A DNA stretch of 64,000 nucleotides from Escherichia coli (GTDB lineage: Bacteria; Pseudomonadota; Gammaproteobacteria; Enterobacterales; Enterobacteriaceae), in the NCBI GenBank assembly GCA_902500205.1, contig GCA_902500205.1_4868.1; one strand, given 5' to 3'. How positions within the stretch are numbered: the stretch's first letter is position 1; the number at the start of each line of letters is the position of its first letter. The position numbers and the translations under genes were made by a program. A model generated the notes under the pieces. That model was given only the letters and a program-made list of their open reading frames with translations, did not search any database and was not told the DNA's origin. Positions 1 to 64,000 of this stretch are shown one piece after another.

Positions 1-359
1 AGAGTAAGTGGGGCTATCGTTTACGGTTTTATTAATACGGTAATAACGCTCACCTGTGGTGGTGTTAACATTCCCGTCGATTTTGCCAATTGTATCTTTA
101 AACATCATCGGTGACTCTAGTTTGCCACCGTCCCACGTTGCTACCCAGTTTGCACCCACATCCATTACTGTTACTGACCGCGGCATCATCTGTAGATTGT
201 CCAGAACCGGACGGTAGTCTACAAACTTCTCCTGTGTCCCTGTGCATGTATAAATCACCAAGTCGTGATTCTTTACCGGTGTGCTGCTAAATTGTCCGAT
301 GTTGCTTGGTGACTGGACGCAACCGGTCAACAGGCTTATAAACGCGAATACGATAAATA
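1..359 (-). CDS. Putative lipoprotein, N-terminal part only (gene continues beyond window start)
   Basis: Minus-strand ATG near 359 by my reading; N-terminus MKRLFIVFAFISLLTGC is a signal peptide with lipobox LLTGC. Not in the ORF track because it is truncated by the window edge. Confidence 0.45.
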
Positions 360-492
360 GACGTTTCATAAGGTACCTTTCAGTGTTAAAAAAATTTCTC
401 GTTTAACGGCCAACTTTACTGTCATATTAAGCCCGCTATGTGGTTTTTGGAATGTTTAGTATGCACCGTTCGCCTACTACGAGGAAACAACC
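360..492. promoter_or_regulatory. Divergent intergenic region between the lipoprotein gene (-) and the 182-aa gene (+); likely carries promoters
   Basis: 133-bp AT-rich non-coding gap between divergently oriented genes; no confident -35/-10 assignment. Confidence 0.3.
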
Positions 493-1041
493 ATGGCAGT
501 TATCTCTGCAAAAGACCAACTCGTCGCGCTGTTTAATGCTGCAAACAGCGGGCTGTCCAGTCCGTTAACTTCTGCTGACGTTACATTCGGCGCTGTTGCT
601 GACTATTCACCAGCTGATTCTGGAGACACTCGCAACTCCAAACTTACCATCACCGCCACTGCGGAATCCGCTAACTTTACTGGCGAGAAAGAGCTGCATT
701 ATACCCGTCTCAATTCATTGAACATCATCGGTGCGAAAGCAGTGACCGCTGACCAGGCAGAATGGGATACCGATGATGAAGTGCTTGCTTTTGTCAACGC
801 AGATCTAATTGCCGCCGGTAAAACGGAAGATGCGTTTGCATTGTCTGAACTCACCATTACACGCGAGGACGGCAGCAGTGGTGAGAAAATCATCACTGTT
901 AAGGTGAAAGAAGGCCACATTAAATACCAACCTGCCAGCCTTGCTGTTTATACAGTAACGCAGCCAATCGTTAAAACCGACCTGAGCACCACCAATGGTG
1001 AACTGGACGGATTCGACGGCAAAGGTCACGCTGTCATGTAA
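493..1041 (+). CDS. Hypothetical protein (182 aa), possibly virion-associated
   Basis: ATG preceded by GAGGAAACA RBS-like sequence; Thr/Ser/Ala-rich product; followed by a strong terminator. Confidence 0.6.
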   Translation: MAVISAKDQLVALFNAANSGLSSPLTSADVTFGAVADYSPADSGDTRNSKLTITATAESANFTGEKELHYTRLNSLNIIGAKAVTADQAEWDTDDEVLAFVNADLIAAGKTEDAFALSELTITREDGSSGEKIITVKVKEGHIKYQPASLAVYTVTQPIVKTDLSTTNGELDGFDGKGHAVM

Positions 1042-1080
1042 CAGAGCAATTAGTAGTTTCTAAGAAATAAATAAAAGGTA

Positions 1081-1118
1081 CCTACCTCCCTTCGGGGAGG
1101 TAGGGCCTTTATTTTCTT
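1081..1118. terminator. Bidirectional rho-independent terminator between convergent genes
   Basis: Hairpin cctacctccc-ttcg-gggaggtagg with T-rich tracts on both sides; ends the minus-strand structural operon and the plus-strand 182-aa gene. Confidence 0.75.
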
Positions 1119-1121
1119 TGC

Positions 1122-1793
1122 TTACATGCCGAGTGATTCGGACAATGTTTTTAAACCGGTGTAATCGCGCTTTTCAGCTAACTCACGGATTTGGCGTTTG
1201 TTATCTGCCATTGCTGAGTGCAACACCTGGTCGCGTGCAACAATAGCGCCCAACAACGCTTTACATTGGTCTACTGTAAACGGACTGTGCTTAGTATTCA
1301 GCGTATCGAGCCAGTATTCTGGTGCGGTATCTGCCTGAATGTATTGACCGAGGATGGTACGCGACGATTCATCGGCTTGAAAGTGACTACCTTCAAACTC
1401 GATATAACCATGACGCACATCTTCGTAGCGATGGTCAAGTTCCAACAGCATCTTCTGCACGTCTTCGTAAATGTAACGTGCGGTAGATTTCAGATTCCCG
1501 CGAATTTCGTCGAGGTCAATCTCCAGCACATTAGCAATAAACTCTTTCGTGCGTTTCAATGTGAAGTTAGCTTCAATCTCCGACATCTCATACAGCTTCA
1601 TGCGTGCCAGGGCTTCTTTATCAGACATCCCTTCGATGAGATGGTAATGGAGTAATGCACAAAATCCGGTACGACCCTGATCCTGCGCACCGATTCGTTC
1701 CATGAAATTGCCGTGACGATCAATCGGCAAATCACGCTGGAAATAACGGGCGCGGATCTCTTCGTTCGTTAAGCTTTTGTCAGTAACAGACAT
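1122..1793 (-). CDS. Hypothetical protein (223 aa), last gene of the radical SAM cluster operon
   Basis: ORF track; co-oriented with and overlapping the upstream gene; no motif recognised. Confidence 0.55.
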   Translation of the reverse strand: MSVTDKSLTNEEIRARYFQRDLPIDRHGNFMERIGAQDQGRTGFCALLHYHLIEGMSDKEALARMKLYEMSEIEANFTLKRTKEFIANVLEIDLDEIRGNLKSTARYIYEDVQKMLLELDHRYEDVRHGYIEFEGSHFQADESSRTILGQYIQADTAPEYWLDTLNTKHSPFTVDQCKALLGAIVARDQVLHSAMADNKRQIRELAEKRDYTGLKTLSESLGM

Positions 1794-2335
1794 TCGTCCT
1801 CCTCAATCAGGCCAAGTTCTAACAACAAACCGAAGTCCAGCATCTGGAAGTCCTGATCGAGGTTACCGGCCCACAACAGAGAAATGTTGTGTTGCTCTTC
1901 TTCTTCCAACTGCGGGAGCAGGTGTTCTTCGAAGATTTGACGTTCTGTGTAATAAGCGTCAACCGGGTTATTGGAGCGTAAGTTACGAATACGCATCCGC
2001 GGGAATGACAAGCCCAATGCCACTAAACTTTCAGGACTGGCTTCATCAATAGAGTGACGTAGCAGTTCGATTTTGTGGCGTGGGTATGCAAGCAGTCGCT
2101 TCTCAAAGCCAGGGTTGCGCTTTTCGATTTCCGCGACAGACTCGTGTCCTTTCTCAACGCAGTAGACCGGGATCATCACATTCAGCCCGTATTTAATCAA
2201 CAGGCTTTGGATTTCATCAGTGAAGTCTTCCCCTGCCACAATTGCGTGCACATTGTACAGCTTGCTTTTGCGCAGGAAGCGATCGACCAAGTGCAGTTTA
2301 CGCTTCGTAAAATTGTGAATCAGTATTGACTTCAT
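1769..2335 (-). CDS. Hypothetical protein (about 189 aa), cluster-associated
   Basis: ORF track 1769..2413; start moved to internal Met (MKSILIHNF) which has a GGAG RBS about 7 nt upstream by my reading; no motif recognised. Confidence 0.5.
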   Translation of the reverse strand: MKSILIHNFTKRKLHLVDRFLRKSKLYNVHAIVAGEDFTDEIQSLLIKYGLNVMIPVYCVEKGHESVAEIEKRNPGFEKRLLAYPRHKIELLRHSIDEASPESLVALGLSFPRMRIRNLRSNNPVDAYYTERQIFEEHLLPQLEEEEQHNISLLWAGNLDQDFQMLDFGLLLELGLIEEDECLLLTKA

Positions 2336-3626
2336 TCTGGGCTCCGTTTTGTAATTTTTCTGCTTCAGCACGTTGGCGTACACAACGTGAACAATAGCAC
2401 ATGGATTTATCATGCAAATCTGATGCGCGGGTCGTACCAGTTTTCTGATACCAATATTCCGCCGCCATCAGCTTCGCAGTAGTCCAACCACACTGACGAC
2501 GTTCGGCGTGATACGCTTTACGGTCTTCCAGTGTACCTTCACCGTTTTCGTACGATGCTGCTGCGCAGCTACCGCAACTGTGTTTCATCGGACACCCTAA
2601 ACAGGTTTCTGGGTAGTTGGTGTACTGCGTTTGAATCTCTTCTAACAGCTTACCACCGTCCAGGCTCACAAACTCACGACCGACCAGTTCTGCTACAGCA
2701 GAACGGGAAGTTACCGTGGACATGAAACGGTTACAACCGTAAATCTTGCGATCAAAGCCGAGACAGGTCATGTGCGTCAACGTACCGCAGTACGGTTTCA
2801 GGCGTTCTGGGTCGAGACGAACAGAGTCGTCATGTAAGAGTTTGTCACGCCAATCCGGGTCCCAAGTTGCCATAAAGTTCAGGCCATCCGGGATGATGTG
2901 TGTAATCGTGTTACGCGGGTTGGTGTGCAGACCCTTCTCAATCCAGTAGTCCATCACGTCCATCATCTGGTTCGCGATATCCAACGCCATATGGCGCGGC
3001 AGGATATCTTCGTACGTTACGTTACCAGAGATGGTACCACCGCCGGACATGTCAATTAACGATTTCATGCTGGCGGCATAGTGCGGCAATGTATCGATCG
3101 TAAACGTCGCCTTTACGCCCAGCTCAGCGATGCCAACGCTCTTCAGGTAATTGTAACCGCGTACCGCAGCTTCGTACGACCCTTCACGCGTCGTGGTAAA
3201 GATACGATATTTGTCATGGACTTCAGGTAAACCATCGATGGAGACCCCAATAGACAGTTTGTCTTTCCAGCGCTCGATAATTTCTTTGTTCAGCGGTCGG
3301 TCCAGAAGTGTACCGTTCGTGGAGATACTGAACATATACGGGCGATTGTGTTCTGCGCATAACTTCTCTGCGGTTTCAAAGGCCGCCAAAAGAAGTTTAG
3401 GCTGCATGAACGGCTCACCACCGATGATATCGATGATGACTTCAACGTTCGGGATATCTTTATCGCGCTCGAAACAAGCGTGGATAAAATCAATCACGTC
3501 TGCTACTTTGTTGTTACGCGGATATTTACGCTCGTAGCAGTATTCGCAGTCCAGGTTACATGACAAGTTAGTCACAACCTGATACGTGCGTGGTGTGTAC
3601 TGGATTTGCTGTTCGCTATTACTCAT
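2298..3626 (-). CDS. Radical SAM enzyme with SPASM-type C-terminal domain (442 aa)
   Basis: N-terminal CNLDCEYC (CxxxCxxC radical SAM cluster motif); C-terminal Cys-rich segment CLGCPMKHSCGSCAA and CYCSRC typical of SPASM auxiliary cluster domains; its start overlaps the stop of the upstream radical SAM gene. Confidence 0.85.
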   Translation of the reverse strand: MSNSEQQIQYTPRTYQVVTNLSCNLDCEYCYERKYPRNNKVADVIDFIHACFERDKDIPNVEVIIDIIGGEPFMQPKLLLAAFETAEKLCAEHNRPYMFSISTNGTLLDRPLNKEIIERWKDKLSIGVSIDGLPEVHDKYRIFTTTREGSYEAAVRGYNYLKSVGIAELGVKATFTIDTLPHYAASMKSLIDMSGGGTISGNVTYEDILPRHMALDIANQMMDVMDYWIEKGLHTNPRNTITHIIPDGLNFMATWDPDWRDKLLHDDSVRLDPERLKPYCGTLTHMTCLGFDRKIYGCNRFMSTVTSRSAVAELVGREFVSLDGGKLLEEIQTQYTNYPETCLGCPMKHSCGSCAAASYENGEGTLEDRKAYHAERRQCGWTTAKLMAAEYWYQKTGTTRASDLHDKSMCYCSRCVRQRAEAEKLQNGAQNEVNTDSQFYEA

Positions 3627-4533
3627 TGTTCGCCGCCCGTTTACGCTTAGCAGAAATTACACGGTTGATGTAGTTATACGCATCAACGCCGATAGAACGC
3701 GCCAGGCGATTACAGCCGACTTCCAATATCTCTGGCGCGTTCTGAATTTGCTCCTGCGTACCGTCGGCGTTAAGCCACAGCACTTCACTGCACGTGTTGC
3801 ACTCGGTATCGAACATTTTACTGATCGCAAGCCCACATTCAGAATCGTTCTGCATGTTAAGGCGTTCGATATTGTCGAGTATTTTCCAATACCCGTACAT
3901 GAAGTTCATGACGTGGTCTGGCGATAACGGTTTCGGCATCATCGCATCAAACAGCAACGACATACCACCTGGACGGTAATGATAGATTGCTCGGTGCAGC
4001 TCGATGAAATCTTCGTACCAGCGTTTATCGCCTAACTGGTCACGCGTCATCACACCCCAGGTGTAATAGTTGTCCAGCTCGTACAGCACTTCCAGCGCTT
4101 CGTGATTACCACCGTTTACAAAGTTCATAAACGGACGTTCCGACTTCTTGTAGCCGTCAATGGACACAAAGATAAGGTCGAACTGTTTCAGCAACGGCAG
4201 ATGTGATTTACGCATCTTTAAACCGTTGGTGTACATGTGATGACGGAGGTTCGGATGAGACTCCTTCAACTCATTCACGAAGTCTTCAATCTTGCGCTGC
4301 GCTAACAGCGGCTCACCGCCCGTCCAATGAATCTCACCGATATCCGGATTCTTCTCTAAAATCGAGAGAATCTCTTCACGTTGAAACTCACGAGAAGTAT
4401 CTTCTCTATCCATGTAATAAGCCCCTCCACAGAAGCTACAGTCTAAGTTACACTTAGAAGTTGCGACAACCGACAGAATTGACGGTTTGTCGTACAGTTC
4501 AGACGAGATCCTGGATTCTACTTGATCTGTCAT
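3619..4533 (-). CDS. Radical SAM enzyme (about 304 aa), second maturase-like protein
   Basis: CNLDCSFCGG radical SAM motif; C-terminal Cys motifs (ECG...ECNTC...GC) suggest a partial or twitch-like auxiliary domain. Track start 4569 is probably a non-ATG codon; internal ATG (MTDQVES) with GGAG RBS preferred. Confidence 0.8.
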   Translation of the reverse strand: MTDQVESRISSELYDKPSILSVVATSKCNLDCSFCGGAYYMDREDTSREFQREEILSILEKNPDIGEIHWTGGEPLLAQRKIEDFVNELKESHPNLRHHMYTNGLKMRKSHLPLLKQFDLIFVSIDGYKKSERPFMNFVNGGNHEALEVLYELDNYYTWGVMTRDQLGDKRWYEDFIELHRAIYHYRPGGMSLLFDAMMPKPLSPDHVMNFMYGYWKILDNIERLNMQNDSECGLAISKMFDTECNTCSEVLWLNADGTQEQIQNAPEILEVGCNRLARSIGVDAYNYINRVISAKRKRAANNE

Positions 4534-4555
4534 TGCAGGTTGCTCCAGTATATTT

Positions 4556-5443
4556 TTAAATATAATCAATGGCGAATAAAGGATCTTCGTCTACATTAGC
4601 GCCAGGCACCAGTAACATCGGGTCGTGATAGGCAGCTAAAATTTTGTTCAGGTCGGCATGTCTTTCGTTCAAGCGTTTCAAATCGGCCAACGTAACCGAA
4701 CGACTACGAATCTCAGAAACAGCTTCTGCTTCTTCTTTCGTTAAATCCACCTTCGTTAAGAGGAAGCTTACCAGCTTACTCAAATCCGCTTCTGTCGCCG
4801 GGTAATCCCCATATCGGGTTTGAACCAGGTGTTGCATCCACGGCTTACGAATACGTTTGGTGATTTCGAAATCGTCAGTCAGCGCATACCAGACAGAACG
4901 CTTTTTATCCCACACGAACTTATAGCTATACGCCATCATGTCCGCTAAACGGGTGATGCCGAGTTCTTTATATCCCTCGATATCGATGTACGGTTCGGTG
5001 TCGAAATACGTTTCCGTATCGGCAGGTACCAGTACAAAGTAGTAAGGGAATGAGCCCAGATAGTCCGGACTCCACCAACGGCGCGCCATCGGTTTTGCTT
5101 CGAGTTCGTCAAACGGTGTAAACATCAGTTCTAAATCGACACTGTTGTTCAAAATCCCTTCACTGAAGAAATACTTACCGTCGACTAACACGCCACGAGA
5201 GTTACCATCGCCGTTAAAGATAACGATGGCCTCTGCAACCATATCACGGATCTTAAACGTATTTTCTACGGTGTAGTTCTTCTTGTCGGTCAAGAAGCGA
5301 CCACGAACCTTTGGCCACTCACCAGGAATCTGTGCAATCAGTCTGACTTTGTCAGCGAGGTGTGCACGCACCGAATCTGGGGAAGATAGATGCAGCGGGT
5401 GGTTGAATGTGGTTTTATACGCAAGATGCAAATCGTTTTTCAT
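4556..5443 (-). CDS. Hypothetical protein (295 aa) between the precursor genes and the radical SAM genes
   Basis: ORF track; GGAG RBS upstream; no recognisable motif; position suggests an accessory or recognition role. Confidence 0.55.
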   Translation of the reverse strand: MKNDLHLAYKTTFNHPLHLSSPDSVRAHLADKVRLIAQIPGEWPKVRGRFLTDKKNYTVENTFKIRDMVAEAIVIFNGDGNSRGVLVDGKYFFSEGILNNSVDLELMFTPFDELEAKPMARRWWSPDYLGSFPYYFVLVPADTETYFDTEPYIDIEGYKELGITRLADMMAYSYKFVWDKKRSVWYALTDDFEITKRIRKPWMQHLVQTRYGDYPATEADLSKLVSFLLTKVDLTKEEAEAVSEIRSRSVTLADLKRLNERHADLNKILAAYHDPMLLVPGANVDEDPLFAIDYI

Positions 5444-5465
5444 TTAATACTCCGAACGTTTTCTG

Positions 5466-5672
5466 TTATCGATTCCCCGCTCCACGGCTACAGCTTCCGC
5501 TGCAGGACCAGCTACACCCACCATTACAGTTATAGTGAGAAAGCGGTAAGCCAGCCAGGTTATTTGTGGTCGACACGGTGCCCTGGTTAGCGATATAGTT
5601 GTTTGCCTGTGCGGTTGTAATGTAACCTTCTGCCGTAACGAGACGGTTTCGAATAGTCTTGAGACTGATCAC
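5466..5672 (-). CDS. Cys-rich precursor-like peptide A (68 aa)
   Basis: GTG start with GGAGG RBS by my reading; N-terminus MISLKTIRNRL resembles paralogs B and C; short C-terminal core SHYNCNGGCSWSCSGSCS. Confidence 0.6.
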   Translation of the reverse strand: MISLKTIRNRLVTAEGYITTAQANNYIANQGTVSTTNNLAGLPLSHYNCNGGCSWSCSGSCSRGAGNR

Positions 5673-5687
5673 ATAAGCCTCCGTCGG

Positions 5688-6092
5688 TTAGGAGTTAGGA
5701 CCTGAACAACCACCAGAGCACGCACCTGAGCAGTTTGCGGAGCAGGATTTACCACAACCCCCAGAACAGCTGCCTGTGCACGTGCCGCTACAACCACCAG
5801 AGCACGAAGAGCTACAGCCCGTGCAGCTGCTGCTACAGCCTGATACACAGTTTGCCGAACAAGTCGACCCACAACCGCCCGTAGCAGACCCAGTACATCC
5901 GCCAGAACAACTCGAGCAACTAAAAGAGCATGTGCCACCACAGTCATAGTGCGAACGGCCTTGACCTGCGAACAAGTCGGCGTTATTCGTAGCTTTATTG
6001 CGAATGTAGTTTTGCACATTCGTGGTGTTCTTTAAAGCGTTTGCATCGATCGCGTTTAATCGGTTATTCAGTTCTTTTAATCCAATTGCCAT
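5688..6092 (-). CDS. Cys-rich precursor-like peptide B (134 aa)
   Basis: Leader-like N-terminus MAIGLKELNNRL; junction motif SHYDCGGTCSFSC followed by about 20 Cys in C-x3-C repeats with S/G/T/A/N spacers. Confidence 0.7.
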   Translation of the reverse strand: MAIGLKELNNRLNAIDANALKNTTNVQNYIRNKATNNADLFAGQGRSHYDCGGTCSFSCSSCSGGCTGSATGGCGSTCSANCVSGCSSSCTGCSSSCSGGCSGTCTGSCSGGCGKSCSANCSGACSGGCSGPNS

Positions 6093-6360
6093 TTAATCCC
6101 CCTTAGCGACCTGAACAGCCACCGGAGCAGGCTCCGGAACAACTGGAAGAACATGAGCCACCGCAACCACCTGTGCAGTTACCGGTACAGCTACTACTGC
6201 AACCACCAGAACAACCAGAGCAACCAGAACAGTTACCGCCACACGTCGAAGAACAGCTACCGATACAAGAAGCAGAACAGCTTCCTGAACAGCTCGAACA
6301 GCCATGCGAGCAACCGTTAGAGCACGTCCAAGAACATGTCCCGCCGCAATCTAGCTGTGT
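5700..6360. repeat. Low-complexity codon repeat tracts (Cys/Ser/Gly codons) inside precursor genes B and C
   Basis: Reiterated short codon units create long spurious ORFs on the opposite strand and in other frames (track ORFs 5669..6019, 6093..6305, 6173..6508). Confidence 0.6.
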
Positions 6361-6495
6361 TTTCGTCCAACCCCCAAATCGGTCTGCCGCGTTATGGGCT
6401 TTAGAGGCCACTTGCGCGTCGATACGGGGGCCTGTCGCCATGTTAGCTTCGACTATCTGGACGCGGTTTCTGACGTCTTTAATAGATATCGCCAT
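6103..6495 (-). CDS. Cys-rich precursor-like peptide C (130 aa)
   Basis: Leader-like N-terminus MAISIKDVRNRV; junction motif DCGGTCSWTC followed by about 21 Cys in C-x3-C repeats. Confidence 0.7.
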   Translation of the reverse strand: MAISIKDVRNRVQIVEANMATGPRIDAQVASKAHNAADRFGGWTKTQLDCGGTCSWTCSNGCSHGCSSCSGSCSASCIGSCSSTCGGNCSGCSGCSGGCSSSCTGNCTGGCGGSCSSSCSGACSGGCSGR

Positions 6496-6516
6496 TACGC
6501 TTCCTTAAAAAGTAGA

Positions 6517-6553
6517 ACGAGCGGACTATGTCCATAAACATAGTCCGGCTCGT
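6517..6553 (-). terminator. Strong hairpin (terminator or attenuator or RNA processing site) between the fibre operon and the precursor genes
   Basis: About 14-bp stem with one bulge (acgagcggactatg / catagtccggctcgt), followed on the transcript by a U-rich stretch and then the RBS of precursor C. Confidence 0.45.
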
Positions 6554-6560
6554 AAACAAG

Positions 6561-7763
6561 TTACTTAGTACCCGCTTCAGCTTGAACATCGTCGCGCGAG
6601 GTGAGGTTGTTGTTAACGTGAACAGCAGCCTGCACAACACCGCCATACTGTTTATGGAGGTAATTCGGGTGTGGGTTATCCGCAGCCGCATGGTTCGCCA
6701 GATTCTGGTTTGCCTGCGAAATTGCGTTGGTGTTGTTTACAACCTGAGTTTTAAGACTGTTGATTTGTCCTTGCAGGTTATCAATTTGCTGTTGGAAGTC
6801 TTTGCCCTGATTCTCAAGATCCGTGACACGCTGATTTGTTTCATTCAGCGCAGACTGAAGATCGTTAACCTTCTTCTGTAATTGCAACACCAGAGAATTA
6901 AGGTTAGCTAATGCTAACGACATTTTCTGGTAATTTTGAGCAACCACGTTAAGCTGGTCGTTCCACGCGGCTAACGAAGCCACAATTGCATCGATGCGTT
7001 GCCCCAACGCTGTGTCTGCTGCTCTTAAGTCGCCGATATCTTTGATAGTGGCGTCAATGGCAGTCTGTACACTTTGAATCAGAGCACGAATCTCCGTCTC
7101 CGTCAGGCCATTAACCTGATGAATGTCGAGATTGTGTACGTTACCTTCGGCGTTGATGTGGGTATTTAAGGCGTCGAGGAAGTCGTTTTTCAGACCACCC
7201 AGAATACCTTTAATTTCTTCCAGCTGTACTGCAGAGCCGGAGTTAATCGCATCTTTAATCCCCGCGAGTACGGTAATGATATACTCAAAACCGTAGATAT
7301 CGCCAAGGTCTTTATACGTCGGTGCGGACGGGAACGTATCGGGTACGTTCCGAAGATCCTTGAAGTCCACCACGCGGTCTTCAATTTTCAACGACGCAAT
7401 CGCTTGTCGGATGCCTTCGACGTTCGCGGACTGAAAACCACCGACAACTTGCGCAGAGACTTCGATATCAGTAGGAATGGCCGTGTTAGTTACCACCACA
7501 CCCATGACCACTTCGCGGTTCTTGGTCATTTTCTGATATGCAGTATGTGCAAAAATCAGCTCGTAGTCTGTACCGCGTTTGTACGGGTAGACACCTGGTT
7601 TATTCGCAGCCGCCAAGCGGAAGGTATCCGCGTAGAAAGCTCCGTCAGGAAATGCAAAAGCCCGGTTAACTTTACCAGAACCTAACGTAATACGCCGCGT
7701 AACGGCGTTCGACGTTAATGTCCCGGTAAGGTCGAGCGGGTACTGATAAATGATTTCGGCCAT
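6561..7763 (-). CDS. Tail-fibre-like protein (about 400 aa) with coiled-coil region
   Basis: Shares the N-terminal module (..RGTDYEL..) with the three large fibre proteins; central heptad-like Q/N/L-rich segment; C-terminal NPHPNYLH motif. Start moved to internal ATG with GGAG RBS. Confidence 0.65.
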   Translation of the reverse strand: MAEIIYQYPLDLTGTLTSNAVTRRITLGSGKVNRAFAFPDGAFYADTFRLAAANKPGVYPYKRGTDYELIFAHTAYQKMTKNREVVMGVVVTNTAIPTDIEVSAQVVGGFQSANVEGIRQAIASLKIEDRVVDFKDLRNVPDTFPSAPTYKDLGDIYGFEYIITVLAGIKDAINSGSAVQLEEIKGILGGLKNDFLDALNTHINAEGNVHNLDIHQVNGLTETEIRALIQSVQTAIDATIKDIGDLRAADTALGQRIDAIVASLAAWNDQLNVVAQNYQKMSLALANLNSLVLQLQKKVNDLQSALNETNQRVTDLENQGKDFQQQIDNLQGQINSLKTQVVNNTNAISQANQNLANHAAADNPHPNYLHKQYGGVVQAAVHVNNNLTSRDDVQAEAGTK

Positions 7764-7810
7764 TGCCAAACTCCTTTGATTGGGGCTTCCTTGCCCCATA
7801 GCGCTAACTG

Positions 7811-10800
7811 TTAGGTACGGAACATAAGATTGACCTGGATAATATCAGGCTGTTGCCATCCTCTCTCGTTCACCCAATCGTGCGCAATCGTTAACGTAAG
7901 ATCATCGCCATCCCACGCCACGATCGGCGGTGGGAATAAACCCTGAGCGCCCGTGGTAACAACCGGAATTGCACCCGCCACATCCACAAACGTGTAGCTA
8001 CGGCTGTTCAAAACAACTGGTGTGCCGTAGGTCTCTCCCCCCAATGGTAAGATTTGAATCTTACTATCCGAAAGATCGGTGGTGATTGGTAGTCCCCCCG
8101 CGTCCGTGAAAAGCCAAGAGCAAATATGCTGGTTGGCCATCTCAAGCGCTGGGGAACTCAACACAGCAGAGAAAGTAAACGTACATGGCACGCCTGCGGG
8201 CAGAGAGTGCTGTTTGTGATACACGGTATGTGGTGTTGGCATTAGCACTTCTGGATTTTCTTCAATGTTAACATCCTTACCTTCCGCCTCGACGTTGTAT
8301 AAAAATCTATCTACCGTATCCCATGGGGCGATGTTGACATTAAAGGTCGTTTCTACTCCCGGTGTACCTGGGACGACGAATTTACTTTGTATCACCACTA
8401 TCATCATTCCTGAGGTCGGAGAGAAAGCAGGCGTAGGGATACCCACCCACTCCATTCCCAACGATGCCGCTTCACCGTTCTCATCGGCCGTTACCGTCGC
8501 AATTGTTGTAGGATGTTTCCAAAACGCCCCCGACTTGTTTGCCTGAGTAAACGCCGGCAAAGTTTTCAAGCCTTCGAAACGTTTGGAGACCATCGGTTTA
8601 CCGCGACGCTGTGCGTCAGATACGGTATAAAGCAACTGACTATCCAGATAGCCTTTCGTAGCATCGATAGACAAAGGACCCATCGCTTCTTTACGCAATG
8701 GTGCCAGTCTGCCCGTTGCCGCATCCCTTCCCACTTCCACATCATGCTTATTCTCAACCGCCGCATGTTCCAACAGTTGTTTCACCGCCCCCAATCGCTT
8801 AGCATGTTCGACGTTAGTCTCGACGACTCGCGACGAGCCCGTTTTAACATACCCGATATAGAGTTCCGTTTCAGTGTCTGGATGTTGAATCACGTCCATT
8901 ACGTACTTCGGTGTACCATTTTCTACCTTGGCGTGCAGGTAGAATGTCCGGTTCTGATGGTTTGTTGGAAATGCTGCGCTGAGGTCAATATACCACGTAG
9001 GCAGCTTATAAGTGCTCGAGCCGAAACGCAGGTCAACTTCCTCAGTCACATATACCAGCCAACCTTCAGCTGTTTCCACACCAGCAATGACAACCGATTC
9101 AGTCGGGCCACTAAAATTAGGAGCCGCGACAAAATCTCTCGACGACGTTGCGATACCACCACAATAGACGTAGTCGAGAGATGAGTTGTGTAGCATCACC
9201 TGATCACGATGAGCCAGATAAGCTGGGCTGACTGGAGTGTGTGACGGTGCCATACGTCCAACGCCGTGTGGAGCAGAAGAACGCGTCCAGGTACCATTAG
9301 ACAGCGTAAGACCAACAGCGTAGTTAAGCGCACCCAAGTCGCCAATCAGGCGCAAGGTTAACGTGTGTGGAAGATACAACCCGAACTGCGTACCATCTAC
9401 CGACACCAGTGTAGGTTGTCCCGGCCGGCGTGTTTTTCCTCCCGTTATCTCACCCAACGTAGCATAGTTCAAGTCATAGTCGAGGTTGTTATAGAAGTCA
9501 AACAAAGCCAATATCGCTGCGGGGAATGTTACCTGCCCGTTGCTGATTGTTGGTTTCAGTGTAAAGTAGTAGATATCCAACACGTTAACGTTGTTCACAG
9601 TACGCGTACATGCTACTTGTGCTAACGTGAGCGGTGTGGCCGTACCAATGCCGATGAACCAAACGGAGAACAATGCCTTTCCTGCGTTATTTGCGGCAAG
9701 GATAAATTCCGAAGCATAACCATTCGCAGCGCCTGCCGGTGCACCGTCGATGATCATCTGCTTCATCTTATTCCATTCGGCTTGTGACAGCGTCAACCGA
9801 TCGGCATGAATCGTGAAAGTGCCAGAAACGTTGTGGTAAGGGAATGTTTCTGGCCCTGTGCAATACCAGCCGTTTAACTCTGTACCAGGCGACGCCGGTG
9901 TAACAATGTGGCACATCTGCGACAGATTCTCGTACGTGGTAGAATCCACTACACGACGATTGTTAGTTGGTCCATACCCCGCTTTACCTGAGTAAGTGGT
10001 GTTCGGATCAAACTCAACTTCAATTGCCAAACGGGAACGTGGCTGTGACAACCAGATAAGTCTGGAATTCGCTCCCAGAGTCAGCGGATACGCCATACCC
10101 AGCTCGTAGATAGAACCACGACCTTGGTTTAACGTTACCGCACTAAACCTTCTGGCAGTGAAGTTGTAGTCGCACGACAGGTACTCGTACCAACTCACAC
10201 CGTCGTCTAACGTGGTAATCGTGACAATTGGCATTAGGTCACGATCGCCGGCATGTCCTTGCGAAACGATATATTTGTCTTGCGATGTTGCAAAGGTTTG
10301 GTTATTAGCTTGACCTTCGCCCCACTTCCGGCTCGGAATCCCAATCTCAGCACCACCGTTATAACGAACCGCGGTAAGATCAGCCACAATAGGGAATCGA
10401 TCAGCCCCTTCCAGCGTTACCGTCATTGAACTGCAATCAACAACAAAGCTTGACACCCATTGTTTAAAGCTAATCGTCTGCCCTGTGCTGGAGGCAAACC
10501 AGACTGTTGGCGTTAAACCAACACGAAATTTCAGCCCATCAACACCAATCGCGTGATTACACTCAGGACCATGTACAAAGTTGATTGCATTGTTCCACTT
10601 CGCTAACGCGTCTGCGTAGATCTGTGTAACTGGTGCTGGGAGCGCATCGGAAGGTGCACGTTTCTGTCCCTGTCGCAGATAAACGTTTTCACCCGACGTT
10701 AATATCCCGCCTGTTAACGCATCCGCCACAAACGTGTTGCTACCACCCGGATTAAGTTCGTTGAGTGCGATGCTACGCATACTCACGAAATAGTTACCGG

Positions 10801-12994
10801 AGGTAAGCACCGTACGCAACAGGTAGACACGTTCATTACAAACAATCAAATCGTCTGTAGAAGCGTTTGGAGCCCACGGTGCTGTCGTTACTGTGCCCGC
10901 ACCATTACCGTTCTTGTAATCACCCAACACCACTTTAACAACACGATGATGTTTTGCATGGTCAATCGTCCCATCGAAGATGACCAAGTAGTACGCACCG
11001 TCACTGCCTAAGCAGATCATTGCATCTGTACCGGTAATCACAATAGCAACCAGATTCACCCCAGGATACGCCGACATTCCAGCGGGTCGATAACGTACGG
11101 ACGTCTGCTGCATATTTTCCAGCGTATTGCTTGGCGACACATCGGCATAGGCGTAATAGATAGTCCAGTCACCTGGTGGATTCCCGTTAGAACCGTTACG
11201 GAGCGAGTAAACCTTACCAGACTCGTAACGCGCCAAACCTTTCTGCCAGGTTTGGTTTTTGGTATACCCTTCGTAGTTCCCCTGGACTGGTATAGGCAAG
11301 AAGTTATTGTTGCCGTACGATGATCCGCCGACAGTCCATGCGGGCAACAGCGTAGCAATCTTGTCATTCAGTGTGTCAATCTTTTGTTCAAGCAAGAAGC
11401 CCTGACGCGAAGTGACCATCTTATCCGAGGTAGTGTCGATTGCATCCCACAGTTTAGCCAAACCTGTAACAGACGTGGATGCGTACGGCACGTTATCGAG
11501 ATCTGCAATGGTGTGGGTGTGCGTTGTAAGCGCTTTGCCTGATAGCACGGTACGCAATGCGTTAGTAACTGGCTTTTCTAACGGTCCGGTATTGTTCATC
11601 TTCTCAATACCGAAATCTGCCGCGGTTAAGGTCAGATGCATCTGCCCGTTTGAATCTAATACAAACCCTTTACCGTTGACTGTATACGTGTCGTCCACAT
11701 ATCCGTCGAGTTTGTTCTTCAAGTCAGTAACAGCTTTTTGGGAAATCGCTGTGGACGCTGCAGCGGACGCCGAAAGGTTAGTAATCGCAAACAAACCCTG
11801 CACAGTTGTGGTTGCTGCAGGCAGCTCCGCATTCATGTAAAGTTTGTTTGTTTCTTTACCAGAGCCGTAAATCTTCAACGTGTCGCTGGACTTGAAGTAG
11901 GCGTTTGCTGGAAGTATCTTCACCGAGGTCAAGTACATCTTAACCATATCCGGTGTAACAAGATACACGCTATTATACACAGGTGCAAGCACACCCGCAT
12001 CATAATCGCCCCACTTGTCACCTGCTTTACCCGAGTGAACCCAAAGCGTGTTCAGACCAGCACTGAACTCCGTAGCGATGCCCGGTTCGTTGTTATCCTG
12101 GTCAGCTTTTAATACCAGCGGTTTTGTCGAGGTGATGATGAACTTCTCACCCTTCATGCTGATAACGTGACCAGACGTTGTTTGGAACGTAATCGCGTCG
12201 TTATTCAGAACACGCATACGGCCCAGTAAATCACCCAGGGTATTATCCAGAAGCATGTCAACGTGTTTCTGTTGGATGCCACTGGTAGACATTAACGTCA
12301 CTAGCTCTGCCAGGGTACGTCCGAATGCCTTAGTCGCATCTACGGCTTTGCCGAGTACCGGGAGAGCGCCAATGTCACCGCAGGTGTAACCATGTGCATT
12401 TTTAATCAGGTGGTGTTGATACATTTCGTCATCAAACACCTGCTTACCGTTCTGATAAATCAAATCGGTAACTTCGGCAAAAGCCTCATCCAGCTCGTGG
12501 GCGCGCTCTAAAATACCCAGACGGATATCTTCCAACGCCTTTACGATTTCATCGCGAAGAATCGCTTCTTCGAGGTCTTTTGGCGGGTCGATTGGCGAGA
12601 TAATCGGCGGATATTTCATCAGCTCAGACCAATCGCAGTTACGCGGGTCTTTCATATCTGTCTTAACCAGATACTTGCCGATTTCAGAAGCAGGGATGCG
12701 ATACTGTCGACCAACCGACAACAACTCGTATTCTACCTCTGTGGCGTTCAGCAGCATTATGCTGCCGTATATTGCATCGTTCTCAGCCTCGGCTAATTCC
12801 TGGAAGTAATGTCCTAGGAAATAATCGAGACCTTCTATTAACTTGCGTTTGGTTCCGGTTGTTTTATCGGTAACGGTTAACGTTAACCCGATGCGATAGA
12901 ACGGTGCTTCGACGGGAATGACCGCCGAATAACGGTTCGGGTAAGTAGCGGTACTGAGCGTACCGTTAAACTGCGCCGCATCTTCTCTCGGCAT
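7811..12994 (-). CDS. Large tail fibre protein (about 1727 aa)
   Basis: Shared N-terminal module; THTHTIADLDNV and SVTGLAKLW motifs resembling T4-type long-tail-fibre HxH and G-x-A-x-x-A-T repeats; start moved from track 13039 to internal ATG with GGAG RBS. Confidence 0.7.
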   Translation of the reverse strand: MPREDAAQFNGTLSTATYPNRYSAVIPVEAPFYRIGLTLTVTDKTTGTKRKLIEGLDYFLGHYFQELAEAENDAIYGSIMLLNATEVEYELLSVGRQYRIPASEIGKYLVKTDMKDPRNCDWSELMKYPPIISPIDPPKDLEEAILRDEIVKALEDIRLGILERAHELDEAFAEVTDLIYQNGKQVFDDEMYQHHLIKNAHGYTCGDIGALPVLGKAVDATKAFGRTLAELVTLMSTSGIQQKHVDMLLDNTLGDLLGRMRVLNNDAITFQTTSGHVISMKGEKFIITSTKPLVLKADQDNNEPGIATEFSAGLNTLWVHSGKAGDKWGDYDAGVLAPVYNSVYLVTPDMVKMYLTSVKILPANAYFKSSDTLKIYGSGKETNKLYMNAELPAATTTVQGLFAITNLSASAAASTAISQKAVTDLKNKLDGYVDDTYTVNGKGFVLDSNGQMHLTLTAADFGIEKMNNTGPLEKPVTNALRTVLSGKALTTHTHTIADLDNVPYASTSVTGLAKLWDAIDTTSDKMVTSRQGFLLEQKIDTLNDKIATLLPAWTVGGSSYGNNNFLPIPVQGNYEGYTKNQTWQKGLARYESGKVYSLRNGSNGNPPGDWTIYYAYADVSPSNTLENMQQTSVRYRPAGMSAYPGVNLVAIVITGTDAMICLGSDGAYYLVIFDGTIDHAKHHRVVKVVLGDYKNGNGAGTVTTAPWAPNASTDDLIVCNERVYLLRTVLTSGNYFVSMRSIALNELNPGGSNTFVADALTGGILTSGENVYLRQGQKRAPSDALPAPVTQIYADALAKWNNAINFVHGPECNHAIGVDGLKFRVGLTPTVWFASSTGQTISFKQWVSSFVVDCSSMTVTLEGADRFPIVADLTAVRYNGGAEIGIPSRKWGEGQANNQTFATSQDKYIVSQGHAGDRDLMPIVTITTLDDGVSWYEYLSCDYNFTARRFSAVTLNQGRGSIYELGMAYPLTLGANSRLIWLSQPRSRLAIEVEFDPNTTYSGKAGYGPTNNRRVVDSTTYENLSQMCHIVTPASPGTELNGWYCTGPETFPYHNVSGTFTIHADRLTLSQAEWNKMKQMIIDGAPAGAANGYASEFILAANNAGKALFSVWFIGIGTATPLTLAQVACTRTVNNVNVLDIYYFTLKPTISNGQVTFPAAILALFDFYNNLDYDLNYATLGEITGGKTRRPGQPTLVSVDGTQFGLYLPHTLTLRLIGDLGALNYAVGLTLSNGTWTRSSAPHGVGRMAPSHTPVSPAYLAHRDQVMLHNSSLDYVYCGGIATSSRDFVAAPNFSGPTESVVIAGVETAEGWLVYVTEEVDLRFGSSTYKLPTWYIDLSAAFPTNHQNRTFYLHAKVENGTPKYVMDVIQHPDTETELYIGYVKTGSSRVVETNVEHAKRLGAVKQLLEHAAVENKHDVEVGRDAATGRLAPLRKEAMGPLSIDATKGYLDSQLLYTVSDAQRRGKPMVSKRFEGLKTLPAFTQANKSGAFWKHPTTIATVTADENGEAASLGMEWVGIPTPAFSPTSGMMIVVIQSKFVVPGTPGVETTFNVNIAPWDTVDRFLYNVEAEGKDVNIEENPEVLMPTPHTVYHKQHSLPAGVPCTFTFSAVLSSPALEMANQHICSWLFTDAGGLPITTDLSDSKIQILPLGGETYGTPVVLNSRSYTFVDVAGAIPVVTTGAQGLFPPPIVAWDGDDLTLTIAHDWVNERGWQQPDIIQVNLMFRT

Positions 12995-13027
12995 TGCAAA
13001 CACTCCTAATCTGTAATAAAACGGAGA

Positions 13028-13088
13028 CCGCCCTCCCAATAACGGAAGGGCGGTTTACCTACGGACTACCCGCCCGTAGGCAGTCCGT
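13028..13088 (-). terminator. Inter-fibre-gene structured region, candidate partial terminator
   Basis: Two adjacent GC-rich inverted repeats (accgccctcc/ggaagggcggt and cctacgg/ccgtagg, with an alternative acggact/agtccgt pairing), then a U-rich stretch on the minus-strand transcript. Confidence 0.4.
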
Positions 13089-13089
13089 C

Positions 13090-16000
13090 CTAAGAGGCCC
13101 ACTCACCCGAGTTGTTGCCTTCGTTTCTACGTTCAGTATCCAACGTTTGTAAAATCCAATCCCATGTCCTGGTGGGGATGTGGAATGGATTACGCTTCTC
13201 AATGAGAATCGTTTCGCCACCAGTGCGAAGTTCCACCGGTGTCGTTTCAGTAATCACGAACATCGGATTACCACTACTACCTACGCCATTAATAGTGAAC
13301 TTCGCTTGCAACGGCGGCACAGAACCTTCCGGAGGCACGAACACGATGTGAATTGGCTGCATCGGTTTCGTGCGGGCAAGAGTCCTGGATATCTGAACAG
13401 CTGTTGTCGATGCACTGAAAGGTATAACATTACCCGGAATTTTCTCACTACCCACGATGATATATCCAGGGTAGTTAGAGAGCATTGTCCCATTTACCGA
13501 CACAAAACGCTCAGTTTGAGTTGGGCGATAAGCCCGCATAAAGCCGTACTTCCATTCACCACCGTTAGACGTATAGTCTGCAGGAGCCGACTCAAGTAGC
13601 GGAGCACCACGTTTCTGCAGCCCTTTATAAAACGGCGCTGGGAGTTTACCGTTCGGTGCAAGTTCCGGATAACCCTCACTTGCAGCAGACATCGTGATGT
13701 ATTCCGTAACCGGGTGATCAACGTTATCTCCAAATGACGCAAAAGGTACCGTTGTTACTGTCATCTCCTCGTGGTCGGAAGACTGTCTATCTGGCGTCCT
13801 TTCAATATACGACTCAAACAGTGAACGTAAATAATGGAAACGATTTATATCCACATCTGAGATGATCGGCTGCATCAAACCGTGGTTAATAGTCACGTTG
13901 TCTCGAGTTTCAATACCGGAAACGTGGATGGCTAGCGCCCCACCTTTAAAGTAATCGATCGCATCAAACGGAATGTCGTATTCCATTTCGTAAACCTGCA
14001 CCAGCGGATTGGCTATCAACTTAGAAACCATTGAGATGCGCAGTACCTGCGTATCAACAATGTATCGATAACGTACAAGCCAACGATCTCCAAGCGGCGC
14101 AAGCTCACTATCGGTATGAACCGAAAGAAAATCTAAACACTCGGTAGATTGGCTCGTCAGGTTTTTAATTACCCTCGGATTTTCAAGCACCTTATTTGTA
14201 ACACTGCCCTGCGTGGTCGAGATGATGCCTCCAGTTGCTTGGTTATAAGGAGACCTGATGAAGCCACAATTCAATTCTGGACGATTGCCACTCCATCTCA
14301 GTACCCTAGTCATGCTTTTATCATCTGCAGACGGGGCCATGAAGTTTAATGTGATATCGCGAACGCGAACTGTTTGTGCTTCCGACAAATCAACATCGAC
14401 CACCACAGAACCTTCAAACGTCGCCATCCCTTTTTCTTTCGGGTTGCTTGGTGTAAACCAGCAGTACGGTGATGCGCTTTCTGTGGAGACAACCGCTCCA
14501 ACAAACACTAGGCTTGAAATGGTACTATCAAATTTATAATCGAATAACCCTCGGTCTAATCGAATATAGTGGTTACCAGAAACTGGACTATTAGGGTACG
14601 CATAAAGCCACTGTTTAGGCAACGGATCGACTTTGTTTAGCGGTAACATTTTTGGGTTATCCGTCAACGACCAGTCGGCATTACTCACTCCGTGCGCCAG
14701 ACGTGTTTCGAAGTGCCGTTTAAGTTCGGACGCCATGCCAAAATCAAACGTCGTTTCAAACTCGTAAGTCGTACCTGCAACCAATCCCGTCTCGGGTACA
14801 TCAATATGTCCGATATAGCCGCGTTCCAAGTTAATACCTTCCGTGTCCACAATAGGTTCGGCGCGCGAATATAACGCATCGGTTATCATGTTCACATAGA
14901 GGTAATGCCTTAAACCATTCGGCGTCTTAACAAACTCCTGCAGGCGGGCAACTTTGGTGTTTTTATCCGAGGCCCCAACCGCAAAGTCACCGTCGTAAAT
15001 TGTGAAACGAATTGCGGCTGCTTTAGCGCTATCGTTACACTCGGCACGGAATGCTAAGCAGTGTTGCTTCCACCCCTCCTTGACAGTCGCCTCCAGATAC
15101 CCCGCTTCTGTAATACCCGCACCGATAATTTCACCGTCCAGATAAACAGAAACAGCACCACCGCCACGAACCCAAATCCGTAGTTTACCAGAGTCGCAAC
15201 GAACCCACGTTTTCGCCAAGAGGTTAACGACTGACAAATCACCCATTCCGGTTGTCGTTAAACCAATCTGCGCACCGTAGTTCGTTTCCGGGACGGCAAC
15301 CTCAAACCCACTAAAATCAATACCGTCACCGATATTAATTACCGCGTTCTGCCACGTTCTTTCCATACGGTTATCTGGAGAGAACCACTGGAACATCGGG
15401 GTGGTTTGCAGGTCTATCGAACCAGATACCGTCCCCTCTTTACGTGCACCATTTAACAGATAGAAATAATTCAAATCCGTTACGGCGAGGGTGGTACGTG
15501 TAGATCCCACAGTCCAAGTCTTACCACGCACAGCGGCAAAATCGGTCACGGAATCCTCTTTCGCGTTTGCTAGCGCAGCTGCAACTACGTCTAAACGTTT
15601 TGACAAATCGTTCAGAACGTTCGGGGTAACGCCGCGATTACCCGACAAGCCGTTTAGGTTGGTAGAATATCGAGCGATACCGGGAACTGTTTGAGAAGCC
15701 GTTGGGATCTGTAAATCGGCGAAGTTGTGATGGTGACCTTTATCACTAAGACCGGTAACTGCTTCTGCCAACGCATCAGAAAGTGGTTTATCGACGTCAG
15801 CTGTGTTATCAGCCAAGTCTAAACCTAAATCCTTTTTCGTCAGCGTTCGACTACCAGTGTTCATCGGCTGGTTATTCAGCAGCGTTGTCTTCCTGACGTA
15901 CGAAGACAGGTCGCCCTCATACGGCAAAAGCGCCGACGGGGTGACTGCTTGTCCCTTGACTACATCGCTCGGCTTATCAGTCAGCGTCACAACGCCTGGT

Positions 16001-17220
16001 TCAGAGGTCGTCGCGGGTTTGGCTGTGACCTTCCCGGTGACGGGATCGGCTTTTGACCCTTTACCCGTGAAAGTGATGCCGTTCACCCCGCTAATGTACA
16101 GTTTGTTGTCATCCGGGTCAACGGTACCACCGCCGGTACCAGGGTCTTGTTGATAGCCCATGAGAGCAGTTGTGGTCAGTAACGTCGTGCCATTAAGCGT
16201 CAGCTTATCCATCCCCAAGGCACTGCCAGTCGACTCAATACGTAATGTATTGATGCCTGCTTTCCACTCCATAAACCGGACGGTTCCAGTAGTGTCGGCA
16301 TACCCACACGCCAACACAACAGAGCCATTAGATTTAAGAGTGAATGCCTCAGCAGAGAACACAATTTCGGATTCACCAGCAGGAGAACGGAACAGGGCAC
16401 GAGTACCAGATATCGTCGCGTTAAACACCCCTTTGGATTCTTTCGATACCCATTTAGAAATGTACTTGTCGATATCCGATTGTTGCAGACCCAGTGCACG
16501 GACCTCGCTGGTTAACTGACGCAACGTCTTTCCATACGCCAGGAAAGTATCTGGCGTTTTCAGGTTGACAGGATGCGCACCGGCCTGCGCCGCGGTAGTC
16601 CCATGAGGGTTAGTCGACGCAATGTGTCCGGGGTAGTTAAATGTGGCGATTTCAGTTCCTAAGCCCAAAACCGCATCTTTCAGCTCAGTAAGCTTTTCAC
16701 GAATCTGCTCGTTGGCCGCCCCGGCATCTAACTCCACATCATGCACTGCAGAGGCAACATACTTTTTATTCAGCATGTCTGACCAAGCTACCGCTGCAGG
16801 GGTGGCTGGGTACAGGGAAGGTCGATTACCTAAAAGCAGCCAATCTGCAGCCGTTGGATTGTTGAGTGCCTTAATTAGCTCATCTAACATCTCAATCAAA
16901 CCACTGTAAAACGTACCCCCGAGCATCTGGCCTTCAAAGACCACCGCACCACGCAGTTTAGGGTTAATAAGATGCACCCCGCAAAACACCGGGGTCGTCA
17001 CCGAGTCGTCCAACGGTGTTAAAGCATACTCCAGCTCATAGTCCGTCCCGCGGGTAAGCGGTATGGACGAGCCGGCGAGCCTTACCACCAATCCTTCGAA
17101 AAACGGGCGATGATCTAGCATCACCACCCGATCGTTAGGATTGTCGGAGTCGATGATACGTTCCTCGATGAAGTGACACTCAGGATTTACACCCCGAGGA
17201 TCGTAAGGATACGTTTTCAT
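13090..17220 (-). CDS. Large tail fibre protein (1376 aa)
   Basis: Shared N-terminal module (RGTDYELEY); GHHHNFADLQIP and VPGIARYST motifs; GGAG RBS upstream. Confidence 0.7.
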   Translation of the reverse strand: MKTYPYDPRGVNPECHFIEERIIDSDNPNDRVVMLDHRPFFEGLVVRLAGSSIPLTRGTDYELEYALTPLDDSVTTPVFCGVHLINPKLRGAVVFEGQMLGGTFYSGLIEMLDELIKALNNPTAADWLLLGNRPSLYPATPAAVAWSDMLNKKYVASAVHDVELDAGAANEQIREKLTELKDAVLGLGTEIATFNYPGHIASTNPHGTTAAQAGAHPVNLKTPDTFLAYGKTLRQLTSEVRALGLQQSDIDKYISKWVSKESKGVFNATISGTRALFRSPAGESEIVFSAEAFTLKSNGSVVLACGYADTTGTVRFMEWKAGINTLRIESTGSALGMDKLTLNGTTLLTTTALMGYQQDPGTGGGTVDPDDNKLYISGVNGITFTGKGSKADPVTGKVTAKPATTSEPGVVTLTDKPSDVVKGQAVTPSALLPYEGDLSSYVRKTTLLNNQPMNTGSRTLTKKDLGLDLADNTADVDKPLSDALAEAVTGLSDKGHHHNFADLQIPTASQTVPGIARYSTNLNGLSGNRGVTPNVLNDLSKRLDVVAAALANAKEDSVTDFAAVRGKTWTVGSTRTTLAVTDLNYFYLLNGARKEGTVSGSIDLQTTPMFQWFSPDNRMERTWQNAVINIGDGIDFSGFEVAVPETNYGAQIGLTTTGMGDLSVVNLLAKTWVRCDSGKLRIWVRGGGAVSVYLDGEIIGAGITEAGYLEATVKEGWKQHCLAFRAECNDSAKAAAIRFTIYDGDFAVGASDKNTKVARLQEFVKTPNGLRHYLYVNMITDALYSRAEPIVDTEGINLERGYIGHIDVPETGLVAGTTYEFETTFDFGMASELKRHFETRLAHGVSNADWSLTDNPKMLPLNKVDPLPKQWLYAYPNSPVSGNHYIRLDRGLFDYKFDSTISSLVFVGAVVSTESASPYCWFTPSNPKEKGMATFEGSVVVDVDLSEAQTVRVRDITLNFMAPSADDKSMTRVLRWSGNRPELNCGFIRSPYNQATGGIISTTQGSVTNKVLENPRVIKNLTSQSTECLDFLSVHTDSELAPLGDRWLVRYRYIVDTQVLRISMVSKLIANPLVQVYEMEYDIPFDAIDYFKGGALAIHVSGIETRDNVTINHGLMQPIISDVDINRFHYLRSLFESYIERTPDRQSSDHEEMTVTTVPFASFGDNVDHPVTEYITMSAASEGYPELAPNGKLPAPFYKGLQKRGAPLLESAPADYTSNGGEWKYGFMRAYRPTQTERFVSVNGTMLSNYPGYIIVGSEKIPGNVIPFSASTTAVQISRTLARTKPMQPIHIVFVPPEGSVPPLQAKFTINGVGSSGNPMFVITETTPVELRTGGETILIEKRNPFHIPTRTWDWILQTLDTERRNEGNNSGEWAS

Positions 17221-17232
17221 TCAAAAATCTCC

Positions 17233-20200
17233 TTAATCACGAATAATAAGTGTTCGACCTGACGTGTTTTTCGGATTGAACGTCATCATCTTGGACGGGT
17301 GTGCCACCAGTGGAATTTTACCTGTATCCACTGGTCGGAACGAACTGTATGAATAGTTGCACATCGCGCTGTTCATCTCATTGATCGTTGAACCTGCATC
17401 CACCACGCCAGTAAAGAATCTTGCGCGGTTTAAGCCGGAATAGTTAATCGCATAGTCAAGGAACGTGGCGTAATAACGATTCTTTGTCGGCATCGTGTTC
17501 AGGTTAGCGTAAGTCAAACGCGCTTCTGTGTCGGAACTAAACAAACCACCCACGCCGTGATAAATCGGCGTACTCGGATCGGTAATCAGTTTCGTCAAGT
17601 CGATATAGTCAGGACGGAGACGGGTAGACAAATCCTCAGTCCACGACTCGCCGGTCGACTGCAAGGTGTATTTCAGCGTCTTTGTTGTCGCGGTTAGCGT
17701 CAGCTCAAAGTTAATCGTTTTGGAATCGATGTTAATCGTTCCCACGAACGAAATACCGTCCGCTGTTCGCGCGTGGCTGAAACGCACCGATGGATTAAGT
17801 GCCGTCCAGTCATGGCCGGCACCAGTAACGCCATTCAGACCAATAACAACCTGTGCAGCACGTCCGTAGTTAACCGCGATTCCCGCATACGTGCTCACGC
17901 CGCCTGGAGTGGTAATACGTCCTGCGGTGCGTGCGACGAGTACAGAAATACGGTGCATGAACGTGGCCGAGTGATGGCAACACCCAATTACCGTTTCTAG
18001 CACACTGTCCGCTGTTGCGGTTAAAGGTGTCCACGTTGCGGTAATGCCGTTATTCTGGAACATCGGGAATGTGTTGTGGACAAAACGATAATCGGTTACA
18101 GATAAACTGGTTGTTTTAAACGTCCATTTATCAGCAGCCGGATCGTAGTCCGCTTTCAACATAGGTGTATAGCTGCTAGCCTGCGCGTAACGCCAATCGG
18201 CATCTATACGTTTTGTACCCGGTGCGCCCGTGGACCACACAGGCCCGCCAGTACCGTAAGTAAATCCGAATTCAGCTTGCGTCATGCCCCGACGAATATG
18301 GGCGTTATCATCCTCGATATGCTCGCCTAATTCACGGAACTCACCTAAACGCGTCACGTTGCGGATTTCTACAAAAACCACACCGGTTTCACTGGTGATG
18401 ATGGAACCTATTTTGGTCATCGTCTCAGTTTCTGCCGTGTTTGGATTTTCGTAGATAATGTACTTGCCGTCATCGCCCGCCGCGTCAACATACACGCCAA
18501 ACTCAGCATCTTCGTGCGTCGCTGGGAATAGCTCCGCCAAGTTAAATGTGGAGAGAGGTACTTTGTACTCGCGACCAACGAAATAATCGTTCGCTTTAAT
18601 AGTAACCATCCAGTCGGTGTAAGTGATGCCGTTTTCAATGATGTCCGTGCCGGGTAAACCGTAACGAATAATGTTGATTGAAGCACCAGAGTCGACTGTC
18701 TTCGCAACCTTCTCTATCTCTGTGATGGCGTCCGCCTGTCGGATGACCTCACCGCCGTCTAATGCCAGCGTGGCATCGTCAACCGCGGTGCCGAACTGTA
18801 CTAAACCGAACTCCGTCGTTGTTGCACGCTTAATCCCGAGCGCAGCAGGAGTGTGTGTGTGACCGACGACTGCGTACTTGTCCAGCTCAGCTCGTTGGAG
18901 CGGGGAAATCGGCAATTGCACATCTGGGATGTTCTGTACGTTCGATAAGCCGAAGTTAGTTTTATCGATGTAAATAGAACTCGTCAGTGGCATGTCGTTG
19001 ATGTACGATTTAACAGCAACCAACTTGCCCGTAAACTGCTGATCCAATTTCTTGATGAGTGCCGGCGTTGCGGCCAAGTCCTCACGATCACCGAATTCAG
19101 TAGCCAACAAACGGACAGCCATCAGGCCAAGGTCGTCGGACTCCGGTGGAACAAAAGTACAAATGAACGGAACAGACTGAATACCGTTGCCGTTAATGGT
19201 TACAGTAGCTGTGGATGTTCCGTAAAACAGTCCATCACCACCTGACTCGTTACCCGGCAGGTACGGCCCGACCGTAGTAGGGTCCAATAGTTTCTTACCG
19301 TTGAACTCCAATCCACGGGAATCCGGATAAAGGATGAGTTGGTTAGCCCCACCTTGCCATGTAATCGGATTGTTCCCGGCGTTAACGGTTTGCGAATCGC
19401 GTCCAATAAAACGGATAACCTTCGGGTCAACCGTGAATTGTGCACCCACTCCTTCAGACTCATCGGTACCCACTGCTGACGTTATCGAAGTCAGGCCAGG
19501 CTTCATACCGAAAGTGCCGTTGATAGACTGTGCAGCCGCCGGTAAACGTAAAAGCTTATTCGCCAGCGTTGACAGTTTCGGCAACAGATTGTTAACGTAA
19601 TCTGTCAGCTGCGGTTGCGTTTTTCCGTATACCAGTGTCGCGTCCGAAGCAATACCGTTATTCTCCAAAGCACGGATTGCGCCCCACGAATCGCGATGTG
19701 GGTTATCCTTGCGCGGCACGTGCGTATGTGCCGGTGCATCACGGTACAGCTTATCGACAATCTGGTGATATTTTACCAGCAGCTGGTACACGTCGTTGTT
19801 AACGTCAGGTGCCGGTGCGCCTGGTAATGAACGAATCTGGACGTAATCGTTCTCACCTGCCCACCAGTTTAGGTTGACGCCCGATTTAAACTTCAACCAT
19901 TTTGCGACATCAGTTTTCTGATACCCTGGTGCAAATTCGCTCGGTGGGTTGTCAACGTTAAAGCTGTAGTTAACGGTTTGCTTGCTTGTTTTAACGGTAA
20001 TGTCGTAAACGCCGTTACCTTCGCGTCTGACCACGCTAAGCTCAATATCACCCGCCAACTCGGTATCGGTCAGGCCAGTCGTCAACGTATAGCTGTAATT
20101 AGACGAACCAGAACCAATCGCCGTCGTTAAGGTAAGATAAATCGCGCGTTGCTTCAACTGAAGACGCAGGATACTTGTCCCACCGTTTGCGTAACAGAGC

Positions 20201-20946
20201 ATCCAATCGATCAACTCGCCTGGGTTTAACGTTGTTTCCGGTGGAATGCTCGGTAAACGGTGTTTTACCGCTAACGAATACGCATTGAACGTCGTGTTCT
20301 GGTAAGATAACGAATAACGACGACGAGACGCGTTATACGTGTAGCCGCCAGTACCGTCGTACGTCGCATACTGCTCGGATGTGATAAGCGTGACACCGGC
20401 GCGATATTGAAGGTCTAACGTGTTACGAGCAATCGGGTCAACGCGACTGATCGCTTCACCGAGCTTAGCGCCAACCGCAACAATGGCTTCCATCAACTCG
20501 GATTCGCCACGCCAGTTTTCCCAGTCGAACTTAATATCGACCGGTGGGAAATATAAATCCCCAATGACGTTATCCCATTGGCAGTCCACGGGATAGCGAT
20601 CTTTATTCGCTTCTCGTTCTGCGGCGATCATTTCTGCAGTGGCTTCACCGATGCCAATTGCGTGGTAATCGAGTGTAAAGCCACTCTGATATTTCGGGTT
20701 GGTAATCCACACACCACCATGACAAACATGGCCAGTGCGTGCCATGCCCGTAACGTACGCATGGGTGATGACGTAATCATCACCTAATGTTAATTTCTTG
20801 CCGCCACTCTTGACCACCAGGGATGTGGTATAAAAGGGGGCGTGTGCGGGGAACAACATCCGGTACTTAGTACCGATCGGCGTTACCGCTTCACCGGTCT
20901 GCATATTCCCCGGTTCTTGATAGTGCGGGTCAGGGACGACAGCCAT
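17233..20946 (-). CDS. Large tail fibre or baseplate-proximal fibre protein (1237 aa)
   Basis: Shared N-terminal module (LGDDYVITH); AHTHVPRKDNPHRDSWGAIRAL and GHTHTPAALGIKRATTTEFGLVQFGT motifs; GGAG RBS upstream; first gene of the minus-strand operon. Confidence 0.7.
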   Translation of the reverse strand: MAVVPDPHYQEPGNMQTGEAVTPIGTKYRMLFPAHAPFYTTSLVVKSGGKKLTLGDDYVITHAYVTGMARTGHVCHGGVWITNPKYQSGFTLDYHAIGIGEATAEMIAAEREANKDRYPVDCQWDNVIGDLYFPPVDIKFDWENWRGESELMEAIVAVGAKLGEAISRVDPIARNTLDLQYRAGVTLITSEQYATYDGTGGYTYNASRRRYSLSYQNTTFNAYSLAVKHRLPSIPPETTLNPGELIDWMLCYANGGTSILRLQLKQRAIYLTLTTAIGSGSSNYSYTLTTGLTDTELAGDIELSVVRREGNGVYDITVKTSKQTVNYSFNVDNPPSEFAPGYQKTDVAKWLKFKSGVNLNWWAGENDYVQIRSLPGAPAPDVNNDVYQLLVKYHQIVDKLYRDAPAHTHVPRKDNPHRDSWGAIRALENNGIASDATLVYGKTQPQLTDYVNNLLPKLSTLANKLLRLPAAAQSINGTFGMKPGLTSITSAVGTDESEGVGAQFTVDPKVIRFIGRDSQTVNAGNNPITWQGGANQLILYPDSRGLEFNGKKLLDPTTVGPYLPGNESGGDGLFYGTSTATVTINGNGIQSVPFICTFVPPESDDLGLMAVRLLATEFGDREDLAATPALIKKLDQQFTGKLVAVKSYINDMPLTSSIYIDKTNFGLSNVQNIPDVQLPISPLQRAELDKYAVVGHTHTPAALGIKRATTTEFGLVQFGTAVDDATLALDGGEVIRQADAITEIEKVAKTVDSGASINIIRYGLPGTDIIENGITYTDWMVTIKANDYFVGREYKVPLSTFNLAELFPATHEDAEFGVYVDAAGDDGKYIIYENPNTAETETMTKIGSIITSETGVVFVEIRNVTRLGEFRELGEHIEDDNAHIRRGMTQAEFGFTYGTGGPVWSTGAPGTKRIDADWRYAQASSYTPMLKADYDPAADKWTFKTTSLSVTDYRFVHNTFPMFQNNGITATWTPLTATADSVLETVIGCCHHSATFMHRISVLVARTAGRITTPGGVSTYAGIAVNYGRAAQVVIGLNGVTGAGHDWTALNPSVRFSHARTADGISFVGTINIDSKTINFELTLTATTKTLKYTLQSTGESWTEDLSTRLRPDYIDLTKLITDPSTPIYHGVGGLFSSDTEARLTYANLNTMPTKNRYYATFLDYAINYSGLNRARFFTGVVDAGSTINEMNSAMCNYSYSSFRPVDTGKIPLVAHPSKMMTFNPKNTSGRTLIIRD

Positions 20947-21013
20947 TTTACACTCCTTTTCTCTGAGGGCGTCGAGTTCATACTATGACCCGAATCCTTA
21001 GAGGAAACAGCCA

Positions 21014-22276
21014 GTGACTACTGCTTATCAAGTGCGGGCCGACAGCGCTTTTGGCTTCTCTCGAGACACCCGAACTTGGGGAACCATCGATGTCACGCAG
21101 CCCTTAAATACCCTTTGTGCTAACTACCACTTTTTCGAAGTAGGACTAGAAGCACTAGGTGCTGAATATACCTTCTATAGCCAGTATCACCTGGCTGATT
21201 TACAAAACCGTACGGACACGTTGCAAGATTGGTTAAACACCAAGTCAGGAATCGCGATTCCAACGCTTGGGAAGGGCCTACCGAAGCTCGAATTCGTTGA
21301 GGCACATTACCAGTCTATTAATGCAGATGTGCCCGTAGAAACGCACCTGTGCCCTCCTGGGTACCATTACACTCAGGACTTCAATCCCGATGATGCACAC
21401 GACGTTGTTGTAGTCTGCGACGATGAGTGGAAAGAGAAATACCGTACTGGGGTGCTGTACAACATCAACGGCCAGTGGGTACCTCACCAATCTGACCCAG
21501 TGGGCGTTCGCTTAACCGGCGCTGGTAATATCGTGCGGCGTGCCAATACACCTGACATCGGCTGTCTGGTGATGGCAAACATCGGTAAAGTAAAGACCTA
21601 CCCCATATCCGGTTTAACGATGAACAAACTCGATACTACGCGAGATTACTATTCTTCGTTAATGTTGACCTTACCCGATTCCATTACAGGGAAAACCGTT
21701 GGGTTCGTCATCGGAGGTATTCTGCATTGGTTGCCGCCGCAGGGCTATTTCAGCGACCGTGCGATTATGCTGAGTCTGCCAAACCTTAGCGTGGCGAAGA
21801 TTGTATTGGAAACCCGTCGCTATTACGATTGGGACGCCATCGGTGTAGGTGATTTAAGTACGCCTACGTCCGTTCAACGTATTCGTAACTCAGAAACGTT
21901 AAAAGCGTTGCTGACGCACGAATCCTCGTTTATCTTTACGATAGACAACCCGTATCTCGAAAAAGAGATTCACGGAATAAGCCACAACGCTATCTGGGGC
22001 CGGTTCTATTTAAAAGACCCAACTGACCCAGATGGGAAGAAAACGCTAGGTCCTATCTTTAACCGTATTGGTAAATGTGTAGGGTACTGGCCGACCTGGG
22101 AAGAAGGGGAGTGGGTCTTTAATACCACATTCTTCGACCGGGAAAACTTTTTGTTGGGGAACGCGCGTTGGTATAACCAGAATTTGGTAAACGACGCGCA
22201 GGCAATCGTCGGGCCTTTCGGGGCTTGGGGTAAGCCATTTGTTGAAATGCATCGCTACAAAGCACGAAAAAAATAA
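21014..22276 (+). CDS. Hypothetical protein (420 aa)
   Basis: GTG start preceded by GAGGAAACAG RBS-like sequence (same context as the gene at 493); followed by a terminator. Confidence 0.6.
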   Translation: MTTAYQVRADSAFGFSRDTRTWGTIDVTQPLNTLCANYHFFEVGLEALGAEYTFYSQYHLADLQNRTDTLQDWLNTKSGIAIPTLGKGLPKLEFVEAHYQSINADVPVETHLCPPGYHYTQDFNPDDAHDVVVVCDDEWKEKYRTGVLYNINGQWVPHQSDPVGVRLTGAGNIVRRANTPDIGCLVMANIGKVKTYPISGLTMNKLDTTRDYYSSLMLTLPDSITGKTVGFVIGGILHWLPPQGYFSDRAIMLSLPNLSVAKIVLETRRYYDWDAIGVGDLSTPTSVQRIRNSETLKALLTHESSFIFTIDNPYLEKEIHGISHNAIWGRFYLKDPTDPDGKKTLGPIFNRIGKCVGYWPTWEEGEWVFNTTFFDRENFLLGNARWYNQNLVNDAQAIVGPFGAWGKPFVEMHRYKARKK

Positions 22277-22283
22277 AAGGTAA

Positions 22284-22325
22284 ACCCTACTCCCAACGGG
22301 AGTAGGGTACCTATATCTTTTTTTG
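22284..22325 (+). terminator. Rho-independent terminator
   Basis: Hairpin ccctactccc-aacg-ggagtaggg followed by a T-run. Confidence 0.7.
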
Positions 22326-22337
22326 CCTGCAGGCCGA

Positions 22338-22547
22338 TTACGCGTTTACGTAATAGATGGCGTTGCCGAACATTTTGTTGTTGCCGCCACAAGCGGTAAC
22401 TTTAAATGCTACGCCGCCTTCAGCTTCGGCTTTCTTAGCCAGCGCTTCGGTAACTTCGGTAACGGTGCTCAGTCCAGAAACCTGAACGGTGCCTGCTTCT
22501 ACCAGACCAGAAACGTCGCTGCCTGCGGTGATTTCACGAATGCTCAT
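22338..22547 (-). CDS. Small hypothetical protein (69 aa)
   Basis: ORF with GGAG RBS upstream by my reading; Ala/Gly/Val-rich; function unknown. Confidence 0.45.
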   Translation of the reverse strand: MSIREITAGSDVSGLVEAGTVQVSGLSTVTEVTEALAKKAEAEGGVAFKVTACGGNNKMFGNAIYYVNA

Positions 22548-22641
22548 TTACTTATCTCCATTAACAAATGATAGCAGAAGAACCCTATGTTCAACTACTT
22601 GTACTTCGAGGCATATTAACTGCCCCGACTCGTAAATTAGT

Positions 22642-22728
22642 TGACAATAAACCGGCTTTTGTGCGAAAAAAGTGGCTAACTGTGCACAAGCGATTCGGGT
22701 TATCGTTACAGTTAGGGGTTTATTGTCA
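22642..22728. repeat. 12-bp perfect inverted repeat pair (TGACAATAAACC ... GGTTTATTGTCA) in an intergenic region
   Basis: Copies at about 22642..22653 and 22717..22728, separated by about 63 bp, in the gap between two minus-strand genes. Confidence 0.4.
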
Positions 22729-22754
22729 CATTATACCCCACACACGTAAATAAC

Positions 22755-23687
22755 TTAGTGCGGTGTACTGGTGTCGTTGCCCGGACCATGGCCAGTATGT
22801 ACGTGAAGAGTAAAGGTGATGCCGCCGATAACCGATTCGGTAACTGTGAATGTGCCCTTACCTTCACCCTTGCCGTTATAGAGGAAATCTTTACCTACTT
22901 CCAGGTTACCGGTAAATAGATTCGTTGGACAATCGGTCTTCCAGTCTTCAGTCGTCCATGCCATGTTTTTCGACGCTGTAGAGTTGCGAGTTTCGCACTT
23001 CTCGTTAATCGTCTTTGTCTCGAGATTAATAGAACGTTTAGCATAAATGAAAGCGTCCTCTTTATTGATATTAATCTTCGACCGGCAGGCGTTTTCAAAC
23101 CCTAAATCATCCTCTGGAGAGTTGAGGTAGAACTTACGCCCTTCGTCATCCACCAACTGGCAAAACCCGTCACGGGTATTCAGCTGGAGCAGATACGCGT
23201 TTTTCTCACCGTTAGTCATACTGGTACGTAAAGTAACGTGACCATCCATCGGGGAGATATTCAGTACGTAGGCGTTAGAGAGGTCATCGGCCATCTGGTT
23301 TACTGGGTCAGCAGACCAGGCGTATACCCCATCTTCCAGTCGCTTAACGTTACTATTGTTTAAATCTTCCCAGAAGTACATATCGGTTTCACCGATACGC
23401 CAGATTCTTACGTAGTCTTCTTTTTTCACATCCGGAGGGTTAACCCGGTTGCTGTTGGACTTCATCCATTTTGCAGTGATGGCATTACCTTGCTTTACAG
23501 TAAGGTTGTCAGTACCACTTAAACTGTTGTGTTGCTTCTCTACAGGTGTCTCTGTTGCATCGACAGCTGTTGGATTAATAAAGTTAACTTCGATAGGGAT
23601 GACTTTAACTCGAGTGGCACCACGAGGTTTATCTTCCGCGACGATACCTATCGAGAAGATGTGCAACCCTGACTTAGATTTATTCAT
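22755..23687 (-). CDS. Hypothetical protein (310 aa)
   Basis: ORF track; ends with HVHTGHGPG; no confident family assignment. Confidence 0.55.
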   Translation of the reverse strand: MNKSKSGLHIFSIGIVAEDKPRGATRVKVIPIEVNFINPTAVDATETPVEKQHNSLSGTDNLTVKQGNAITAKWMKSNSNRVNPPDVKKEDYVRIWRIGETDMYFWEDLNNSNVKRLEDGVYAWSADPVNQMADDLSNAYVLNISPMDGHVTLRTSMTNGEKNAYLLQLNTRDGFCQLVDDEGRKFYLNSPEDDLGFENACRSKININKEDAFIYAKRSINLETKTINEKCETRNSTASKNMAWTTEDWKTDCPTNLFTGNLEVGKDFLYNGKGEGKGTFTVTESVIGGITFTLHVHTGHGPGNDTSTPH

Positions 23688-23867
23688 ACCACCCTCCTCT
23701 CATACTACACTTTTTTACGTTTCGATCTCATCGTTTGACAATCGAGGAAAGTACGGGGGTAAGGGGGTTTATGTATTGGATGCGAACATAAACGGAGGTA
23801 TCCGTAGGATACCGACATCCTTTTTGTAGTTGACCTTGACTTCTAACCTAACGAGGAGTGCAGTACC

Positions 23868-24185
23868 ATGTCTTTATTTCAAACCATTAAAAGTGCATTA
23901 GAGCGTAATGATGCAGACAGTGCCTTTACTGCGTTACAGAAAGCCAGTAACGGGAAGCTAGACAGCGTCTTTGCTAACAATCAAAGAATGCGCTTTTACA
24001 AAGTCGGGGAAGTAGACCAGTTCTACGACGAACTGTTTACGGGAGTAGTGCAAAGCGCGGTATACGCCATACCGACTGAACAATTAAGTCAGTTTGAAAA
24101 AGGGATGCGTTACCAGCGGTTAAGTAACGACTACTCATTACTGAATCTGGCTATCGATGACTGCATCGTACTGGTTGTATACTAA
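23868..24185 (+). CDS. Hypothetical protein (105 aa)
   Basis: ORF track; AGGAG-like RBS upstream. Confidence 0.5.
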   Translation: MSLFQTIKSALERNDADSAFTALQKASNGKLDSVFANNQRMRFYKVGEVDQFYDELFTGVVQSAVYAIPTEQLSQFEKGMRYQRLSNDYSLLNLAIDDCIVLVVY

Positions 24186-24192
24186 GTTTTTA

Positions 24193-24211
24193 CAGATAGA
24201 TGTCATCTTAG
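24193..24211 (+). promoter_or_regulatory. Recurrent motif copy 1 (cAGATAGATGTCATCTtag)
   Basis: Matches the consensus seen at six intergenic sites upstream of plus-strand genes. Confidence 0.35.
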
Positions 24212-24305
24212 TGAGCATTGTGTATAAACCCACAGTCGCTTAAACACCAACTGTTCTTTAGTAACAGTTTTTGGTCACTTTAGTGTACTTTAAAGGAAAT
24301 ACCAA

Positions 24306-25544
24306 ATGTATAACGAATACGAATTAGTTTACCAGACACCGAAAGAAGCATTCTTTAATGCAGTAATTACTAACTCAATTGTACTGTTGGGAATGCAGTT
24401 CAATATTCGGAGTATGGCTTACAGCGACGTAACGTGGCAGGATTGTGCGTGCCTGCCACAAAAGCTCTCAACCGTTGTCGAAAAGCGGCTGCTTGACAAA
24501 GGGGAAGTAAAGTGCCGTTTAGGCCACCACGTCTCTGACTTAGCGCCGTGGGTTGAATTAACCATGACATTCGAAGGGGATACGCGGGTAGCTTACCTAT
24601 CGGGTAATCAAAACATCGGACGCGCCATTGCTGAGGGTAACACAATGTGGGTGCACTACATTCTTACTCTGCTGATCGATAAACCGGTGTTCGAGTTAAC
24701 ACCAGACATGCCTACACTAAGCGATAGCAACTGGTGGACTGGCGGAGAGCTGAATACAGGGTTTAATGAGAAATTACAAAACTTTAATTCAGAGCGGCTT
24801 GATGTTGATGCGGAAGTGTTGGTGCAGCAGTTCCCCGAATTCACTGCGTACCAAATTACTACCGTATGGAATAGAGCGGTAAGCAAGCGCAGATTCTACA
24901 CGAAAAACGCACCGCGTGAAGCAGCCAAACCTGTGGAAATTGACGAAGAGACCAAGGAAGCACTGCGTGATCTAGTCACCATAGCCAATGATAGCAATAT
25001 GATGTTCTGGACATCTGATGAAAACGCTAACCATTATTTCGGTGAGATGTTAGACGCCGATGTTTGGTCAGTAATGCCGATAACAGAGCCAGGAAACCTT
25101 AAAGATTACTATAAGGTCGAAAAGGATGAGGTGGTTAATGAGAAAGTCCTCACTCTTCTTGCTGTTTTCCGCGAAGTTATCCAGTCAGAAATACTGTTAA
25201 GCATCTATAAACGCAAGACCCCGGCCAGTGAAAATGACACGGCGTGGGTATTTGACTGCCGACCGACAAATACAATATCGCCTGCGTTCTGGATACAGGT
25301 GACAGGAAAGCTGCAGCGTGTGAACAGTTATGTTGTTTCTCGCCTGCCAGATTCTGAAATGCGCTCCGTTGCCGAACCTGCTTATTTGATGTCGGCGAAG
25401 GCGGTACGGGATGCGTGGGGTACCAACGAACTGAAACAATGGCATTACGACGCTATCATCAAATGGGGTGTTAACAATGGCTGGAAAGAAGTGACTAAGT
25501 ACGGCCGTCAACTGTTGTTTGTCGCTGATTTGCGTTTACTGTAA
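24306..25544 (+). CDS. Hypothetical protein (412 aa)
   Basis: ORF track; no motif recognised. Confidence 0.6.
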   Translation: MYNEYELVYQTPKEAFFNAVITNSIVLLGMQFNIRSMAYSDVTWQDCACLPQKLSTVVEKRLLDKGEVKCRLGHHVSDLAPWVELTMTFEGDTRVAYLSGNQNIGRAIAEGNTMWVHYILTLLIDKPVFELTPDMPTLSDSNWWTGGELNTGFNEKLQNFNSERLDVDAEVLVQQFPEFTAYQITTVWNRAVSKRRFYTKNAPREAAKPVEIDEETKEALRDLVTIANDSNMMFWTSDENANHYFGEMLDADVWSVMPITEPGNLKDYYKVEKDEVVNEKVLTLLAVFREVIQSEILLSIYKRKTPASENDTAWVFDCRPTNTISPAFWIQVTGKLQRVNSYVVSRLPDSEMRSVAEPAYLMSAKAVRDAWGTNELKQWHYDAIIKWGVNNGWKEVTKYGRQLLFVADLRLL

Positions 25545-25554
25545 TCTCGTCATC

Positions 25555-25586
25555 GGGGGTCTTGTACCCCCTTCTTATTTTTTAAC
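25555..25586 (+). terminator. Probable rho-independent terminator
   Basis: Hairpin gggggt-cttgt-accccc followed by ttcttatttttt. Confidence 0.5.
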
Positions 25587-25604
25587 CGTAAAGAGTATTT
25601 AACC

Positions 25605-26186
25605 ATGCCACAACCAATTATTGAACAACATGAAATGAACTACGAAGAACTGACCCGCCGCTATCGCGTGAAAGCCCCACGGGTAGTAGAAGGTTGCGAG
25701 AAATACAAAGAAGCAGACTTCGTGGTATTCCAACGCGAAGGTGTTCCGATGTTGGTGTTCGTAAAACACGTCACCACCGATAACGACGACCGTCTAGTGA
25801 TGCTGTATAACGTGATGGCTACCGTACTAGATACTGATATTGGGTTGTTACGTCGTTATAAATCATCCTACGAACAAAAAGCGAAGGTGGTTGCTTTTGA
25901 CTTACCACGCACGGTACTAGTAGATGGTTCCCGTCCGGCTATTCTTCGTTTTACGAAAAGCGAAGACGACAGTAACCCAGCGCATACTGTTCAGCCACTA
26001 ACGCTGTCGCAAGATACGTTACAGCAGAACGGCGGGATGGATTGGCTAAACGTCATGTTACCGGGCCTAGCTGAAGGTCAGGAACTGCATCTGGTTTGCT
26101 ACACCCCATCCGTTGAGCACACCTATGCGCGTTACCTTACCGAAGAACACGGTTTCCGTAACCACCGTGGTATTTACATTGCGTAA
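25605..26186 (+). CDS. Hypothetical protein (193 aa)
   Basis: ORF track. Confidence 0.55.
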   Translation: MPQPIIEQHEMNYEELTRRYRVKAPRVVEGCEKYKEADFVVFQREGVPMLVFVKHVTTDNDDRLVMLYNVMATVLDTDIGLLRRYKSSYEQKAKVVAFDLPRTVLVDGSRPAILRFTKSEDDSNPAHTVQPLTLSQDTLQQNGGMDWLNVMLPGLAEGQELHLVCYTPSVEHTYARYLTEEHGFRNHRGIYIA

Positions 26187-26195
26187 GGTGAGTGT

Positions 26196-26759
26196 ATGTC
26201 CCGTTTACTAGAAATTCGAAACGATATCTGGCAAGAGCACATCCGCAACGATCCGGAGTGGGAAGGAGTTGAAAGTGATTTACCGGATAACCCCGACCAG
26301 CTGTTGGTGTTCCTTTATAGCGATAAAGCCAAACAGATCAAGGGGATATTTGAACGCAAAACGACAAGCTTGTCGACCTTACTGAGCTGCATTTGCTGTG
26401 GCGTCAGTGAGCTTGATCCCAATCTATTCACCAACTATCTTGCGCGTAAAGTCCGTACACCGCTACTGGAGGTTACACTCCCGCCAGATATTCGTATCAG
26501 TAAAACCGTACCGACCGTTTTGCGTTTACAGGATGTGTCTGGTAGTAGCGACGACGGGGAAACAACGATTACCCTTTCCTCGTCAGAGGGTGAACTCGCA
26601 ACCGAATCGTTTCTTAGCGAAGTCGAGGCCGGATTAAAGCAGGACGTAATCGTCTATAATCTCGGCGGTGTGCCCATTGAACCCATTTTACACTTCTTTG
26701 AAAGCCAAACCTGCCATCTTGTAGAAAGCTTAACATACCACTTTAAAGGAGCTTTATGA
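26196..26759 (+). CDS. Hypothetical protein (187 aa)
   Basis: ORF track. Confidence 0.55.
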   Translation: MSRLLEIRNDIWQEHIRNDPEWEGVESDLPDNPDQLLVFLYSDKAKQIKGIFERKTTSLSTLLSCICCGVSELDPNLFTNYLARKVRTPLLEVTLPPDIRISKTVPTVLRLQDVSGSSDDGETTITLSSSEGELATESFLSEVEAGLKQDVIVYNLGGVPIEPILHFFESQTCHLVESLTYHFKGAL

Positions 26760-27286
26760 TGAAACTCGAAGGCTACGTTGTTACTGATAAACCTTTTGCT
26801 GAAGCCAACCTGTCGCGTTCACAGGTTGTTTATAAAGACATCGATGTGCCTGCCGAAATCGTTAAAGCGAATCCCAGCTGGCTAATCAACCACGTTTCTT
26901 TGGAAATCACCAATCCGTTTATCAACGATCCAACCGACCCATTTGTCGACATGGGTAATTTCCGCGATATTCTTTCCCCGCATCAATACCAGACAGTGGC
27001 ACAGAAGAAAGGGAACTTGCTCACCGAAACGAATGAGTGGGAGCGTATCCAAGAGCGTCATCCTGAAAAGGGTTTAATGGAAATTTATCACCAACACCCT
27101 AAAGAGTTTGACAAATTACCCCTGTGGGCATCGGTGGCGTATAACTGCAGTGGGATATATGACCATCTGTTGCTGAGCGGATACGATGGCGCAATACACG
27201 CAGCCGAAGGCCCGCACACGCCGGTGACTGCTTATCACACATTTCACCCAGCGCGCATCACTTTCATCGAAACGTTGAGTGTGTAG
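26756..27286 (+). CDS. Hypothetical protein (176 aa)
   Basis: ORF track; start overlaps the upstream stop. Confidence 0.55.
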   Translation: MMKLEGYVVTDKPFAEANLSRSQVVYKDIDVPAEIVKANPSWLINHVSLEITNPFINDPTDPFVDMGNFRDILSPHQYQTVAQKKGNLLTETNEWERIQERHPEKGLMEIYHQHPKEFDKLPLWASVAYNCSGIYDHLLLSGYDGAIHAAEGPHTPVTAYHTFHPARITFIETLSV

Positions 27287-27291
27287 TTTAT

Positions 27292-27332
27292 CTCCAGTAA
27301 CCACGAGGGTTACTGGAGTCCTCTTATTTTTT
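27292..27332 (+). terminator. Rho-independent terminator
   Basis: Hairpin ctccagtaacc-acgagg-gttactggag followed by a T-run. Confidence 0.65.
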
Positions 27333-27365
27333 ACACTTAACTCAAATTAATTTGAGGTGTGGTAT

Positions 27366-27953
27366 ATGACAGAACGTATTTTACGACTGCAAGAGAACAG
27401 GTTAGAAGACCTGCACGTAATGCGTAGTCGTGGCTTGTTTCCGGTGGGGCTTGATGTGAGTGGATTATTAACTGCCGCAGAGCACGGGGACAAGGTCATT
27501 ACAATGCATTCACGTGGGAACGAAGTGGTCTCTGCGATTTTCATCGATAAGGTTATTCCGGACTCGGAAAGTGGTAAGGTGGCGGGACACATCATTTACG
27601 AATACTTTCGCAGCATTCTATACGAGGAAAAGATAAATGTCAAAACTTTTATGGAGTACGCTAAGCGAAATAACTACATCGATGCGCGACTGATGGTCAC
27701 GGAAGGCACCCCAACTATAAACGGTAAAGTCCACCATCGTTTACTTGGAGCACAGTTGCCGAGACTAGGCGAGATACCAACGACGATAGAGCTGCACCAA
27801 AAAACAGATTGGCGACACAAAATCGAAGTGCTTCACAAGCTTTACGATTTATCGATCGTTCAAATCAAACTGGTGGACTTTACGCCTGCAAATATGCAAA
27901 TCGCTAAGCGCGCGTTGGGTTTTCGTATTCTTAACACAACCTTCACATTGTAA
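27366..27953 (+). CDS. Hypothetical protein (about 195 aa)
   Basis: ORF track 27357..27953; the first codon lies inside the GAGGTG RBS, so ATG at 27366 (MTERIL) is preferred. Confidence 0.55.
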   Translation: MTERILRLQENRLEDLHVMRSRGLFPVGLDVSGLLTAAEHGDKVITMHSRGNEVVSAIFIDKVIPDSESGKVAGHIIYEYFRSILYEEKINVKTFMEYAKRNNYIDARLMVTEGTPTINGKVHHRLLGAQLPRLGEIPTTIELHQKTDWRHKIEVLHKLYDLSIVQIKLVDFTPANMQIAKRALGFRILNTTFTL

Positions 27954-27958
27954 AATAT

Positions 27959-27979
27959 CTCAGATATATATTACCTAGG
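27959..27979 (+). promoter_or_regulatory. Recurrent motif copy 2 (ctCAGATATATATTACCTAGG)
   Basis: Degenerate match to the recurrent motif; contains the palindrome ATATCTCAGATAT. Confidence 0.3.
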
Positions 27980-28003
27980 TGAGAGTTAAGAGATTAACTC
28001 AAT

Positions 28004-28032
28004 GGCTACCTTCGGGTAGCCTATTCTTTTTT
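28004..28032 (+). terminator. Rho-independent terminator
   Basis: Hairpin ggctacc-ttcg-ggtagcc followed by a T-run. Confidence 0.65.
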
Positions 28033-28057
28033 AAACCAATCGACTATAGAGTAAAAC

Positions 28058-28459
28058 ATGACTATCAAGAAGTTCTTACAAACAGTAGTAGTTCTGGCCG
28101 CATGTGGCATCGCAGCAACTTATGCTTTCGATAAGCCAGACGTGACTGAATACGTATCTGCGGATTCCGATTACGGTATTGCACCGAATGAAAAACCGGA
28201 ACTGATGCGTGAGGTCGAACAGTTACAAATCTACAAACTGACGGATGGTAAGAACTGCACAGGGCTGGTTATCGCTGATAAGAAACTGAAAATGTATCAG
28301 CGATTAACCGACATATCGTGCGATCAACCAAAAGTCACTTCGGTCAGCGTATCGCCGTTGGAATTACCAGATCTGGTTGCTGTGAGTTTTTATCACAACG
28401 ATGTGCTCGTTGGTCGCATCACCCTCATTCGTGGAGATATCAAAAATGAAATGCAATAA
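28058..28459 (+). CDS. Small secreted protein or lipoprotein (133 aa)
   Basis: N-terminal signal peptide with possible lipobox (VLAAC); two further Cys. Confidence 0.55.
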   Translation: MTIKKFLQTVVVLAACGIAATYAFDKPDVTEYVSADSDYGIAPNEKPELMREVEQLQIYKLTDGKNCTGLVIADKKLKMYQRLTDISCDQPKVTSVSVSPLELPDLVAVSFYHNDVLVGRITLIRGDIKNEMQ

Positions 28460-28937
28460 CGTTAATCACCACTTGGCCAAAGTGGTGCTTTTTACTGTGC
28501 TGTTGATGGCACTTGTTGTTGGGCTACGGATTTCTAAGGCGCACGCTGACGAATTCAGCGGGTTCCAGGGCAGTATTAACGGCAGCATTCCAGCATATAC
28601 CCGCACCATCAATCTTAATGATAAGCCGTTCTGGTGCAATGCGCGTAAGCTGCTTAAGAAACAGTGTCGTGTAGTTGACATATCCTTCAACGGACGTGTC
28701 GCTATCGTACACCGTCCGGGCGATAAAGATTGCCCAGGTGGTTGGTGGGGTGCAGTCGACCGTCACAACGGTGACGCGTTATGGCTTATCCCTAATCGTG
28801 ATGAACTATCAGTGGAGAAAATTTGCAGCAAAGATTTCAGGGCCGGTTTTGTACAGCGACCTGATACCAAAACTCTGGCCTCCATCGCTATGTACTACGG
28901 TATGGAAACCATCAAAACAATCGACTATTCAGAATAA
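28446..28937 (+). CDS. Small secreted Cys-containing protein, paralog 1 (about 163 aa)
   Basis: Start moved to MKCNNVN; signal peptide; motif FWCNARKLLKKQC...DCPGGWWG resembles the next two genes. Confidence 0.5.
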   Translation: MKCNNVNHHLAKVVLFTVLLMALVVGLRISKAHADEFSGFQGSINGSIPAYTRTINLNDKPFWCNARKLLKKQCRVVDISFNGRVAIVHRPGDKDCPGGWWGAVDRHNGDALWLIPNRDELSVEKICSKDFRAGFVQRPDTKTLASIAMYYGMETIKTIDYSE

Positions 28938-28959
28938 CTCAAAAAATTGAGGTGCTATT

Positions 28960-29370
28960 ATGAAACATTTTTTATTACCAGTTTTACTTGCTACTCTGGC
29001 CATTAGCTTCTTCGCTCGTGCTGGAAGTATCGAGTTACCAAAAGTTGTTAACGATCACGAATACGGCGGAGAGTTCTGGTGCCAGAACTCTGACGTACAA
29101 GGCGGTAGCTGCCAGATCGTTGCGATGTCCGATAACAACCGTTACCTGTTAGTGAAAACGATGGGCGGTGTCGCATGTGGCGACCCTGAATACGGGGTTA
29201 TTAACATGGCAACCGGGCAAGCCGAATCCATGAACTATAATGATAACCAAGCCTGCAGTGGTGAAGCCGTTGCTGAGTTTACACGCGACCCAGGCGACAA
29301 TGCCCTGACGGTTATCATGTACGACCCTACGATTAAGAAAAACGTAGGCATCAATAAACTCGACTTTTAA
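28960..29370 (+). CDS. Small secreted Cys-containing protein, paralog 2 (136 aa)
   Basis: Signal peptide MKHFLLPVLLATLAISFFARA; motif FWCQNSDVQGGSC...ACGDPEYG. Confidence 0.55.
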   Translation: MKHFLLPVLLATLAISFFARAGSIELPKVVNDHEYGGEFWCQNSDVQGGSCQIVAMSDNNRYLLVKTMGGVACGDPEYGVINMATGQAESMNYNDNQACSGEAVAEFTRDPGDNALTVIMYDPTIKKNVGINKLDF

Positions 29371-29383
29371 GTAAGGAAACAAC

Positions 29384-29767
29384 ATGCGTGGATTTATGGG
29401 TATTATCGCGGCGGTGTTCTTGACCGCTTCCGCTTCAGCTACAACCAGCGTAGAAGATTTACTGCCGGGCACACCGTATCAGTACAACCCGCCTTCATTC
29501 GAAGTCTGTACTGGCGACGATGGCAGATGTGAAGAAGTCAGCCGTCACGACGAGTATATCCTGGTCCACGCAAAGGGCGAGGAAACTTGTCCGGCTGGTT
29601 ACTACTTCTTGTTGAACTCAAAGGCACAAGAGATTGTGCCGGTAGAGACAATAACGTGCGACCCGACGCTTCGCGCGTCGCTCGCTTACAATACGAAAAC
29701 CAAACAGCGCCTCCTGGTTATTGAACAACAAGGCGAAGTGCGTGGTTCAATAGCGCTCGACCAGTAA
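29384..29767 (+). CDS. Small secreted Cys-containing protein, paralog 3 (127 aa)
   Basis: Signal peptide; motif EVCTGDDGRCEEV...TCPAGYYF. Confidence 0.55.
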   Translation: MRGFMGIIAAVFLTASASATTSVEDLLPGTPYQYNPPSFEVCTGDDGRCEEVSRHDEYILVHAKGEETCPAGYYFLLNSKAQEIVPVETITCDPTLRASLAYNTKTKQRLLVIEQQGEVRGSIALDQ

Positions 29768-29779
29768 CCGAAAAGTTTT

Positions 29780-29801
29780 CAGACAGATGTTATAACGTGA
29801 G
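29780..29801 (+). promoter_or_regulatory. Recurrent motif copy 3 (CAGACAGATGTTATAACgtgag), overlapping a downstream hairpin
   Basis: Motif match; immediately followed by an 8-bp-stem hairpin gtgagatg-acgaccc-catctcac. Confidence 0.35.
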
Positions 29802-29896
29802 ATGACGACCCATCTCACTTTGGCCCTGCGGTGATTTCCCCAACACTTAGCCGCAGGGTCCTTTTTAATCGACTATTACCCGTAAGGATTAAGCAA

Positions 29897-30397
29897 ATGA
29901 ACATGAACATTCTCGACGATACCCGTTCTTCTTTCTTTACTCAGATGAACGTTAACCCTGAACGTACCCGTGCTATTCTTTCTACTGGTTGGAAGTTGAA
30001 GTTGTTAGGCGAGTTAACCCTCAATCGCACCGACTGGCCAGCAGAAGCAACCGTACTGATTAACAGCATTCACAGCGAGTGGCTAGATGCTGCGTTGAAT
30101 GCCCCACAACTACGTCCGTACTATCGGATGCTTCACGCGGGATATGAAGTATACCGCAAAGGTTGGTACGATGCAGCCACATATTGCAACATCCCTGGAG
30201 GTCGTGAAGACAACACCGTCGACCACGTATTAGTGAATAACTTCTGGGGCGACCAAATTGAGGTCTTACAACTCTCTACCGGTGACCGTATTCCGGCCTG
30301 TGAGTTATTCGAAACTAACGCACAAATGTACGAACCGTATGCAATGATTCGTGGCCATAAGGTCCCAATCATTTCCCTTATGCATATGGGGCTGTAA
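29897..30397 (+). CDS. Hypothetical protein (about 166 aa)
   Basis: ORF track 29831..30397; start moved to ATG with AAGGA RBS (MNMNILDD). Confidence 0.55.
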   Translation: MNMNILDDTRSSFFTQMNVNPERTRAILSTGWKLKLLGELTLNRTDWPAEATVLINSIHSEWLDAALNAPQLRPYYRMLHAGYEVYRKGWYDAATYCNIPGGREDNTVDHVLVNNFWGDQIEVLQLSTGDRIPACELFETNAQMYEPYAMIRGHKVPIISLMHMGL

Positions 30398-30405
30398 ATA
30401 CGAGA

Positions 30406-30434
30406 GGTAGCCTACGGGCTACCTTCTTTTTTTG
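30406..30434 (+). terminator. Rho-independent terminator
   Basis: Hairpin ggtagcc-tacg-ggctacc followed by a T-run. Confidence 0.65.
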
Positions 30435-30451
30435 TTGAAGAAGGATTAAAC

Positions 30452-31078
30452 ATGAACGAGATTACCCTGATTCGTTTCATCGACGACATGGTGACGTGTC
30501 AGAAAGCGAATCGTCGGGATACCAAACTGCGTATCAATCTGATGGAAGAAGAGGTAGAAGGGTTTCTGGAATACCCGCGATTGGTGAAGTGGTTTAAAGA
30601 AGCACTGCCGCGTAGCTGGGAACAGCTAGAAGCGTGGTTTGCTCTACCTATTGCAGAACGTAACCCTAACAATACGATCTTTACCGGAACCACTGCATTA
30701 GATTTGGCTGGTTCGGTGGAGCAACCTAAACGTTTGGTTTTCTTCTACGTCAATGGCGATTCAATAATGGCTGATACAGTTAACTGGATTTCTGATGAGT
30801 TGACTGTAAACACCACTTTGGTCGGTAGCGCTGCTGATGCCTGGGTTGTTGGTCAGCACCAATCGCAACCGTACGAAGAAATCAAAACCGGTTATTTAAT
30901 CCCGATATATCTCGACGGCGTGGCACCCGGTCGTAGTGCCGAACTGTTCAAATTCCTGCTTACTGAAACGTTAAAGGTTGTCGATTCTGATGCCGGGCGG
31001 GCGTGGTATGAATTAACCAAAGAGCGCACCGATAGTTTTTGGGAATCACTCGGACACCGTAAGTTTATTCCGCAATAA
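30452..31078 (+). CDS. Hypothetical protein (208 aa)
   Basis: ORF track; no metallophosphoesterase (Mre11/SbcD) motifs seen. Confidence 0.55.
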   Translation: MNEITLIRFIDDMVTCQKANRRDTKLRINLMEEEVEGFLEYPRLVKWFKEALPRSWEQLEAWFALPIAERNPNNTIFTGTTALDLAGSVEQPKRLVFFYVNGDSIMADTVNWISDELTVNTTLVGSAADAWVVGQHQSQPYEEIKTGYLIPIYLDGVAPGRSAELFKFLLTETLKVVDSDAGRAWYELTKERTDSFWESLGHRKFIPQ

Positions 31079-31089
31079 CTCTCCTCTCT

Positions 31090-31121
31090 GGAACCCTTCG
31101 GGGTTCCATTTCTTCTTTTTT
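31090..31121 (+). terminator. Rho-independent terminator
   Basis: Hairpin ggaaccc-ttcg-gggttcc followed by a T-run. Confidence 0.7.
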
Positions 31122-31174
31122 ACGCATGACCTTTTGGATATGAACGACTAATACTTTCTCATTAGAAGGCAAAC

Positions 31175-33685
31175 ATGCTCAAGGTCGAACGTATCATTTT
31201 GAAAGGATTTACCGGCATGGGGTTACATGAAATCGAAACGTTTGATTTCACCCTTAAGTCAACCGTTACCATCATCCTCGGTGGCAACGGCTGCGGTAAA
31301 ACAAGCCTCCTATCTGTTTTTCTCCCCTTAGCTCCAGCAAAATCAGAATTCCGTGAAGGTGGTTCCTACACTAACTACGCGTTAGTTGGGGACGACCGTC
31401 TTAAGTTTGAAGTCCTGCGTCGTGGCTCTTCTCTGTCTTGTAGTATCTTCAACATCACTAAAGGTGTCTCCGTCGTAGACTCGGTAAACGCCAAAGTTTA
31501 CAACTCCATGGTGGAACAGTTAACCGGGATCACCAAAGAAATCAAAGAGTTAATTAACGGTGAAACCTTATTAACAGACGCCACCACTGAAGTTCGTCGT
31601 AAATGGTTTACGTTAATGTCAGAATCTGATCTGACGTACGTTGTTGGTTGTTATCGTCGTCTGCGTAAACTCGCTTCCAGTTTAAGTGGGGCCATTGAGC
31701 ACACCGGCCGTAAAATCGGTGAGGCAAAAATGCGCGTGGTGGACGATGAAGAAGATCGTGCACGTTTGGAAGTTCGTTTGAAAGAACTGGACGTTGAGCT
31801 TCAGGAACTAAACCGCACCATTGAAGCGAGACCCGGTTTAGATAACGCCGTTTCGGTTGATAGTATCCGGAAACGCATTGCTTCGTTGCAACCGGCCGTA
31901 AAACTCATTATAGAGCGTTATGGTGTTCTGCCTTCTGACGAACTGATTAACGAGTTTCAAAGTCGTGTAGTTGCCTGGCGTGAGCAAGCTGCCTCTGCTG
32001 AAACTGAATGCAACATGTACAATAAAGAGTTGTCACAGCTACTGGATGAGGAGTCGCGTCAAGCGTATCTGATGCGCAACCATACCGGTCTAAAACAAAC
32101 AATCGACAGCTTAAAACAGGAACTGGCAACGTTCCAACAGAACTGGATGTTCCCGGCTCTGTTTGAAGGCACCCGCATCGATGTGGATAGCATTCAGAAC
32201 GCGTTAAACGATGCCTGTAACTGGAATTTACCGTTGTCCATGCATCTGGACCAGTTAAAGACAACAGAGCGCCTGGGAGCGTTAGAGAAGCGTTTACAGG
32301 GTATGGATTTAACCTCTGCGGGTCTATCTGAAAAGCTGCAACGTTGTGAGAATGTGCTACACGGTTTATACCACGACCGTCAACACTTCTTAGAAACTGC
32401 AGAAGTTGATTGTCCACAGTGTAACCACCGTTTCCGTCCTGGGATTCGTAAGTCGTTACCTGAAATTGAAAAGGCCATCAACGATAATGAAGGTTGGAAG
32501 AAGCAGCTGAAAGACGAAATGGATAGTCTTTTGCGTGACCGCAAAGAGATTGAAGAGGACGTCCGTAGCTTACGTACGATTCGCGAAATCGTCATGTCGT
32601 ATTCCAATCATCCCGTTGTCGGTTTGTTTTTCCGTAAACTGCAGGAGCTGGATATCTTCACCACGGCGCGGGATCGTTACGGTGCCATTGCACGTGCCTT
32701 TACTGAAGAGTTAGATTCGGCCATGATGTATCTGCGTCAATCGGCGAAGCTTGCAACAGCGGAACGGGAATGGCAAGAGGCTGTTGCCGCAGTAGGTAAC
32801 GTTGATGGTGCGCTGAGCCAGAAAATTGAACATATCCGTTCACAACTGGATGGGGCTAACCGTCGACTGATAGAATACCGCAGACAAGCCAATGTGCTGG
32901 AACGCGAAACCACCCAACTGCAACAAACCAAAGAAGCAATCGAACGTTTCCAAAAGGGCTACGAACATCTGGTATCGGAAATGAACATCTCCGTTAACAA
33001 CGTCGTGGTTCGCGAGTTGTTAAACCGACGCGAAGCGAAGCTCGATGCGTACACTTCCGCTCGTGAACGGTTTCGTCAAATGGAAGGGGCTATTGCACGT
33101 TTAGCGGAACTGGAAAAAGAGCAAGCTGAGTTGCTCAAAGAACACCATCATGCCAGATTGATTATCAATGCCGTCTCCCCCGAAAAAGGATTATTGCGTC
33201 GTTACTTTTATGCTGCGATTACACGCATCATGGATTTAATGAATCGGTATATCGAAATGGTGTGGGCATATCCGATGCAGGTTATTCCGTGCGATTTAAC
33301 CGACGGGGATTTGGATTACACATTCCCGGTACGATTAAAAGACCATGAAGAACTGGTACCTGACGTGAAGAAAGGTTCGAAGGCACAGCGTATCATTTTC
33401 AACATGATGTTTCGTTTAACGGCGTATAAAGCACTTGGTTTACAAAATTATCCTTTGTTATTGGATGAACCCTCTGAAGGCATGGATGAGGAACACAAAA
33501 ATCGACTGGTCAACTTCATTAAATCGTTGGCGTTGTCGGGAGAGTTTTCTCAATTGCTGGTCGTTTCGCATGAAGCGGAAGTTCATTCTAAACTTAACGA
33601 AGCCACCTACTGTGTCGTGGAGCCAGAAGGTGTAACGCTTCCACCGGTTTATAACGAAGGGGTAATAATCAAATATGCATCATAA
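31175..33685 (+). CDS. SbcC/Rad50-like SMC-type ATPase (836 aa)
   Basis: N-terminal Walker A GGNGCGKTS; long central coiled-coil with a CPQC zinc-hook-like motif; C-terminal signature-like SKAQR, Walker B LLLDEP and H-loop VVSHEA. Confidence 0.8.
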   Translation: MLKVERIILKGFTGMGLHEIETFDFTLKSTVTIILGGNGCGKTSLLSVFLPLAPAKSEFREGGSYTNYALVGDDRLKFEVLRRGSSLSCSIFNITKGVSVVDSVNAKVYNSMVEQLTGITKEIKELINGETLLTDATTEVRRKWFTLMSESDLTYVVGCYRRLRKLASSLSGAIEHTGRKIGEAKMRVVDDEEDRARLEVRLKELDVELQELNRTIEARPGLDNAVSVDSIRKRIASLQPAVKLIIERYGVLPSDELINEFQSRVVAWREQAASAETECNMYNKELSQLLDEESRQAYLMRNHTGLKQTIDSLKQELATFQQNWMFPALFEGTRIDVDSIQNALNDACNWNLPLSMHLDQLKTTERLGALEKRLQGMDLTSAGLSEKLQRCENVLHGLYHDRQHFLETAEVDCPQCNHRFRPGIRKSLPEIEKAINDNEGWKKQLKDEMDSLLRDRKEIEEDVRSLRTIREIVMSYSNHPVVGLFFRKLQELDIFTTARDRYGAIARAFTEELDSAMMYLRQSAKLATAEREWQEAVAAVGNVDGALSQKIEHIRSQLDGANRRLIEYRRQANVLERETTQLQQTKEAIERFQKGYEHLVSEMNISVNNVVVRELLNRREAKLDAYTSARERFRQMEGAIARLAELEKEQAELLKEHHHARLIINAVSPEKGLLRRYFYAAITRIMDLMNRYIEMVWAYPMQVIPCDLTDGDLDYTFPVRLKDHEELVPDVKKGSKAQRIIFNMMFRLTAYKALGLQNYPLLLDEPSEGMDEEHKNRLVNFIKSLALSGEFSQLLVVSHEAEVHSKLNEATYCVVEPEGVTLPPVYNEGVIIKYAS

Positions 33686-33866
33686 AGGTTGGCGCTTATG
33701 GGCTTGGTGGGGTTTTCAGTTCCTTCAGTTTGTTGTGATGGTACTGTACCTCTCCTTTTGTGCAACCGTAGTGGTTATCGCTGCGGTCGTTTATTTAGCT
33801 GCTGCTCTTAAAGAACGTCTGTTCGACACGCGTTGTGAGTGGCGAGATATAGGAGAACGGACATGA
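33675..33866 (+). CDS. Small membrane protein (63 aa)
   Basis: Hydrophobic helix FQFLQFVVMVLYLSFCATVVVIAAVVYLAAAL; overlaps the end of the ATPase gene. Confidence 0.4.
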   Translation: MHHKGWRLWAWWGFQFLQFVVMVLYLSFCATVVVIAAVVYLAAALKERLFDTRCEWRDIGERT

Positions 33867-33953
33867 TTGAAGGTATCGTATTAACCGGTATTGCACTGTG
33901 GTTGATTCGTGGTGCCTGGGGTTGGATTATCCGCACGAAAGGATGGGCATTCC

Positions 33954-34157
33954 ATGGCAAGACGTAAACCTGGTCGTTTAAAGTTTTGGGCAGTTGTGGT
34001 AATGCACACTGTGGTGCTACTCGGTATTTTCATGTCTCGCGCTACGCCTGCCTTTTGGGGCTTAGTTGTTTTGGTGTTCTTAGAAGGGGTTTACTTCGGT
34101 AATCTGTGGAGCAAGCCCCCGCGTTTAAGGGACCCGGCTTATGACAGTCGTGAATAG
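33954..34157 (+). CDS. Small membrane protein (about 67 aa)
   Basis: ORF track 33909..34157; internal start MARRKPG preferred; two hydrophobic segments. Confidence 0.4.
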   Translation: MARRKPGRLKFWAVVVMHTVVLLGIFMSRATPAFWGLVVLVFLEGVYFGNLWSKPPRLRDPAYDSRE

Positions 34158-34272
34158 TGTCAACGCAGCCATGATTGCAACAGGTGCGTATGATGGTGCC
34201 ACCTGGACAGACCTTGGCATTACGATTATCATCTGTGCAATCGGAGCATTTCTGGCATCATGGTTATTTTAG
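34141..34272 (+). CDS. Possible very small hydrophobic protein (43 aa)
   Basis: My own reading of an ORF below the track length cutoff (MTVVNSVNAAMIATGAYDGATWTDLGITIIICAIGAFLASWLF). Confidence 0.25.
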   Translation: MTVVNSVNAAMIATGAYDGATWTDLGITIIICAIGAFLASWLF

Positions 34273-34810
34273 TGAAGTGGGTTGGGTGTATCATCTGTAG
34301 TCTGGTACTAGGAGCAGGCGCATACGCCCTAGGCGCAATCCTTGCATTGACGCAAGGTTGGTTTTAACAGGAGGGTAGTTACGAAGTGGGAGAAGTATCA
34401 TGTAACAGTGAAACAGTCTCTGATCCCGTGGTCGTGGGTTCAGGGGCGGCCGTGCCAACCCGGCGTATCGTTCTTTCGAGCGCGGGGATGGCTATAGGGT
34501 CTTCAAAGAACCTTCTAGCAGACATCGCGGAAGTCTGCGGGCCGGATGATTTTGCAGTTTCACGTACAGTCGGGGAAGACTGGCGTGGTAATCAGAAGCG
34601 CCATGAGCGAATGTGGCGACGGAAGGTTACCTCAGCATCGCAGCGTTTTCAACGACGTTGTTGATCAAAGACACGGTTCCGATAGAGAACTGGTCTTTAC
34701 CTGCAGCGGTATACACCGCTTAAGTTTACCGGTAAACTTAAGAAAACACAAACGCAATTCTTCGTTACTCGCTTTCATCGCAGGTGAAAGCTCACTTAGG
34801 AATTCAGCTC

Positions 34811-35299
34811 ATGGCCGAAATTGTCATTCTTTCCTCATCTTCAGATTTAACGGAAGCACAAAATAAACAGCTGTTGGGGCTGCATTATAAATTTCTGAAC
34901 CACCAACGTACCATACTCCATATCGAAAAAGGTGAGATTCCGAACCTCACTCTGGAGAAACTGTTGGCGGGGAACCGTGCTTGTGTTGCTCTGGAAGGGG
35001 GTACCCCTGTTGGTTACTGTTTGTATCGCGTAATCGCTGGGGTTCTGAAGATTCGTACGATGTTCGTGTCTGAAATGGCACGCCGTCGCAAAACGATGAC
35101 GCAGATTTTTGATGCGCTTGATGTGAATGAACGGTTCACCAGTGCGCATGGGGGAATATACGCTTGCCAGGAAGCTGGTATTGCGTTCTTTACCGCTCGC
35201 GGTTTTGACAAGACCGTCTCTACCGACGGACAATGGCTTGAATTTACGAAGCAGGTTCTTGCGGAAGCAGATGAACCTTTAAGGACTGCGGTAGCATAG
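34811..35299 (+). CDS. Hypothetical protein (about 162 aa)
   Basis: ORF track 34784..35299; internal start MAEIVIL preferred; no confident motif. Confidence 0.5.
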   Translation: MAEIVILSSSSDLTEAQNKQLLGLHYKFLNHQRTILHIEKGEIPNLTLEKLLAGNRACVALEGGTPVGYCLYRVIAGVLKIRTMFVSEMARRRKTMTQIFDALDVNERFTSAHGGIYACQEAGIAFFTARGFDKTVSTDGQWLEFTKQVLAEADEPLRTAVA

Positions 35300-35324
35300 T
35301 CCTGTTTTAGCACTCCTTACGATT

Positions 35325-35579
35325 ATGCCTCACTATGAGTGGGGTATTTTTACGCGAGGAGTGCTATTTATGTTTCACCGTCCTGGGTTTTCAGCTTTAA
35401 ACACCGATGTCTGTTGGGCTGAGTACGAACGGGTGAAGGAGTTCTTACCCGTAAATCCTAAACACATCAACGTGGGTACTATCGGGCGTGTTGTGTTTGA
35501 TGATACTCCGCTGAGTACGTGTATTAAAGCTGCGCTTGGTACGCTGCCGGCGTCTATAGTTATTGAGGAATTAAAATGA
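35325..35579 (+). CDS. Hypothetical protein (84 aa or shorter)
   Basis: ORF track; start uncertain. Confidence 0.45.
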   Translation: MPHYEWGIFTRGVLFMFHRPGFSALNTDVCWAEYERVKEFLPVNPKHINVGTIGRVVFDDTPLSTCIKAALGTLPASIVIEELK

Positions 35580-36094
35580 CGGACATTCGTGTTGACATAT
35601 ATGGGGAAATTCATACCACGGCCGATCGTAATCGTGTTGAATGGGCGATCATCGATAATCATCGGAAAAAACCATACGATTTTTTACTGTGTGAAGAACT
35701 GGGGCCGTATGAACATCACACTGCAAAAGCGCAAGATAAGGCATTAAAGGAGAAGATGTACTCTATTGGGCCCATGGGGCTGGAGTTGGCTAAGAAACTC
35801 GGCATCCCTGCTATTGGGATCGATGACTGGAGCGACGCAACCTACGCTAAAGATATCAAGGATAAAAAGGGAATGGCTGTAAACTTTAGCCGTTCTTTTT
35901 ATATTCGTGAAACTAAAATGGTTGCAAAAATTAAAAAGTATATGGCAAAAGGGCGTTGTGCTGTTATGCTTGGCGACTCACACTTGCGCACCACGAAAAC
36001 TAAAGAGCTTGGTGATGCGTCCCTTATCTGGGAAACGTTTAAGGATAATCCTGAAGTGAAGTTTCACAGGAGCCCTAAACGCGAGATTGATTAA
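35576..36094 (+). CDS. Hypothetical protein (172 aa)
   Basis: ORF track; start overlaps the upstream stop. Confidence 0.55.
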   Translation: MTDIRVDIYGEIHTTADRNRVEWAIIDNHRKKPYDFLLCEELGPYEHHTAKAQDKALKEKMYSIGPMGLELAKKLGIPAIGIDDWSDATYAKDIKDKKGMAVNFSRSFYIRETKMVAKIKKYMAKGRCAVMLGDSHLRTTKTKELGDASLIWETFKDNPEVKFHRSPKREID

Positions 36095-36112
36095 ATCTAA
36101 AGGAGCATTAAA

Positions 36113-36535
36113 ATGGTTACCGCTATTCGCGAAACAAAATCACTATACGATCATTTATCAGAAGAAGAAACAGCCTTATTCTACGACCTGTTACCTGAAA
36201 CCAAAGCAAATGTTCAGTGGTGGTTACGTTTAGCGCTACGTGATAAAGTTGGGGAAACGCCGGTTAGTATTCTCGCCCACACGTTGGACATGACACCCAT
36301 GATTGAAATCGCGATTACCCGCCCTAAATTCTGGCGGCCTGGTATGGTGCGTGAGGCGTATCTACTCCAACGTTTAGGCGTTGACCCGGAGAAGTGTTGG
36401 CGTAAGATGGATGACCATCGCTACCGTGAAGAAATTACGAATAGCCTCAACACTATGTTGGCAATGAAACGGCTCGGTATCGAACACGAAGGTTTCGAGT
36501 CAGCGGTACATGCCTGGGCGAAAAGGAATAGCTAA
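36113..36535 (+). CDS. Hypothetical protein (140 aa)
   Basis: ORF track; AAGGAGCA RBS. Confidence 0.55.
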   Translation: MVTAIRETKSLYDHLSEEETALFYDLLPETKANVQWWLRLALRDKVGETPVSILAHTLDMTPMIEIAITRPKFWRPGMVREAYLLQRLGVDPEKCWRKMDDHRYREEITNSLNTMLAMKRLGIEHEGFESAVHAWAKRNS

Positions 36536-36784
36536 ATGCAAAAAACAATCATCGGAATAATGGTTGGTTCTTTCTGTGGCTTCCCTACCCCACAAACAGA
36601 ACCCCAATATTTGGGCGCAGGCAAACCTGATCCGGAAGTCCGTAAGTTGCGCGAAGAAGCAAAAGCCAGAGTTCTTACTGAGCTGGAATCGCTGCTTCAG
36701 TCTCCGGTTATTTCACAATGGGGTATGGCAATAGATGTCACTAGAACTGATCGACGAGGCTATTATCTCCCACGACCTGTTTAA
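36536..36784 (+). CDS. Hypothetical protein (82 aa)
   Basis: ORF track. Confidence 0.5.
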   Translation: MQKTIIGIMVGSFCGFPTPQTEPQYLGAGKPDPEVRKLREEAKARVLTELESLLQSPVISQWGMAIDVTRTDRRGYYLPRPV

Positions 36785-37235
36785 CGCGCCTGAGCGCTTC
36801 AAGGTCGTTACAGTTAACTGTGTTGGTGCGATGGGAAGGGGCATTGCCTTGGCGTGCCGAGAACGCTTCCCATCGCTTTATAACGACTATCGCCAGAAAT
36901 GTCGTAAAGAGCAAATCGTTATCGGTGAGGTCTATTGTTATCCTGAGGAAGGGGTAATACTCCTTCCTACTAAAACCCATTTTCGCTATAAATCGCAGAT
37001 TTACTATGTCACGTCCGGCATTGATGCGCTGGCGCGACTAGGGGAAGACTTAGAAGGAGGGATTGCGATACCGCCCCTAGGGATGGCTAACGGTTGGTTA
37101 CGTTACCATGAGCGATTGGAAATCTTTATACACTTACAGAAACGACTACAGCACACGGAGCAGACTTATCGATTCTATTTACCAGACACCCTGCTGAGGG
37201 AAGCAGAGAAAATCATCCCAAAAAGTTTCAAATAG
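36735..37235 (+). CDS. Macro-domain-like (ADP-ribose-binding or -processing) protein, tentative
   Basis: VVTVNCVGAMGRGIALA resembles the macro-domain N-terminal motif (V-N-A-A-N ... G-G-G-V ... A-I), and IAIPPLGMANG resembles the macro F-P-A-I-S-T-G motif; by-eye comparison only. Confidence 0.45.
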   Translation: MSLELIDEAIISHDLFNAPERFKVVTVNCVGAMGRGIALACRERFPSLYNDYRQKCRKEQIVIGEVYCYPEEGVILLPTKTHFRYKSQIYYVTSGIDALARLGEDLEGGIAIPPLGMANGWLRYHERLEIFIHLQKRLQHTEQTYRFYLPDTLLREAEKIIPKSFK

Positions 37236-37250
37236 ATATTATTATCAGGG
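37229..37250 (+). promoter_or_regulatory. Recurrent motif copy 4 (caAATAGATATTATTATCAGGG)
   Basis: Motif match upstream of the lytic transglycosylase gene. Confidence 0.4.
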
Positions 37251-37333
37251 CACATTACAAAGGAGCACAATGCCGTCCGCGCCGTCTTCCCGGATTGGGA
37301 ACGGAAAAGTATAAATCCGTTTGGAGAACATCC

Positions 37334-38056
37334 ATGTTTCGCACCATTTTATTTCTTCTGGTAGCAGTGACCACATTCAACAGCAACGCTTCTTACCAGT
37401 CCACCAGTAACAAACATCAAAAAGAATTTGTCCTTATCCAGGACCAGTTCAATGAGATTAAACCTCTCATCGTCTCTGCATCTCAAAAGCAAGGTGTACA
37501 TGCCGGGATGCTTGCGACCACCATTTACCGTGAATCCCGTTTTAATAAAAACGTGGGTAAGAATAAATCGAGCAGTGCTAGTAGTGTTGTCCAAATGACG
37601 ACAGGCACTAAACGCTCCATGATACGTCTGTATGGGAAACAACTTAACATCCCAAAGAACGCAGACCTTAATAAACCGAAATATGCTGTACAGCTTGCTG
37701 CTGTTTACATGAAACACATCGAGGATCATCTGACAAAACAACTCAAACGCAAGCCGAGCACAGCCGAAATCGCATTAGGCTACCGCTTCGGTGAGAGCGC
37801 TGCTGTTGCGATGATTAAAAAGAAATCATCGGTCGGGAAACGCTGGATGGACAGCTACCGAAAAGACGCAGCATTCTACGGTGCGAAAATGACGCCACCG
37901 AAAGCTGAAACACGTCAGCTTGCTTTTGCGAAGGAAGACCGCGACCAACACGTCGCTGAGCTTCAGAAAATCTGGGATACGCTGTACAGCAAAGTATCAC
38001 CTGCGGCCGGTACATTACTGGCAAATAACACTATCATGAAAGGAGCATTGCTTTGA
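37334..38056 (+). CDS. SLT-domain lytic transglycosylase with N-terminal signal peptide (about 240 aa)
   Basis: Signal-like N-terminus MFRTILFLLVAVTTFNSNA; catalytic-region motif TTIYRESRFN...SSVVQMTTGT matches the family-1 lytic transglycosylase E-S ... Q pattern; start moved from track 37295. Confidence 0.6.
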   Translation: MFRTILFLLVAVTTFNSNASYQSTSNKHQKEFVLIQDQFNEIKPLIVSASQKQGVHAGMLATTIYRESRFNKNVGKNKSSSASSVVQMTTGTKRSMIRLYGKQLNIPKNADLNKPKYAVQLAAVYMKHIEDHLTKQLKRKPSTAEIALGYRFGESAAVAMIKKKSSVGKRWMDSYRKDAAFYGAKMTPPKAETRQLAFAKEDRDQHVAELQKIWDTLYSKVSPAAGTLLANNTIMKGALL

Positions 38057-38646
38057 CTCTCGTAACACGCCCCTGGTATCCAGGTCTTAAAACAGCCGCA
38101 CAAATCACCGCCAAAGATGTCTACGAATTAATTCGCGCGGGTGCGGAGCACGTTCAAACCAACCCGAACTATGTAGAGCGTCCTATCGGTGAAGTCGATG
38201 GGGAAGCTGTCGAAGCACCGGTCTACGTTGAGTACGGCGAATGGTTCGCAGAGAACCACGGTTTCTACGATGCGTTAAACGCGGCGTTTGGTGATGACGA
38301 AGACGAAGGTATCGAATTCGACTGGAACGTTAATCTGGCGCTGATGTGGATTTGTGGTTTACGTCCAGCAATTAACGAAACCGAAGCAGGTTTCGTGCTG
38401 ACCTGGCGACAGTCGGCAGGTTACGATAAAGGGCTCGACTTCAAACAGGCGTATATGGATGTGTCAATTGCACTGCAGAAACTGTTCTTCGGCGATCGTG
38501 CGTTTTGCCAACTCAGCTGGCTGACCATCCTGGAAAAACTGGCAACGTGTCACAAACTGTGGCGAGCAGAAGATGCCCCAGAACATCTGTTCGTGCTCGA
38601 ATATGCAGTGGTACCGAACCAGCCGTTCTTTGAGGCCGAAGCGTAA
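38053..38646 (+). CDS. Hypothetical acidic protein (197 aa)
   Basis: ORF track; start overlaps the upstream stop. Confidence 0.55.
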   Translation: MTLVTRPWYPGLKTAAQITAKDVYELIRAGAEHVQTNPNYVERPIGEVDGEAVEAPVYVEYGEWFAENHGFYDALNAAFGDDEDEGIEFDWNVNLALMWICGLRPAINETEAGFVLTWRQSAGYDKGLDFKQAYMDVSIALQKLFFGDRAFCQLSWLTILEKLATCHKLWRAEDAPEHLFVLEYAVVPNQPFFEAEA

Positions 38647-38651
38647 TTAAC

Positions 38652-38685
38652 GGTCAGACCTTCGGGTCTGACCACCTTTTATTTA
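38652..38685 (+). terminator. Rho-independent terminator
   Basis: Hairpin ggtcagacc-ttcg-ggtctgacc followed by a T-run. Confidence 0.7.
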
Positions 38686-38697
38686 ATTCTTGGATGT

Positions 38698-38964
38698 GTG
38701 TTCGTGAAACGTTTAATAAATTTTCTCTACTGGATGGAGAAACGCTATAGCCACAACATTCCGATGATGTACGGTTTGCTATTCTCCACGGTAATGTTGG
38801 TAATCGGTGCGATTGTCGCACATCTGATGGAACTCACGTCCCCATGGGCGCAACTCTTTCTTACCATCTGGATGTTGTTCTCAGGCTACCACGTGCGTGG
38901 TTTCATGACCCGATTCTTTCGCTGGCGTAGTACCTGGCACGTCTTTAATTCCGACCGTAACTAG
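38698..38964 (+). CDS. Small membrane protein (88 aa)
   Basis: Two hydrophobic helices (LLFSTVMLVIGAIVAHL, LFLTIWMLFSGY). Confidence 0.5.
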   Translation: MFVKRLINFLYWMEKRYSHNIPMMYGLLFSTVMLVIGAIVAHLMELTSPWAQLFLTIWMLFSGYHVRGFMTRFFRWRSTWHVFNSDRN

Positions 38965-39024
38965 TTTTTTACAGCAGTAACTAATCATCTGAAAATACCG
39001 TTTACTTTTATAAGGACTATTAAC

Positions 39025-40158
39025 ATGCAATTTCCAATTTCCGTAATCGAAGATATGGCTCGTGTAGTACGTAACCGTGCCTATGTGCTTAGCTACGAAG
39101 GTGTTCGTGCTTATTCAGAAGCTCTGATTGCACAACACGTCACTGGCACCGGTGTTATCAACCCGGATCTTTACAATGCGCTGGTCGATAACAATGTGGA
39201 GGCTTACCTGCCGCTGCCGCACCTGCGTAATAAGTTGTGCCTTTCTTCTCAAACTCTTCAGTTTGATAACCTGCCGCCACTGAAATATTCGCCGGATGAC
39301 CGTTGGGGAAGTATGCTGGGCGTAGCTTTCCAAAATTGCCACGCGCCTTATAACTGGTCTATTCTCGTTGAAGGTGTTGATGGTGTCTGGTATGCCATTG
39401 CACATTCTGACGAATTCTTCTTCGAGCCAGGTGAACTGATTAAACCCGTAAGTGCTCCACATGGTCGTGTTAAGGTTGGGCATTGTTACATTGAATTGAC
39501 TCATGTTCAGTGGACTATCGAAGACTGGCGTGCTGCCTCCGTTATCTTCGGTGACGGTAAACCACACTCAGTCACTTTCGAGCGTTGCGAAGCAGTGCAT
39601 GTTGAAGAGCCTGACAATGACGAAGTGGGAGATCGTTACGCGCCGCTGGAAGAGTGTCGTAACATCGCGAACATCGACTGGGTGAAAGTCTTTACGGCCA
39701 ACCCTGGTTTCCGTGGTCAGACTATCAACCCCGGCGAAGTAACCTGGGAAGGTTTCGTACAACTCGCAGATAAACTCGGTTATGACGTGTGGGATTACAC
39801 CTACAAACGTCCATACCCGAATGCGTCAGAAGATGAAGACCACGATGAAATCATTCTGGAAAACTTGGCTGATATCGAAAATGTGTTTATTGACGACGAA
39901 ATCTTTGTTACCCTCGGTATCGAACGTCCAAAATCAACAGCTTATCCGGTGTCGGTTGCCAGTGTGATTCAGGAACTGGGCAAAATGCAGGAGCAGACTG
40001 TCGAAGTGAAAATCGACGAAGAGCAAATGCAGATTGTTGCGCAGGTACAGAAAACGCTGAACCTGGATAAACTGTACGCAGAAATCCGCAAGCTGCCGAA
40101 AAAGAAACGTACTGTTGCCACAATCAAAGCAATGGTCCGTGATATCATCGGTAAATAA
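39025..40158 (+). CDS. Hypothetical protein (377 aa)
   Basis: ORF track. Confidence 0.6.
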   Translation: MQFPISVIEDMARVVRNRAYVLSYEGVRAYSEALIAQHVTGTGVINPDLYNALVDNNVEAYLPLPHLRNKLCLSSQTLQFDNLPPLKYSPDDRWGSMLGVAFQNCHAPYNWSILVEGVDGVWYAIAHSDEFFFEPGELIKPVSAPHGRVKVGHCYIELTHVQWTIEDWRAASVIFGDGKPHSVTFERCEAVHVEEPDNDEVGDRYAPLEECRNIANIDWVKVFTANPGFRGQTINPGEVTWEGFVQLADKLGYDVWDYTYKRPYPNASEDEDHDEIILENLADIENVFIDDEIFVTLGIERPKSTAYPVSVASVIQELGKMQEQTVEVKIDEEQMQIVAQVQKTLNLDKLYAEIRKLPKKKRTVATIKAMVRDIIGK

Positions 40159-40175
40159 TGCGATAAAAATAAAAG

Positions 40176-40214
40176 CCTACCTACTCCCAAGGGAGTAGGT
40201 AGTTCTTTTTTTTC
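40176..40214. terminator. Bidirectional rho-independent terminator
   Basis: Hairpin cctacctactccc-aa-gggagtaggtagg with T-runs on both sides; placed between convergent genes. Confidence 0.7.
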
Positions 40215-40215
40215 T

Positions 40216-40839
40216 TTAATTTGTTAACCCGTTATCTTTCAGGATTTTCAACATCGCATCATTCAACGCCTGCAGTTCTTGATTCTGCTTAGTGAGTGTT
40301 GCAACTTGTTCTGTCAGAGGAACCTGCTCACGGATTTTGGCTTTACGCACCGCTTCCATTTGCAAGTGTTCTTCTTCCGTCACCGTCCCTTCGTAATCCA
40401 TCGATGTGATGTCCACACGTGCATCGATTCCTAAACCGCGTTCTAAGATGCTTTTCAGGTCGTTCGTTAGCAGTGTGACATCGACGTATTCGGGTATTAA
40501 TGCCAGGTCAATAACCACCACATTGCGTCTATAATTTAACCCGTTCAGTCCAGGATACGTCTCAATGTACGTATCAGGCAACTCGTAGACTTGACCGTCC
40601 CTCGACTTTAATGTTACAATCGAGGCTTCGACATTAGCGTCGCTGATATAGTCGTCACGAGTTAGGCCGACAGGTTTATAATACTTGTTATAAACGTCAA
40701 TATTATTACGTTGGAGTTTCGGAAAGTTCTGTACCGCGTCAACACGGTAAATCACTTTATCTGGCAACGTATAAGGTGCCTTAACCTTGAACAACCCCTC
40801 AAGGTTAACCTGAGGCGTGTTAGGCAACAGTTGTGCCAT
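40216..40839 (-). CDS. Hypothetical protein (207 aa)
   Basis: ORF track; C-terminal coiled-coil-like segment. Confidence 0.6.
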   Translation of the reverse strand: MAQLLPNTPQVNLEGLFKVKAPYTLPDKVIYRVDAVQNFPKLQRNNIDVYNKYYKPVGLTRDDYISDANVEASIVTLKSRDGQVYELPDTYIETYPGLNGLNYRRNVVVIDLALIPEYVDVTLLTNDLKSILERGLGIDARVDITSMDYEGTVTEEEHLQMEAVRKAKIREQVPLTEQVATLTKQNQELQALNDAMLKILKDNGLTN

Positions 40840-40849
40840 TTAACCCTCC

Positions 40850-42229
40850 TTAGGATTTTGGCTCTACCGCAGGAACATCCCAAATGGCCTTACGGGCCAA
40901 GACACGATATTCCACGTTATCGAATTCGAAGACGTAGAAGTAAACGTTAGGATCAACGTCGTCTACGAGCTTCACGATATCCAACGGGGTGGAGTGCGGA
41001 TGGTACTCTTCGGCTGCAATTAACGCCTGGAAGAACAGATCCAACCACTCGGTGGTTTTCTTCGACATTCTCGCAATATCCGCATTATTAGTGCCGATTA
41101 ATGCGTAGTCAGGAATTGTGTCATGCAGGGTCGTTTTGCGTGAATCGTTTTCAGGGCCAGCGATAACCACGGCGTTCAACGATTTATAGATGGACGGTAA
41201 ATCCGTTACATCGGTAGTTGGAATCGAGATCGCTCCACTATTTTTTTCCGTAATGGTTTGAACAGTCCACTCCCCAAATCGGGAGATTGCTTTGACCCAG
41301 AAATCATATGGGAGAATCGGCGAGTATAATGCCGCAACATCTTCCTCATTTGGAATCCCACGAATTGACCAACCGGGAACAATTGTGAACTTGGTGGTCG
41401 TAAAGATTTCTGGGAACACTTTGACACCCAACGCCACAGTAAAACTGGAGTTTGCCAAAATGTAATCACGTAACGCTTGTTTAATCCTGCTCGGGTTACG
41501 ACCCGCGCGTCCGTAGATGATAGCCGACATCGGTATCGGTAAGGTGGAGTCAAAGTCTTCCTGGTCGTGCCAAGTATAGATGTTAGTAATCAGGCTAGTG
41601 TACGGATAACCGTCAGCTAATTCGTTAATCTTATTATGGTGATCCGGAAGGTTGAACCCTTCCATTGCCTTTTCGACTACAGATTTCACAGCCAAGAAAG
41701 TATCAACCGGTAATATCGGCATTTGGACTTCAATTTCAAATCCAGTATAGTCCTGATTGAAATCTTCATCAGCAAACCAGAGAATAATCTGGTTATTTAC
41801 ATCAGACGGGTCTTCGACTTTATCTGCTGTGGTTTCAAGTTTCCAACTGACCCAACGTGGGAACCAGTTACTGTTAGTCTGAATCATCGCGCCAGACTGA
41901 ACACCGCTGATGACACTATTAAATTGCCCCAACAGCAAACGCTGGAATTCAACTTCGTCGTTTCTTAAGTTGCCCAGGATAGACTGTTGGTAGATCCATT
42001 GGGAAACAGTAAGAACGTGGTCGCTAAAGACGGCCGGGGTCTTAATAGGCAACTCGTCACGTTTAGAAGTAAAAGCAACCAGTTCCACCTGCAGATTTTC
42101 TTTAGTAAAATACTGCTTGCTTTTAGCGAACGAATATGACAGCTCAGACAACTCACCTACCGGAGCGGTGTTGCCAGGGCCATTATCAATCAGAGCCGCT
42201 ATTTGAATAAAGCCTTGTAAATCATACAT
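40850..42229 (-). CDS. Hypothetical protein (459 aa)
   Basis: ORF track; upstream of and co-oriented with the 207-aa gene. Confidence 0.6.
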   Translation of the reverse strand: MYDLQGFIQIAALIDNGPGNTAPVGELSELSYSFAKSKQYFTKENLQVELVAFTSKRDELPIKTPAVFSDHVLTVSQWIYQQSILGNLRNDEVEFQRLLLGQFNSVISGVQSGAMIQTNSNWFPRWVSWKLETTADKVEDPSDVNNQIILWFADEDFNQDYTGFEIEVQMPILPVDTFLAVKSVVEKAMEGFNLPDHHNKINELADGYPYTSLITNIYTWHDQEDFDSTLPIPMSAIIYGRAGRNPSRIKQALRDYILANSSFTVALGVKVFPEIFTTTKFTIVPGWSIRGIPNEEDVAALYSPILPYDFWVKAISRFGEWTVQTITEKNSGAISIPTTDVTDLPSIYKSLNAVVIAGPENDSRKTTLHDTIPDYALIGTNNADIARMSKKTTEWLDLFFQALIAAEEYHPHSTPLDIVKLVDDVDPNVYFYVFEFDNVEYRVLARKAIWDVPAVEPKS

Positions 42230-42253
42230 AATTAAAAACTCTCCGAGGTGAGC

Positions 42254-42763
42254 ATGATAGCATCAGTTTTCAAACTGCTTCCATTCTTACAGATGCTGTG
42301 GGAAGCATTTAAACCGGGCGAGGGGGAGAAAGTAACACGAGCCGGGAAGATAGTGACACTAGTGATAGTGGCACTGGTCGCGTTCTCTGCATTTGTCTCA
42401 TATGCCTATATTGTTCAATACCACACACTGGTTAGCGTCCAATCGCGTACTCAGTATCTGGAGATATCCTATAAGGAGCTAAAAGAGAAGTCCGATCATG
42501 GCGAAGTGGAGAACAATAAGCTGTACGATCGTCTCTTCACATGCCTGGGTTCTCGATCGCCATATGATGGTACCAAATCTCCAACAGGGACAGGCACTGG
42601 GGCCGCGGTTCCGCCTGAAGAACTCAAGCCGGTAACACCACAGGCACCGTTAAATCCGTCTAGCCCGCCTGCCAAGAAACACCAGGCAGCTTCTCGCCCA
42701 GTGGGGTCGCAGGCGGCAAACGATTTCCGACAGGAGATTATCAAGACGCTTAATAATCCATGA
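42254..42763 (+). CDS. Membrane-anchored protein, i-spanin-like (about 169 aa), tentative
   Basis: Single N-terminal transmembrane helix (IVTLVIVALVAFSAFVSYAYIV), then a charged helical segment and a Pro-rich tail; immediately upstream of a lipoprotein gene. Confidence 0.4.
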   Translation: MIASVFKLLPFLQMLWEAFKPGEGEKVTRAGKIVTLVIVALVAFSAFVSYAYIVQYHTLVSVQSRTQYLEISYKELKEKSDHGEVENNKLYDRLFTCLGSRSPYDGTKSPTGTGTGAAVPPEELKPVTPQAPLNPSSPPAKKHQAASRPVGSQAANDFRQEIIKTLNNP

Positions 42764-42772
42764 GGAGCATAC

Positions 42773-43252
42773 ATGAAGTTATTTTTGGTGGCGATACTGG
42801 TGCTATTGTTGACAGGATGCCCTGGGGTCATCCGTCACGTAGACCCAGATTACTCCTCAACCGGAGATTGGCCTTTTCGTCCTTTAGAACACCCACCAGT
42901 ATATAACGGTGGGAACAGTCCTGAGGCGAAAAAGCTGGCAGGGAAAATGTTTGTTGCGGATGTGAACGCTTATGCTTATTACGTTTATCTGTACGCTAAG
43001 TCAGTAAACAACTATGCAGAAGCTAAAGGGTGGCACACCCCGATGACCGCACCGCTTTGTGAAGAGTTTATTCGCCCCACTCTTCATGGTATACCCTCCG
43101 GGATATATCTCGACCCTGGTTCTCGTAGCCCTCAAGACATTAGTCGTGATTTGTCACGACAGATTAAGTCTCTCATTCGCAGCTATCGCGAAGACAGAGA
43201 GTCTTTTAATCGTGCCTACGAACGGCACAAAAGTAGTTGCCTTGTGCAATGA
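42773..43252 (+). CDS. Lipoprotein (159 aa), possible o-spanin-like partner
   Basis: Signal peptide with lipobox LLTGC; Pro-containing mature part with several Cys; larger than typical o-spanins. Confidence 0.5.
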   Translation: MKLFLVAILVLLLTGCPGVIRHVDPDYSSTGDWPFRPLEHPPVYNGGNSPEAKKLAGKMFVADVNAYAYYVYLYAKSVNNYAEAKGWHTPMTAPLCEEFIRPTLHGIPSGIYLDPGSRSPQDISRDLSRQIKSLIRSYREDRESFNRAYERHKSSCLVQ

Positions 43253-43257
43253 AAACT

Positions 43258-43296
43258 CCCTCTTACCTTCGGGTAAGAGGGGATTTCCTTTTTTAC
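43258..43296 (+). terminator. Rho-independent terminator
   Basis: Hairpin ccctcttacc-ttcg-ggtaagaggg followed by a T-run. Confidence 0.7.
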
Positions 43297-43340
43297 GTTA
43301 GTAGTTAATAGTGTGATATATAATCTCGTGGAGAGTTGAA

Positions 43341-44060
43341 ATGACCTATCCTAAAATTCTGCCTGTTTTAACACCAACCGTGGTTGTTGGGACGGACTTA
43401 GAGACCCTGGCTTTACGTCCAGATGCCTACATCTTAACGTTGGCAAACGTGGCATTCGATGTTCCGACAATGAAAATGATCGGTTCATGTTACCACAAAA
43501 TCGACCCCAATGATGCAAAAGCAAAAGAAATCTTCTACATCGATCCACAAACGGTCGGTTATTGGGAAGGTAAAGGCGACCCCGAATATGCACCGAGCGA
43601 GAAAGCACGTATTGAAGCGTTTTCTGGGACCACTCCACTGCCAGAAGCACTGTGGGCGGCCAAAAAATGGTTGGATGATCTGGGCAACGTGAAAATGGTT
43701 ATCACCATGCGCGGTCCCGATTTCGATGCTCCAATTCTGATGAACGCATTTGCACAGTGCGATATCCCGCCGGGCAAGTACCGCAAGTTTTCTATACTGG
43801 ACTCTGACCGGACTGCAGAACGTATTGCATATGCGTTTGGCCTGGAACCGAACTGGCACGCAGAAGCGCACCATTGGACCCGTGGCAAAGAAGCGTACGA
43901 GCATAACGCTAACTTTGATGCTGCGAAGGAAGCGTATTCTACGGCACGCATCTATCATTTGGCCCTGGTCGCGCGTACGTACGGCTTCGAACGCATGTTA
44001 GAAGCCCACCGCGAAATGTGCACAGGTGAATACATTCCACCGCAGTTGCGAGGAGAATAA
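43341..44060 (+). CDS. DEDDh-type 3'-5' exonuclease-like protein (239 aa), tentative
   Basis: N-terminal VVVGTDLETLAL (D-x-E Exo I-like) and C-terminal HNANFDA (H-x-A-x-x-D Exo III-like) motifs. Confidence 0.5.
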   Translation: MTYPKILPVLTPTVVVGTDLETLALRPDAYILTLANVAFDVPTMKMIGSCYHKIDPNDAKAKEIFYIDPQTVGYWEGKGDPEYAPSEKARIEAFSGTTPLPEALWAAKKWLDDLGNVKMVITMRGPDFDAPILMNAFAQCDIPPGKYRKFSILDSDRTAERIAYAFGLEPNWHAEAHHWTRGKEAYEHNANFDAAKEAYSTARIYHLALVARTYGFERMLEAHREMCTGEYIPPQLRGE

Positions 44061-45574
44061 TGAAAGACGTCGACGTAGCGGTTATTTATACCGATGGTAG
44101 TCATACTGAGTCCCCGAAAGGTTCGGGGGCTGGTATTCATGGTTATTTATTCAACAACGGAGATTTGGAAGACAGTCAGGCTTATAGCCATCCGGGTGTT
44201 TCAGAACGGATTACCACTGTTGGATACAAAAAAGTGCCGCAGGATGTGAAGTGTCCGGAGTTGCCGGACACCGTTCAATTTGTCGACGCCGTTATTCCCG
44301 TTCCGAAAGAGTTCTACTCAGATGTGGGCGAGTTAATCGCCTTCATCACGTTGTTTGAGAACGCGCCCTTCCGCGCGAAGAACTACATCATCTACGTGGA
44401 TGCCAGTTACGTTGTAAACACTTTTAACGAGTGGATAGACGGCTGGCATAAACGTGGTTGGGTTCGTGCTGACGGTACTCCGCTGGCGAACAAAGAACTT
44501 ATTGTTCGTATCTGGGAAATCAAACAGCAGATGAAAAAAGAAGGACGGGGTGTTAAGGTTATCAAAATCAAAGGACACTCCGGCCACTACGGTAACGACC
44601 GGGCGGACGAATTGGCTAGAAAAGGTTCAGCTATCACAGCGACCAACGACGGCGTTCCATATCAGCCGTACTGGTCGAAAGATGAGTTGCCTGCATCCGC
44701 GGAACCCGAGCCCATCGCCGCTGGGATGAACCTTGCGGCATATCCGCCGATTTGTACGGTTAAATATTGCTATCCATTGGTGAACGAGGACCATCCTACT
44801 GTAAAAGTGAAAGATGAAACTTTCTATTACATGTTTGGTGGTAACCATGCAAAGAACAAGGACGACTTGGTGTTTATTGGGAAAATGATTCCTGATGCAC
44901 ACTTTTCCGTAATGTTCACTAAACAACCGTGGGATAACATCTACACGATTGTAAACACCCACGCCGCCCTGGCATGGAAAGATACACCGAAGATGCGGCA
45001 GTATGATCCAATCGGTGTTGTTAACAATGAGTTCGTTAAACGTAAGAAGTTCGTTGATGTGGCAGGTGATGGATTACCGGCAGACAAGATGCATTTCAGT
45101 GGGGAGGATTCTAATGTCTGGTTCTTTGAAGACCTGGCCATCTCCAGAATGCTTCGCCCGCCCTTATTGTCGTACCGTGCGCTGGATATTCGTGACGAAC
45201 TCGCTACAACGTTGCGAGATGTTCTGCATCAGGAAAAGGGTTATGTCTTAAACGATATTACCGACTTGCTATTCGACGACAAAGGTAAACCTGTCAAGGA
45301 ATACTACCGTAGCGTCGATAAGTCAATAACGTTAAAGATTGACTTTCCGATGGGTAAACGACCTGTCTCGGTTATTTTGACTCGCGGTATCGATATTCCA
45401 TCGCGTACGGAAATCAACCGTATTAAAGAACCGGAAGGCCGTTATTACATCGCGGTGTGTCGTCCTGAAAAATACTACATCCGTTACTTCTTAATCTATA
45501 TCGGTAAAGAGTATCATGGGTTGTGGTGTGCGTATTACGCAAACCGTCGCATACTGCGAGAAGAAGAGGTGTAA
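44060..45574 (+). CDS. RNase HI-domain protein with about 350-aa C-terminal extension (504 aa)
   Basis: N-terminal VAVIYTDGS and downstream KIKGHSGHYGNDRADELARKG match RNase H catalytic motifs; stop/start overlap (TAATG) with the upstream exonuclease gene. Confidence 0.8.
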   Translation: MKDVDVAVIYTDGSHTESPKGSGAGIHGYLFNNGDLEDSQAYSHPGVSERITTVGYKKVPQDVKCPELPDTVQFVDAVIPVPKEFYSDVGELIAFITLFENAPFRAKNYIIYVDASYVVNTFNEWIDGWHKRGWVRADGTPLANKELIVRIWEIKQQMKKEGRGVKVIKIKGHSGHYGNDRADELARKGSAITATNDGVPYQPYWSKDELPASAEPEPIAAGMNLAAYPPICTVKYCYPLVNEDHPTVKVKDETFYYMFGGNHAKNKDDLVFIGKMIPDAHFSVMFTKQPWDNIYTIVNTHAALAWKDTPKMRQYDPIGVVNNEFVKRKKFVDVAGDGLPADKMHFSGEDSNVWFFEDLAISRMLRPPLLSYRALDIRDELATTLRDVLHQEKGYVLNDITDLLFDDKGKPVKEYYRSVDKSITLKIDFPMGKRPVSVILTRGIDIPSRTEINRIKEPEGRYYIAVCRPEKYYIRYFLIYIGKEYHGLWCAYYANRRILREEEV

Positions 45575-45575
45575 C

Positions 45576-46316
45576 ATGTTGCGAGTCGTGAGTGAATCGC
45601 TCACGCTCCACACACAAAGTCTGATTAACTGTGTGGAGCAATACGGATGGATGTCGTGGATGGCAACGAACCGTGAGTTTGGTGCTGCGCCCATGGAAGA
45701 TTACGACCTGTTGTACAAGTGGGGATTTGAGGCGGCTTGTGATGTTGTGGCGGAACTGGTTACTGAAACAATTGCGCGTTACAATGCAAGATGTGACGAA
45801 CCGATGCCCAAACAAGTCCCACCGCAAATACCTCCGCTACCGACAATCGATCGTGAGCATTGTCGTATCTGGACAATGGAAGAGTTGTACGACGAACACG
45901 TTAGAATGCTGAAACCGAACGAGCTAATAACCGGTGCGTTGAACTGGTTCTTACATCGTTTCTGGACAGAGTTGGTCGATGTGGCGGGTGACGAAGATAA
46001 CTGTTCTCAGGTTATTTGGTACGATCGAGCGATGTTTCATCGCAGTCTTAAAGATCGTAGTCTGTGCAACTTGTATATTGTTAACCCGTGTGAAGACATT
46101 GTAAGGGTAGCAGAAGGTAACTCTTATTCCGACTTGGTGATACCTGTGGTAGAGAAACCGATGGGTATTTTCCTGCAGGGAGACGCTTGGGTTTTAACGG
46201 ATGATATCTCGGGCTACCTGCTGGACCCGGATGACATTCACTCGGACGAACCTGATACCATCGAGTATTTTCACTTTACAGAACAGGCAGCACGCTTCTT
46301 GCATCTCTTAAAGTAA
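45576..46316 (+). CDS. Hypothetical protein (about 246 aa)
   Basis: ORF track 45516..46316; start moved to first ATG after the upstream stop (MLRVVSES). Confidence 0.55.
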   Translation: MLRVVSESLTLHTQSLINCVEQYGWMSWMATNREFGAAPMEDYDLLYKWGFEAACDVVAELVTETIARYNARCDEPMPKQVPPQIPPLPTIDREHCRIWTMEELYDEHVRMLKPNELITGALNWFLHRFWTELVDVAGDEDNCSQVIWYDRAMFHRSLKDRSLCNLYIVNPCEDIVRVAEGNSYSDLVIPVVEKPMGIFLQGDAWVLTDDISGYLLDPDDIHSDEPDTIEYFHFTEQAARFLHLLK

Positions 46317-46317
46317 T

Positions 46318-46340
46318 CTGAGATAGATATTATCTACAGG
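46318..46340 (+). promoter_or_regulatory. Recurrent motif copy 5 (ctGAGATAGATATTATCTACAGG)
   Basis: Best-conserved copy; about 30 bp upstream of the ATG at 46370. Confidence 0.45.
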
Positions 46341-46369
46341 GACGTAACCTTAAGGAGAATTTATTCACG

Positions 46370-47104
46370 ATGCTTAAAGTCGAAGTGCCAGTGCTTTTAA
46401 ACCTCACGCCCCAGTTCTTTGAAGCGTTGTTCGAAAAGCATTGGCCCGCGTTCGCGAAGAACGAACTAAAGGATAACCCACAGTGGTATCCACTGCGCGA
46501 TGAATTCAAGTACACAGCCATCAACGTCTGTATAGAAGTCTTCACTGCGTGGTTACAAGAGATGTACGACTGCATCAACACCGAACGGTTGTTCACGCTA
46601 GAACATGTAGAGATTAATGTTGTTGACGTCTACGAAGGTTACACCTACGAAGAGGGCATTACTGCCACGGGGTTAAGCCAACAAGACGTTGAAGAACAAA
46701 TCTTTGCGTGGATCGAGTGGTTTACGGAAAAGTTGATGCTGGCTGATTTTGTCACGCAGGTGGAAGATGTATTCATCCCAATGTACGAGCGGTTAGCTGA
46801 GATACGTCGTAACCATCGACTGCTCGGTTACTGGTATGACACTTATACCACCTCCTCAACACTGTGGTCTTCCGCTACTGCCGCATTTGGCATAACTGAT
46901 GGCGATTACGATGTCGTTCATTCCGGCCCTTGGCAGTATGGTTTCGGCACCCTGTGGCACGAGCTGACCGATGCCATGTGTCTGGACTTTTATCTGTGTG
47001 AAGGTAAGTTTTACACGGATAACTGCGTGAGCCAAATTCCGAATGGTGCGATGGTGGTGATGTGTCGCATCCGTAAAGAAGTCTCTGAGAAACTAAACTA
47101 CTGA
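46370..47104 (+). CDS. Hypothetical protein (244 aa)
   Basis: ORF track; AAGGAG RBS. Confidence 0.6.
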   Translation: MLKVEVPVLLNLTPQFFEALFEKHWPAFAKNELKDNPQWYPLRDEFKYTAINVCIEVFTAWLQEMYDCINTERLFTLEHVEINVVDVYEGYTYEEGITATGLSQQDVEEQIFAWIEWFTEKLMLADFVTQVEDVFIPMYERLAEIRRNHRLLGYWYDTYTTSSTLWSSATAAFGITDGDYDVVHSGPWQYGFGTLWHELTDAMCLDFYLCEGKFYTDNCVSQIPNGAMVVMCRIRKEVSEKLNY

Positions 47105-47117
47105 AGGAGTATTTAAA

Positions 47118-47489
47118 ATGACGCAAGACGAATTTGAAACGATGGTAAAACAATACTTTAAAGAAGGGACTATTCTGTACATAGTCGCACCCGAGAGCGA
47201 AAACTGGTTGACGTTATCGTCGCGGGTAACCACCCTACGCGGCCCAGTTACTCAAGAAATAAGACAGATGGCTCGTATAGTTCGAGATACCGCCATCCAG
47301 GGCGGTAAAGTCGTCAGCTTCTCCCACCTCTCTCCGATCGGCCACTCTAACTTAGAAACCGAAGTTGATGTGGTTGCAACCGTCGGTTTCGATTTAGACG
47401 GCTCCCCAGGCACTAGCCTTGTTGCCATTAAGAAATGGCGTGGATACGATGCGATTCCATCGCCGGGGGTTTGGCCAGCTACCAGCTAA
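47118..47489 (+). CDS. Hypothetical protein (123 aa)
   Basis: ORF track. Confidence 0.55.
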   Translation: MTQDEFETMVKQYFKEGTILYIVAPESENWLTLSSRVTTLRGPVTQEIRQMARIVRDTAIQGGKVVSFSHLSPIGHSNLETEVDVVATVGFDLDGSPGTSLVAIKKWRGYDAIPSPGVWPATS

Positions 47490-47499
47490 TGGGGGCGGT

Positions 47500-47907
47500 A
47501 TGTTAAAGGTGTATAGCGAGTCATTGATGGACTTGCAAGAGTATCTAAAGCATGTGGAAATTAACGGCAACCGTGGAATGATATACTCCATGGTTGTCGA
47601 GATTTTAATTAAAATCGTGCTTGTTTCATTCCACGTGGCAGAAAATGGCACTGCTGTACCAGGCGATGTTTATAAAGGTGTTATTAAACATCTTAGCGAC
47701 CGCTACAGTTGTTTACGTGAACCGGATATCTTTAATGAGGTGCAGCGTGTTGTGTTGCTTATCCTCGACAACCGTGAAGATTTGGCGTACAAGCTTGCGC
47801 ATGAATTGGCAGACACGTCACAGCACGGTGGACAACTGAAATATAACGTTGTGGATCTCGTAGCGTGCAGATACTGGTATACGCAGCCCGAGTTAAGTAA
47901 CTTTTAA
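47500..47907 (+). CDS. Hypothetical protein (about 135 aa)
   Basis: ORF track 47419..47907; start moved past the upstream stop (MLKVYSES). Confidence 0.5.
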   Translation: MLKVYSESLMDLQEYLKHVEINGNRGMIYSMVVEILIKIVLVSFHVAENGTAVPGDVYKGVIKHLSDRYSCLREPDIFNEVQRVVLLILDNREDLAYKLAHELADTSQHGGQLKYNVVDLVACRYWYTQPELSNF

Positions 47908-47917
47908 GGAGCATTAG

Positions 47918-48457
47918 ATGCAAATCGTAATTGACTTCGCTCTGTCGGAGTCGAGACGTCAGCTAGATGAAATTCTGTTAGGATTAAAACGTGACGTGGA
48001 ATTTGAACTTCACGACGCGCTGGCCGTCCACGAAAATCGTTTGTCTGACGAAATAGGTTCGGGCGTAGATGTGGCTATCTGTGACACTGGGGATATGGTA
48101 AATCAGCTTATTGAACGTATGTTCACGCGGCTGCGTAACATTCTGAACTATCCCCATCGTTTTGAACTGGTAGAAGGGACGGACCAAATCACTGACTTAT
48201 TGAGTGAAGCCTTTGATAAGGTTGGTGAATCTCTGGCGGGGTTACATCAAGAGAACCTGGGCGAGACATACGTTGCTGTGGTCATTAACGGGCAATCATC
48301 GAACGTCACGGACACGGTAACATGGTCTGATATCGTTGACCAGCCAATCATTGACAAAATCACCAAGTTGTATCGTGATGCGGAAATGAAGGTGCTGGCT
48401 ATCTGTCGTCGTGAACTACTGTATCTCGGCGAGAAATATGGGAAACCTGCTGAATGA
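47918..48457 (+). CDS. Hypothetical protein (179 aa)
   Basis: ORF track; AAGGAGCA RBS. Confidence 0.55.
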   Translation: MQIVIDFALSESRRQLDEILLGLKRDVEFELHDALAVHENRLSDEIGSGVDVAICDTGDMVNQLIERMFTRLRNILNYPHRFELVEGTDQITDLLSEAFDKVGESLAGLHQENLGETYVAVVINGQSSNVTDTVTWSDIVDQPIIDKITKLYRDAEMKVLAICRRELLYLGEKYGKPAE

Positions 48458-48996
48458 AAATATTCATTGATTTACTCGATGACGAATTTCGCGAAATATT
48501 TCCAGCGGCGTTGTTCGAGTTTAAACGCAAGTGTGAAGACTATCTAATACCGAAGAATATCGATCGTCAGCACCTCGCTGGGCTTATCTCTGCAGCGTAT
48601 GTCAATATCGCGGTAAATGAAGTTCATCAACTCGCGCAACGTATTGCGTGTTTCGAATACAACGACGAAGACATTGAAGACGGCTTCCTGCAGTCTAAGA
48701 TGGGTCGCTTCTCACTCGAACTCAAGACCGATGAGGTTATTGATAAGGTCGGTAAAGCGTTTGATGAAATGAAAGACATCGAAATGATGATTAAAATGTC
48801 TGGACCGGAAGCTGGGCCGTTGAAAGAAGCGTGGGAAAATCTCAACCGCGAAGAGTATAAAAAGATGTATATGGAGGAGTTCACCACTATGCTACGTCAT
48901 CTCGAAGCGCAGGTCTGGGAGCATATCGTTTCACGTCTGAAAGAAATACTGATTGTGGTCGAACCAATGCAGCCCATCACTATTGGCAATTTCTAG
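48454..48996 (+). CDS. Hypothetical protein (180 aa)
   Basis: ORF track; start overlaps the upstream stop. Confidence 0.55.
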   Translation: MKIFIDLLDDEFREIFPAALFEFKRKCEDYLIPKNIDRQHLAGLISAAYVNIAVNEVHQLAQRIACFEYNDEDIEDGFLQSKMGRFSLELKTDEVIDKVGKAFDEMKDIEMMIKMSGPEAGPLKEAWENLNREEYKKMYMEEFTTMLRHLEAQVWEHIVSRLKEILIVVEPMQPITIGNF

Positions 48997-49001
48997 TTAA
49001 A

Positions 49002-49035
49002 CGGACACTCTTCGGGGTGTCCGTAGTTTTATTTT
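49002..49035 (+). terminator. Rho-independent terminator
   Basis: Hairpin cggacac-tcttcgg-ggtgtccg followed by a T-run. Confidence 0.65.
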
Positions 49036-49064
49036 AATCGACCATTAATCTAAAGGAGTATTAA

Positions 49065-49988
49065 ATGGACAGCTTTCTTTTTGATTTGGCAGAATCGGTA
49101 AATGTAGATGTAATCGGTATGCGCGAATCCCCGAGTAATTTCTTAAACGGTCTTACTAAAATCGACGAACGTGTGAAATCCAGAAGTGGAGATCCCGCCA
49201 TCATCGAGCAATACGCAATAGCCCATTGTGGCGAGATAGGCCAGCACTTTATACCGATTGAGGCGTTCCTAAAGAACTGCTTCGCCGAAGAATGCACCGC
49301 AGACTTCCTGTCTCTTGCCTACGGCTGGCGATACGGGGGTATCCAAATGGAATTTGATCTTAATATTTTTGAACAAGTTCTACTTGGCGACGTTCTCACT
49401 GAGATACCACGCAGCTGGATAGACAAGATTCCCGGTTGGGCCGTCTCCTTTTCAGTGTGCTATCGCGCTAAAGATATCGGTATCCAAGAAAAGACTTACG
49501 TTTTCGGTCGGCGAATGTTTAAAGGGAAAGATTGTTTAACAATGATGATTTTTGGAAAACGTATCGAGGGGGAAACCTTTGAAATCGTGGACGTGGGTGA
49601 CGGCTTTGTATCCTTGCGTGTGGCGGAAACTGGTACGCCGGCCAATGAGAAAACGTTACGCATTGTCGGCGCTACCATGTTTACATTCTCACTGATCCCG
49701 CACAACCCTACACCCGTCAAACTGAGACAATTAACTGGAAAGAAACGTATCGCCAATTACCACATTGAACCAAAATCTAAACCGACTGTCCTCTCCACCG
49801 TAAAAGCACAAAGCGAGTATCTTGAAGAATTTGATACTGATACGGAGAAAAGAACACAAGGTAGCAGATGTGCGCATATGCGTCGTGCACACTGGTGTAC
49901 TTACTGGCTCGGTCCACGTGACGGGAATCGGACAAAGATTTTGAAATGGATACCGCCGACATTTGTCAACGGTTCTAAATGCAAATAA
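49065..49988 (+). CDS. Hypothetical protein (307 aa)
   Basis: ORF track; AAGGAG RBS. Confidence 0.6.
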   Translation: MDSFLFDLAESVNVDVIGMRESPSNFLNGLTKIDERVKSRSGDPAIIEQYAIAHCGEIGQHFIPIEAFLKNCFAEECTADFLSLAYGWRYGGIQMEFDLNIFEQVLLGDVLTEIPRSWIDKIPGWAVSFSVCYRAKDIGIQEKTYVFGRRMFKGKDCLTMMIFGKRIEGETFEIVDVGDGFVSLRVAETGTPANEKTLRIVGATMFTFSLIPHNPTPVKLRQLTGKKRIANYHIEPKSKPTVLSTVKAQSEYLEEFDTDTEKRTQGSRCAHMRRAHWCTYWLGPRDGNRTKILKWIPPTFVNGSKCK

Positions 49989-49997
49989 AATAAAGCC

Positions 49998-50038
49998 TAC
50001 CCACTCCCCTTACGGGAGTGGGTAATGCTTATTTTTTT
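49998..50038. terminator. Bidirectional rho-independent terminator
   Basis: Hairpin tacccactccc-cttacg-ggagtgggta with a long T-run; lies between convergent genes. Confidence 0.7.
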
Positions 50039-50794
50039 TTATTTTTTGTTTGCTTTCAGGGTCTTGAGGCGATCACCGGTTACGTTCAGGCATTCTGTCA
50101 GTTCATTAATCTGTTTCATAAACAGTCCGAACAGCTCAACCCAGTCAGCACCCATGTCAGCCATTTTCACTAACTCTGCCGCCACATTAGGATGGACTTG
50201 TGAATTAGAGATAATGTCTACAGAGACATTGATGCTTTCAACTGTACGGTCAATACCTTTCTGGAGTTTCTTAGTCACTTCCAGGTTCAACGCTTTGGCA
50301 CGATTAAATGCAACATCGATCTCGCCCGCGCTGTGGTAGGTCTTTTCAATCGGACGCTGGTCAATGACGTTGTTGGTATACGACTTCGCCAGTTTCTCAA
50401 CCAGATCTTTTGGATTGATATTTTTCAGCGGGTAGTTCAGGTCTTTGAACTTAAACCCAATCGGCAGAGTTAACATGCCCAGGTCATGGGTCATCGCGCC
50501 GAAACGTTTATCGATGGGTGTTAAAACCCCTTCCTGAATCTTCTGGAGCACAGCCCATACAGATTCCAACCGTTCTATGTGGTCCATCACATACGTGTTG
50601 AAGCCCGGAGGTACGGGTACAAGCATTCCGGTAAAGTTTAAAAACTTCTCTTGCTGCATCCACTTGGACACATCAGACATGTCGTCATAGGTGGTCAGCG
50701 TGAGTTCCTGTTGAGAGCCGCTAAAGGCTTTAGGCAGAATCGTGGATGCTTTGGCAACAAAGCCCGACAACGCTGCAAGTGGATTAACATTCAT
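50039..50794 (-). CDS. Hypothetical protein (251 aa)
   Basis: ORF track; single minus-strand gene between two plus-strand blocks. Confidence 0.6.
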   Translation of the reverse strand: MNVNPLAALSGFVAKASTILPKAFSGSQQELTLTTYDDMSDVSKWMQQEKFLNFTGMLVPVPPGFNTYVMDHIERLESVWAVLQKIQEGVLTPIDKRFGAMTHDLGMLTLPIGFKFKDLNYPLKNINPKDLVEKLAKSYTNNVIDQRPIEKTYHSAGEIDVAFNRAKALNLEVTKKLQKGIDRTVESINVSVDIISNSQVHPNVAAELVKMADMGADWVELFGLFMKQINELTECLNVTGDRLKTLKANKK

Positions 50795-50892
50795 TCTATC
50801 AACCTCGAATATATAAGGGATTGGGCTACATAGTAAGTCTTTTACGTATCACCCAAACCTTATGTACGAGAACTGCAAAAAGGTAACACCTG

Positions 50893-51192
50893 ATGAGAAT
50901 CAAATTACTGACTCGCGCTTTAACCTCTCGTATCGAACCTGAGATTTACACCACCCCGACGAAGAAGAATACCGATGGTAGTCCGATCGTGGTTGGTAAA
51001 ATCCTGAACGTGACCACTCGTGCTGATGGTCAGCGCGTTCTGGAAATCGAAATCGACGAACGTAACCGTAACCGCTTCAGGGGCATTTCTAATATCAACC
51101 CTAAAGATGACAGTCAAGTCACCGAGTGGGCAGAAATGCATTTCGAAGTTTGGCATAAACGTCGTCTGTTACTCCCACTGAAAAAACGCTAA
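50893..51192 (+). CDS. Hypothetical protein (99 aa)
   Basis: ORF track. Confidence 0.5.
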   Translation: MRIKLLTRALTSRIEPEIYTTPTKKNTDGSPIVVGKILNVTTRADGQRVLEIEIDERNRNRFRGISNINPKDDSQVTEWAEMHFEVWHKRRLLLPLKKR

Positions 51193-51207
51193 TTGACGGA
51201 GCGCTAA

Positions 51208-52701
51208 ATGGCAGGTCCAGCTAAACAAGTCATGGGTGAAGTGATTCGCCCTCGTTTTAACGTATATACCATCATGGACCACGCTCTCGGTAACTACGAG
51301 CGCGGGGAAGATGGTTTGTACTACCTCAACGGTGGTTTTGCCCACATCATGGGCTTCGCAGGTCGTGGGAACACTTTTAAGTCTACCTTATTAGACTTCT
51401 GCATTTTCATGATTCTGCAACGTTATAATGCGGCCTGGGGATCGAAATACGATACCGAAGTTACGGCAGCATTAAGTCGTCTGGAAACAGGGTACATTTC
51501 CGCAGCGAAAGCAAACGGATTAGAAGTATCACCAACAGGCGGCGTGCTGGACCTGATCCACGAAGGTCGTTACAACATGGTTGGCTCGGATATCATGGCA
51601 GGTGAAGAATATTACTCTGCCTATATTCGTGATGAAGTCGAAAAACGTTTCAAAGAGTATATGGCTGGTAAGGCACGCGAAACACCATTCCCTGACCCAA
51701 TCCGTCGCTCTGCGAAAAAGATTCTCGACCCGTGGTTGTACTCGATTGACTCCCTGTCCGAATGGCACACCTCTTCTCTGGAAGAGAAACATGCCAAATC
51801 AGAAGTCGGTGATTCTGAACAGAACATCCTGAACGCCCATGATGCCCTGCAGAAATCGAATATGATGAGCCGTTGGCCGTCTGCGTTTGCGCGTGGTGGT
51901 TTCTATATGGGCTTCGTTGCTCAGTTGGCCGACGATGCGGGTAAAGCAATGGCGGCAGGTGGCCGTGGTGGACCGAAGGCGAACGGTAAACTGTTGGACG
52001 ATGCAGGCGATGATCTGAAGTTTGCTGGTATCCCGCGTCGTCAGTTGTCGTTCTTAACTAACTCCCTGCTGGTTGCAACCAAGTCTGGTGAGTTGAAGCA
52101 GGATCAGACTTACAACGCGAAGACCGGTGTAAACGAAGAGAAATACCCGACTGCGCGTTCGAAAGCAATGAATGCTTCGGTGAACGACCTGAAAGAAATC
52201 GTGTTCACACAGTACCGTGCGAAGGGTGGTCACACAGGCGTTAAGTTCAAAATGGTCTTCTCACAGGAGATGGGTCTGCTTTATCACCTCTCTCTGTGGC
52301 ATTACCTGAGCGACACACTGAAAGATGAATGGGGCTACAAACGTAGTGGTGCTAACTATACCCTCGATTTGCTACCTGGTACATCTTTCATGCGTACCAC
52401 GATTCGCGACATGTGTGACAGCAACCCGCGTTTGCGCCGTGCGTTGGAAATCACCGCCGCATTAGCGTACATGCAGAATAACTACCACCGACTGGAAATG
52501 AAATACCATCTCTCACCGGCGGAGCTTTATAAAGTTATCGACGAAAAGTGGGACTGGAATGAAATTCTGGACAATACAGTGGAATACTGGATGTTCAAGG
52601 ATCAGGAAGTCAAAGGTGGTAAGCGTTGCTTAACAGCAATGTCATTACTGGCGATGGCCGTGGATGGTCTGGAACCTAAGTTCTTGACTAAGAAGAAATA
52701 A
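51208..52701 (+). CDS. Hypothetical protein (497 aa)
   Basis: ORF track; contains GFAGRGNTFKST, which may be a degenerate P-loop; not assigned. Confidence 0.6.
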   Translation: MAGPAKQVMGEVIRPRFNVYTIMDHALGNYERGEDGLYYLNGGFAHIMGFAGRGNTFKSTLLDFCIFMILQRYNAAWGSKYDTEVTAALSRLETGYISAAKANGLEVSPTGGVLDLIHEGRYNMVGSDIMAGEEYYSAYIRDEVEKRFKEYMAGKARETPFPDPIRRSAKKILDPWLYSIDSLSEWHTSSLEEKHAKSEVGDSEQNILNAHDALQKSNMMSRWPSAFARGGFYMGFVAQLADDAGKAMAAGGRGGPKANGKLLDDAGDDLKFAGIPRRQLSFLTNSLLVATKSGELKQDQTYNAKTGVNEEKYPTARSKAMNASVNDLKEIVFTQYRAKGGHTGVKFKMVFSQEMGLLYHLSLWHYLSDTLKDEWGYKRSGANYTLDLLPGTSFMRTTIRDMCDSNPRLRRALEITAALAYMQNNYHRLEMKYHLSPAELYKVIDEKWDWNEILDNTVEYWMFKDQEVKGGKRCLTAMSLLAMAVDGLEPKFLTKKK

Positions 52702-52746
52702 GCATTGGCGGGGCAACCCGCCTGTTTTTCCCCCTGAGGATTAGCG

Positions 52747-53022
52747 ATGCGTTATCAGAAAGATATTGTAGAGCGTCTGTGTCTGGGTCTCGCTGGTATT
52801 AGCCAGGAACTTAGCACCGCGTTCCATAACGAGTTCTCAGCACCGCGACATGCACTGTCTGAATTTAGTCATCAGGTAAATGCCCATTACGGCAACCTGA
52901 TTAATGATAAACCGAAGGTTGATGCGGTCGGTGTGCCTGAACACAATGAAGATATCCCGTACTGGATTGAAGACCTGGAACGTGTGGTTCTTCCAGTGCT
53001 CCGTGAGAGGATGAAAAAATGA
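52747..53022 (+). CDS. Hypothetical protein (91 aa)
   Basis: ORF track. Confidence 0.5.
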   Translation: MRYQKDIVERLCLGLAGISQELSTAFHNEFSAPRHALSEFSHQVNAHYGNLINDKPKVDAVGVPEHNEDIPYWIEDLERVVLPVLRERMKK

Positions 53023-53687
53023 GATTAGACCCGGCACGGCGAAAAAAAGCAGAAGCTTATGCTTTACAGTTACTGAACTTAGTTGACCCGACCGGGATTA
53101 ACGCGGAAGCTGCCAAGCGCGCTTTCTCACGAATGTCTGACGAGGAGTTCAATCGTCTGCGCGAAGGGTTGCCTGTTTACAACCCAACTGGCGGCAAGGT
53201 CAAAATTGACCACATGCGCAATATTAAAATTTGCGAAGCGATGGGACTGAACTTGTGTCAGCGCCTGTGGCTCACGGAACCGAAAACCGGTATCCTACAA
53301 CGTACCCGTTACCCCCATTTAGTCTTCCGCCTGCCTGCACGTCGCCAGACGCAGATGCAAGAGAAGAAAATGGCGGTGGCGAAGAACGATAAAGTCCGCG
53401 ATAAACTCTCAGGTCAGGTAGTAGGACCTTCCAAAGCTTCGGGTGTTTCGTTTCCAGAAGCCTACATCATGTACTCGGATGGACACGACTCAACGCTCCA
53501 GGAGTTCCTGTGGGCGCGTGGTGGTAACGATACGTTACAACGTGCGTTCTATCAATCGCTACGGCAAACCGGTAAAGGTCGCATCAACCTGGAAGGGGCT
53601 GAGCGTACCAGTTCAAAAGCGCCGCGTACATGGTCTTCGTACTTTAAAGCAATGCACATCGGTAACAACTTAGGACGCCCGGAATGA
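53019..53687 (+). CDS. Hypothetical protein (222 aa)
   Basis: ORF track; overlapping stop/start. Confidence 0.55.
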   Translation: MRLDPARRKKAEAYALQLLNLVDPTGINAEAAKRAFSRMSDEEFNRLREGLPVYNPTGGKVKIDHMRNIKICEAMGLNLCQRLWLTEPKTGILQRTRYPHLVFRLPARRQTQMQEKKMAVAKNDKVRDKLSGQVVGPSKASGVSFPEAYIMYSDGHDSTLQEFLWARGGNDTLQRAFYQSLRQTGKGRINLEGAERTSSKAPRTWSSYFKAMHIGNNLGRPE

Positions 53688-54412
53688 GATTAGGACGCCG
53701 TTTCTTAGTCGATATCGACACAATCTTCGATACACGAATTGGTTGGGCGAAAGTGCTGCAGCCTGATGTATTAGAGAAGCTTGATTTAGAAGTGTATCGG
53801 ATGCGGTTCACAGATGCGTGGGCCGAAGTGGTAGGAATTCAGGACTGGAATAAAAAGTTCGCGGAGCGTGATAAACGCGCGTTGCAGAACGCGCAGCCAA
53901 CAGAAATGTTGCTTACGCTAAAGAACGAAGTACAGGCAATGTTAATGACGATACAGATGCACGCTCCTATCGAGCGGCCAGTCTTAACGTTTAACCTGTG
54001 GCCATACGCTGATCTCGATGATGAAGAACGTCATGCGTTTTTGGAAGAGCTGCGTTACTACTATAACGAAGTGCAAGTAGACGTCGTTGTTATTCCTCAC
54101 AGCGATCTTACACCAGGACGACTTGCTTCGGCGTGGGACGGTTGGATAATGTACGACTGGTACCCGTGGATAGAACAACACGCGGGCCATTTCCAGAAAC
54201 CGATTCCGGATTTTACGATTACCCGACCGAGTATGCTGACCAGCGAATTAACGGAAGAAGCAATCGCGCAAATAAAAAGAGATAAGGTGAACCCCTTTAA
54301 GGAGTCCACCCGTTTTCTTGCCCAATACGTCGGTACTGACGTAAAGGACACTGCGCTGTTTAGTCTTCGTCGTCATCAGCAGGACGACGACTCGCAAACG
54401 CAGACGCCATGA
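53684..54412 (+). CDS. Hypothetical protein (242 aa)
   Basis: ORF track; overlapping stop/start. Confidence 0.55.
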   Translation: MRLGRRFLVDIDTIFDTRIGWAKVLQPDVLEKLDLEVYRMRFTDAWAEVVGIQDWNKKFAERDKRALQNAQPTEMLLTLKNEVQAMLMTIQMHAPIERPVLTFNLWPYADLDDEERHAFLEELRYYYNEVQVDVVVIPHSDLTPGRLASAWDGWIMYDWYPWIEQHAGHFQKPIPDFTITRPSMLTSELTEEAIAQIKRDKVNPFKESTRFLAQYVGTDVKDTALFSLRRHQQDDDSQTQTP

Positions 54413-54830
54413 TCTGGTCAACGTCAATCTTTTCGCCTACTGGTGCCAACTCACCTTCTTTCGGAGGCCGTACTGCGGCAATCTGTGGGACGGTGGGTTG
54501 GTATCCGTTATTTAAATCTTCTTCATCATCGTGACGTTTGATACCAACGCCAGCACGGGTCATTAAGAAGCCGTTTAAACTGTTGGCCAAATCTTGAGTC
54601 GCCTCAGCGCCTTTCTCAGCAGCTTTAATTTTCCGCTTCGTCATGACCTGTTTGTCGATGCCGTTGATTAGGCGCTCGATTCGGTCGACGGCTTTTAAGT
54701 CTTTGTGTACTTCACCGTCGTTAACCATATCTGTGACGAGCTTAACGCGTAGCTGTTGTGTTTGGCGGAGAAGCGAATCTTCGTTGTCCACATCTCCGTC
54801 GAACGCTTGGTATTTCACTTCTTCGCTCAT
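54360..54830 (-). CDS. Hypothetical acidic protein (156 aa), convergent with the upstream plus-strand gene
   Basis: ORF with GAGG-type RBS by my reading; highly acidic termini; its 3' end overlaps the 3' end of the gene at 53684..54412. Confidence 0.4.
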   Translation of the reverse strand: MSEEVKYQAFDGDVDNEDSLLRQTQQLRVKLVTDMVNDGEVHKDLKAVDRIERLINGIDKQVMTKRKIKAAEKGAEATQDLANSLNGFLMTRAGVGIKRHDDEEDLNNGYQPTVPQIAAVRPPKEGELAPVGEKIDVDQIMASAFASRRPADDDED

Positions 54831-54854
54831 GGGATAACCTCATCTCAAAAAGAA

Positions 54855-54879
54855 CTCAGACAGATATTATCTATCCGAG
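54855..54879 (+). promoter_or_regulatory. Recurrent motif copy 6 (ctCAGACAGATATTATCTATCCGAG)
   Basis: Motif match about 28 bp upstream of the ATG at 54907; sits in a divergent intergenic region. Confidence 0.45.
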
Positions 54880-54906
54880 ACAACATCTCATAATAGGATA
54901 ACACCT

Positions 54907-55437
54907 ATGCTTTTTAAATGGCTTTCAACACTCCTGCGTCGTAAGGCTGTAGAAGCTCGCAGACGCTCTTTGGAGGCTGAGTTTCATAAGAATACCCATA
55001 ACACCCTGCACAGAGTGATGGTGGGCTTAGAACTCATTACAGAGCCTCTGGAATATAATGGGAAAGAATACCTTCCTTTTTCATTGCGTGGACAACTCGA
55101 ATTACGTATTCGAGATTTTGACACGTTGGTGGAGCGATTGGAATTCTTCATTTCTGAGTATAACCGTGTATCCAGTAGCAACATTCCCAATCAACGTTGG
55201 TTAGAGTTGCCTGAGGCAATCGATAGAAAAGGAGAGAGTTCAGAACCACGATGGCTTGATCATTATTTCGGTGCATCCGATCCTGAAGTCGCGCGTGATA
55301 AACTGCGCACAGTCTTCGCTATGTTAGAACTGTATCAGCGTGCATTTGATAAACAAACACCCGAACAGGATACGCTGTTTAATCAAACCGCACATATCTT
55401 CCGCGAGTTAGAAGTGATAGTGGAACACTATCTCTAA
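54907..55437 (+). CDS. Hypothetical protein (176 aa)
   Basis: ORF track. Confidence 0.55.
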   Translation: MLFKWLSTLLRRKAVEARRRSLEAEFHKNTHNTLHRVMVGLELITEPLEYNGKEYLPFSLRGQLELRIRDFDTLVERLEFFISEYNRVSSSNIPNQRWLELPEAIDRKGESSEPRWLDHYFGASDPEVARDKLRTVFAMLELYQRAFDKQTPEQDTLFNQTAHIFRELEVIVEHYL

Positions 55438-55470
55438 CTTTTAATCTATTCCCTTGTAACAAGGTGATGT

Positions 55471-56349
55471 ATGGATGATGAGAAAAAGCCGCCGCTGAAT
55501 AGCACACGCGAGCAAATTTGGCACGGTACGCCACCAGCGTCGGATACCAGCTACCCGTTAAGGAATGCTTATTGGAATCTGGTTAAGTTGATGGGTATTA
55601 GCGACGGGATATGGAAAGACCTTATCCGTCAACATGTCAACGACCCGGAGTATCTGAAACAGTTTCGTGACAGCAAACTGACCACGATGACCGACCGCGT
55701 TAACCGGCTGAACACCTCACTTACGGGTGGTTCGGTACGTAACCTGACAGTCGATTTTACGTGGAAACGTTTCATCGAGGGATTAGTTATCCTGGAGATG
55801 CAAACGCTAACAGTCACCATGCTGACTAAGCGGGGAAGCTTTGACACGAAGTGTTTTGTATTCGACAGTACGTTTGTGCGTGAGGACTTCATTAAGAACT
55901 TACGTAATGAGAACAGGAAGAAACGTAAAGAGCGTTTCGAGCATCCTGCATCTCACGACGTTAACGAGTATATCGCGAACATCGATCACACCATCGAACA
56001 TGTGATGAAGCATATTCTCCTGCGTTTAATCTACAAAATTATTCGTGGGTATAAAATCGATGGTGATAAACTGGAACGGTGGACGACGAACTACGTCAAC
56101 AACCCTAAGTTGTGCCCAGGCACATCATCCAAACGTGGGGACAGACGAAACAACATGAAACAGGCGATGCGTCACACCGAGGCAATCACCTGGCGTTGGT
56201 TTCTAATAATCTTACAAGCGCTGGACGTACGTGAGTTCGAAATCACTTTCAAAGTTCGCCATCGCAGTGGTAGAGAATATGAGGTCAGCGACAACGTTCC
56301 GTTAGCGACGTATAGATTCTGGAGTTCCAATGAAACTGAACAACCTTGA
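55471..56349 (+). CDS. Hypothetical protein (292 aa)
   Basis: ORF track. Confidence 0.55.
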   Translation: MDDEKKPPLNSTREQIWHGTPPASDTSYPLRNAYWNLVKLMGISDGIWKDLIRQHVNDPEYLKQFRDSKLTTMTDRVNRLNTSLTGGSVRNLTVDFTWKRFIEGLVILEMQTLTVTMLTKRGSFDTKCFVFDSTFVREDFIKNLRNENRKKRKERFEHPASHDVNEYIANIDHTIEHVMKHILLRLIYKIIRGYKIDGDKLERWTTNYVNNPKLCPGTSSKRGDRRNNMKQAMRHTEAITWRWFLIILQALDVREFEITFKVRHRSGREYEVSDNVPLATYRFWSSNETEQP

Positions 56350-57604
56350 TGGGATTACCAACCAGATAAGCAGCACAACGGGCGCAATAGAGAACAAAGT
56401 TAACGATGTTCAAAACCGTGTCCAGTCAACGATTGGTAATGCCGAGCGCGGTATTGAAAGTGCTCAAAATTTGTACAATAACGCAACTGCTAAAGCCGGA
56501 GAGACGTTCGACAAGATCTCCAACATTGGCAACACGATAAGTGAGAAATTTGGTAACGTGTTCGGGGGTGGCGACCAAGTCACGGTAGGCGGTAAAAAGG
56601 CAGCAGGTTCAGCGGCTTCCGGAGTATCGCCGCCACAACGTGTGCCTACTTTTGCTTCCAACACGAAAGAAGCGCTGCCAGTTATCGATCCACAGAAGCG
56701 TGATGTGTCCGAACCCTTTCAGAAGGTAAACCAGGAAGGGAAAACTGCACTGAGCTATCTCTCACCGGGCGGCGCAGGTAGTCTGTTAAGTAAGGGATGG
56801 GATACACTGACTGATCTTCGCGATAGCGCTTTAAGCGCGGTCGGGACAGATTATGCGTCAGTGAAAGCTCGCCTGGAATCCACGATGAACATCGCGGGAC
56901 AGCTTGCCAAACTGCCTGGTGAGGTACAGCGTGAAATCGGTAACTACGTCGATATGGCCAATAGCGCCAAGTGGCAAGTCACCGCACTGATTGACGATGT
57001 TACGCACACGTTTGATAGCTTTAAGGACCTGGACGACTTCTTGTCTATCGACGGGATCATTGATAGCTTTACGGGCGGGAGTGGAAATTTCTCCTCGCTG
57101 GATATCAACACCTCGTCTGCGTTGATATACGGTATGTCCACGAAGCTCAATCAATACGGTCTGCCGAATCGCATCGATCCGATGATTCAGGCTATCACCG
57201 ATCCTGTTGCACAACAAGCGTTGTACGGCGAACTGATGATACAGGCTGCGGCTGCGGGTAATCTCAATTCTGTTGAGTATTACTTGCCTAAACTACAGCC
57301 AGGTCAAGGTGCTGAGATTGCAGATACTGTTATTCAGAATCTTCTGATGAACCTTAACGTTGAGCCGGGTGTGGGTTACGGCACCTACGGCCAACGACTG
57401 TTGACGTTGTTTAAAACGCTTAATCCAAACTGGGATATCTCTAAAACGAATCCTGGAATGGTTGAGCTTAAGCTTTACACGTACGCCAACAGTAATGCGA
57501 TTCAAGCACTCCTGACCACCGAGAAACGTCCGTACGTTATCGCCGGTGGTAGTGTCCAATATCAGTCTGCCAGTACGCTGGTGCAGAGCTATTTCGCCTT
57601 GTAA
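56330..57604 (+). CDS. Hypothetical protein (424 aa)
   Basis: ORF track; Gly/Ser/Ala-rich N-terminal half. Confidence 0.55.
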   Translation: MKLNNLDGITNQISSTTGAIENKVNDVQNRVQSTIGNAERGIESAQNLYNNATAKAGETFDKISNIGNTISEKFGNVFGGGDQVTVGGKKAAGSAASGVSPPQRVPTFASNTKEALPVIDPQKRDVSEPFQKVNQEGKTALSYLSPGGAGSLLSKGWDTLTDLRDSALSAVGTDYASVKARLESTMNIAGQLAKLPGEVQREIGNYVDMANSAKWQVTALIDDVTHTFDSFKDLDDFLSIDGIIDSFTGGSGNFSSLDINTSSALIYGMSTKLNQYGLPNRIDPMIQAITDPVAQQALYGELMIQAAAAGNLNSVEYYLPKLQPGQGAEIADTVIQNLLMNLNVEPGVGYGTYGQRLLTLFKTLNPNWDISKTNPGMVELKLYTYANSNAIQALLTTEKRPYVIAGGSVQYQSASTLVQSYFAL

Positions 57605-57613
57605 GGTACCTCT

Positions 57614-58465
57614 ATGTCGAAAGATGAAGGTAAGTTTTTGCGTAGTGCGTTGGAACGTCTACGTGTCGATGGTGCATCGGTGGATGCTTTGGCAGCTGCT
57701 TTTGGGTTTACGTTGCCCGCCTCGGTAGAAGCCACATATCCTGTTTTACGTCCCATCCTCCCACCAGAAGAAAAGGAAGCCTTTGTACGCTATTTACTGC
57801 GTATGGGTTACCAGAGTACCTTGGTGGACATCACGCCGTCTACAGACGGTCTGAATCACTTCAACATCTATTCGCAGGGGCGAACTGAGATAGGTCGGAT
57901 GGCGAGTAACTTCTATGCTCGCCCTGGTGAGTATTTTGTTACCCCCCACGGACCTTTCCGGACGCTCGAAGGTTATTATCATTACCTGCGTATTCTGGAT
58001 TACTTAATGCGTGAAATTGATAACCGCACTTTGGTGATGGAATTTGATATCATGCGACAGGCAGTGAACACCTGGCCTGATATTGAGAAGTTGCGTGCAC
58101 TAGATGGCACCGACTGTATCCGGCTAGGTCGTAATCTGAAAGCGGAAATCTACGGAGGAACCAGTTATAAGCCCGGTTCATTTACCCCGGTTACAGAAAG
58201 CCGCTTTATCCATGCGCTGGTAAATAAACTCTTTATACTGTCGGTCGACGGGACATCGTTAGGTAATGTATTTGCAGAGATTCTGCGAGCACGTATCCCG
58301 CTTAAGCATTATTACATGATGCAAGGGCGTAAGATATTCCCAGCACACTGGGACTGGCTACCAAATCTGATTGTGATGATAGCTGAACATATCGATCCTG
58401 AGGACAGTACGTTTGATCGAACCGAACTTTTGAAGAAACTAGGAATCGATGATGGGACTATTTGA
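57614..58465 (+). CDS. Hypothetical protein (283 aa)
   Basis: ORF track. Confidence 0.55.
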   Translation: MSKDEGKFLRSALERLRVDGASVDALAAAFGFTLPASVEATYPVLRPILPPEEKEAFVRYLLRMGYQSTLVDITPSTDGLNHFNIYSQGRTEIGRMASNFYARPGEYFVTPHGPFRTLEGYYHYLRILDYLMREIDNRTLVMEFDIMRQAVNTWPDIEKLRALDGTDCIRLGRNLKAEIYGGTSYKPGSFTPVTESRFIHALVNKLFILSVDGTSLGNVFAEILRARIPLKHYYMMQGRKIFPAHWDWLPNLIVMIAEHIDPEDSTFDRTELLKKLGIDDGTI

Positions 58466-59111
58466 TATTCTCAAAAACTTAGACGAGCAGCAGGAAAAAG
58501 AAGTCATTACTGTTGCGCGTGAGTCCATCTCTACGGAGAAGGAACGTGAGTATTGCATGTGGGTTAAACCCACTGAAGAAGGTTGGCAATGGCTGTTTGG
58601 TCAGACAGGTGAAACGTTCCTGGATGTCATCATGCCGGTCGTTAACGGCAAACGTCGTGTGCGGTTGTCCACCGATAAAACCGCAGTCTTAACGTTAAAA
58701 CGACAAGCATCTGATGGTCGTATCGAAGAGAACTCGGATATCGGGTTTGCCTCGGGTCTGACCTTCTACGAAGATGGCAATCTTGCACATCTCGTGCGTC
58801 GTATCAAACTCGAACCAGGTGAACTGGCAGAGCAAGGTGCGAAGCATTGGGATATCGACTTGTTCTTTAAACTGGCAGGTCACCCAGTTATCGAATCGCA
58901 GGCAGGTTTCGAAGACCTTGTCAACGAACTGCGTGACTCCACGACATTCGGTGAATGGGTAAAAGTCGAACTGGAAGTTGAGCGATTTGAGCTGACGTCT
59001 ATCAAGGACGTATTGCCGTTTGCAGTAGAAGACGCTATTCCAGGCAACCCGTCGGATGCGGAGTCCCAGTTAGTTATTTCGAACTACTGGGATAATGAAA
59101 CCCGCATCTGA
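58449..59111 (+). CDS. Hypothetical protein (220 aa)
   Basis: ORF track; overlaps the upstream gene end. Confidence 0.55.
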   Translation: MMGLFDILKNLDEQQEKEVITVARESISTEKEREYCMWVKPTEEGWQWLFGQTGETFLDVIMPVVNGKRRVRLSTDKTAVLTLKRQASDGRIEENSDIGFASGLTFYEDGNLAHLVRRIKLEPGELAEQGAKHWDIDLFFKLAGHPVIESQAGFEDLVNELRDSTTFGEWVKVELEVERFELTSIKDVLPFAVEDAIPGNPSDAESQLVISNYWDNETRI

Positions 59112-59115
59112 GTTG

Positions 59116-59153
59116 TACCCTCTCCTTCGGGGGAGGGTATCTTCATTTTTTAT
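59116..59153 (+). terminator. Rho-independent terminator
   Basis: Hairpin taccctctcc-ttcg-ggggagggta followed by a T-run. Confidence 0.7.
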
Positions 59154-59169
59154 CTTAAGGAGTATGTAA

Positions 59170-59532
59170 ATGCAAATCGGTTTTTTCTTTAATCGTCACG
59201 GAATCGTGTTTGTTTGTGGGGTTGCGGATAGCGACGGGAGACGTGTACGCACGTTAGAACTCGACGAAACATCTATGGTCGAGTGGAAAGAGAAACTTGC
59301 TCCCTTCGCAGAAGGTAAGTTTCAACTATTGCAACTCTACACGCAAGCTGCGTCGCCACGCGTGGCTTTCTCCCGACTTGGAGACGGCGAAGACACCACA
59401 CATCTGGTTATCTTCAGTGGGCAGCCTGGTCGTGTATTGTGCGAATTATTGATGGGATTCAACCCGCCTAGCAAGCCCAGGATGAATACGTACAATGTGC
59501 ACGACAGTAGTCAAATTCTTATTCTTCGATAA
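59170..59532 (+). CDS. Hypothetical protein (120 aa)
   Basis: ORF track; AAGGAG RBS. Confidence 0.5.
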   Translation: MQIGFFFNRHGIVFVCGVADSDGRRVRTLELDETSMVEWKEKLAPFAEGKFQLLQLYTQAASPRVAFSRLGDGEDTTHLVIFSGQPGRVLCELLMGFNPPSKPRMNTYNVHDSSQILILR

Positions 59533-59580
59533 TTTACGGCCACGGCTGTACGTATGTAAAAGACCTCAAGGAGAACTATA

Positions 59581-60000
59581 ATGAACAATATCGCGTTTGA
59601 AAAAGGCGTTGGCTTACTTCTGAACAACACCATCGTCGCTGGCACTAATAACGCTAACTGGGAAGCGTTAGCACAGCGTCTCAAAGACAAGCCTGTGAAG
59701 ATTGTGGTGACGAGCGAGTTACCGTTAAACGGCACAATGGCAAACTGTGGTCCAATGTTTGCGGCGTTTAACATCGACTATGATTGCGGCTCCGCTTTCT
59801 TACAAAACGCCGCGTTACGTAGCCGTCTGTACAGCTGGCGTTTGCTGGGTCCGGTAAGTAAAGCCGCAGGTCAAATGGTTAACCAGGGCACACCGATGTC
59901 GGGTGTAGAAGACCAGACTATCGCCGTTGTCGTTTCTCGCGCAACCGGCCAGCTTAACTTTGCAATCTGCTACGCGTATCAGGAGGAAGAGTATGCTTAG
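59581..60000 (+). CDS. Hypothetical protein (139 aa)
   Basis: ORF track; AAGGAG RBS. Confidence 0.55.
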   Translation: MNNIAFEKGVGLLLNNTIVAGTNNANWEALAQRLKDKPVKIVVTSELPLNGTMANCGPMFAAFNIDYDCGSAFLQNAALRSRLYSWRLLGPVSKAAGQMVNQGTPMSGVEDQTIAVVVSRATGQLNFAICYAYQEEEYA

Positions 60001-60853
60001 TATTATTCAGCAGACTCAGGCGGTTGATGATTGGTACCGGCAAGCGAAGATTTACCAATACGGGACACGCGAGCAGCAGCTAGCCAAGTTCTATCGCACA
60101 TTAGGCGACGTCGCTGAAGGTGTGCAGAAGATGGACAACTTGAAAGTGGCGGCGGCCATGGGTCGCTCTCTTTGGGCGTTCGTTGGTCTGTTGCACTTCG
60201 GCAAGCACACGAACGTGGGAGATTTCGTTATTCCACTGGATGCAGCTATAAAAGACCGCACCACGGGAAACACCAAAGAGTTCCGTCTTCATAACCTTTT
60301 TGTTGTTGCCACCGAAGTGGTTGGACTCATATTGCAAGATGAGCACGAGCCCCACAGCTACGTTACCGAGCTGCATAGTTTGGCGCGACAATACCGAATG
60401 TTGGCGCGTATCTGCGGCCTGGAATTCGGCCGTGTAATATACAACGGACATCGTGTGCTAATCAACACGAAAGGTGAAATGAACGGCATCGGGTTGTTTG
60501 TTCCCGCGTCTGATGATTTTACTGGCGATAAATTGCCTGGTTCTAGACAGATGTCTGGCCCAGCCATCTGTCTGATGTTCCAGACTGTCCTGGACAGTTG
60601 TGTCGCTACGCACCTTGCGCCCTATTGCCACCGGCCGTTTAAACGCGACGAGTTGCCGACAATCAATGCTGCACTCGCAACTACGTTAAACGAACTGCTG
60701 GACAAATATGTTCGTGACTCAGTGCGCTGGAATCGTATCCTGTTCGAACGTGTACCTGAAATAACCGCAGCCTACACAGATGGCGGTGTGAATGTGGTGA
60801 TGAATGATGATCTACTTTACTTATTTGAAAGCTTAAAGAGGGATAGTATCTAA
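59993..60853 (+). CDS. Hypothetical protein (about 286 aa)
   Basis: ORF track 59927..60853; start moved to ATG with AGGAGG RBS (MLSIIQQ). Confidence 0.55.
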
Positions 60854-61890
60854 TGAAGCAATACCTTGAAACGATGCAGAATATTCTGGATGAAGGGCAT
60901 GTTAAAGGCGACCGTACTGGAACAGGGACGCTCTCCGTCTTTGGTCGCCAAATGCGTTTTGATTTGCGCAAAGGTTTCCCGCTAGTCACGACTAAGAAAC
61001 TCCACCTGCGTTCTATTATCCATGAACTGCTGTGGTTCCTTAGTGGGGATACCAACACCAAATATCTGGAAGATAACGGCGTTACCATTTGGCGGGAGTG
61101 GCAAGATGAAAATGGGAACCTTGGCCCCCTGTATGGGGAACAGTGGAGACGTTGGAAAGATGTGAAACTGGTGCCTAAGAAAAATGCAGCTTTACTCGAG
61201 AAACTGCAAGATGCTGGATACGTGGATTATGGCGACGCGGACGACGGTTCACAAATGTTCGATGCGCGTGTACTTCTGAAACTACACGACCAAATCTCTA
61301 AGGTGATTGACCAACTGCGTAACGATCCTGACAGTCGCCGTATTATTGTTAGCGCATGGAACGTGGGTGAGTTGGATCAAATGGCGTTAGCTCCGTGTCA
61401 TGCGTTCTTTCAGTTCTACACTCGTGAGCTGTCTATCGACGAGCGTCTTGATTGGTTTGAAAAGAACCTTCCAGATCAATTTAACGATTCCCGCTTTAGT
61501 AATGAAGCTGTTGCTGACGACGCAGTGTTCCACGTTGAGATGGACGCACTTGAAATACCTCGCCGCATTCTTTCATGTCAGCTGTATGCACGTTCCCAAG
61601 ACTTCTTCCTGGGAACACCGTTCAACATCGCGTCTTACGCATTACTCGTACACATGGTAGCTCAGCAAGTTAACATGGTTCCAGGCGATTTCGTTTGGAG
61701 TGGTGGTGACGTACATCTGTACTCCAACCATCTGGAACAGGCTAAATTGCAGCTGACGCGCGAACCTTTACCTTTACCGAAACTGGTCATCAAGCGTAAA
61801 CCGGATTCTATCTTCGATTATAAGTTCGAAGATTTCGAAATCGTCGGGTATCAGTCCCATGAAAAAATATCTGCGCCTGTCGCTATCTAA
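60853..61890 (+). CDS. thyA: Thymidylate synthase (ThyA-type), 345 aa, with two insertions
   Basis: Classic ThyA motifs: [18 protein letters not shown] (catalytic Cys), [25 protein letters not shown], and a C-terminus nearly identical to enterobacterial ThyA ([24 protein letters not shown]...APVAI); stop/start overlap with the upstream gene. Confidence 0.95.
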
Positions 61891-61902
61891 TTAGGAGCGT
61901 TT

Positions 61903-62439
61903 ATGGTTGACAACGTCGTTCCATTCAAACCTAAAGTGGTGGTTGCTACGGACGAACCGCCGTTTATTCCTATCAATGGACAGAAGATCATCGAGTTTCC
62001 AGACGAGCATCGTGGGCAATTGCACGTTCCACAACCGGACGGGACGATGAAAGCTATCGGTTTCCCGATAGCTGAACAAGAATGGTGGACGCTTCTGGCT
62101 ATCCAGATGATGTCGCGTGGTCTGGGTGTGTCTACGGAACCTGTCGTTCGCATTAATACCGACCCGTATATCCACGAACAAGGCAGTTGGATGGAACGAC
62201 GTCGGACAATGGAGATGCAGATTAGCAAAGAAACGCTTTTGCAAATCGCAGAATCCACACCTTTCATCCTGACCTCATCTTTTAACGGGGATATGGATGA
62301 AGACCTCTACATGCACCTTTCAGGCTTAGCAGCTGAACACCGCATTGCAGAAGAAGAGCCTATCTATACCGAAGCGATGATTATCCATCCGACTGGCTTA
62401 GAAGGTGATACCTTTAAACTGATTTGGGTGGAGCTATGA
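61903..62439 (+). CDS. Hypothetical protein (178 aa)
   Basis: ORF track. Confidence 0.55.
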   Translation: MVDNVVPFKPKVVVATDEPPFIPINGQKIIEFPDEHRGQLHVPQPDGTMKAIGFPIAEQEWWTLLAIQMMSRGLGVSTEPVVRINTDPYIHEQGSWMERRRTMEMQISKETLLQIAESTPFILTSSFNGDMDEDLYMHLSGLAAEHRIAEEEPIYTEAMIIHPTGLEGDTFKLIWVEL

Positions 62440-62687
62440 CTGACCGACTCAGTAAAACAATTCGACTACCACAACAGCGTAATGTTCGCAAAGGCGATGT
62501 TTTCACGGCGGAAGAATGGGTTGCATTAAAGGCCCTGTTCCCGGACGAAACCGATTCACATGTCGTCCAAATGGCATTGAAAGAGTTTGCAAAGAACGCT
62601 CCTGAAATGCTGCTGCGTAAGAAAGAAGAAGAACTGAATATGCTCCGTAACAGCGTAGACGTTCTCTTTAAAACAATGGAGAAATAA
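62436..62687 (+). CDS. Hypothetical protein (about 83 aa)
   Basis: ORF track 62424..62687; start moved to ATG overlapping the upstream stop (MTDRLSK). Confidence 0.5.
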   Translation: MTDRLSKTIRLPQQRNVRKGDVFTAEEWVALKALFPDETDSHVVQMALKEFAKNAPEMLLRKKEEELNMLRNSVDVLFKTMEK

Positions 62688-62688
62688 G

Positions 62689-63456
62689 ATGATGAAACTC
62701 TTTGCGTTCTCCGATGAATTCTACACAGTGGAATTTGACGACTACGAATACGGGTTATTAGGGGCCGTCGACATGGAGGACGCTAAACGGCAGCTTCCCA
62801 CTAGCGAAATAGAAATCATTGAGATTGGGGAAACTAATCTTAGTGGTATTTTGATGCTGGGGCGGCGACCACGACCTGCGGAACCTGAGCAGGAAAGAGA
62901 GCAAGCGCAAGCGATTTGTCTGGTTTATGAGCCGATAGACCCTGCAGCGATAGCGAAGGTGGTCGATACACTACGGCCGCAGATTGGCGTCGCGATTGAA
63001 AATTATCGCTGGGCTCGTTTCTCAGGCGACACGCCGATATTTTCGAATAAGCACTGGTTGTTATGTATCAACGACGACACGATAATGGTACCGTTAACAG
63101 GGGAGAAGAATTTTGAAGATAACTTCGTCCCTGGCGAAGAGTCTGTTATCTTCGAGTATAGCCATGTCATCGGAAAGCCGAGCTTCTACCAAGTTCTGAT
63201 TGATGTCTTGACTCACGTCGGTCGAACCATCGAATACCACTACTGGGCACGCCAGGCGCGTTCTAAATGGTTCTCGTTGACGTACGTCGAAGGTTGGGAA
63301 CGTGTTGTTGAAAAGATTGACGGGCGCTATGAGCAGATTTGGTTCCTGAATCCGGCATTCCGTGAAGAATTACCCGCATGGGTAAAAGAAGAGGCGAGCA
63401 AGCTGACGGTTGGCTTTACTAAGCAGGGCGCGCCGTATATGGTTAACTACAAATAA
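62689..63456 (+). CDS. Hypothetical protein (255 aa)
   Basis: ORF track. Confidence 0.55.
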   Translation: MMKLFAFSDEFYTVEFDDYEYGLLGAVDMEDAKRQLPTSEIEIIEIGETNLSGILMLGRRPRPAEPEQEREQAQAICLVYEPIDPAAIAKVVDTLRPQIGVAIENYRWARFSGDTPIFSNKHWLLCINDDTIMVPLTGEKNFEDNFVPGEESVIFEYSHVIGKPSFYQVLIDVLTHVGRTIEYHYWARQARSKWFSLTYVEGWERVVEKIDGRYEQIWFLNPAFREELPAWVKEEASKLTVGFTKQGAPYMVNYK

Positions 63457-63467
63457 GGTGAAAACAG

Positions 63468-63947
63468 ATGTCTATAACTCGGATCGATTATCGTGCCGTG
63501 GTAAAAGAACTGTCCAAAGGTCTTATCGAACTGGACTCCGATGAAGCCCGCAGCTGTGGCTTCCTGCCACACATTGCACTGAGTGAGTTCCGTACCATCC
63601 GTTACGGTGCCGGTCGTCAGAAGGGCGTTACAACACACGCCGTTGATATGTCAGCAAAGTTCCACGGCAGCGTTCTGTATCTGGTCCACAACGAAGCGTT
63701 ACGAAACGAAGTAGTGGAGAAGTTCCATGAAAAGGCTGCCGGGATCGGATGGCTGACCGTGCACTGTAACTACTTGCCCGAGGGTTGGAAACGCGCGACG
63801 GGTGCTGGTATATCCGGCTACGAGAAATTCGGCTTGGTTATTGTCGATGAAGCGGGTTTCTTCTTCAACAAGTTCAGTTACGATAAAATCTATCGCAGTC
63901 TGGTCGACGTAGTAACGCCAGACGTTGTGATACACCTGATTAATTAA
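63468..63947 (+). CDS. Small P-loop NTPase-like protein (159 aa), tentative
   Basis: Walker-B-like GLVIVDEAGFF and a possible degenerate Walker A (YGAGRQKGVTT). Confidence 0.45.
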   Translation: MSITRIDYRAVVKELSKGLIELDSDEARSCGFLPHIALSEFRTIRYGAGRQKGVTTHAVDMSAKFHGSVLYLVHNEALRNEVVEKFHEKAAGIGWLTVHCNYLPEGWKRATGAGISGYEKFGLVIVDEAGFFFNKFSYDKIYRSLVDVVTPDVVIHLIN

Positions 63948-63959
63948 GTAGAGGAAAAT

Positions 63960-64000
63960 ATGGCTGGAGAACTCGGTCGTGGGCAAGCCACAACGTTCAT
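63960..64000 (+). CDS. Start of a further plus-strand gene, truncated by the window end
   Basis: ATG with GAGGAAAAT RBS; reading frame open to the window end (MAGELGRGQATTF). Confidence 0.35.
   Translation, partial: MAGELGRGQATTF

Follow-up and report, generated by a model that had tools for sequence, protein, structure and literature searches.

The gene at positions 31175 to 33685 of the window (the whole 64-kb stretch of DNA that was analysed) very probably encodes the Rad50/SbcC ATPase subunit of a phage Mre11-Rad50 (SbcCD-like) end-processing complex, the nuclease subunit of which is encoded far away. The window derives from an SPN3US-like jumbo phage; it shares 98.4% nucleotide identity with Escherichia phage vB_EcoM_EC001 (EC001), and the divergence of the phage from deposited relatives is about 1.6-3.5% at the nucleotide level. 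The gene is the ortholog of SPN3US gp186 (RefSeq ACQ60_gp080) and of phiKZ ORF165. In SPN3US, gp186 (SbcC) is essential, gp27 is named SbcD, and the two genes are "drastically separated" (Thomas et al. 2016, PMC5105663). Likewise, phiKZ orf165 tolerates zero transposon insertions, and jumbo phages near-universally carry SbcC and SbcD. The SbcC-like gene and its split from SbcD are already known, and the finding is real but ordinary. A reading made from the sequence only had presented the protein as a possible orphan ATPase; because the split gene arrangement is already published, the novelty implied by that reading is lost.

A divergent SbcC-like ATPase

The gene and the motifs located in its product are as follows.

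31175..33685, + strand: SbcC/Rad50-like ATPase gene, 836 aa; ORF with ATG start (phrog_77, PDB and fold matches)
31280..31303, + strand: Walker A / P-loop GGNGCGKT, aa 36-43 (regex; homolog conservation)
32411..32422, + strand: CPQC, putative zinc hook at the coiled-coil apex, aa 413-416 (homolog conservation; AF2)
33374..33388, + strand: degenerate ABC signature GSKAQ, replacing LSGGQ/E, aa 734-738 (alignment; conservation)
33452..33487, + strand: Walker B and D-loop PLLLDEPSEGMD, aa 760-771 (regex)
33566..33574, + strand: H-loop / switch SHE, aa 798-800 (conservation; alignment)

Profile searches against PHROGs match the 836-aa protein to phrog_77, 'SbcC-like subunit' (E=3.6e-95, 321 bits). 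The top PDB match by sequence is P. furiosus Rad50, and the top fold match of the predicted structure is C. thermophilum Rad50 (7zr1, E=2.7e-17). Amino acid identity is 99.6% with the EC001 protein and 99.3-99.6% with proteins of the SPN3US group. The protein falls below the curated family thresholds: it scores 29.4 bits against the cut-off of 40 of Pfam SMC_N, and 40-57 bits (best 56.7 vs 1087) against the cut-offs of 700-1087 of the NCBIfam Rad50/SbcC equivalog models. It is a member of a divergent clade of phage proteins, and phrog_77 is the sole family model that captures it.

Motif positions were assigned by regex, and conservation was assessed across 16 homologs with identities down to 29%, among which the Walker A, CPQC, signature-like, Walker B/D-loop and H-loop motifs are invariant or near-invariant. 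Residues G36, N38, G39, G41 and K42 of the Walker A motif are present in 16 of 16 homologs, and the motif aligns with the Rad50 P-loop GQNGSGKS. At the other end of the chain, the signature GSKAQ aligns with P. furiosus Rad50 GGERIALGLAFRL; G734, S735, A737 and Q738 are invariant, and more distant homologs carry GSDSQ, GSKGQ or SSTGE. The Walker B/D-loop PLLLDEPSEGMD, with invariant D764, E765 and D771, aligns with Rad50 LLILDEPTPYLD, and the H-loop (S798 and H799 invariant) with Rad50 VSHD. The protein thus has the bipartite ABC head of the Rad50/SbcC family, Walker A being N-terminal and the signature, Walker B, D-loop and H-loop C-terminal, with a signature that is degenerate. C413 and C416 of the CPQC motif are likewise invariant (16/16) and sit near the protein midpoint, aa 418; in all six more distant homologs, including those of the phiKZ-like phages KEN51, Goslar, Ea35-70 and 201phi2-1, a CxxC also falls no more than 10 residues from the midpoint.

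The AF2 model (mean pLDDT 82.4) places an N-terminal beta-rich lobe at residues 1-127 and a C-terminal alpha/beta lobe at 674-836. Between these head halves the model predicts the long antiparallel coiled coil expected of Rad50/SbcC proteins, formed by long helices at 138-407 and 428-667 with a small beta hairpin at CPQC, flanked by helices 367-407 and 428-476. Low-confidence breaks at 290-302 and 536-548 are roughly symmetric around the apex. Conservation and the modelled hairpin agree on a CxxC hook at the apex in place of an SMC hinge, the zinc hook itself being putative. The sequence-only reading had proposed an SbcC/Rad50-like protein with a split ABC-ATPase head and a coiled coil bearing a CPQC hook, and each element is borne out by the motif, profile and fold results.

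The neighbourhood and the probable distant nuclease partner

The other features of the window that bear on a partner are these.

30452..31078, + strand: upstream 208-aa gene, no nuclease partner (profile searches)
31089..31108, + strand: terminator-like hairpin and T-run between the 208-aa gene and the SbcC-like gene (consensus scan only; no evidence of function)
33675..33866, + strand: 63-aa membrane ORF, ortholog of SPN3US gp187 (hydrophobic segment aa 12-50)
33909..34157, + strand: tiny membrane ORF (hydropathy)
34141..34272, + strand: tiny membrane ORF (hydropathy)
43341..44060: DEDD/Rv2179c-type exonuclease, no metallophosphoesterase (Pfam/PHROGs)
44060..45574: RNase H-domain protein, no metallophosphoesterase (Pfam/PHROGs)
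51208..52701, + strand: UvsX/RecA-like recombinase (phrog_97 'UvsX-like recombinase', E=2.8e-55; same label in SPLA3)

The genes around the SbcC-like gene are phage genes of unknown function. The upstream 208-aa protein matches only phrog_9964 (function unknown, E=1.6e-80); it has no match in Pfam, NCBIfam or PADLOC and none to the SbcD-family HMM. When that HMM was run on every ORF in the six frames of the window, the best E-value was 2.1, compared with 3.5e-139 and 2.9e-126 for the positive controls, and a regex for phosphoesterase motifs I-III found nothing in the six frames, although it worked on its positive controls. We also considered neighbouring and mid-size ORFs as hidden nucleases and rejected them, as Pfam and PHROGs searches of 19 window ORFs gave no metallophosphoesterase. 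Rfam and tRNA scans of the window found nothing.

Three tiny, strongly hydrophobic proteins follow the gene. The 63-aa ORF overlaps the SbcC stop codon region by 11 nt and appears to be translationally coupled to the SbcC-like gene; an earlier study raised the possibility that the protein 3' of SPN3US SbcC is analogous to T4 gp47.1 (Thomas et al. 2016, PMC5105663). The other two ORFs resemble Asesino gp209 and gp210. We rejected the downstream membrane proteins as parts of the system: the 63-aa ORF is retained 3' of the SbcC-like gene in the close clade (Asesino, CR5) and missing there in KEN51, Goslar and Ea35-70. Given that they are confined to the close clade, they are treated as lineage-specific neighbours.

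In the relatives EC001, SPN3US and SPLA3, an SbcD-like protein is encoded far from the SbcC-like gene. The gene is intact in EC001 (382 aa) and in SPN3US, and the SPLA3 copy is split by duplication. In the closest relatives the distance is about 144-147 kb in record coordinates, or about 90 kb if the map is taken as circular, and therefore the partner lies outside a 64-kb window. In each of the 12 phage genomes compared, 83 kb or more separates the two genes. Among phiKZ-like phages, 301 records contain the SbcD-like protein and 300 the SbcC-like protein, and the organism counts of the two agree. A cognate Mre11/SbcD is accordingly found in the same genome in EC001 and SPN3US, beyond the stretch that corresponds to the window; given that relatives 96-98% identical carry it, the window phage should encode the partner in its own genome as well.

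The SPN3US-type SbcD-like protein alone has no match in Pfam and none in the PDB by phmmer, so that a family profile and structure prediction were needed for its identification. The protein matches phrog_100 (E=1e-52), 20 of 27 family members match Pfam Metallophos, and the best match of the family profile is T. maritima Mre11 (E=4e-10), followed by P. furiosus Mre11 and E. coli SbcD. The motifs D-x-H, GDxxD, GTPSHD, HG and GHxH are invariant in the family, giving the five motifs of calcineurin-like phosphoesterases, and little or no variation is seen at D22/H24, G57-D58-D61, H180 and H212/H214. Motif III departs from the canon as GTPSHD, in which Ser aligns with the usual Asn. In the AF2 model (pLDDT 91.1, pTM 0.81) the protein has the Mre11-type fold, phosphoesterase plus capping domain, that sets this family apart from other metallophosphoesterases. 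All of the best 18 PDB matches by fold are Mre11/SbcD (E=4e-14 to 3e-8), led by E. coli SbcD (E=4.1e-14, TM 0.61); the next family follows at about 1e-5, and LpxH and polymerase small subunits at E=4e-5 or worse. At its C-terminal end the modelled monomer also forms two helices, 356-363 and 371-381, in the region that binds Rad50 in Mre11 proteins. Family profile and predicted fold thus confirm an Mre11/SbcD-family nuclease, the activity of which is predicted.

The sequence-only reading was accurate within the window: the upstream 208-aa gene is no metallophosphoesterase, no SbcD-like gene lies elsewhere, tiny membrane proteins directly follow, no partner is adjacent, and the ATPase motifs are confirmed. 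At the level of the genome the term orphan does not hold, since the closest relatives encode the nuclease at a distance. That reading had offered three options, of which EC001, SPN3US and SPLA3 bear out the partner encoded elsewhere in the genome; with an SbcD-like protein of the relatives' own, nothing requires a host nuclease or a non-canonical role.

Proposed mechanism and alternative readings

How might the pair act? The two ATPase half-domains at the chain ends would fold together into one ABC head, with the roughly 540 residues between them forming an antiparallel coiled coil, and one zinc ion should bridge the CxxC at its tip to that of another molecule. The nuclease subunit would be the divergent Mre11/SbcD-family metallophosphoesterase, ortholog of SPN3US gp27. 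By analogy with T4 gp46/gp47, the assembled complex would resect double-strand ends, and the resected ends would let the UvsX-like recombinase (51208..52701) start recombination-dependent replication and repair. The recombinase, not linked to the SbcC-like gene, is a likely downstream user of such ends, on the T4 gp46/47-UvsX model. Given the degenerate GSKAQ and the Ser-for-Asn change in Mre11 motif III, the catalytic competence of the pair is only putative. From these resemblances we infer that the subunits physically associate, that the hook binds zinc, that the partner acts as a nuclease and that the pair serves in this pathway.

The same divergence could mean that the Mre11-Rad50 of the SPN3US clade is mechanistically atypical, with tethering to the membrane or the phage nuclear shell and with altered ATP or metal chemistry. 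The signature GS[KTA]AQ, the invariant Ser-for-Asn and two-residue insertion in motif III GTPSHD, a coiled coil that exceeds that of T4 by about 300 residues, the apparent translational coupling of the 63-aa membrane protein and the further tiny membrane proteins 3' of the gene would be its basis; we regard it as unlikely.

A role as an SMC/condensin-like organiser of phage DNA, with no part in end processing, is very improbable. The sub-threshold Pfam SMC_N match, the presence of Smc5/6, condensin and MukB among the fold matches (E=1e-13 to 1e-11) and the database labels 'SMC domain-containing protein' and 'Chromosome partition protein Smc' are consistent with it, but Rad50 is the top match by both sequence and fold, and the apex is predicted to be a hairpin of some 20 residues that bears the CxxC, with no globular hinge of the SMC type. 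Furthermore, the gene strictly co-occurs with an Mre11-like nuclease, and Pfam and PHROGs searches of the neighbours give no kleisin-like partner.

Is the protein then a true orphan, a Rad50-like ATPase that recruits SbcD or some other nuclease from the host, or works with none at all? The window holds no metallophosphoesterase, and the hosts, E. coli and Salmonella, encode SbcCD, both of which would suit this reading. Against it, every close relative has an Mre11/SbcD-family protein of its own, and SbcC-like and SbcD-like genes co-occur in about 300 phage genomes. Other phiKZ-like phages replicate within a phage nucleus; should that hold for this phage too, nucleases of the host would likely be kept out. 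We therefore consider it very improbable.

Very improbable too, and rejected, is a defence or counter-defence ATPase of the SMC family, Lamassu LmuB-like, Wadjet-like or other: the PADLOC LmuB models do match aa 192-805 (E=1.2e-19) and Lamassu and JetC structures are among the fold matches, but the 69 bits for LmuB are far under the 321 bits for the phage SbcC-like family, PADLOC detects no LmuA, JetA, JetB or JetD-like neighbour, there is no Lamassu LmuA/LmuC operon (neither the upstream 208-aa protein nor the SbcD-like protein has a PADLOC match), the similarity to LmuB, JetC and DndD in defence-system models is only at superfamily level, LmuB itself being described as Rad50/SMC-like, and a gene that is essential and core in the phage family fits poorly with an accessory defence module.

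Comparison with known systems and significance

The Mre11-Rad50 reading places the gene among known phage pairs. SPN3US gp186 and gp27 represent the same gene and its partner, with an 836-aa product of about 95.7 kDa, the 63-aa transmembrane ORF 3' of the gene and an unlinked SbcD all alike; in phiKZ, ORF165 and the SbcD-like PHIKZ_p19 are the corresponding pair. We find no substantive difference between these pairs and the window phage. T4 gp46/gp47 (Rad50/Mre11) are alike in being an essential, phage-encoded pair that feeds a UvsX-type recombinase, with a split ABC head and a small transmembrane protein gene nearby. In contrast, T4 keeps its two genes in a cluster. The SbcC-like protein exceeds gp46 by about 300 residues in the stretch that links the two ATPase halves, and BLASTP does not detect any resemblance to the T4 proteins (Thomas et al. 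2016, PMC5105663). E. coli SbcCD and archaeal and eukaryotic Mre11-Rad50 share the architecture and fold of both subunits, the CxxC hook and the five phosphoesterase motifs. Unlike these cellular complexes, the phage pair forms no operon, stays below the thresholds of curated cellular models, and carries GSKAQ for LSGGQ/E in the signature and GTPSHD for GNHD/E in motif III. Lamassu LmuB and SMC proteins have in common with the phage ATPase an SMC-superfamily head and a coiled coil, whereas the phage ATPase has no hinge or defence partners.

The finding has little consequence beyond correct annotation of the SbcC-like gene. It exposes mislabels in public records, namely "SMC domain-containing protein", "Chromosome partition protein Smc" and, on the C subunit, "SbcCD subunit D". 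For enzymologists who study Mre11-Rad50, the way in which the motifs of the two subunits diverge might be of interest. Because functionally linked genes are routinely scattered in phiKZ-like jumbo phages, apparent 'orphan' subunits are to be expected in windows on their genomes.

A divergent phage member of the Rad50/SbcC family

By DNA similarity, the window falls within the SPN3US group of jumbo phages (genus Seoulvirus); the 4 kb around the SbcC-like gene share 98.4% nucleotide identity with Escherichia phage vB_EcoM_EC001 (EC001) and 96.5% with Salmonella phage SPN3US. The ATPase motifs and the central CPQC described in the sequence-only reading are all present in the gene product, at the following positions.

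The SbcC-like gene and the motifs of its protein
31175..33685, + strand: SbcC-like gene, ORF of 836 aa
aa 36-43: Walker A, GGNGCGKT
aa 413-416: CPQC (chain midpoint, 418)
aa 734-738: signature-like GSKAQ
aa 760-771: Walker B and D-loop, PLLLDEPSEGMD
aa 798-800: H-loop, SHE

We find that the motif residues are invariant in 16 homologs with identity down to 29%, and that six remoter homologs (phiKZ-like KEN51, Goslar, Ea35-70, 201phi2-1, CR5 and Asesino) likewise have a central CxxC. The Rad50 signature motif of the phage family reads GS[KTA]AQ, as against LSGGQ/E. The AlphaFold2 model (mean pLDDT 82.4) comprises a beta-rich N-terminal lobe, long helices at 138-407, a short hairpin at the CxxC, long helices at 428-667 and a C-terminal alpha/beta lobe, with low-confidence breaks at 290-302 and 536-548, about symmetric around the apex. 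The protein is matched by phrog_77 (SbcC-like, E=3.6e-95), both halves of its head find P. furiosus Rad50 as best PDB match by sequence, and its best fold match is C. thermophilum Rad50 (E=2.7e-17), with Smc5/6, condensin, LmuB, MukB and JetC ranking behind. Because it stays under the curated cut-offs of cellular models (Pfam SMC_N, 29.4 vs 40; NCBIfam Rad50, 56.7 vs 1087), it represents a divergent phage clade of the Rad50/SbcC family. Its SPN3US ortholog, gp186 (95.7 kDa; phiKZ homolog ORF165), is reported as the SbcC subunit and is essential by amber mutant; its inter-domain region exceeds that of T4 gp46 by about 300 residues (Thomas et al. 2016, PMC5105663).

Record labels for the gene vary. 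The EC001 and SPN3US records give "putative SMC domain-containing protein" (RefSeq ACQ60_gp080), and SPLA3 gives "SbcC-like subunit of palindrome specific endonuclease". Among OQ383623.1, MT679221.1 and LR535921.1, two call it 'nuclease SbcCD subunit D' and the third 'Chromosome partition protein Smc'; these labels are wrong for this protein. Several SPFM phage genomes (LR535901.1, LR535905.1 and others) align to the region only as 40 short pieces of about 99% identity, with just 4-11% of the query covered by their predicted proteins, a pattern that suggests numerous errors of sequencing or assembly in these records.

Genes and sequence around the SbcC-like gene

The tiny membrane proteins noted directly after the gene are encoded by real ORFs, the first of which has an 11-nt overlap with the SbcC stop codon. 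Directly downstream of SPN3US gp186, gp187 is a 63-aa transmembrane protein that recalls T4 gp47.1 (PMC5105663). Since Asesino and CR5 have similar ORFs after the gene and KEN51, Goslar and Ea35-70 do not, the adjacency is clade-specific, and nothing in the analysis shows a functional tie to the complex. Another tiny hydrophobic ORF, under the 40-aa listing cut-off (34277..34367, end ...ALTQGWF*), is similar both to Asesino gp210 and to the C-terminus of the 43-aa ORF 34141..34272, and its own end is overlapped by a terminator-like hairpin (34340..34357). The approximately 415 bp that separate the tiny ORFs from the acetyltransferase gene (34368..34783) are without a convincing long ORF and matched no Rfam family, and the RNA of 34273..34783 is more stably folded than shuffled controls (z=-3.77). 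The block shared here with Erwinia phage Asesino corresponds to a small peptide rich in arginine, which is gp211 (37 aa) in Asesino and, in the window, a frame with the end ...WRGNQKRHERMWRRKVTSASQRFQRRC* at 34664. Further downstream neighbours (34784..35299, 36735..37235 and 37295..38056) include a GNAT acetyltransferase, a macro-domain protein and an SLT-type transglycosylase, which have no relation to the SbcC finding.

On the other side, a divergently oriented gene annotated 'baseplate assembly protein' directly adjoins the SbcC-like gene in KEN51 and Ea35-70 (phiKZ-like), and 201phi2-1 has at this position gp249, annotated only as phiKZ gp164 homolog. The window ortholog (22755..23687, - strand; E=4e-30 against the KEN51 and 7e-31 against the Ea35-70 protein) lies 7.5 kb away, and the roughly 13 small ORFs of unknown function between them (23868..31078) look like accessory genes that were inserted specifically in this lineage. 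Three adjacent small ORFs, 28401..28937, 28960..29370 and 29384..29767, have hydrophobic N-termini and are weak mutual paralogs (BLASTP E=1e-6 and 2e-4).

An SbcD-like partner encoded far from the ATPase gene

The sequence-only reading had found no Mre11/SbcD partner nearby or elsewhere in the window, and this holds, since ORF profiles, a motif regex and a family HMM all failed to recover one. The upstream 208-aa protein gave no informative match in profile searches including Pfam, PHROGs, PADLOC and NCBIfam, and the only nucleases among 19 profiled ORFs were the following.

Nucleases among the profiled ORFs
43341..44060: DEDD/Rv2179c-type exonuclease
44060..45574: RNase H-domain protein

Phosphoesterase motifs I-III were found in no frame of the window, and the SbcD-like family HMM gave E>=2.1 there (positive controls, 3.5e-139 and 2.9e-126). 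That the ATPase is an orphan is thus true of the window only, because the partner is encoded elsewhere in the genome in EC001 (22415..23563, 382 aa, intact; SbcC-like gene at 167474..169981), SPN3US (21017..22165, intact; 168900..171410) and SPLA3 (annotated at 32863..33921; 179807..182317). In SPLA3 it is broken by a local tandem duplication of about 100 nt repeating IVDVIREVLISCENTLDAFYIAGDLFDDSRH (OR413581.1 32679..33921), yielding a 353-aa ORF and an upstream 71-aa ORF that holds the N-terminus with motif I; either the gene is truly disrupted or the split is an artefact of assembly. Thomas et al. 2016 (PMC5105663) report SPN3US gp27 as the SbcD subunit and describe its gene and that of gp186 as "drastically separated". 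The phiKZ gene is PHIKZ_p19, between ORF064 and ORF066.

Searched alone, the SbcD-like protein had no match in Pfam or by PDB phmmer; searched singly, 20 of 27 family members matched Pfam Metallophos. The 27-member profile matches T. maritima Mre11 (E=4e-10), including the chain of Mre11:Rad50 entry 3qg5, followed by P. furiosus Mre11 and E. coli SbcD. In the alignment (n=27), D22/H24, G57-D58-D61, G97-T-P-S-H-D102, H180-G181 and H212/H214 are fully or almost fully conserved. Motif III, GTPSHD in 27/27 members, aligns to G--NHD of T. maritima Mre11, with Ser at the canonical Asn place and a two-residue insertion. A confident AF2 model (pLDDT 91.1, pTM 0.81) has only Mre11/SbcD proteins among its 18 top PDB fold matches, the best being E. 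coli SbcD in the SbcCD complex (E=4.1e-14, TM 0.61); other phosphoesterases, such as LpxH, match only at about 1e-5.

Co-occurrence and proposed role

By tblastn, 301 phage records contain the SbcD-like protein and 300 the SbcC-like one, and organism counts, grouped by first word of organism name, agree.

Records with SbcD-like and SbcC-like proteins, respectively
Pseudomonas: 81, 81
Erwinia: 62, 62
Salmonella: 35, 35
Vibrio: 23, 22
Serratia: 21, 21
Aeromonas: 19, 19
Klebsiella: 16, 16
Ralstonia: 13, 13

In all 12 genomes with both positions readable (SPN3US, EC001, SPAsTU, Kwan, CR5, KEN51, Ea35-70, VP4B, USC-1, FishSpeaker, AH04 and Yong MS31), 83 kb or more separates the genes, also when the map is taken as circular; for SPN3US the distance is 147 kb by record coordinates and 90 kb in the opposite direction. 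SbcC and SbcD are described as practically universal among jumbo phages (Iyer et al. 2021, PMC7824862), phiKZ orf165 received zero insertions in a transposon screen (PMC12676376) and is among the entries of an antisense-oligomer essentiality screen (PMC12571901).

Recruitment of a host nuclease by the ATPase is an unnecessary assumption, since the phage probably encodes its own partner. A Lamassu-like defence role draws on the LmuB match, a similarity at superfamily level only: it scores 69 bits vs 321 bits for phrog_77, no effector gene is a neighbour, and such a role clashes with the core, essential status of the gene. An SMC/condensin role is contradicted by an apex that is a CxxC hairpin, not a hinge, and by strict pairing with an Mre11-like gene.

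An SbcC-like gene with a far-off partner is already in print, and the interest of the present case is accordingly low. In the best-supported reading, the products of the two unlinked genes would assemble a canonical Mre11-Rad50-type end-processing complex, in which the CPQC may serve zinc-hook dimerisation and the SbcD-like subunit may supply the nuclease chemistry. This complex would feed the UvsX-like recombinase encoded in the window, as T4 gp46/47 does.

Recombinase gene of the window
51208..52701: UvsX-like recombinase (phrog_97, E=2.8e-55)

Follow-up and report, generated by a model that had tools for sequence, protein, structure and literature searches.

Introduction

About half of chimalliviruses carry AdfM ("anti-DarT factor macro"), a macrodomain resembling that of DarG2 (Morgan et al., Cell Rep 2026, PMC13309987). 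The members named to that family are PhiKZ gp104, PhiPA3 gp108, Goslar gp83, and Asesino gp217 (PMC13309987). PhiKZ gp104 strips DarT2-made ADP-ribose from a TNTC oligonucleotide, an activity that is lowered by the N23A substitution (PMC13309987). In E. coli, the same protein relieves the toxicity of DarT2, and PhiKZ depends on it to resist DarTG2 (PMC13309987). Localization to the phage nucleus has been reported for AdfM of PhiKZ, PhiPA3, and Erwinia phage Asesino; import of PhiKZ gp104 is PicA-dependent, with a recognition that is co-evolved and phage-specific, and the PhiKZ AdfM homologue is late-expressed (PMC13309987).

Here, we analyzed a macrodomain gene in a 64-kb stretch of DNA (the whole of which is referred to below as the window) that closely matches Salmonella phage SPN3US around this gene. 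The gene already bears a macro-domain label in RefSeq, and its family was described in 2026, together with the mechanism, anti-DarTG2 role, and nuclear localization of that family; the analysis offers no new principle. The gain is a practical one, namely that "AdfM-like DNA ADP-ribosyl glycohydrolase" would be the fitting annotation in place of "hypothetical protein," "phosphatase," and "Appr-1-p processing."

The gene and the origin of the locus

The adfM-like gene, encoding a stand-alone DarG2-type macrodomain protein of 166 aa, occupies 36735..37235 on the + strand and runs from ATG to TAG in the list of open reading frames, precisely as an earlier, sequence-only reading of this DNA had placed it. 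The 6 kb around the gene align from end to end, at 98.4-98.1% identity, with Salmonella phage SPN3US and with the related phages SEGD1, JN03, EC001, and Proteus phage 7. All are jumbo phages of about 240 kb and belong to Seoulvirus, a genus assigned in current NCBI taxonomy to the nucleus-forming Chimalliviridae. Counterparts of the gene are SPN3US_0196 (GenBank JN641803), whose product is named "hypothetical protein," and ACQ60_gp070 (RefSeq NC_027402), labelled "macro domain-containing protein"; further records name it "phosphatase," "protein-ADP-ribosylation protein" (one GenBank record), or "putative Appr-1-p processing protein." Since the protein is conserved across many jumbo phages (45-81% identity), the open reading frame is genuinely coding.

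When 1.84 billion representatives were searched exhaustively, 4244 relatives were returned at E ≤ 1e-3, 1074 of them at E ≤ 1e-10. The best 150 relatives included proteins of ~290-390 aa with an N-terminal macrodomain (the DarG2 architecture), proteins with a C-terminal macrodomain, and stand-alone macrodomains of ~145-185 aa. All source-named homologues above about 40% identity came from phage records or Salmonella assemblies, and weaker, DarG-like matches (about 31-35% identity) occurred in non-jumbo phages, e.g., SU10-like coliphages and Vibrio phage VAP7.

Seven homologues (P0037, P0038, P0042, P0043, P0047, P0050, and P0052) combined high scores with low coverage. They derive from Salmonella phages SPFM1, 8, 20, 6, 12, 14, and 15/5, and comparison with window positions 36500-37400 showed each to consist of 20-aa pieces of the macrodomain in reversed order. 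When the order of 60-nt blocks in the window was reversed, the odd homologues were reproduced (116/116, 104/105, and 136/145 shared 8-mers in the three tested). The SPFM records fit deposition with 60-nt FASTA lines in reversed order, and the block-reversal match led us to reject these seven sequences as biology and to regard them as a database artefact.

DarG-type affiliation and macro fold

The general Pfam model Macro (PF01661) matched the 166-aa protein only marginally (21.7 bits against a gathering cut-off of 22; E 2.1e-4), and precomputed PF01661 matches are present on several of its homologues. Matches to DarG were far stronger. With phmmer against PDB sequences, the protein matched the DarG macrodomains of M. 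tuberculosis (5m3i; E 1.9e-20) and T. aquaticus (5m31/5m3e; E 8e-19) and the Thermosipho DarTG fusion (7omu; E 1.5e-10). A family profile built from an alignment of 54 homologues (A1) gave 3.1e-56 for 5m3i, 9.6e-53 for 5m31/5m3e, and 1.1e-35 for 7omu, compared to about 1e-11 for TARG1 and 1e-7 or weaker for alphavirus macrodomains and Poa1p. The PADLOC DarG model matched at E 4e-32 over profile positions 6-147 of 329, and NCBIfam antitoxin_DarG (NF048014) at 107 bits (equivalog cut-off 250; E 9.7e-31) over positions 7-150 of 338. The protein is therefore affiliated with the DarG-type macrodomains, which the general Macro model barely detects and DarG-specific models detect strongly.

A single-sequence AlphaFold2 model was unusable (pLDDT 38) and was replaced by a run with the 54-sequence alignment, which gave pLDDT 93.6 and pTM 0.90. 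In this model, the protein is predicted to adopt the three-layer alpha/beta/alpha macro fold, with the two Gly-rich pocket loops that are also seen in its sequence. The first three ranks of a Foldseek search against the PDB were the DarG macrodomains 5m3e, 5m31, and 5m3i (E 3.7e-13 to 1.4e-11; TMt 0.80-0.83), on which the model superposed with TM 0.76-0.83; the top match, 5m3e, had E 3.7e-13, TMt 0.83, and an rmsd of 2.2 Å. DarTG 7omu followed at rank 4 and TARG1 at rank 5, and then viral macrodomains. At E ≤ 1e-3, the PDB gave 167 matches, of which the 50 listed all have the macro fold and are for the most part macrodomains. DarG was thus the best among macro classes in the sequence profiles, PADLOC, and Foldseek alike. 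The sequence-only reading had assigned a macro domain by eye, from motif similarity, and had named the lack of a macro fold as grounds for dropping the assignment; a macro fold emerged from the profile searches, the predicted structure, and the fold comparison alike, and the assignment stands.

The rank of TARG1/OARD1 as next-best relative after DarG (profile 1e-11, Foldseek rank 5) raises the alternative that the protein is a TARG1-like protein mono-ADP-ribosyl hydrolase, reversing the modification of phage or host proteins by transferases of host defence or of the phage itself. Such a role would agree with the catalytic Lys position that TARG1 and the window protein have in common and with the product name "protein-ADP-ribosylation protein." However, the DarG E-value is better than that of TARG1 by >40 orders of magnitude with the A1 profile, and the window protein has G-M-A-N-G, as in DarG, where TARG1 has GCGLD. 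The GCGLD motif holds the second catalytic residue of TARG1, D125, the position of which is not conserved in the window protein. Considering also that an ADP-ribosyltransferase was found neither in the window nor among nine neighbouring genes, and that the characterized homologue, PhiKZ AdfM, acts on DNA, we judge a protein-directed enzyme to be very unlikely.

The inherited annotations point elsewhere again, to a small-molecule enzyme. PHROG 335, which is labelled "phosphatase," matches at E 6.6e-30, and homologues in many phage records are called "Appr-1-p processing protein," in line with the legacy "Appr-1-p processing / phosphatase" annotation. An ADP-ribose-1''-phosphate phosphatase or O-acetyl-ADP-ribose deacetylase might process RNA-repair products or ADPr-derived immune signals, and roles of this kind have been proposed for jumbo-phage Macro domains by comparative genomics (PMC7824862). 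These labels are names passed from record to record, however, and not tests. The similarity to Poa1p is weak, at E 0.05-0.13 without a profile (phmmer against PDB sequences; residues 21-59 only) and 3e-5 with the A1 profile (positions 5-59). Full-length similarity of the Poa1p type was rejected, as the match is confined to the N-terminal ~55 residues. Moreover, the DarG-type clade is the one demonstrated to act on DNA. A small-molecule substrate is, in our view, very improbable as well.

Active site and C-terminal tail

The sequence-only reading had quoted two macro-domain motifs, and both were found in the translated gene. Alignment with DarG structures and PhiKZ gp104 identified the first, V27-N-C-V-G-A-M-G-R-G-I-A38 (36813..36848, + strand), as loop 1 of the ADP-ribose pocket, and its N28 (36816-36818) aligns with N22 of T. 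aquaticus DarG and N23 of PhiKZ AdfM. The same alignment placed a P78-T79-K80 motif at 36966..36974 (+ strand), in which K80 (36972-36974) aligns with the catalytic Lys of T. aquaticus DarG, K80, and with K78 of PhiKZ AdfM; PDB chain and native numbering of DarG differ by an offset of 10 at both the Asn and the Lys. N22 and K80 of T. aquaticus DarG have been named as active-site residues (PMC13309987). The second motif, I110-A-I-P-P-L-G-M-A-N-G120, corresponds by alignment to the diphosphate-binding loop 2 (37062..37094, + strand) and is followed by W121. Residues T26, N28, G31, M33, G34, G36, A38, T79, K80, G116, and G120 are invariant in the 54 homologues of A1, and P113, P114, and L115 are kept in at least 90% of them. 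Since N28, K80, and the pocket residues are invariant in these homologues, the enzyme looks catalytically competent, as judged by its residues.

Two features set the protein apart from tested enzymes. Trp121 replaces the last loop-2 Gly of DarG and PhiKZ AdfM in the clade of SPN3US and Erwinia phages (NGWL vs. NGGL). In addition, a C-terminal tail (approximately residues 150-166; 37182..37232, + strand), with a helix predicted at 151-160 by AlphaFold2 secondary structure, was delimited by alignment; it is common to Asesino gp217, is missing from PhiKZ gp104, and lies beyond the aligned part of DarG macrodomains. Because of Trp121 and the extra C-terminal helix, the substrate preference of this clade could differ from that of DarG and PhiKZ AdfM.

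Together with an identity of only about 34-36% to any enzyme tested, these two features are what would speak for another nucleic-acid target, such as RNA that carries ADP-ribose or a modified base that is not thymine, by which the protein would counter a defence other than DarTG2. The catalytic residues and overall pocket motifs are DarG-like, though, Morgan et al. counted the Asesino orthologue among the AdfM proteins (PMC13309987), and nothing points to a different substrate. We regard this target as likewise very improbable; all three alternatives are disfavoured by the gap between the scores of DarG and those of other macro classes.

Orphan architecture

At 166 aa, compared to about 330-370 aa for full DarG2, the protein is missing the C-terminal DarT-binding domain of DarG. 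No DarT2 toxin gene was detected in the 64-kb window by tblastn of P. aeruginosa DarT2 (best E 2.2). Pfam searches of nine neighbouring open reading frames gave no ADP-ribosyltransferase or DUF4433 domain, and among the genes that SPN3US records name over the part matching about positions 1-49,900 of the window, an ADP-ribosyltransferase is likewise missing. Since neither a DarT toxin nor the DarG C-terminal domain is present, the protein is best described as an orphan, antitoxin-like counter-defence enzyme.

Two other arrangements were considered and rejected. A full-length DarG2 antitoxin of a toxin-antitoxin operon would have both a C-terminal half and an adjacent darT, and both are missing. 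A phage-borne toxin-antitoxin pair, or an ADP-ribosyltransferase/macro "toggle," fails on the lack of DarT in the window and of an ADP-ribosyltransferase among the nine neighbours.

Orthology with AdfM

The closest of the named AdfM proteins is Asesino gp217 (YP_009290835.1), with 69.3% identity over all 166 aa. The two loci also have a common gene order: an acetyltransferase, several small open reading frames, the macro gene, and the SLT transglycosylase. PhiKZ gp104, for which the query was a translation of the sequence printed in PMC13309987, is 36% identical (E 2e-25). In light of the identity and synteny with Asesino gp217 and the similarity to PhiKZ gp104, the window gene is an orthologue of the published AdfM, i.e., a stand-alone DarG2-like macrodomain that is encoded by a chimallivirus and is homologous to PhiKZ gp104; identity to any enzymatically tested relative is only about 34-36%. 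In the article text of the AdfM paper, SPN3US is not found by name (PMC13309987). The sequence-only reading had supposed that a phage macro-domain protein could counter host ADP-ribosylating defence and had suggested DarT-type toxins for an assay. The link to DarT matches what was found, in that the closest relatives are DarG macrodomains and that Asesino gp217 and PhiKZ gp104 are published AdfM anti-DarT2 factors.

Neighbouring genes

Immediately upstream, an 82-aa open reading frame (SPN3US_0195; 36536-36784, + strand) extends 50 nt into the start of the macro gene and has no Pfam match. An unannotated counterpart, 43% identical, lies upstream of Asesino gp217 and overlaps the gp217 start by 47 nt. 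Since the overlap is kept in the window and in Asesino, the arrangement suggests that the 82-aa frame and the macro gene may be translationally coupled.

Downstream lies an SLT-domain transglycosylase gene ("putative endolysin"; 37295-38056, + strand; Pfam SLT 1.5e-6), the start of which is annotated in three different ways across records. When it is read from the ATG at 37334, the N-terminus, MFRTILFLLVAVTTFNSNAS, looks like a signal peptide. A 43-aa open reading frame on the minus strand (SPN3US_0197; 37245-37376) overlaps the transglycosylase start and is probably spurious.

Farther downstream, an 88-aa open reading frame (38698-38964, + strand) has a sub-threshold match to DUF4231 (E 8e-4; 20.2 bits vs. 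a cut-off of 24.7). Relatives of DUF4231 include the SLATT domains, two-transmembrane effectors in bacterial conflict systems, and the match, if real, would be unexpected for a phage. On the other side of the macro gene, a GNAT-type acetyltransferase (34784-35299, + strand; Pfam Acetyltransf_1, 20.9 bits vs. a cut-off of 20.7) lies a few genes upstream, a placement that is kept in both SPN3US and Asesino. Two adjoining radical SAM domain genes (ACQ60_gp103 and gp102; about 2300-4415, minus strand) stand beside the virion structural block, according to the SPN3US annotation.

Discussion

The evidence argues strongly that the gene at 36735..37235 encodes an orphan, antitoxin-like enzyme of the DarG2 macrodomain type, an AdfM orthologue that very probably reverses DarT2 thymidine ADP-ribosylation of phage DNA. 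DarT2 of the host draws on NAD+ to place ADP-ribose on the thymidine of TNTC motifs where phage DNA is single-stranded, a modification that blocks replication and packaging. The phage macrodomain would hold the ADP-ribose in the pocket formed by loops 1 and 2, and the Asn28/Lys80 pair would hydrolyze the thymidine-ADP-ribose bond, restoring unmodified DNA. Since the C-terminal domain with which DarG binds DarT is missing, the protein should act only enzymatically and not by sequestration of the toxin. By analogy with its Asesino orthologue, the protein probably enters the phage nucleus, which holds the DNA. We infer the DNA substrate, the anti-DarTG2 role in vivo, and the nuclear localization from the relatives of the window protein.

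A variant of this proposal is that the clade of SPN3US and Erwinia phages has shifted in substrate, to some other base or nucleic acid that bears ADP-ribose, and counters a defence other than DarTG2, in which case the 82-aa open reading frame upstream could encode a functional partner. We consider such a shift to be as improbable as the TARG1-like alternative, and prefer reversal of DarT2 modification on phage DNA.

With regard to expression, a scan for sigma-70 promoters around the gene gave 8, compared to 5.7 +/- 2.8 in shuffled sequence, which is not above expectation; the sigma-70 model is inapplicable to this phage. Since the phage uses its own RNA polymerases, the scan is uninformative as to early or late timing. 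The sequence-only reading had put the gene in the early region, a label for which we found no support and with which the late expression of the PhiKZ homologue (PMC13309987) may be compared.

If the proposed activity is correct, the anti-DarTG2 enzyme known from PhiKZ and Asesino would also be present in SPN3US-type jumbo phages of Salmonella and E. coli. Its presence could be relevant to predicting host range when SPN3US-type phages are applied to DarTG2-bearing enterobacteria; a literature search on DarTG2 in Salmonella found nothing specific.

Comparison with known systems

Among described systems, the window protein is most like AdfM, both being stand-alone, DarG2-like macrodomains (about 160-166 aa) that are encoded by Chimalliviridae and have the conserved Asn and Lys. 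It differs from PhiKZ AdfM in having Trp121 in place of the loop-2 Gly and a longer C-terminal helix, whereas PhiKZ AdfM has an insertion before loop 2 that the window protein does not. DarG2 of DarTG2 (5m31, 5m3e, 5m3i; NF048014) provides the best sequence and structure matches, with the same macrodomain fold and active-site residues; unlike DarG2, however, the window protein corresponds to the N-terminal macro half only, has no adjacent darT, and is encoded by a phage and not in a toxin-antitoxin operon.

The resemblance to TARG1/OARD1, the human terminal ADP-ribose glycohydrolase (4j5q-4j5s), lies in the macrodomain subclass and in a catalytic Lys after the central strand. Identity is 16%, with E about 1e-11 by profile, and TARG1 is eukaryotic and protein-directed. 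Finally, AdfN (phage NADAR orphan antitoxins against DarTG1), AdfA, and AdfB are, like the window protein, phage-borne antitoxin-like or inhibitor proteins directed against DarT (PMC11825919). Their folds are unrelated to the macrodomain, being NADAR or those of non-enzymatic inhibitors, and AdfN is specific for guanine-linked ADP-ribose and has no effect on DarTG2 (PMC11825919).

Follow-up and report, generated by a model that had tools for sequence, protein, structure and literature searches.

Do two adjacent genes of a giant phage, one for a membrane protein and the next for a lipoprotein, encode a two-component spanin? The question arises from a 64,000-nucleotide stretch of an Escherichia coli assembly (GCA_902500205.1; hereafter the window), in which the phage is an SPN3US-like Seoulvirus; Escherichia phage vB_EcoM_EC001 is 99.5% identical. 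The two genes are the orthologues of SPN3US gp204 and gp205, whose names we use here, and both are "hypothetical" in the SPN3US-like genome annotation. The two ORFs drawn by a first-pass annotation of the window were confirmed on the + strand, each preceded by a Shine-Dalgarno sequence. The gp204 orthologue, a bitopic inner-membrane protein of 169 aa and candidate i-spanin, occupies 42254..42763 (assigned from the ORF, hydropathy and phrog_8719). The gp205 orthologue, a lipoprotein of 159 aa and candidate o-spanin, occupies 42773..43252 (ORF, lipobox LLTG-C16 and phrog_8165).

The Shine-Dalgarno core GAGG (42245..42248, + strand) lies 5 nt 5' of the gp204 ATG at 42254. A GTG at 42248 falls inside this GAGG and is therefore unlikely to be the gp204 start; the position of GAGG favours ATG 42254 both over this GTG and over the start in the SPN3US annotation, which lies further downstream. 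In the table of a spanin census (Kongari et al. 2018, PMC6139136), CR5_183 of Cronobacter phage CR5 is given with the same ..ccGAGGT.. context. For gp205, direct reading of the sequence finds a Shine-Dalgarno AGGAG at 42762..42766 (+ strand), 6 nt 5' of the ATG and overlapping the gp204 stop codon. The gp205 ORF begins 9 nt past that stop codon, and both ORFs are in the same frame. Downstream, a consensus scan marks an intrinsic-terminator-like hairpin (43257-43282; 11-bp stem with 6 GC pairs, 4-nt loop) with a T run (43257..43292 in all, + strand). This putative terminator would end the gp204-gp205 two-gene unit ahead of the exonuclease and RNase H genes.

The first protein had been described as type-II-like, with a periplasmic helical and Pro-rich domain, and both hydropathy and AF2 bear the description out. 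gp204 has a single strong transmembrane domain (TMD), at about residues 33-55 by hydropathy, with K20, K26, R29 and K32 on its N side. One N-terminal TMD in a type II protein (N-in, C-out) is what the census looks for in an i-spanin. In the AF2 model (monomer, 13-sequence alignment, mean pLDDT 65), helix 3-19 is followed by an unbroken helix 29-97, whose periplasmic part is 56-97, then by a disordered Pro-rich linker at residues 98-139 (10 Pro in 42 residues) and by C-terminal helices 140-146 and 153-167, the latter amphipathic (FRQEIIKTLN). A simple heptad check gives 58% hydrophobic a/d positions, a weak score. Helix 3-19, ahead of the TMD, is also amphipathic and carries a family-wide ..LLPFL.. 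motif, with P10 invariant in the gp204 family alignment. This cytoplasmic-side helix is the best-conserved part of gp204, and the cross-family homology of the membrane protein is concentrated in it and in the TMD. At the other end of the protein, a C-terminal motif, R..(I/M)(I/V)..(I/L)N, unites the gp205-type pairs of SPN3US, CR5 and the metagenome loci; phiKZ and FLC6 have a degenerate form of it or none, and lineages with the membrane protein only lack it. The single Cys of gp204, Cys97 (FTCLG), is missing in several relatives.

The second gene encodes a lipoprotein with the lipobox LLTGC directly after the membrane gene, in the i-/o-spanin order recognized at first reading. The gp205 N-terminus is MKLFLVAILVLLLTG followed by C, so that the lipobox reads LLTG before C16, with Pro at +2; Asp at +2 is found in none of the lipobox-bearing family members seen. 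The lipobox passes a PROSITE-like rule and also a relaxed rule that recovers lambda Rz1, phiKZ gp141.1, phiKZ gp156 and the embedded PCH45 o-spanin, and gp205 has the features by which the census recognizes an outer-membrane lipoprotein. Its AF2 model (monomer, 26 sequences, mean pLDDT 81.8) has a disordered tether at residues 17-49 (6 Pro) and a helical hairpin made of helix 50-84, a loop and helix 120-154. Two cysteines, C96 and C156, are invariant and 60 residues apart, C156 lying 3 residues from the C-terminus. The same spacing is seen in phiKZ gp156, in FLC6 gp57 and across the 46 clusters (at 50% identity, from a library of 1.8 billion proteins) that make up the lipoprotein family. The cysteines of the pair, one in gp204 and two invariant ones in gp205, would allow the disulfide chemistry of spanins. 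Some homologues (P0028, P0029, P0064) have a plain signal peptide instead and lack the lipobox Cys.

The lipoprotein had been called unusually large. This stands against lambda Rz1, but not against the giant-phage o-spanin candidates of the census, which span 148-167 aa (PMC6139136) and among which the 159 aa of gp205 would fit. The summed periplasmic length of gp204 and gp205 is 114 + 144 = 258 aa; this is inside the census range for combined periplasmic length, 62-300 with CR5 at 254 (PMC6139136), and suits a complex that spans the periplasm.

Both proteins recur in 75-79 phage records (tblastn), adjacent wherever both were located, and this recurrence excludes a chance origin of the ORF pair. 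The pair is adjacent in 15 of 15 IMG/VR loci and in divergent metagenome loci; in related loci the genes are adjacent or overlap by 4 nt. The conserved block comprises SMC, SLT further along and then, next to each other, two inverted tail genes, the membrane protein, the lipoprotein, exonuclease and RNase H. In two of the loci (L024 and L026) SLT stands directly before the inverted tail genes, leaving only those two genes between SLT and the pair. In the window, the SLT-domain endolysin gene, SPN3US gp198, is found at 37334..38056 (+ strand), 4.2 kb upstream of the pair, in agreement with the first-pass annotation, which had placed an SLT enzyme about 5 kb away; the N-terminus of its product is of the Sec or SAR type (MFRTILFLLVAVTTFNSNA). 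gp198 would be the functional partner of the pair if this is a spanin. The pair also has a divergent tail gene of the gp203/gp157 type on one side and the RNase H gene on the other, as does the gp156.1/gp156-type pair of Chimalliviridae, which comprises PHROGs 8719/14813/37076 for the membrane protein and 8165/15897 for the lipoprotein. gp204/gp205 show all three traits of that type, namely the position, the Cys segment of the lipoprotein, and the N-terminal helix plus TMD of the membrane protein. Among the Chimalliviridae sampled, the membrane half is conserved throughout.

A precedent for the spanin reading comes from the same census, by the Young lab, which lists CR5_183/CR5_184 as the separated i-/o-spanin of Cronobacter phage CR5 (Kongari et al. 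2018, PMC6139136). This is a bioinformatic call, graded "best candidates" and flagged "too long?", with "Too long N-terminus?" noted for CR5_183, and one coiled coil is predicted in CR5_183, at 66-99 (PMC6139136). SPN3US-like genomes are absent from the census (PMC6139136). CR5_183 and CR5_184 match the gp204/gp205 family HMMs at 106 and 139 bits, and by sequence they are true orthologues of gp204 and gp205. In CR5 the two genes (171 and 148 aa) stand in the order seen in the window, with a gap of 9-10 nt and with similar sizes, and are likewise flanked by a tail gene, exonuclease and RNase H, SLT being CR5_178; identity is only ~30-35%.

We looked for other spanins by scanning the complete SPN3US-type genome for lipoboxes in all six frames, under strict and relaxed rules. 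Only three lipoprotein-like ORFs match annotated genes: gp205, a lone 163-aa lipoprotein and a 44-aa ORF. Across the whole genome in six frames, no other TM-plus-lipoprotein pair or u-spanin was found, and the remaining hits are not beside or inside a TM gene. As spanin candidates we rejected ACEC001_0270/0280 (no TMD, weak h-region), ACEC001_1390/1395 (the 44-aa lipobox-like ORF has no TM partner), the lone 163-aa lipoprotein as a u-spanin (no partner, no C-terminal TMD) and a 45-aa ORF embedded in gp193 (poor lipobox, host gene without TMD). The slot between the gp140 homologue and a holin-like gene, which in phiKZ holds the validated spanins, measures just 2 bp here, and the holin-like gene is present at the phiKZ gp142 position. 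We had expected, by a standard of our own and not of the census, that a true spanin would be the sole such system in its genome; this is so here, but not in phiKZ-like phages and FLC6. Similarly, the canonical spanin pair elsewhere that would have spoken against the original proposal is absent from this genome, but phiKZ and FLC6, which carry orthologues of gp204/gp205, do have one.

Searches with Pfam, PHROGs, family HMMs and predicted folds linked neither protein to a validated spanin family. Neither gp204 nor gp205 had a spanin match in Pfam or PHROGs, even at E <= 1; Pfam returned sub-threshold noise only, FtsH_ext at 19.8 bits (cutoff 25.5) and Bac_luciferase, and the PHROGs to which the two proteins belong, phrog_8719 and phrog_8165, are both of unknown function. 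The family HMMs matched phiKZ gp141.1 (at ~10 bits) and Rz1 through the signal peptide only, and gave no match to phiKZ gp141 or Rz. Fold searches gave no match of gp204/gp205 to a validated spanin family and were uninformative; the BFVD fold hits of gp205 are lipoproteins of Psa21, Phabio and RP12. In the literature we found no functional mention of SPN3US gp204/gp205 or phiKZ gp156, and no experiment on any family member.

The relationship to phiKZ emerges at the profile level. Pairwise BLASTP of gp204/gp205 against phiKZ gp156.1, gp156, gp141 and gp141.1 gave nothing, and the homology of gp205 to phiKZ gp156 was seen only with profiles: 38.5 bits for the family HMM, 27.5 bits for the Cys-to-Cys segment, and a PHROG cross-hit at 1.8e-6. 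The narrow gp204 HMM missed phiKZ gp156.1, gp141 and Rz, and the gp156.1-type link of gp204 needed a broader alignment and hhalign. Aligned in this way to the same-locus proteins of phiKZ (gp156.1), FLC6 (gp58), PCH45, KpLz-2_45 and Agricanvirus, the gp204 family scored a probability of 92.4% and an E of 5e-7, values that TMD content may inflate. A related-locus search with phiKZ gp156 alone recovered one near-identical locus only.

In phiKZ, gp156.1/gp156 lies between the divergent tail gene gp157 (SPN3US gp203) and the RNase H gene gp155, which is the position of gp204/gp205. Like gp205, phiKZ gp156 ends in Cys-x59-Cys-x2, and like gp204, gp156.1 has the N-terminal helix and TMD. However, gp156.1 is only 96 aa, with neither the Pro-rich linker nor the Cys of gp204, and gp156 lacks the aromatic first helix of gp205. 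This pair stands alongside gp141/gp141.1, the experimentally validated overlapped spanins of phiKZ (Manohar et al. 2026, PMC12894885), and both lipoprotein types, gp156 and gp141.1, are conserved across Pseudomonas Chimalliviridae. Burkholderia phage FLC6 likewise has an orthologous pair, gp58/gp57, with its SLT gene gp54 two genes downstream, as well as a gp141/141.1-type pair, gp95/gp94, followed by holin-like gp93. According to phiKZ TnSeq, insertions after trimming are tolerated in neither gp156.1/gp156 nor gp141/141.1, which suggests non-redundant pairs, with a polar effect on RNase H gp155 being possible.

At this locus, other relatives (PCH45, KpLz-2_45 and Agricanvirus) retain the membrane half alone; PCH45 has a canonical embedded Rz/Rz1-type pair elsewhere. 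We rejected the "Rz/spanin" gp54 of PCH45 as the gp204 orthologue; the orthologue is gp68, and gp54 is a separate Rz-like gene with an embedded lipoprotein ORF. The idea that the pair degenerates only where another spanin was acquired is rejected in its simple form, since FLC6 has the full pair together with gp95/gp94.

Our data suggest that gp204/gp205 is probably the two-component spanin of this phage, with a separated architecture, at a probability of about 0.5. In its favour, 9 nt separate the gene for a bitopic protein, whose periplasmic part contains helices, from the gene for a lipoprotein that has a canonical lipobox. In addition, this is the sole candidate pair in the genome, the gp141-type slot is empty, the CR5 orthologues are a census precedent, the linkage to SLT is conserved and the C-terminal motif is shared. 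Against a spanin, two redundant systems kept over such divergence in phiKZ and FLC6 would be unexpected, and the classical i-spanin model assigns no role to the conserved cytoplasmic-side helix at the N-terminus of gp204. The lineages with the membrane protein only and the homologues lacking the lipobox Cys point the same way. Spanin function is thus plausible rather than established, because the precedent is bioinformatic, no validated family is matched and other spanins coexist in relatives. The original proposal of a spanin pair is partly supported: the sequence-level architecture that the census describes, uniqueness and the CR5 orthologues speak for it, and those three points against it.

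In the proposed mechanism, gp204 would sit N-in/C-out in the inner membrane, exposing to the periplasm a ~42-residue helix, a ~42-residue Pro-rich linker and a short C-terminal amphipathic helix. gp205, exported and lipidated at Cys16, would be placed in the outer membrane (inner leaflet), where its disulfide-capable hairpin would hang from the ~33-residue tether. The C-terminal helix of gp204 may bind this hairpin, and the complex would be held in the peptidoglycan mesh, presumably late in infection. The holin would trigger, after which the exported SLT endolysin gp198 would degrade the wall. The freed complex would then collapse and fuse or disrupt the outer membrane, possibly letting the virions out. 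The gp204-gp205 complex, its disulfides, the timing and the membrane disruption are the parts of this scheme that we infer.

Alternatively, and we hold this as a tentative reading that deserves serious weight, the pair might be a Chimalliviridae-wide trans-envelope module whose main job is other than outer-membrane disruption, for example to sense or regulate, from the periplasm, the timing of lysis or superinfection. The membrane protein would signal via its conserved N-terminal helix, on the cytoplasmic side; in some lineages the lipoprotein would serve as an accessory anchor in the outer membrane, and SPN3US-like phages would have no classical spanin or would use another outer-membrane route. 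That phiKZ-like phages and FLC6 have orthologues together with validated or canonical spanins favours such a module, as do a membrane half with no lipoprotein at all in PCH45, KpLz-2_45, Deimos-Minion and SA002, the homology centred on the N-terminal helix and TMD, and the loss of the lipobox in some homologues. Its position by the gp203/gp157 tail gene and RNase H is fixed, unlike that of the spanins in the census, which are described as mosaic and fast-evolving (PMC6139136), and the lysis delay of phiKZ at high MOI suggests a lysis-inhibition system. On the other hand, PHROG, Pfam and fold searches give no specific alternative function, and nothing else in this genome could supply the spanin function. 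The full-length periplasmic architecture, the Pro-rich tether and the cysteines fit a spanning complex well, and polarity may account for the TnSeq result in phiKZ.

A related view, which we consider unlikely, is that the pair, and its membrane half above all, belongs to the core equipment of nucleus-forming giant phages as a trans-envelope device and does something other than outer-membrane fusion. For example, it could sense superinfection or the state of the envelope in the periplasm and signal via its conserved N-terminal helix to the cytoplasmically regulated class IIIb-type holin, acting as a sensor for lysis timing or lysis inhibition. In that case SPN3US-like phages would lyse with no classical spanin, or would have re-used the device as a spanin after loss of the gp141-type cassette.

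It is improbable that the two proteins form no complex, the lipoprotein alone masking a receptor or excluding superinfection like T5 Llp and the Cor-type lipoproteins, the membrane protein having a separate role and their adjacency reflecting a shared operon: several lineages do have the membrane protein without the lipoprotein, and the lone lipoprotein elsewhere in this genome indicates that partnerless ones occur, but a gp205-type lipoprotein directly follows the membrane gene wherever flanks were seen (15 IMG/VR loci, 7 metagenome loci, CR5, phiKZ, FLC6), the stop of one gene often overlapping the start of the next, the C-terminal motif of the membrane protein goes with gp205-type pairs and is absent where that protein occurs alone, and exclusion genes are normally accessory and variable rather than conserved across a virus family.

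If gp204/gp205 is indeed a spanin, it would complete an unannotated lysis system of SPN3US-like phages, consisting of an exported SLT endolysin, the holin-like gene at the gp142 position and the pair itself. These phages are candidate agents against Salmonella and E. coli in therapy and biocontrol. With its helical hairpin, gp205 would in that case also be a structurally unusual o-spanin, in a protein class for which most knowledge comes from lambda. In phiKZ, the orthologous pair gp156.1/gp156 has gone unrecognised beside the spanins validated in 2026. This raises the question of whether phiKZ has two spanin systems or whether the pair serves another envelope function of nucleus-forming phages.

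Compared with known systems, gp204/gp205 resembles gp141/gp141.1 of phiKZ in belonging to the same virus family and in combining a membrane protein that has a helical periplasmic domain with a large lipoprotein. gp141.1, at 120 aa, shows that large o-spanins function in giant phages. The phiKZ spanins differ in that they have no detectable homology to gp204/gp205, are overlapped and lie in a cassette with holin, regulator and endolysin. In addition, gp141.1 and the type A lipoproteins match phrog_456, "Rz-like spanin", whereas gp205 does not. Like T4 PseT.3/PseT.2 and lambda Rz/Rz1, gp204/gp205 places a type II inner-membrane protein and an outer-membrane lipoprotein in tandem. The separated architecture is that of T4 PseT.3/PseT.2, which lie away from the holin and endolysin genes of T4. 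The T4 and lambda spanins share no sequence similarity with gp204/gp205, and compared with their i-spanins gp204 carries an additional conserved helix at its N-terminus and shows a single clear coiled-coil segment. Finally, lambda Rz1 is a Pro-rich, unstructured protein of 60 aa, whereas gp205 is predicted with confidence to fold into a helical hairpin.

The candidate spanin genes lie in a region that matches Escherichia phage vB_EcoM_EC001 at 99.5% identity and Salmonella phage SPN3US, a nucleus-forming giant phage of the genus Seoulvirus, at about 98%. The mapping offset to EC001 differs by ~237 bp between the ends of the stretch from about 369 to 41000, indicating at least one indel. The two genes are SPN3US gp204 and gp205 (EC001 MGA_201/202), annotated as 'hypothetical protein' in every record looked at. 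Their PHROGs, 8719 and 8165 respectively, are both of unknown function, and no Pfam family was found for either. gp204 (42254-42763, +; 169 aa) is preceded at 5 nt by a Shine-Dalgarno core, and gp205 (42773-43252, +; 159 aa) begins 9 nt past the gp204 stop. A terminator-like hairpin (43257-43282) lies 3' of the pair, which therefore looks like a self-contained transcription unit. By tblastn, both are found in 75-79 phage records; they are real genes, not chance ORFs. In the SPN3US records NC_027402 and JN641803, gp204 is annotated from 180017, 13 codons too late (window 42254-42292 compared), so that the N-terminal helix conserved across the family is lost from the annotation; the EC001 annotation uses the Shine-Dalgarno-bearing start. 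In several Salmonella phage SPFM genomes (records LR5359xx; e.g. P0007-P0010 and P0096-P0099), both genes are scrambled or frameshifted, with tblastn matches split into 4-8 pieces and predicted proteins with shuffled segments. These versions look like assembly artefacts, not biology.

The first-pass annotation placed a membrane-protein gene followed by a lipoprotein gene at 42254-43252, and the ORFs, transmembrane segment, lipobox and conservation bear it out. gp204 has a single strong hydrophobic segment (~33-55) with K/R on its N side. Its AF2 model (pLDDT 65) consists of a short N-terminal amphipathic helix (3-19), a continuous helix (29-97), a Pro-rich, disordered segment (98-139) and, at the C-terminus, another amphipathic helix (153-167). 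gp205 carries a textbook lipoprotein signal (LLTG followed by C16, Pro at +2), and in its model (pLDDT 81.8) a tether of 33 residues leads to a helical hairpin (50-84 and 120-154); the cysteines C96 and C156 do not vary across the family. The lipoprotein had been called unusually large. At 159 aa, however, its size is not unprecedented, as o-spanin candidates of CR5, EL, OBP and Ea35-70 in the Young-lab spanin census (Kongari et al. 2018) span 148-167 aa (PMC6139136), and the validated phiKZ o-spanin has 120 aa (PMC12894885). The supplementary tables of the census also list a 'separated' two-component spanin in Cronobacter phage CR5 (CR5_183, 168815-169330; CR5_184, 169340-169786; PMC6139136), naming the two as 'best candidates' and flagging them 'too long?'. 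tblastn matches at those coordinates identify these genes as orthologues of gp204 and gp205, with family HMM scores of 106 and 139 bits, respectively. As a spanin candidate, the pair lacks annotation but belongs to a family that the bioinformatic catalogue already includes through CR5. Complicating the spanin reading, three clusters of gp205 homologues (P0028, P0029 and P0064) have a plain signal peptide without the lipobox cysteine. A clade of homologues of this kind (loci L017, L018, L020 and L021, about 6004-6459, and L026, 6001-6393) keeps the hairpin and both C-terminal cysteines, and its members would be soluble periplasmic proteins.

The whole SPN3US-type genome was rebuilt from EC001 and the window and, with each possible start codon considered, scanned in six frames under a strict and a relaxed lipobox rule, the latter recovering lambda Rz1, phiKZ gp141.1, phiKZ gp156 and the embedded o-spanin of Serratia phage PCH45. 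Only three matches coincide with annotated genes: gp205, a 44-aa ORF and a lone lipoprotein of 163 aa. No other match, in any frame, lies beside or inside a TM-protein gene, so the genome has no second membrane-protein/lipoprotein pair. The canonical spanin pair elsewhere, which the first-pass annotation had named as a reason to abandon the spanin reading, was thus sought in this genome with both rules and not found. The lone lipoprotein (MKRLFIVFAFISLLTG followed by C; about 1-369, -, truncated at the start of the window; EC001 136417-136908) has neither a TM partner nor a C-terminal TMD, lies on the strand opposite to its neighbours, and could have a receptor-masking or exclusion role. A 133-aa ORF (28058-28459, +), whose N-terminus MTIKKFLQTVVVLAACGIAATYAF passes the strict rule, looks more like a signal anchor than a lipoprotein.

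Conserved linkage to the endolysin speaks for the spanin reading. The conserved block runs from SMC through SLT to two inverted tail genes, the TM protein, the lipoprotein, an exonuclease and RNase H. In two divergent metagenomic relatives (L024 and L026), SLT and the pair have nothing but the inverted tail genes between them, and in Burkholderia phage FLC6 an SLT gene is two genes downstream of the pair. SLT proteins of the SPN3US-type clade have Sec- or SAR-type N-termini. This applies to the endolysin gp198 (37334-38056, +; MFRTILFLLVAVTTFNSNA) and likewise to CR5_178, FLC6 gp54 and the metagenomic relatives, whereas the N-terminal region of the phiKZ endolysin gp144 carries no signal sequence, suggesting a different export mode in the SPN3US-type clade. 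Two genes downstream of gp198, an 88-aa protein with two TMDs (38698-38964, +) may be a holin or pinholin; it belongs to no PHROG and matches DUF4231 only below threshold. Homologues of phiKZ gp139 and gp140 are present in SPN3US-type phages. The holin-like ACEC001_0880 (190 aa; soluble N-domain of ~105 aa, two TMDs) starts 2 bp after the RuvC-like gp140 homologue, at EC001 87158-87730 (L031 38158-38730), outside the window. This spacing puts it at the syntenic position of gp142, the class IIIb holin of phiKZ, and leaves the slot of the validated phiKZ spanins gp141/gp141.1 empty. The SPN3US-type clade has the gp156-type pair only, in its longest form.

gp204/gp205 show the lipoprotein signal, membrane topology, gene order and combined periplasmic length of the spanin class, and are the only proteins in the genome able to supply a spanin, if the enterobacterial host needs one. 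Together with the CR5 precedent, this partly supports the earlier spanin reading, and we give the candidate pair a probability of about 0.5 of being the spanin of the SPN3US-type phage. What counts against it is that two deep lineages retain orthologues alongside proven spanins. In addition, the membrane half survives alone in other lineages, and the conserved N-terminal helix lies on the cytoplasmic side. Together, these observations suggest that the ancestral function was different from, or went beyond, outer-membrane fusion, a serious though less likely alternative. In CR5, in 15 IMG/VR loci and in the divergent metagenome loci that were examined, gp204 and gp205 are conserved and adjacent; independent functions for the two are improbable.

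FLC6 carries both a gp141-type cassette, syntenic with phiKZ gp139-142, and, at the RNase H locus, both members of the pair (gp58/gp57). In the cassette, gp95 is a TM protein, gp94 a lipoprotein matching phrog_456 'Rz-like spanin', and gp93 holin-like. FLC6 gp97 to gp93 (LC592711 91381-93946; L042 41881-44446), all annotated hypothetical, include a RuvC-like protein, and gp93 has a large N-terminal domain. In PCH45, KpLz-2_45, Deimos-Minion and SA002, the TM protein stands alone at the pair locus. Profile-profile comparison links the TM proteins across the family (probability 92.4%, E 5e-7) over the N-terminal helix, TMD and start of the coil. Elsewhere in its genome, PCH45 carries gp54, a canonical Rz-like gene within which a lipoprotein ORF is embedded; this 'Rz/spanin' gene is reported essential by Tn-seq. 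The embedded ORF (L006 25535-25215, -; lipobox LVGC) is unannotated and out of frame in gp54, and the two are a canonical embedded Rz/Rz1-type pair. A reading in which the pair is reduced solely in genomes with another spanin system failed in FLC6.

phiKZ carries pairs of both types. Its lysis cassette, defined experimentally in 2026, comprises the i-spanin gp141, o-spanin gp141.1, holin gp142, regulator gp143 and endolysin gp144, and gp141/141.1 complement lambda RzamRz1am (PMC12894885). At the position syntenic with gp204/gp205, between the tail gene gp157 (SPN3US gp203) and RNase H gp155, lies a second pair, gp156.1/gp156, in which a TM protein of 96 aa, sharing the N-terminal helix of gp204, is joined by a lipoprotein with lipobox LISGC. 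This pair has 42 and 117 periplasmic residues, compared with 114 and 144 in gp204/gp205. The gp205-family HMM gives gp156 a score of 38.5 bits and aligns the Cys-to-Cys segment at 27.5 bits, while its match to gp141.1 is confined to the signal peptide. gp156 also cross-matches the gp205 PHROG (1.8e-6), and a BFVD fold search with gp205 returned lipoproteins of Psa21, Phabio and RP12. Judging from these comparisons, gp156 is a homologue of gp205. Both lipoprotein types are conserved in the Pseudomonas Chimalliviridae phiKZ, PhiPA3, 201phi2-1, Phabio, Psa21 and D6. After trimming, phiKZ TnSeq has 0 insertions in orf156 and orf156.1 and 1 each in orf141 and orf141.1; its authors caution about polar effects, and the RNase H gene is downstream. 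The literature searched holds no mention that the gp204/gp205 family spans the Chimalliviridae sampled, including phiKZ gp156.1/gp156. This reach is of specialist interest and sets up a clear experiment in phiKZ, where gp156.1/gp156 sit beside validated spanins.

Follow-up and report, generated by a model that had tools for sequence, protein, structure and literature searches.

An RNase H-clamp protein (Rhc) gene of an SPN3US-type jumbo phage and the DEDDh exonuclease gene overlapping its start

A protein of which only the N-terminal part resembles a known enzyme raises the question of what the remainder does, and whether a gene overlapping its start belongs to the same process. In the window, as the whole stretch of 64,000 nucleotides analysed here is called, a gene for a 504-aa protein starts on the last nucleotide of a gene for a 239-aa protein. 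An earlier note had read the pair as a DEDDh-like exonuclease and an RNase HI fused to about 320 residues of no obvious motif, and had proposed a coupled module for primer removal or nucleic-acid processing. What these 320 residues do had genuinely been unanswered until very recent work. The features discussed below are the following.

43257..43292, + strand: terminator-like hairpin with an 11-bp stem, a TTCG loop and a T-rich tail (pattern scan, a consensus match only)
43341..44060, + strand: DEDDh 3'-5' exonuclease gene, 239 aa, SPN3US gp206 (assigned from Pfam PF16473, phrog_255 and motifs)
44050..44062, + strand: junction with a GAGGAG Shine-Dalgarno sequence and a TAATG stop/start overlap of 1 nt (read from the sequence)
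44060..45574, + strand: rhc gene, 504 aa, SPN3US gp207 (BLASTP, alignment, phrog_3265)
44060..44650, + strand: RNase HI domain, residues 1-197, with catalytic D12, E91, D114, D183 and H173
44651..44764, + strand: flexible linker, residues about 198-235, the lowest-confidence part of the model
44765..45571, + strand: sliding-clamp-like domain, residues about 236-504, predicted to bind DNA and polymerase (clamp fold)
45536..45556, + strand: C-terminal tail Y493-x3-R497-I498-L499, aligned with the polymerase-binding PhiKZ I479 and Goslar Y505

The window was identified as a genome of the Salmonella phage SPN3US type, with a DNA identity to SPN3US of 98.7%, and the 239-aa and 504-aa proteins match SPN3US gp206 and gp207, respectively, at 100% identity. 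No paper naming gp206 or gp207 was found. Phages of the SPN3US type have been placed in a clade of chimalliviruses that is devoid of PhuZ (PMC11724907). When PhiKZ chimallin was searched against SPN3US-type genomes by tblastn, no match was obtained at E 1e-5, because the protein is too diverged; the placement in the Chimalliviridae therefore rests on the published assignment and on other shared genes.

For the 504-aa protein, BLASTP against PhiKZ gp155 (Nlp2) gave an end-to-end match (residues 5-493 against 3-475, 26% identity, E 4e-38), and in a six-way alignment including the Goslar, RAY, CR5 and pVa-21 proteins the identity to the Rhc proteins of PhiKZ and Goslar was 24-28%. PHROG family 3265 spans the protein over its full length (E 1e-189), and the 45 full-length homologues collected have a mean column identity of 49%. 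PhiKZ gp155 and Goslar Rhc, with 482 and 508 aa, share with it the two-domain architecture, the catalytic residues, the clamp-like C-terminus, the hydrophobic tail and the gene neighbourhood; however, the sequences are distant, and some DNA-contact and interface positions differ. The neighbourhood consists of a divergently oriented homologue of PhiKZ gp157 upstream of the exonuclease-rhc genes (E 6e-57) and a homologue of PhiKZ gp152 (Nlp1) downstream of rhc at 51208-52701 (E 1e-50). This layout is common to six other phages (PhiKZ, SL2, RAY, Goslar, CR5 and pVa-21), so that the context of rhc is a conserved chimallivirus core block. For the neighbouring genes at 42773-43249, 45576-46313, 46370-47101, 49065-49985 and 51208-52698, Pfam gave nothing useful. 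The end-to-end homology and the common gene neighbourhood identify the 504-aa protein as an orthologue of PhiKZ gp155 and Goslar Rhc. In GenBank, Goslar Rhc is Goslar_00246; the designation 'gp190' used in the paper follows a numbering different from that of the GenBank locus tags.

The N-terminal part was confirmed to be of the RNase HI type and distinct from the FEN-type RNase H of T4, as the earlier note had held. RNase_H (PF00075) matched residues 89-190 with an E-value of 8e-22 and was the only Pfam match of the 504-aa protein; a FEN or 5'-3' exonuclease domain was not found in it by Pfam. On alignment, all catalytic residues (D12, E91, D114, H173 and D183) are present, with D114 aligning with PhiKZ D102 and Goslar D119, and the structural matches of this domain are RNase HI enzymes and the RNase H domains of reverse transcriptases. 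The domain contains a basic-protrusion motif, WIDGWHKRGWVRADGTPLANKEL, and scores far below the cut-offs of the NCBIfam RNase HI equivalogs (70 bits against 160). In comparison to E. coli RNase HI (RnhA) and human RNase H1, it carries an insertion of about 40 residues between strands 2 and 3 (residues about 32-72) and is fused to a C-terminal region of 300 residues. A separate T4-type RNase H has been described for Goslar, where it is dispensable (PMC13648698).

The absence of an obvious motif from the C-terminal region was borne out at the sequence level, since residues 201-504 alone matched no Pfam family even at E<=10 and no NCBIfam model, and none of the Pfam clamp families (PCNA, beta clamp, gp45 type) matched the 504-aa protein. 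The predicted structure is composed of two domains joined by a flexible linker, with a sliding-clamp fold at the C-terminus. In the linker, the pLDDT was 54 for residues 211-220 and below 50 at 210-214, while the whole model had a pTM of 0.57 and a mean pLDDT of 89.6, a combination that would be expected for two independently oriented domains. The closest folds of the C-terminal domain in structure comparison are subunits of ring-forming clamps. When this domain alone was searched against 1.84 billion proteins, 152 clusters were matched, and in nearly all of them the proteins have 450-560 aa and are matched at their C-terminal end. In a separate search, the domain alone matched genes of PhiKZ-like phages, RAY, PCH45 and RSL2 that are annotated as ribonuclease H. 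Three short matches (P0126, P0145 and P0158) were considered as a free-standing clamp protein and rejected, as they begin in the middle of the domain or with the end of the RNase H domain and look like truncated gene calls. The C-terminal region is thus no longer a mystery: it is a domain derived from a sliding clamp and predicted to bind DNA and the polymerase.

Contact residues were mapped onto the domain by alignment at 24-28% identity, with the roles taken from the work on PhiKZ (PMC13648687) and Goslar (PMC13648698). For PhiKZ Rhc, the hydrophobic residues M346, F478 and I479 have been reported to bind the polymerase, and for Goslar Rhc the residues S272, L363, W365, Y505 and L507. At this level of identity, which makes single positions uncertain, L370 aligns with Goslar L363 and PhiKZ M346, Y372 with Goslar W365, and I498 with Goslar Y505 and PhiKZ I479; L370, Y372 and I498 are conserved in the 45-sequence family. 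In the tail, R497 is found in 44 of the 45 sequences, L499 in 43 and I498 in 35, the others having L, F or V. Mismatches were found at PhiKZ F478 (R496), Goslar L507 (R500) and Goslar S272 (P278). The DNA-binding surface of Goslar Rhc consists of R233, K259, K262, R264 and R318. Three of these five positions are basic here in the same 24-28% alignment (K235, K265 and K329 for R233, K259 and R318), and the other two, K262 and R264, align with D268 and L270, with K267 adjacent. Over the whole clamp domain, 12 positions carry a K or R that at least 43 of the 45 homologues share. A homologue of the polymerase part DNAP-C (PhiKZ gp50) was identified in SPN3US-type genomes (34% identity, 99% coverage, E about 1e-133). 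By tblastn, PhiKZ gp50 and gp82 were not found within the 64-kb window; neither DNAP-N nor DNAP-C is encoded in it, and the polymerase partnership is therefore drawn at the level of the genome type.

In work from 2025-2026, the split DNA polymerase of chimalliviruses has been shown to include Rhc as its third subunit, with a clamp domain that binds the polymerase and newly synthesised duplex DNA and a tethered RNase H that removes RNA:DNA hybrids (PMC12571901, PMC13648687, PMC13648698). For PhiKZ and Goslar, the two phages with published Rhc biochemistry, the clamp domain rather than the nuclease carries the main essential role, boosting the split polymerase. The published cryo-EM structures have the clamp domain sitting on the polymerase thumb and holding duplex DNA, and for PhiKZ one Rhc per polymerase has been reported. 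The two systems disagree on the need for RNase H catalysis. As to the substrate, the published proposal is that the RNase H removes RNA annealed to the template (R-loops), which does not favour the primer removal put forward earlier. By analogy to PhiKZ and Goslar, the 504-aa protein would join the split B-family DNA polymerase of the Chimalliviridae, the jumbo phages that form a nucleus, as a third subunit that binds transiently. In such a complex, the clamp domain of a single Rhc molecule would sit on the thumb of the polymerase and hold the newly made duplex, by which polymerase activity and probably also processivity would be raised, and the tethered RNase H could cut R-loops, that is, RNA annealed to the incoming template.

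Two other readings of the C-terminal domain have to be weighed against that of a polymerase subunit. A mainly targeting or regulatory role, as a nuclear-import signal or a regulator of the RNase H, would agree with the finding that, of the two Goslar Rhc domains in isolation, only the clamp domain goes to the phage nucleus (PMC13648698), and with the dependence of PhiKZ gp155 import on Imp1/PicA (bioRxiv 10.1101/2024.03.27.586873). One domain can serve in both import and polymerase binding, however, and the clamp fold, the conserved basic and polymerase-contact residues, the position on thumb and duplex, and the loss of polymerase stimulation in DNA-binding and assembly mutants of Rhc all point the other way, so that this role is considered decidedly unlikely. 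What stands of the targeting suggested in the earlier note is that the domain would place the RNase H where it acts; it would do so as a clamp-derived DNA- and polymerase-binding domain and not as a regulator. An ordinary sliding clamp joined to an RNase H, closing into a DNA-encircling ring like PCNA or gp45, is suggested by the nearest folds, which come from ring-forming subunits, and by the report that a clamp encoded by a separate gene is not known from chimalliviruses (PMC13648687). Yet Rhc has been reported to be devoid of clamp oligomerisation elements, a single molecule is seen per polymerase, and no clamp loader is known in chimalliviruses; a closed ring is hence regarded as most improbable. 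The known clamps differ in the same sense: Hus1, Mec3, Rad9 and Rad1 (9-1-1), PCNA, T4/RB69 gp45 and the beta clamp have only 4-12% identity to the 504-aa protein, and the 9-1-1, PCNA, gp45 and beta clamps are closed rings put on by clamp loaders, whereas Rhc is reported to act as a single subunit. The herpesvirus processivity factors UL42 (HSV-1), UL44 (HCMV), PF-8 (KSHV) and BMRF1 (EBV) do not contain an RNase H domain and have no detectable sequence similarity to the 504-aa protein; in addition, UL42 binds its polymerase stably, whereas the binding of Rhc was reported to be transient.

For the upstream gene, the DEDDh assignment of the earlier note held. The 239-aa protein matched the Rv2179c-like 3'-5' exonuclease family PF16473 with 35.3 bits against a gathering cut-off of 27 (E 1.2e-8; residues 18-198 on profile positions 5-170 of 177), and phrog_255, annotated 'exonuclease', with an E-value of 8e-53; NCBIfam gave no match. 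The DEDDh pattern is formed by D19 and E21 (Exo I, D-x-E), D129 (Exo II) and H188 and D193 (Exo III, H-x4-D), and conservation of these residues reaches at least 90% among 23 homologues, with identical residues in six of six divergent ones. Among sequences of the PDB, phmmer yielded nothing better than E 0.2, and the 23-sequence profile found only RNase T, weakly (E 0.59), with the Exo II and III motifs aligned, a match that serves to check the motifs and not to assign the family. PF16473 is named after Rv2179c, which is a 3'-5' exoribonuclease. T4 DexA is also a member (79.9 bits, E 2.4e-22) and carries the annotation of a 3'-5' DNA exonuclease that takes part in host DNA degradation; with 227 aa it is close in size to the 239-aa protein, and hhalign places the Exo I and Exo II motifs of the exonuclease profile on those of DexA (E 6.5e-5, probability 64%). 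However, the similarity to DexA and Rv2179c is remote, and the 239-aa gene has a fixed position upstream of rhc. Judged by family and motifs, the protein belongs with Rv2179c and T4 DexA to one family of DEDDh 3'-5' exonucleases; as a best guess, its role would be the trimming or degradation of short 3' ends of nucleic acids.

Both genes are real and conserved. The exonuclease gene is preceded by a ribosome-binding site (GGAGAG, 43330-43335), and the terminator-like hairpin just upstream of it would close the preceding transcription unit. The overlap reported earlier was found as described: positions 44056-44062 read ATAATGA, with the stop codon TAA at 44058-44060 and the start codon ATG at 44060-44062 sharing one A, and the Shine-Dalgarno sequence of rhc (44050-44055) lies within the end of the exonuclease gene. 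In five of six relatives the overlap is retained (1, 14, 4, 1 and 1 nt); in pVa-21, the junction is a gap of 166 nt. In all 12 phage records that were compared, which range from SPN3US to pVa-21 and down to 33% exonuclease identity, the exonuclease gene directly precedes rhc; it does so also in 3 of 3 distant metagenome contigs. The adjacency is kept in every relative examined of the SPN3US, Erwinia, CR5 and pVa-21 types, which represent the clade without PhuZ, whereas in PhiKZ, SL2, RAY and Goslar no exonuclease gene is present next to rhc. In the PhuZ-less clade, the two genes are co-transcribed and probably translationally coupled. Taken together, the explanation of the locus considered highly probable is that the 504-aa protein is the Rhc orthologue and polymerase subunit, and the 239-aa protein a DEDDh exonuclease co-transcribed and probably translationally coupled with rhc.

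Whether this linkage extends to a common function has to be weighed separately. If, in the clade devoid of PhuZ, the two proteins truly worked together as a two-enzyme module, Rhc would nick the RNA of hybrids in the phage nucleus, and the exonuclease would degrade the fragments or trim 3' ends at the replisome. The constant adjacency within the clade, the overlap at five of the six junctions, the conserved catalytic residues and the presence of an exoribonuclease in PF16473 speak for such a module. Adjacency and overlap are not specific, however, because gene order is generally kept in chimallivirus core blocks (PMC12908238) and stop/start overlaps are common locally: within the 20-kb neighbourhood, 7 of 24 pairs of adjacent genes on the same strand have one. 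In addition, Rhc works in PhiKZ, SL2, RAY and Goslar without an adjoining exonuclease gene, and RAY gp064, another PF16473 exonuclease, has been reported to be cytoplasmic (PMC10299810). With the pairing confined to one clade, the module proposed in the earlier note is not favoured, and we regard it as unlikely. The exonuclease might instead be a DexA-like accessory enzyme unrelated to Rhc that merely occupies the slot upstream of rhc, degrading DNA or RNA oligonucleotides in nucleotide salvage or in the breakdown of host nucleic acids. This would suit the annotation of DexA and its motif alignment, and the sporadic occurrence of other PF16473 genes (Goslar_00147 and the gene of the cytoplasmic RAY gp064) at positions other than beside rhc. 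However, the strict position and the overlap with rhc throughout the clade exceed the expectation for a drifting gene, and neither the RAY nor the Goslar protein is more than a remote relative of the 239-aa protein, with no cross-match in tblastn. Although of the same Pfam family, RAY gp064 was rejected as an orthologue (hhalign probability 3%). For an accessory enzyme, the chances are about even. That in phages of the SPN3US, Asesino, CR5 and pVa-21 types the Rhc-polymerase machine has the exonuclease as a fourth component specific to the clade, which finishes the work of the RNase H by degrading RNA fragments left from hybrids or by trimming 3' ends, is given a chance as small as that of the module.

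For the nucleus-forming jumbo phages, the clamp-derived subunit fills the place of the "missing sliding clamp". Rhc itself has already been described, and only the conserved overlapping exonuclease gene beside rhc is new in comparison to the literature consulted. If the exonuclease does work with Rhc, it would represent an extra component of an unusual replisome; otherwise, it would be an ordinary DexA-like accessory gene.

The DNA of the region is 98.7% identical to that of Salmonella phage SPN3US (Seoulvirus, 240 kb), and the two proteins considered here match SPN3US gp206 (annotated 'putative endodeoxyribonuclease') and gp207 (annotated 'putative ribonuclease H') at 100% identity. The two open reading frames and their stop/start overlap had been described in an earlier note, and that description was confirmed here.

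Features of the exonuclease-rhc locus
43257-43292, both strands (symmetric): strong terminator-like hairpin (43257-43282) with an 11-bp stem, a TTCG loop and a T-rich tail, identified by pattern match
43341-44060, + strand: exonuclease ORF, 239 aa
44060-45574, + strand: rhc ORF, coding for the RNase H-clamp protein (Rhc), 504 aa

At the junction, the final A of the exonuclease TAA stop is also the A of the rhc ATG, and a GAGGAG ribosome-binding site is located 4 bases 5' of this ATG. The hairpin separates the preceding gene (42773-43252) from the exonuclease gene and probably marks the start of an exonuclease-rhc transcription unit. The gene 3' of rhc starts 2 bases past the rhc stop, which, together with the hairpin, suggests a single transcription unit. 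The longest ORF 3' of rhc is 45516-46316, and a start at 45516 would give a 59-nt overlap with the end of rhc; the RefSeq start is the equivalent of 45576. No Pfam match was found for its 246-aa product.

The domain types proposed in the earlier note proved right for both proteins. For the 504-aa protein, Pfam identified RNase_H (PF00075) alone, at residues 89-190 (E 8e-22), and residues 201-504, searched separately, gave no match in Pfam at E<=10 or in NCBIfam. The full-length structure model contains a low-confidence linker at residues ~198-235, and the low pTM (0.57) is consistent with two domains placed independently of each other. A Foldseek search against viral models revealed the C-terminal domain also in 'ribonuclease H' proteins from other jumbo phages, which are 450-560 aa long and likewise carry it at the C-terminus. 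In an exhaustive HMMER search with this domain alone, 152 clusters were obtained; because nearly all of them are 450-560 aa long with a C-terminal match, the fusion of RNase H and C-terminal domain is, judged from these sequences, fixed. Free-standing clamp-domain proteins were not substantiated, as the few short matches look like truncated gene calls. In a 2050-aa protein from the library of 1.84 billion proteins (P0099), the clamp domain was matched in six separate stretches (E 2e-13); this protein may result from mis-assembly or from a fusion that contains repeats. The RNase H domain carries an insertion of ~40 residues between strands 2 and 3 (residues ~32-72; window 44153-44275), which is modelled with high confidence, is present in most Rhc homologues and is absent from cellular RNase HI. 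In Rhc of Vibrio phage pVa-21 (3464-4888 of its record), most of the N-terminal strands and of the insertion of the RNase H domain are missing, and D, E, D, H and D are retained at the aligned positions.

The name Rhc was introduced in two October 2026 preprints (PMC13648687, PMC13648698). PhiKZ gp155, also designated Nlp2, is imported into the phage nucleus via Imp1/PicA (bioRxiv 10.1101/2024.03.27.586873). It belongs to the core genome; its knock-down stops nucleus maturation and genome amplification, and complementation is retained by the catalytic mutant D102N (PMC12571901). Cryo-EM structures of PhiKZ DNAP-N (gp82), DNAP-C (gp50) and Rhc, solved in the presence and absence of DNA, showed that the emerging duplex is gripped by the polymerase thumb together with one Rhc clamp domain, and Rhc raised primer extension (PMC13648687). 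In Goslar, both DNAP-C and DNA are bound by the clamp domain, on which replication and some of the late transcription depend and which by itself localises to the nucleus; RNase H activity contributes partially (PMC13648698). The C-terminal region, the central puzzle of the earlier note, has already been explained by published work: the suggestion that it positions the nuclease was partly right, and its role as the main functional part had not been foreseen.

The window protein was aligned end to end with PhiKZ gp155 (26% identity, E 4e-38), and also aligns with proteins of Goslar, RAY, CR5 and pVa-21. The neighbourhood is shared with PhiKZ, with a divergent gp157-like virion gene 5', followed by two small genes and then rhc. 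At 51208-52701, a 497-aa homologue of PhiKZ gp152 (Nlp1, a RecA/UvsX-like nuclear protein) is encoded (30% identity, E 1e-50; no Pfam match at E<=0.01), followed by an RNA-polymerase subunit gene. A homologue of DNAP-C (34% identity, 99% coverage) is encoded in SPN3US-type genomes, and none was found within the 64-kb window. In the alignment, the catalytic D114 corresponds to Goslar D119 and PhiKZ D102. At the polymerase interface, L370 (Goslar L363, PhiKZ M346), Y372 (Goslar W365) and I498 (Goslar Y505, PhiKZ I479) are conserved across the 45-sequence family, and mismatches are R496 for PhiKZ F478, and R500 and P278 for Goslar L507 and S272. Of the DNA-contact positions, Goslar R233, K259 and R318 are K235, K265 and K329 in the window protein, and K262 and R264 are replaced by the non-basic D268 and L270; twelve K/R positions of the C-terminal domain are shared by 43 or more of the 45 homologues. 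The gene is very probably the SPN3US-type rhc, with a product that acts as reported for its PhiKZ and Goslar counterparts. The analysis shows the fold, the homology, the synteny and the conserved residues; by analogy, the product would be expected to bind the polymerase and DNA and to have RNase H activity.

The 239-aa protein belongs to the Rv2179c-like 3'-5' exonuclease family (PF16473, 35.3 bits versus a cut-off of 27). With D19 and E21 (Exo I), D129 (Exo II) and H188-x4-D193 (Exo III) conserved in 23 homologues and six divergent ones, the DEDDh assignment holds at the level of residue conservation. PF16473 also includes T4 DexA (E 2.4e-22), whose Exo I and Exo II motifs align with the exonuclease profile (hhalign E 6.5e-5, probability 64%); by sequence search, no solved structure was detectably similar.

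By tblastn, the exonuclease gene was identified in 81 phage records, which, apart from a few weak small-phage matches, are from Salmonella, Erwinia, Cronobacter, Escherichia, Proteus and Vibrio pVa-21-type phages. It is located directly 5' of rhc in all 12 records with both coordinates listed and in three of three metagenome contigs, where Rhc identity is only 38-47%. Five junctions overlap by 1, 14, 4, 1 and 1 nt, and pVa-21 is the sole relative with a gap (166 nt) instead. No such gene is present 5' of rhc in PhiKZ, SL2, RAY and Goslar. The pairing is thus conserved, but the case for functional coupling is weak, since 7 of the 24 same-strand neighbour pairs within the surrounding 20 kb have overlapping stops and starts, chimallivirus core blocks generally keep their gene order (PMC12908238), and PF16473 genes occur elsewhere. 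A true coupling with Rhc is accordingly improbable.

For an independent, DexA-like role the chances are about even. Other chimalliviruses carry PF16473 genes away from rhc, namely Goslar_00147 (34993-36222; 409 aa, domain at 211-393) and RAY gp064 (15675-16427; 250 aa), the latter reported as cytoplasmic (PMC10299810). As a comparison, however, RAY gp064 is only remotely related to the window exonuclease. It is annotated as 'exodeoxyribonuclease VIII', though it is a DEDDh protein.

Several of the SPFM phage records (LR535901, LR535903-LR535908, LR535911-LR535913, LR535917) match the region only as ~35 short pieces, and the 'hypothetical proteins' they yield (P0035-37, P0047, P0070-75) are scrambled. 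This points to assemblies full of errors and not to genuine variation.

Hosts of the closest relatives are Salmonella, Escherichia, Proteus, Erwinia, Cronobacter and Vibrio, in agreement with the host list of the PhuZ-less clade of nucleus-forming phages (PMC11724907). For one member of this clade, Erwinia phage Asesino, nucleus formation has been shown. The host distribution of the exonuclease matches this 'phuzzywuzzyvirus' clade of Chimalliviridae, for which the gene may be a marker. The SPN3US-type Rhc is a new, unstudied member of its family, and its clade-specific exonuclease partner is a small feature not described before.
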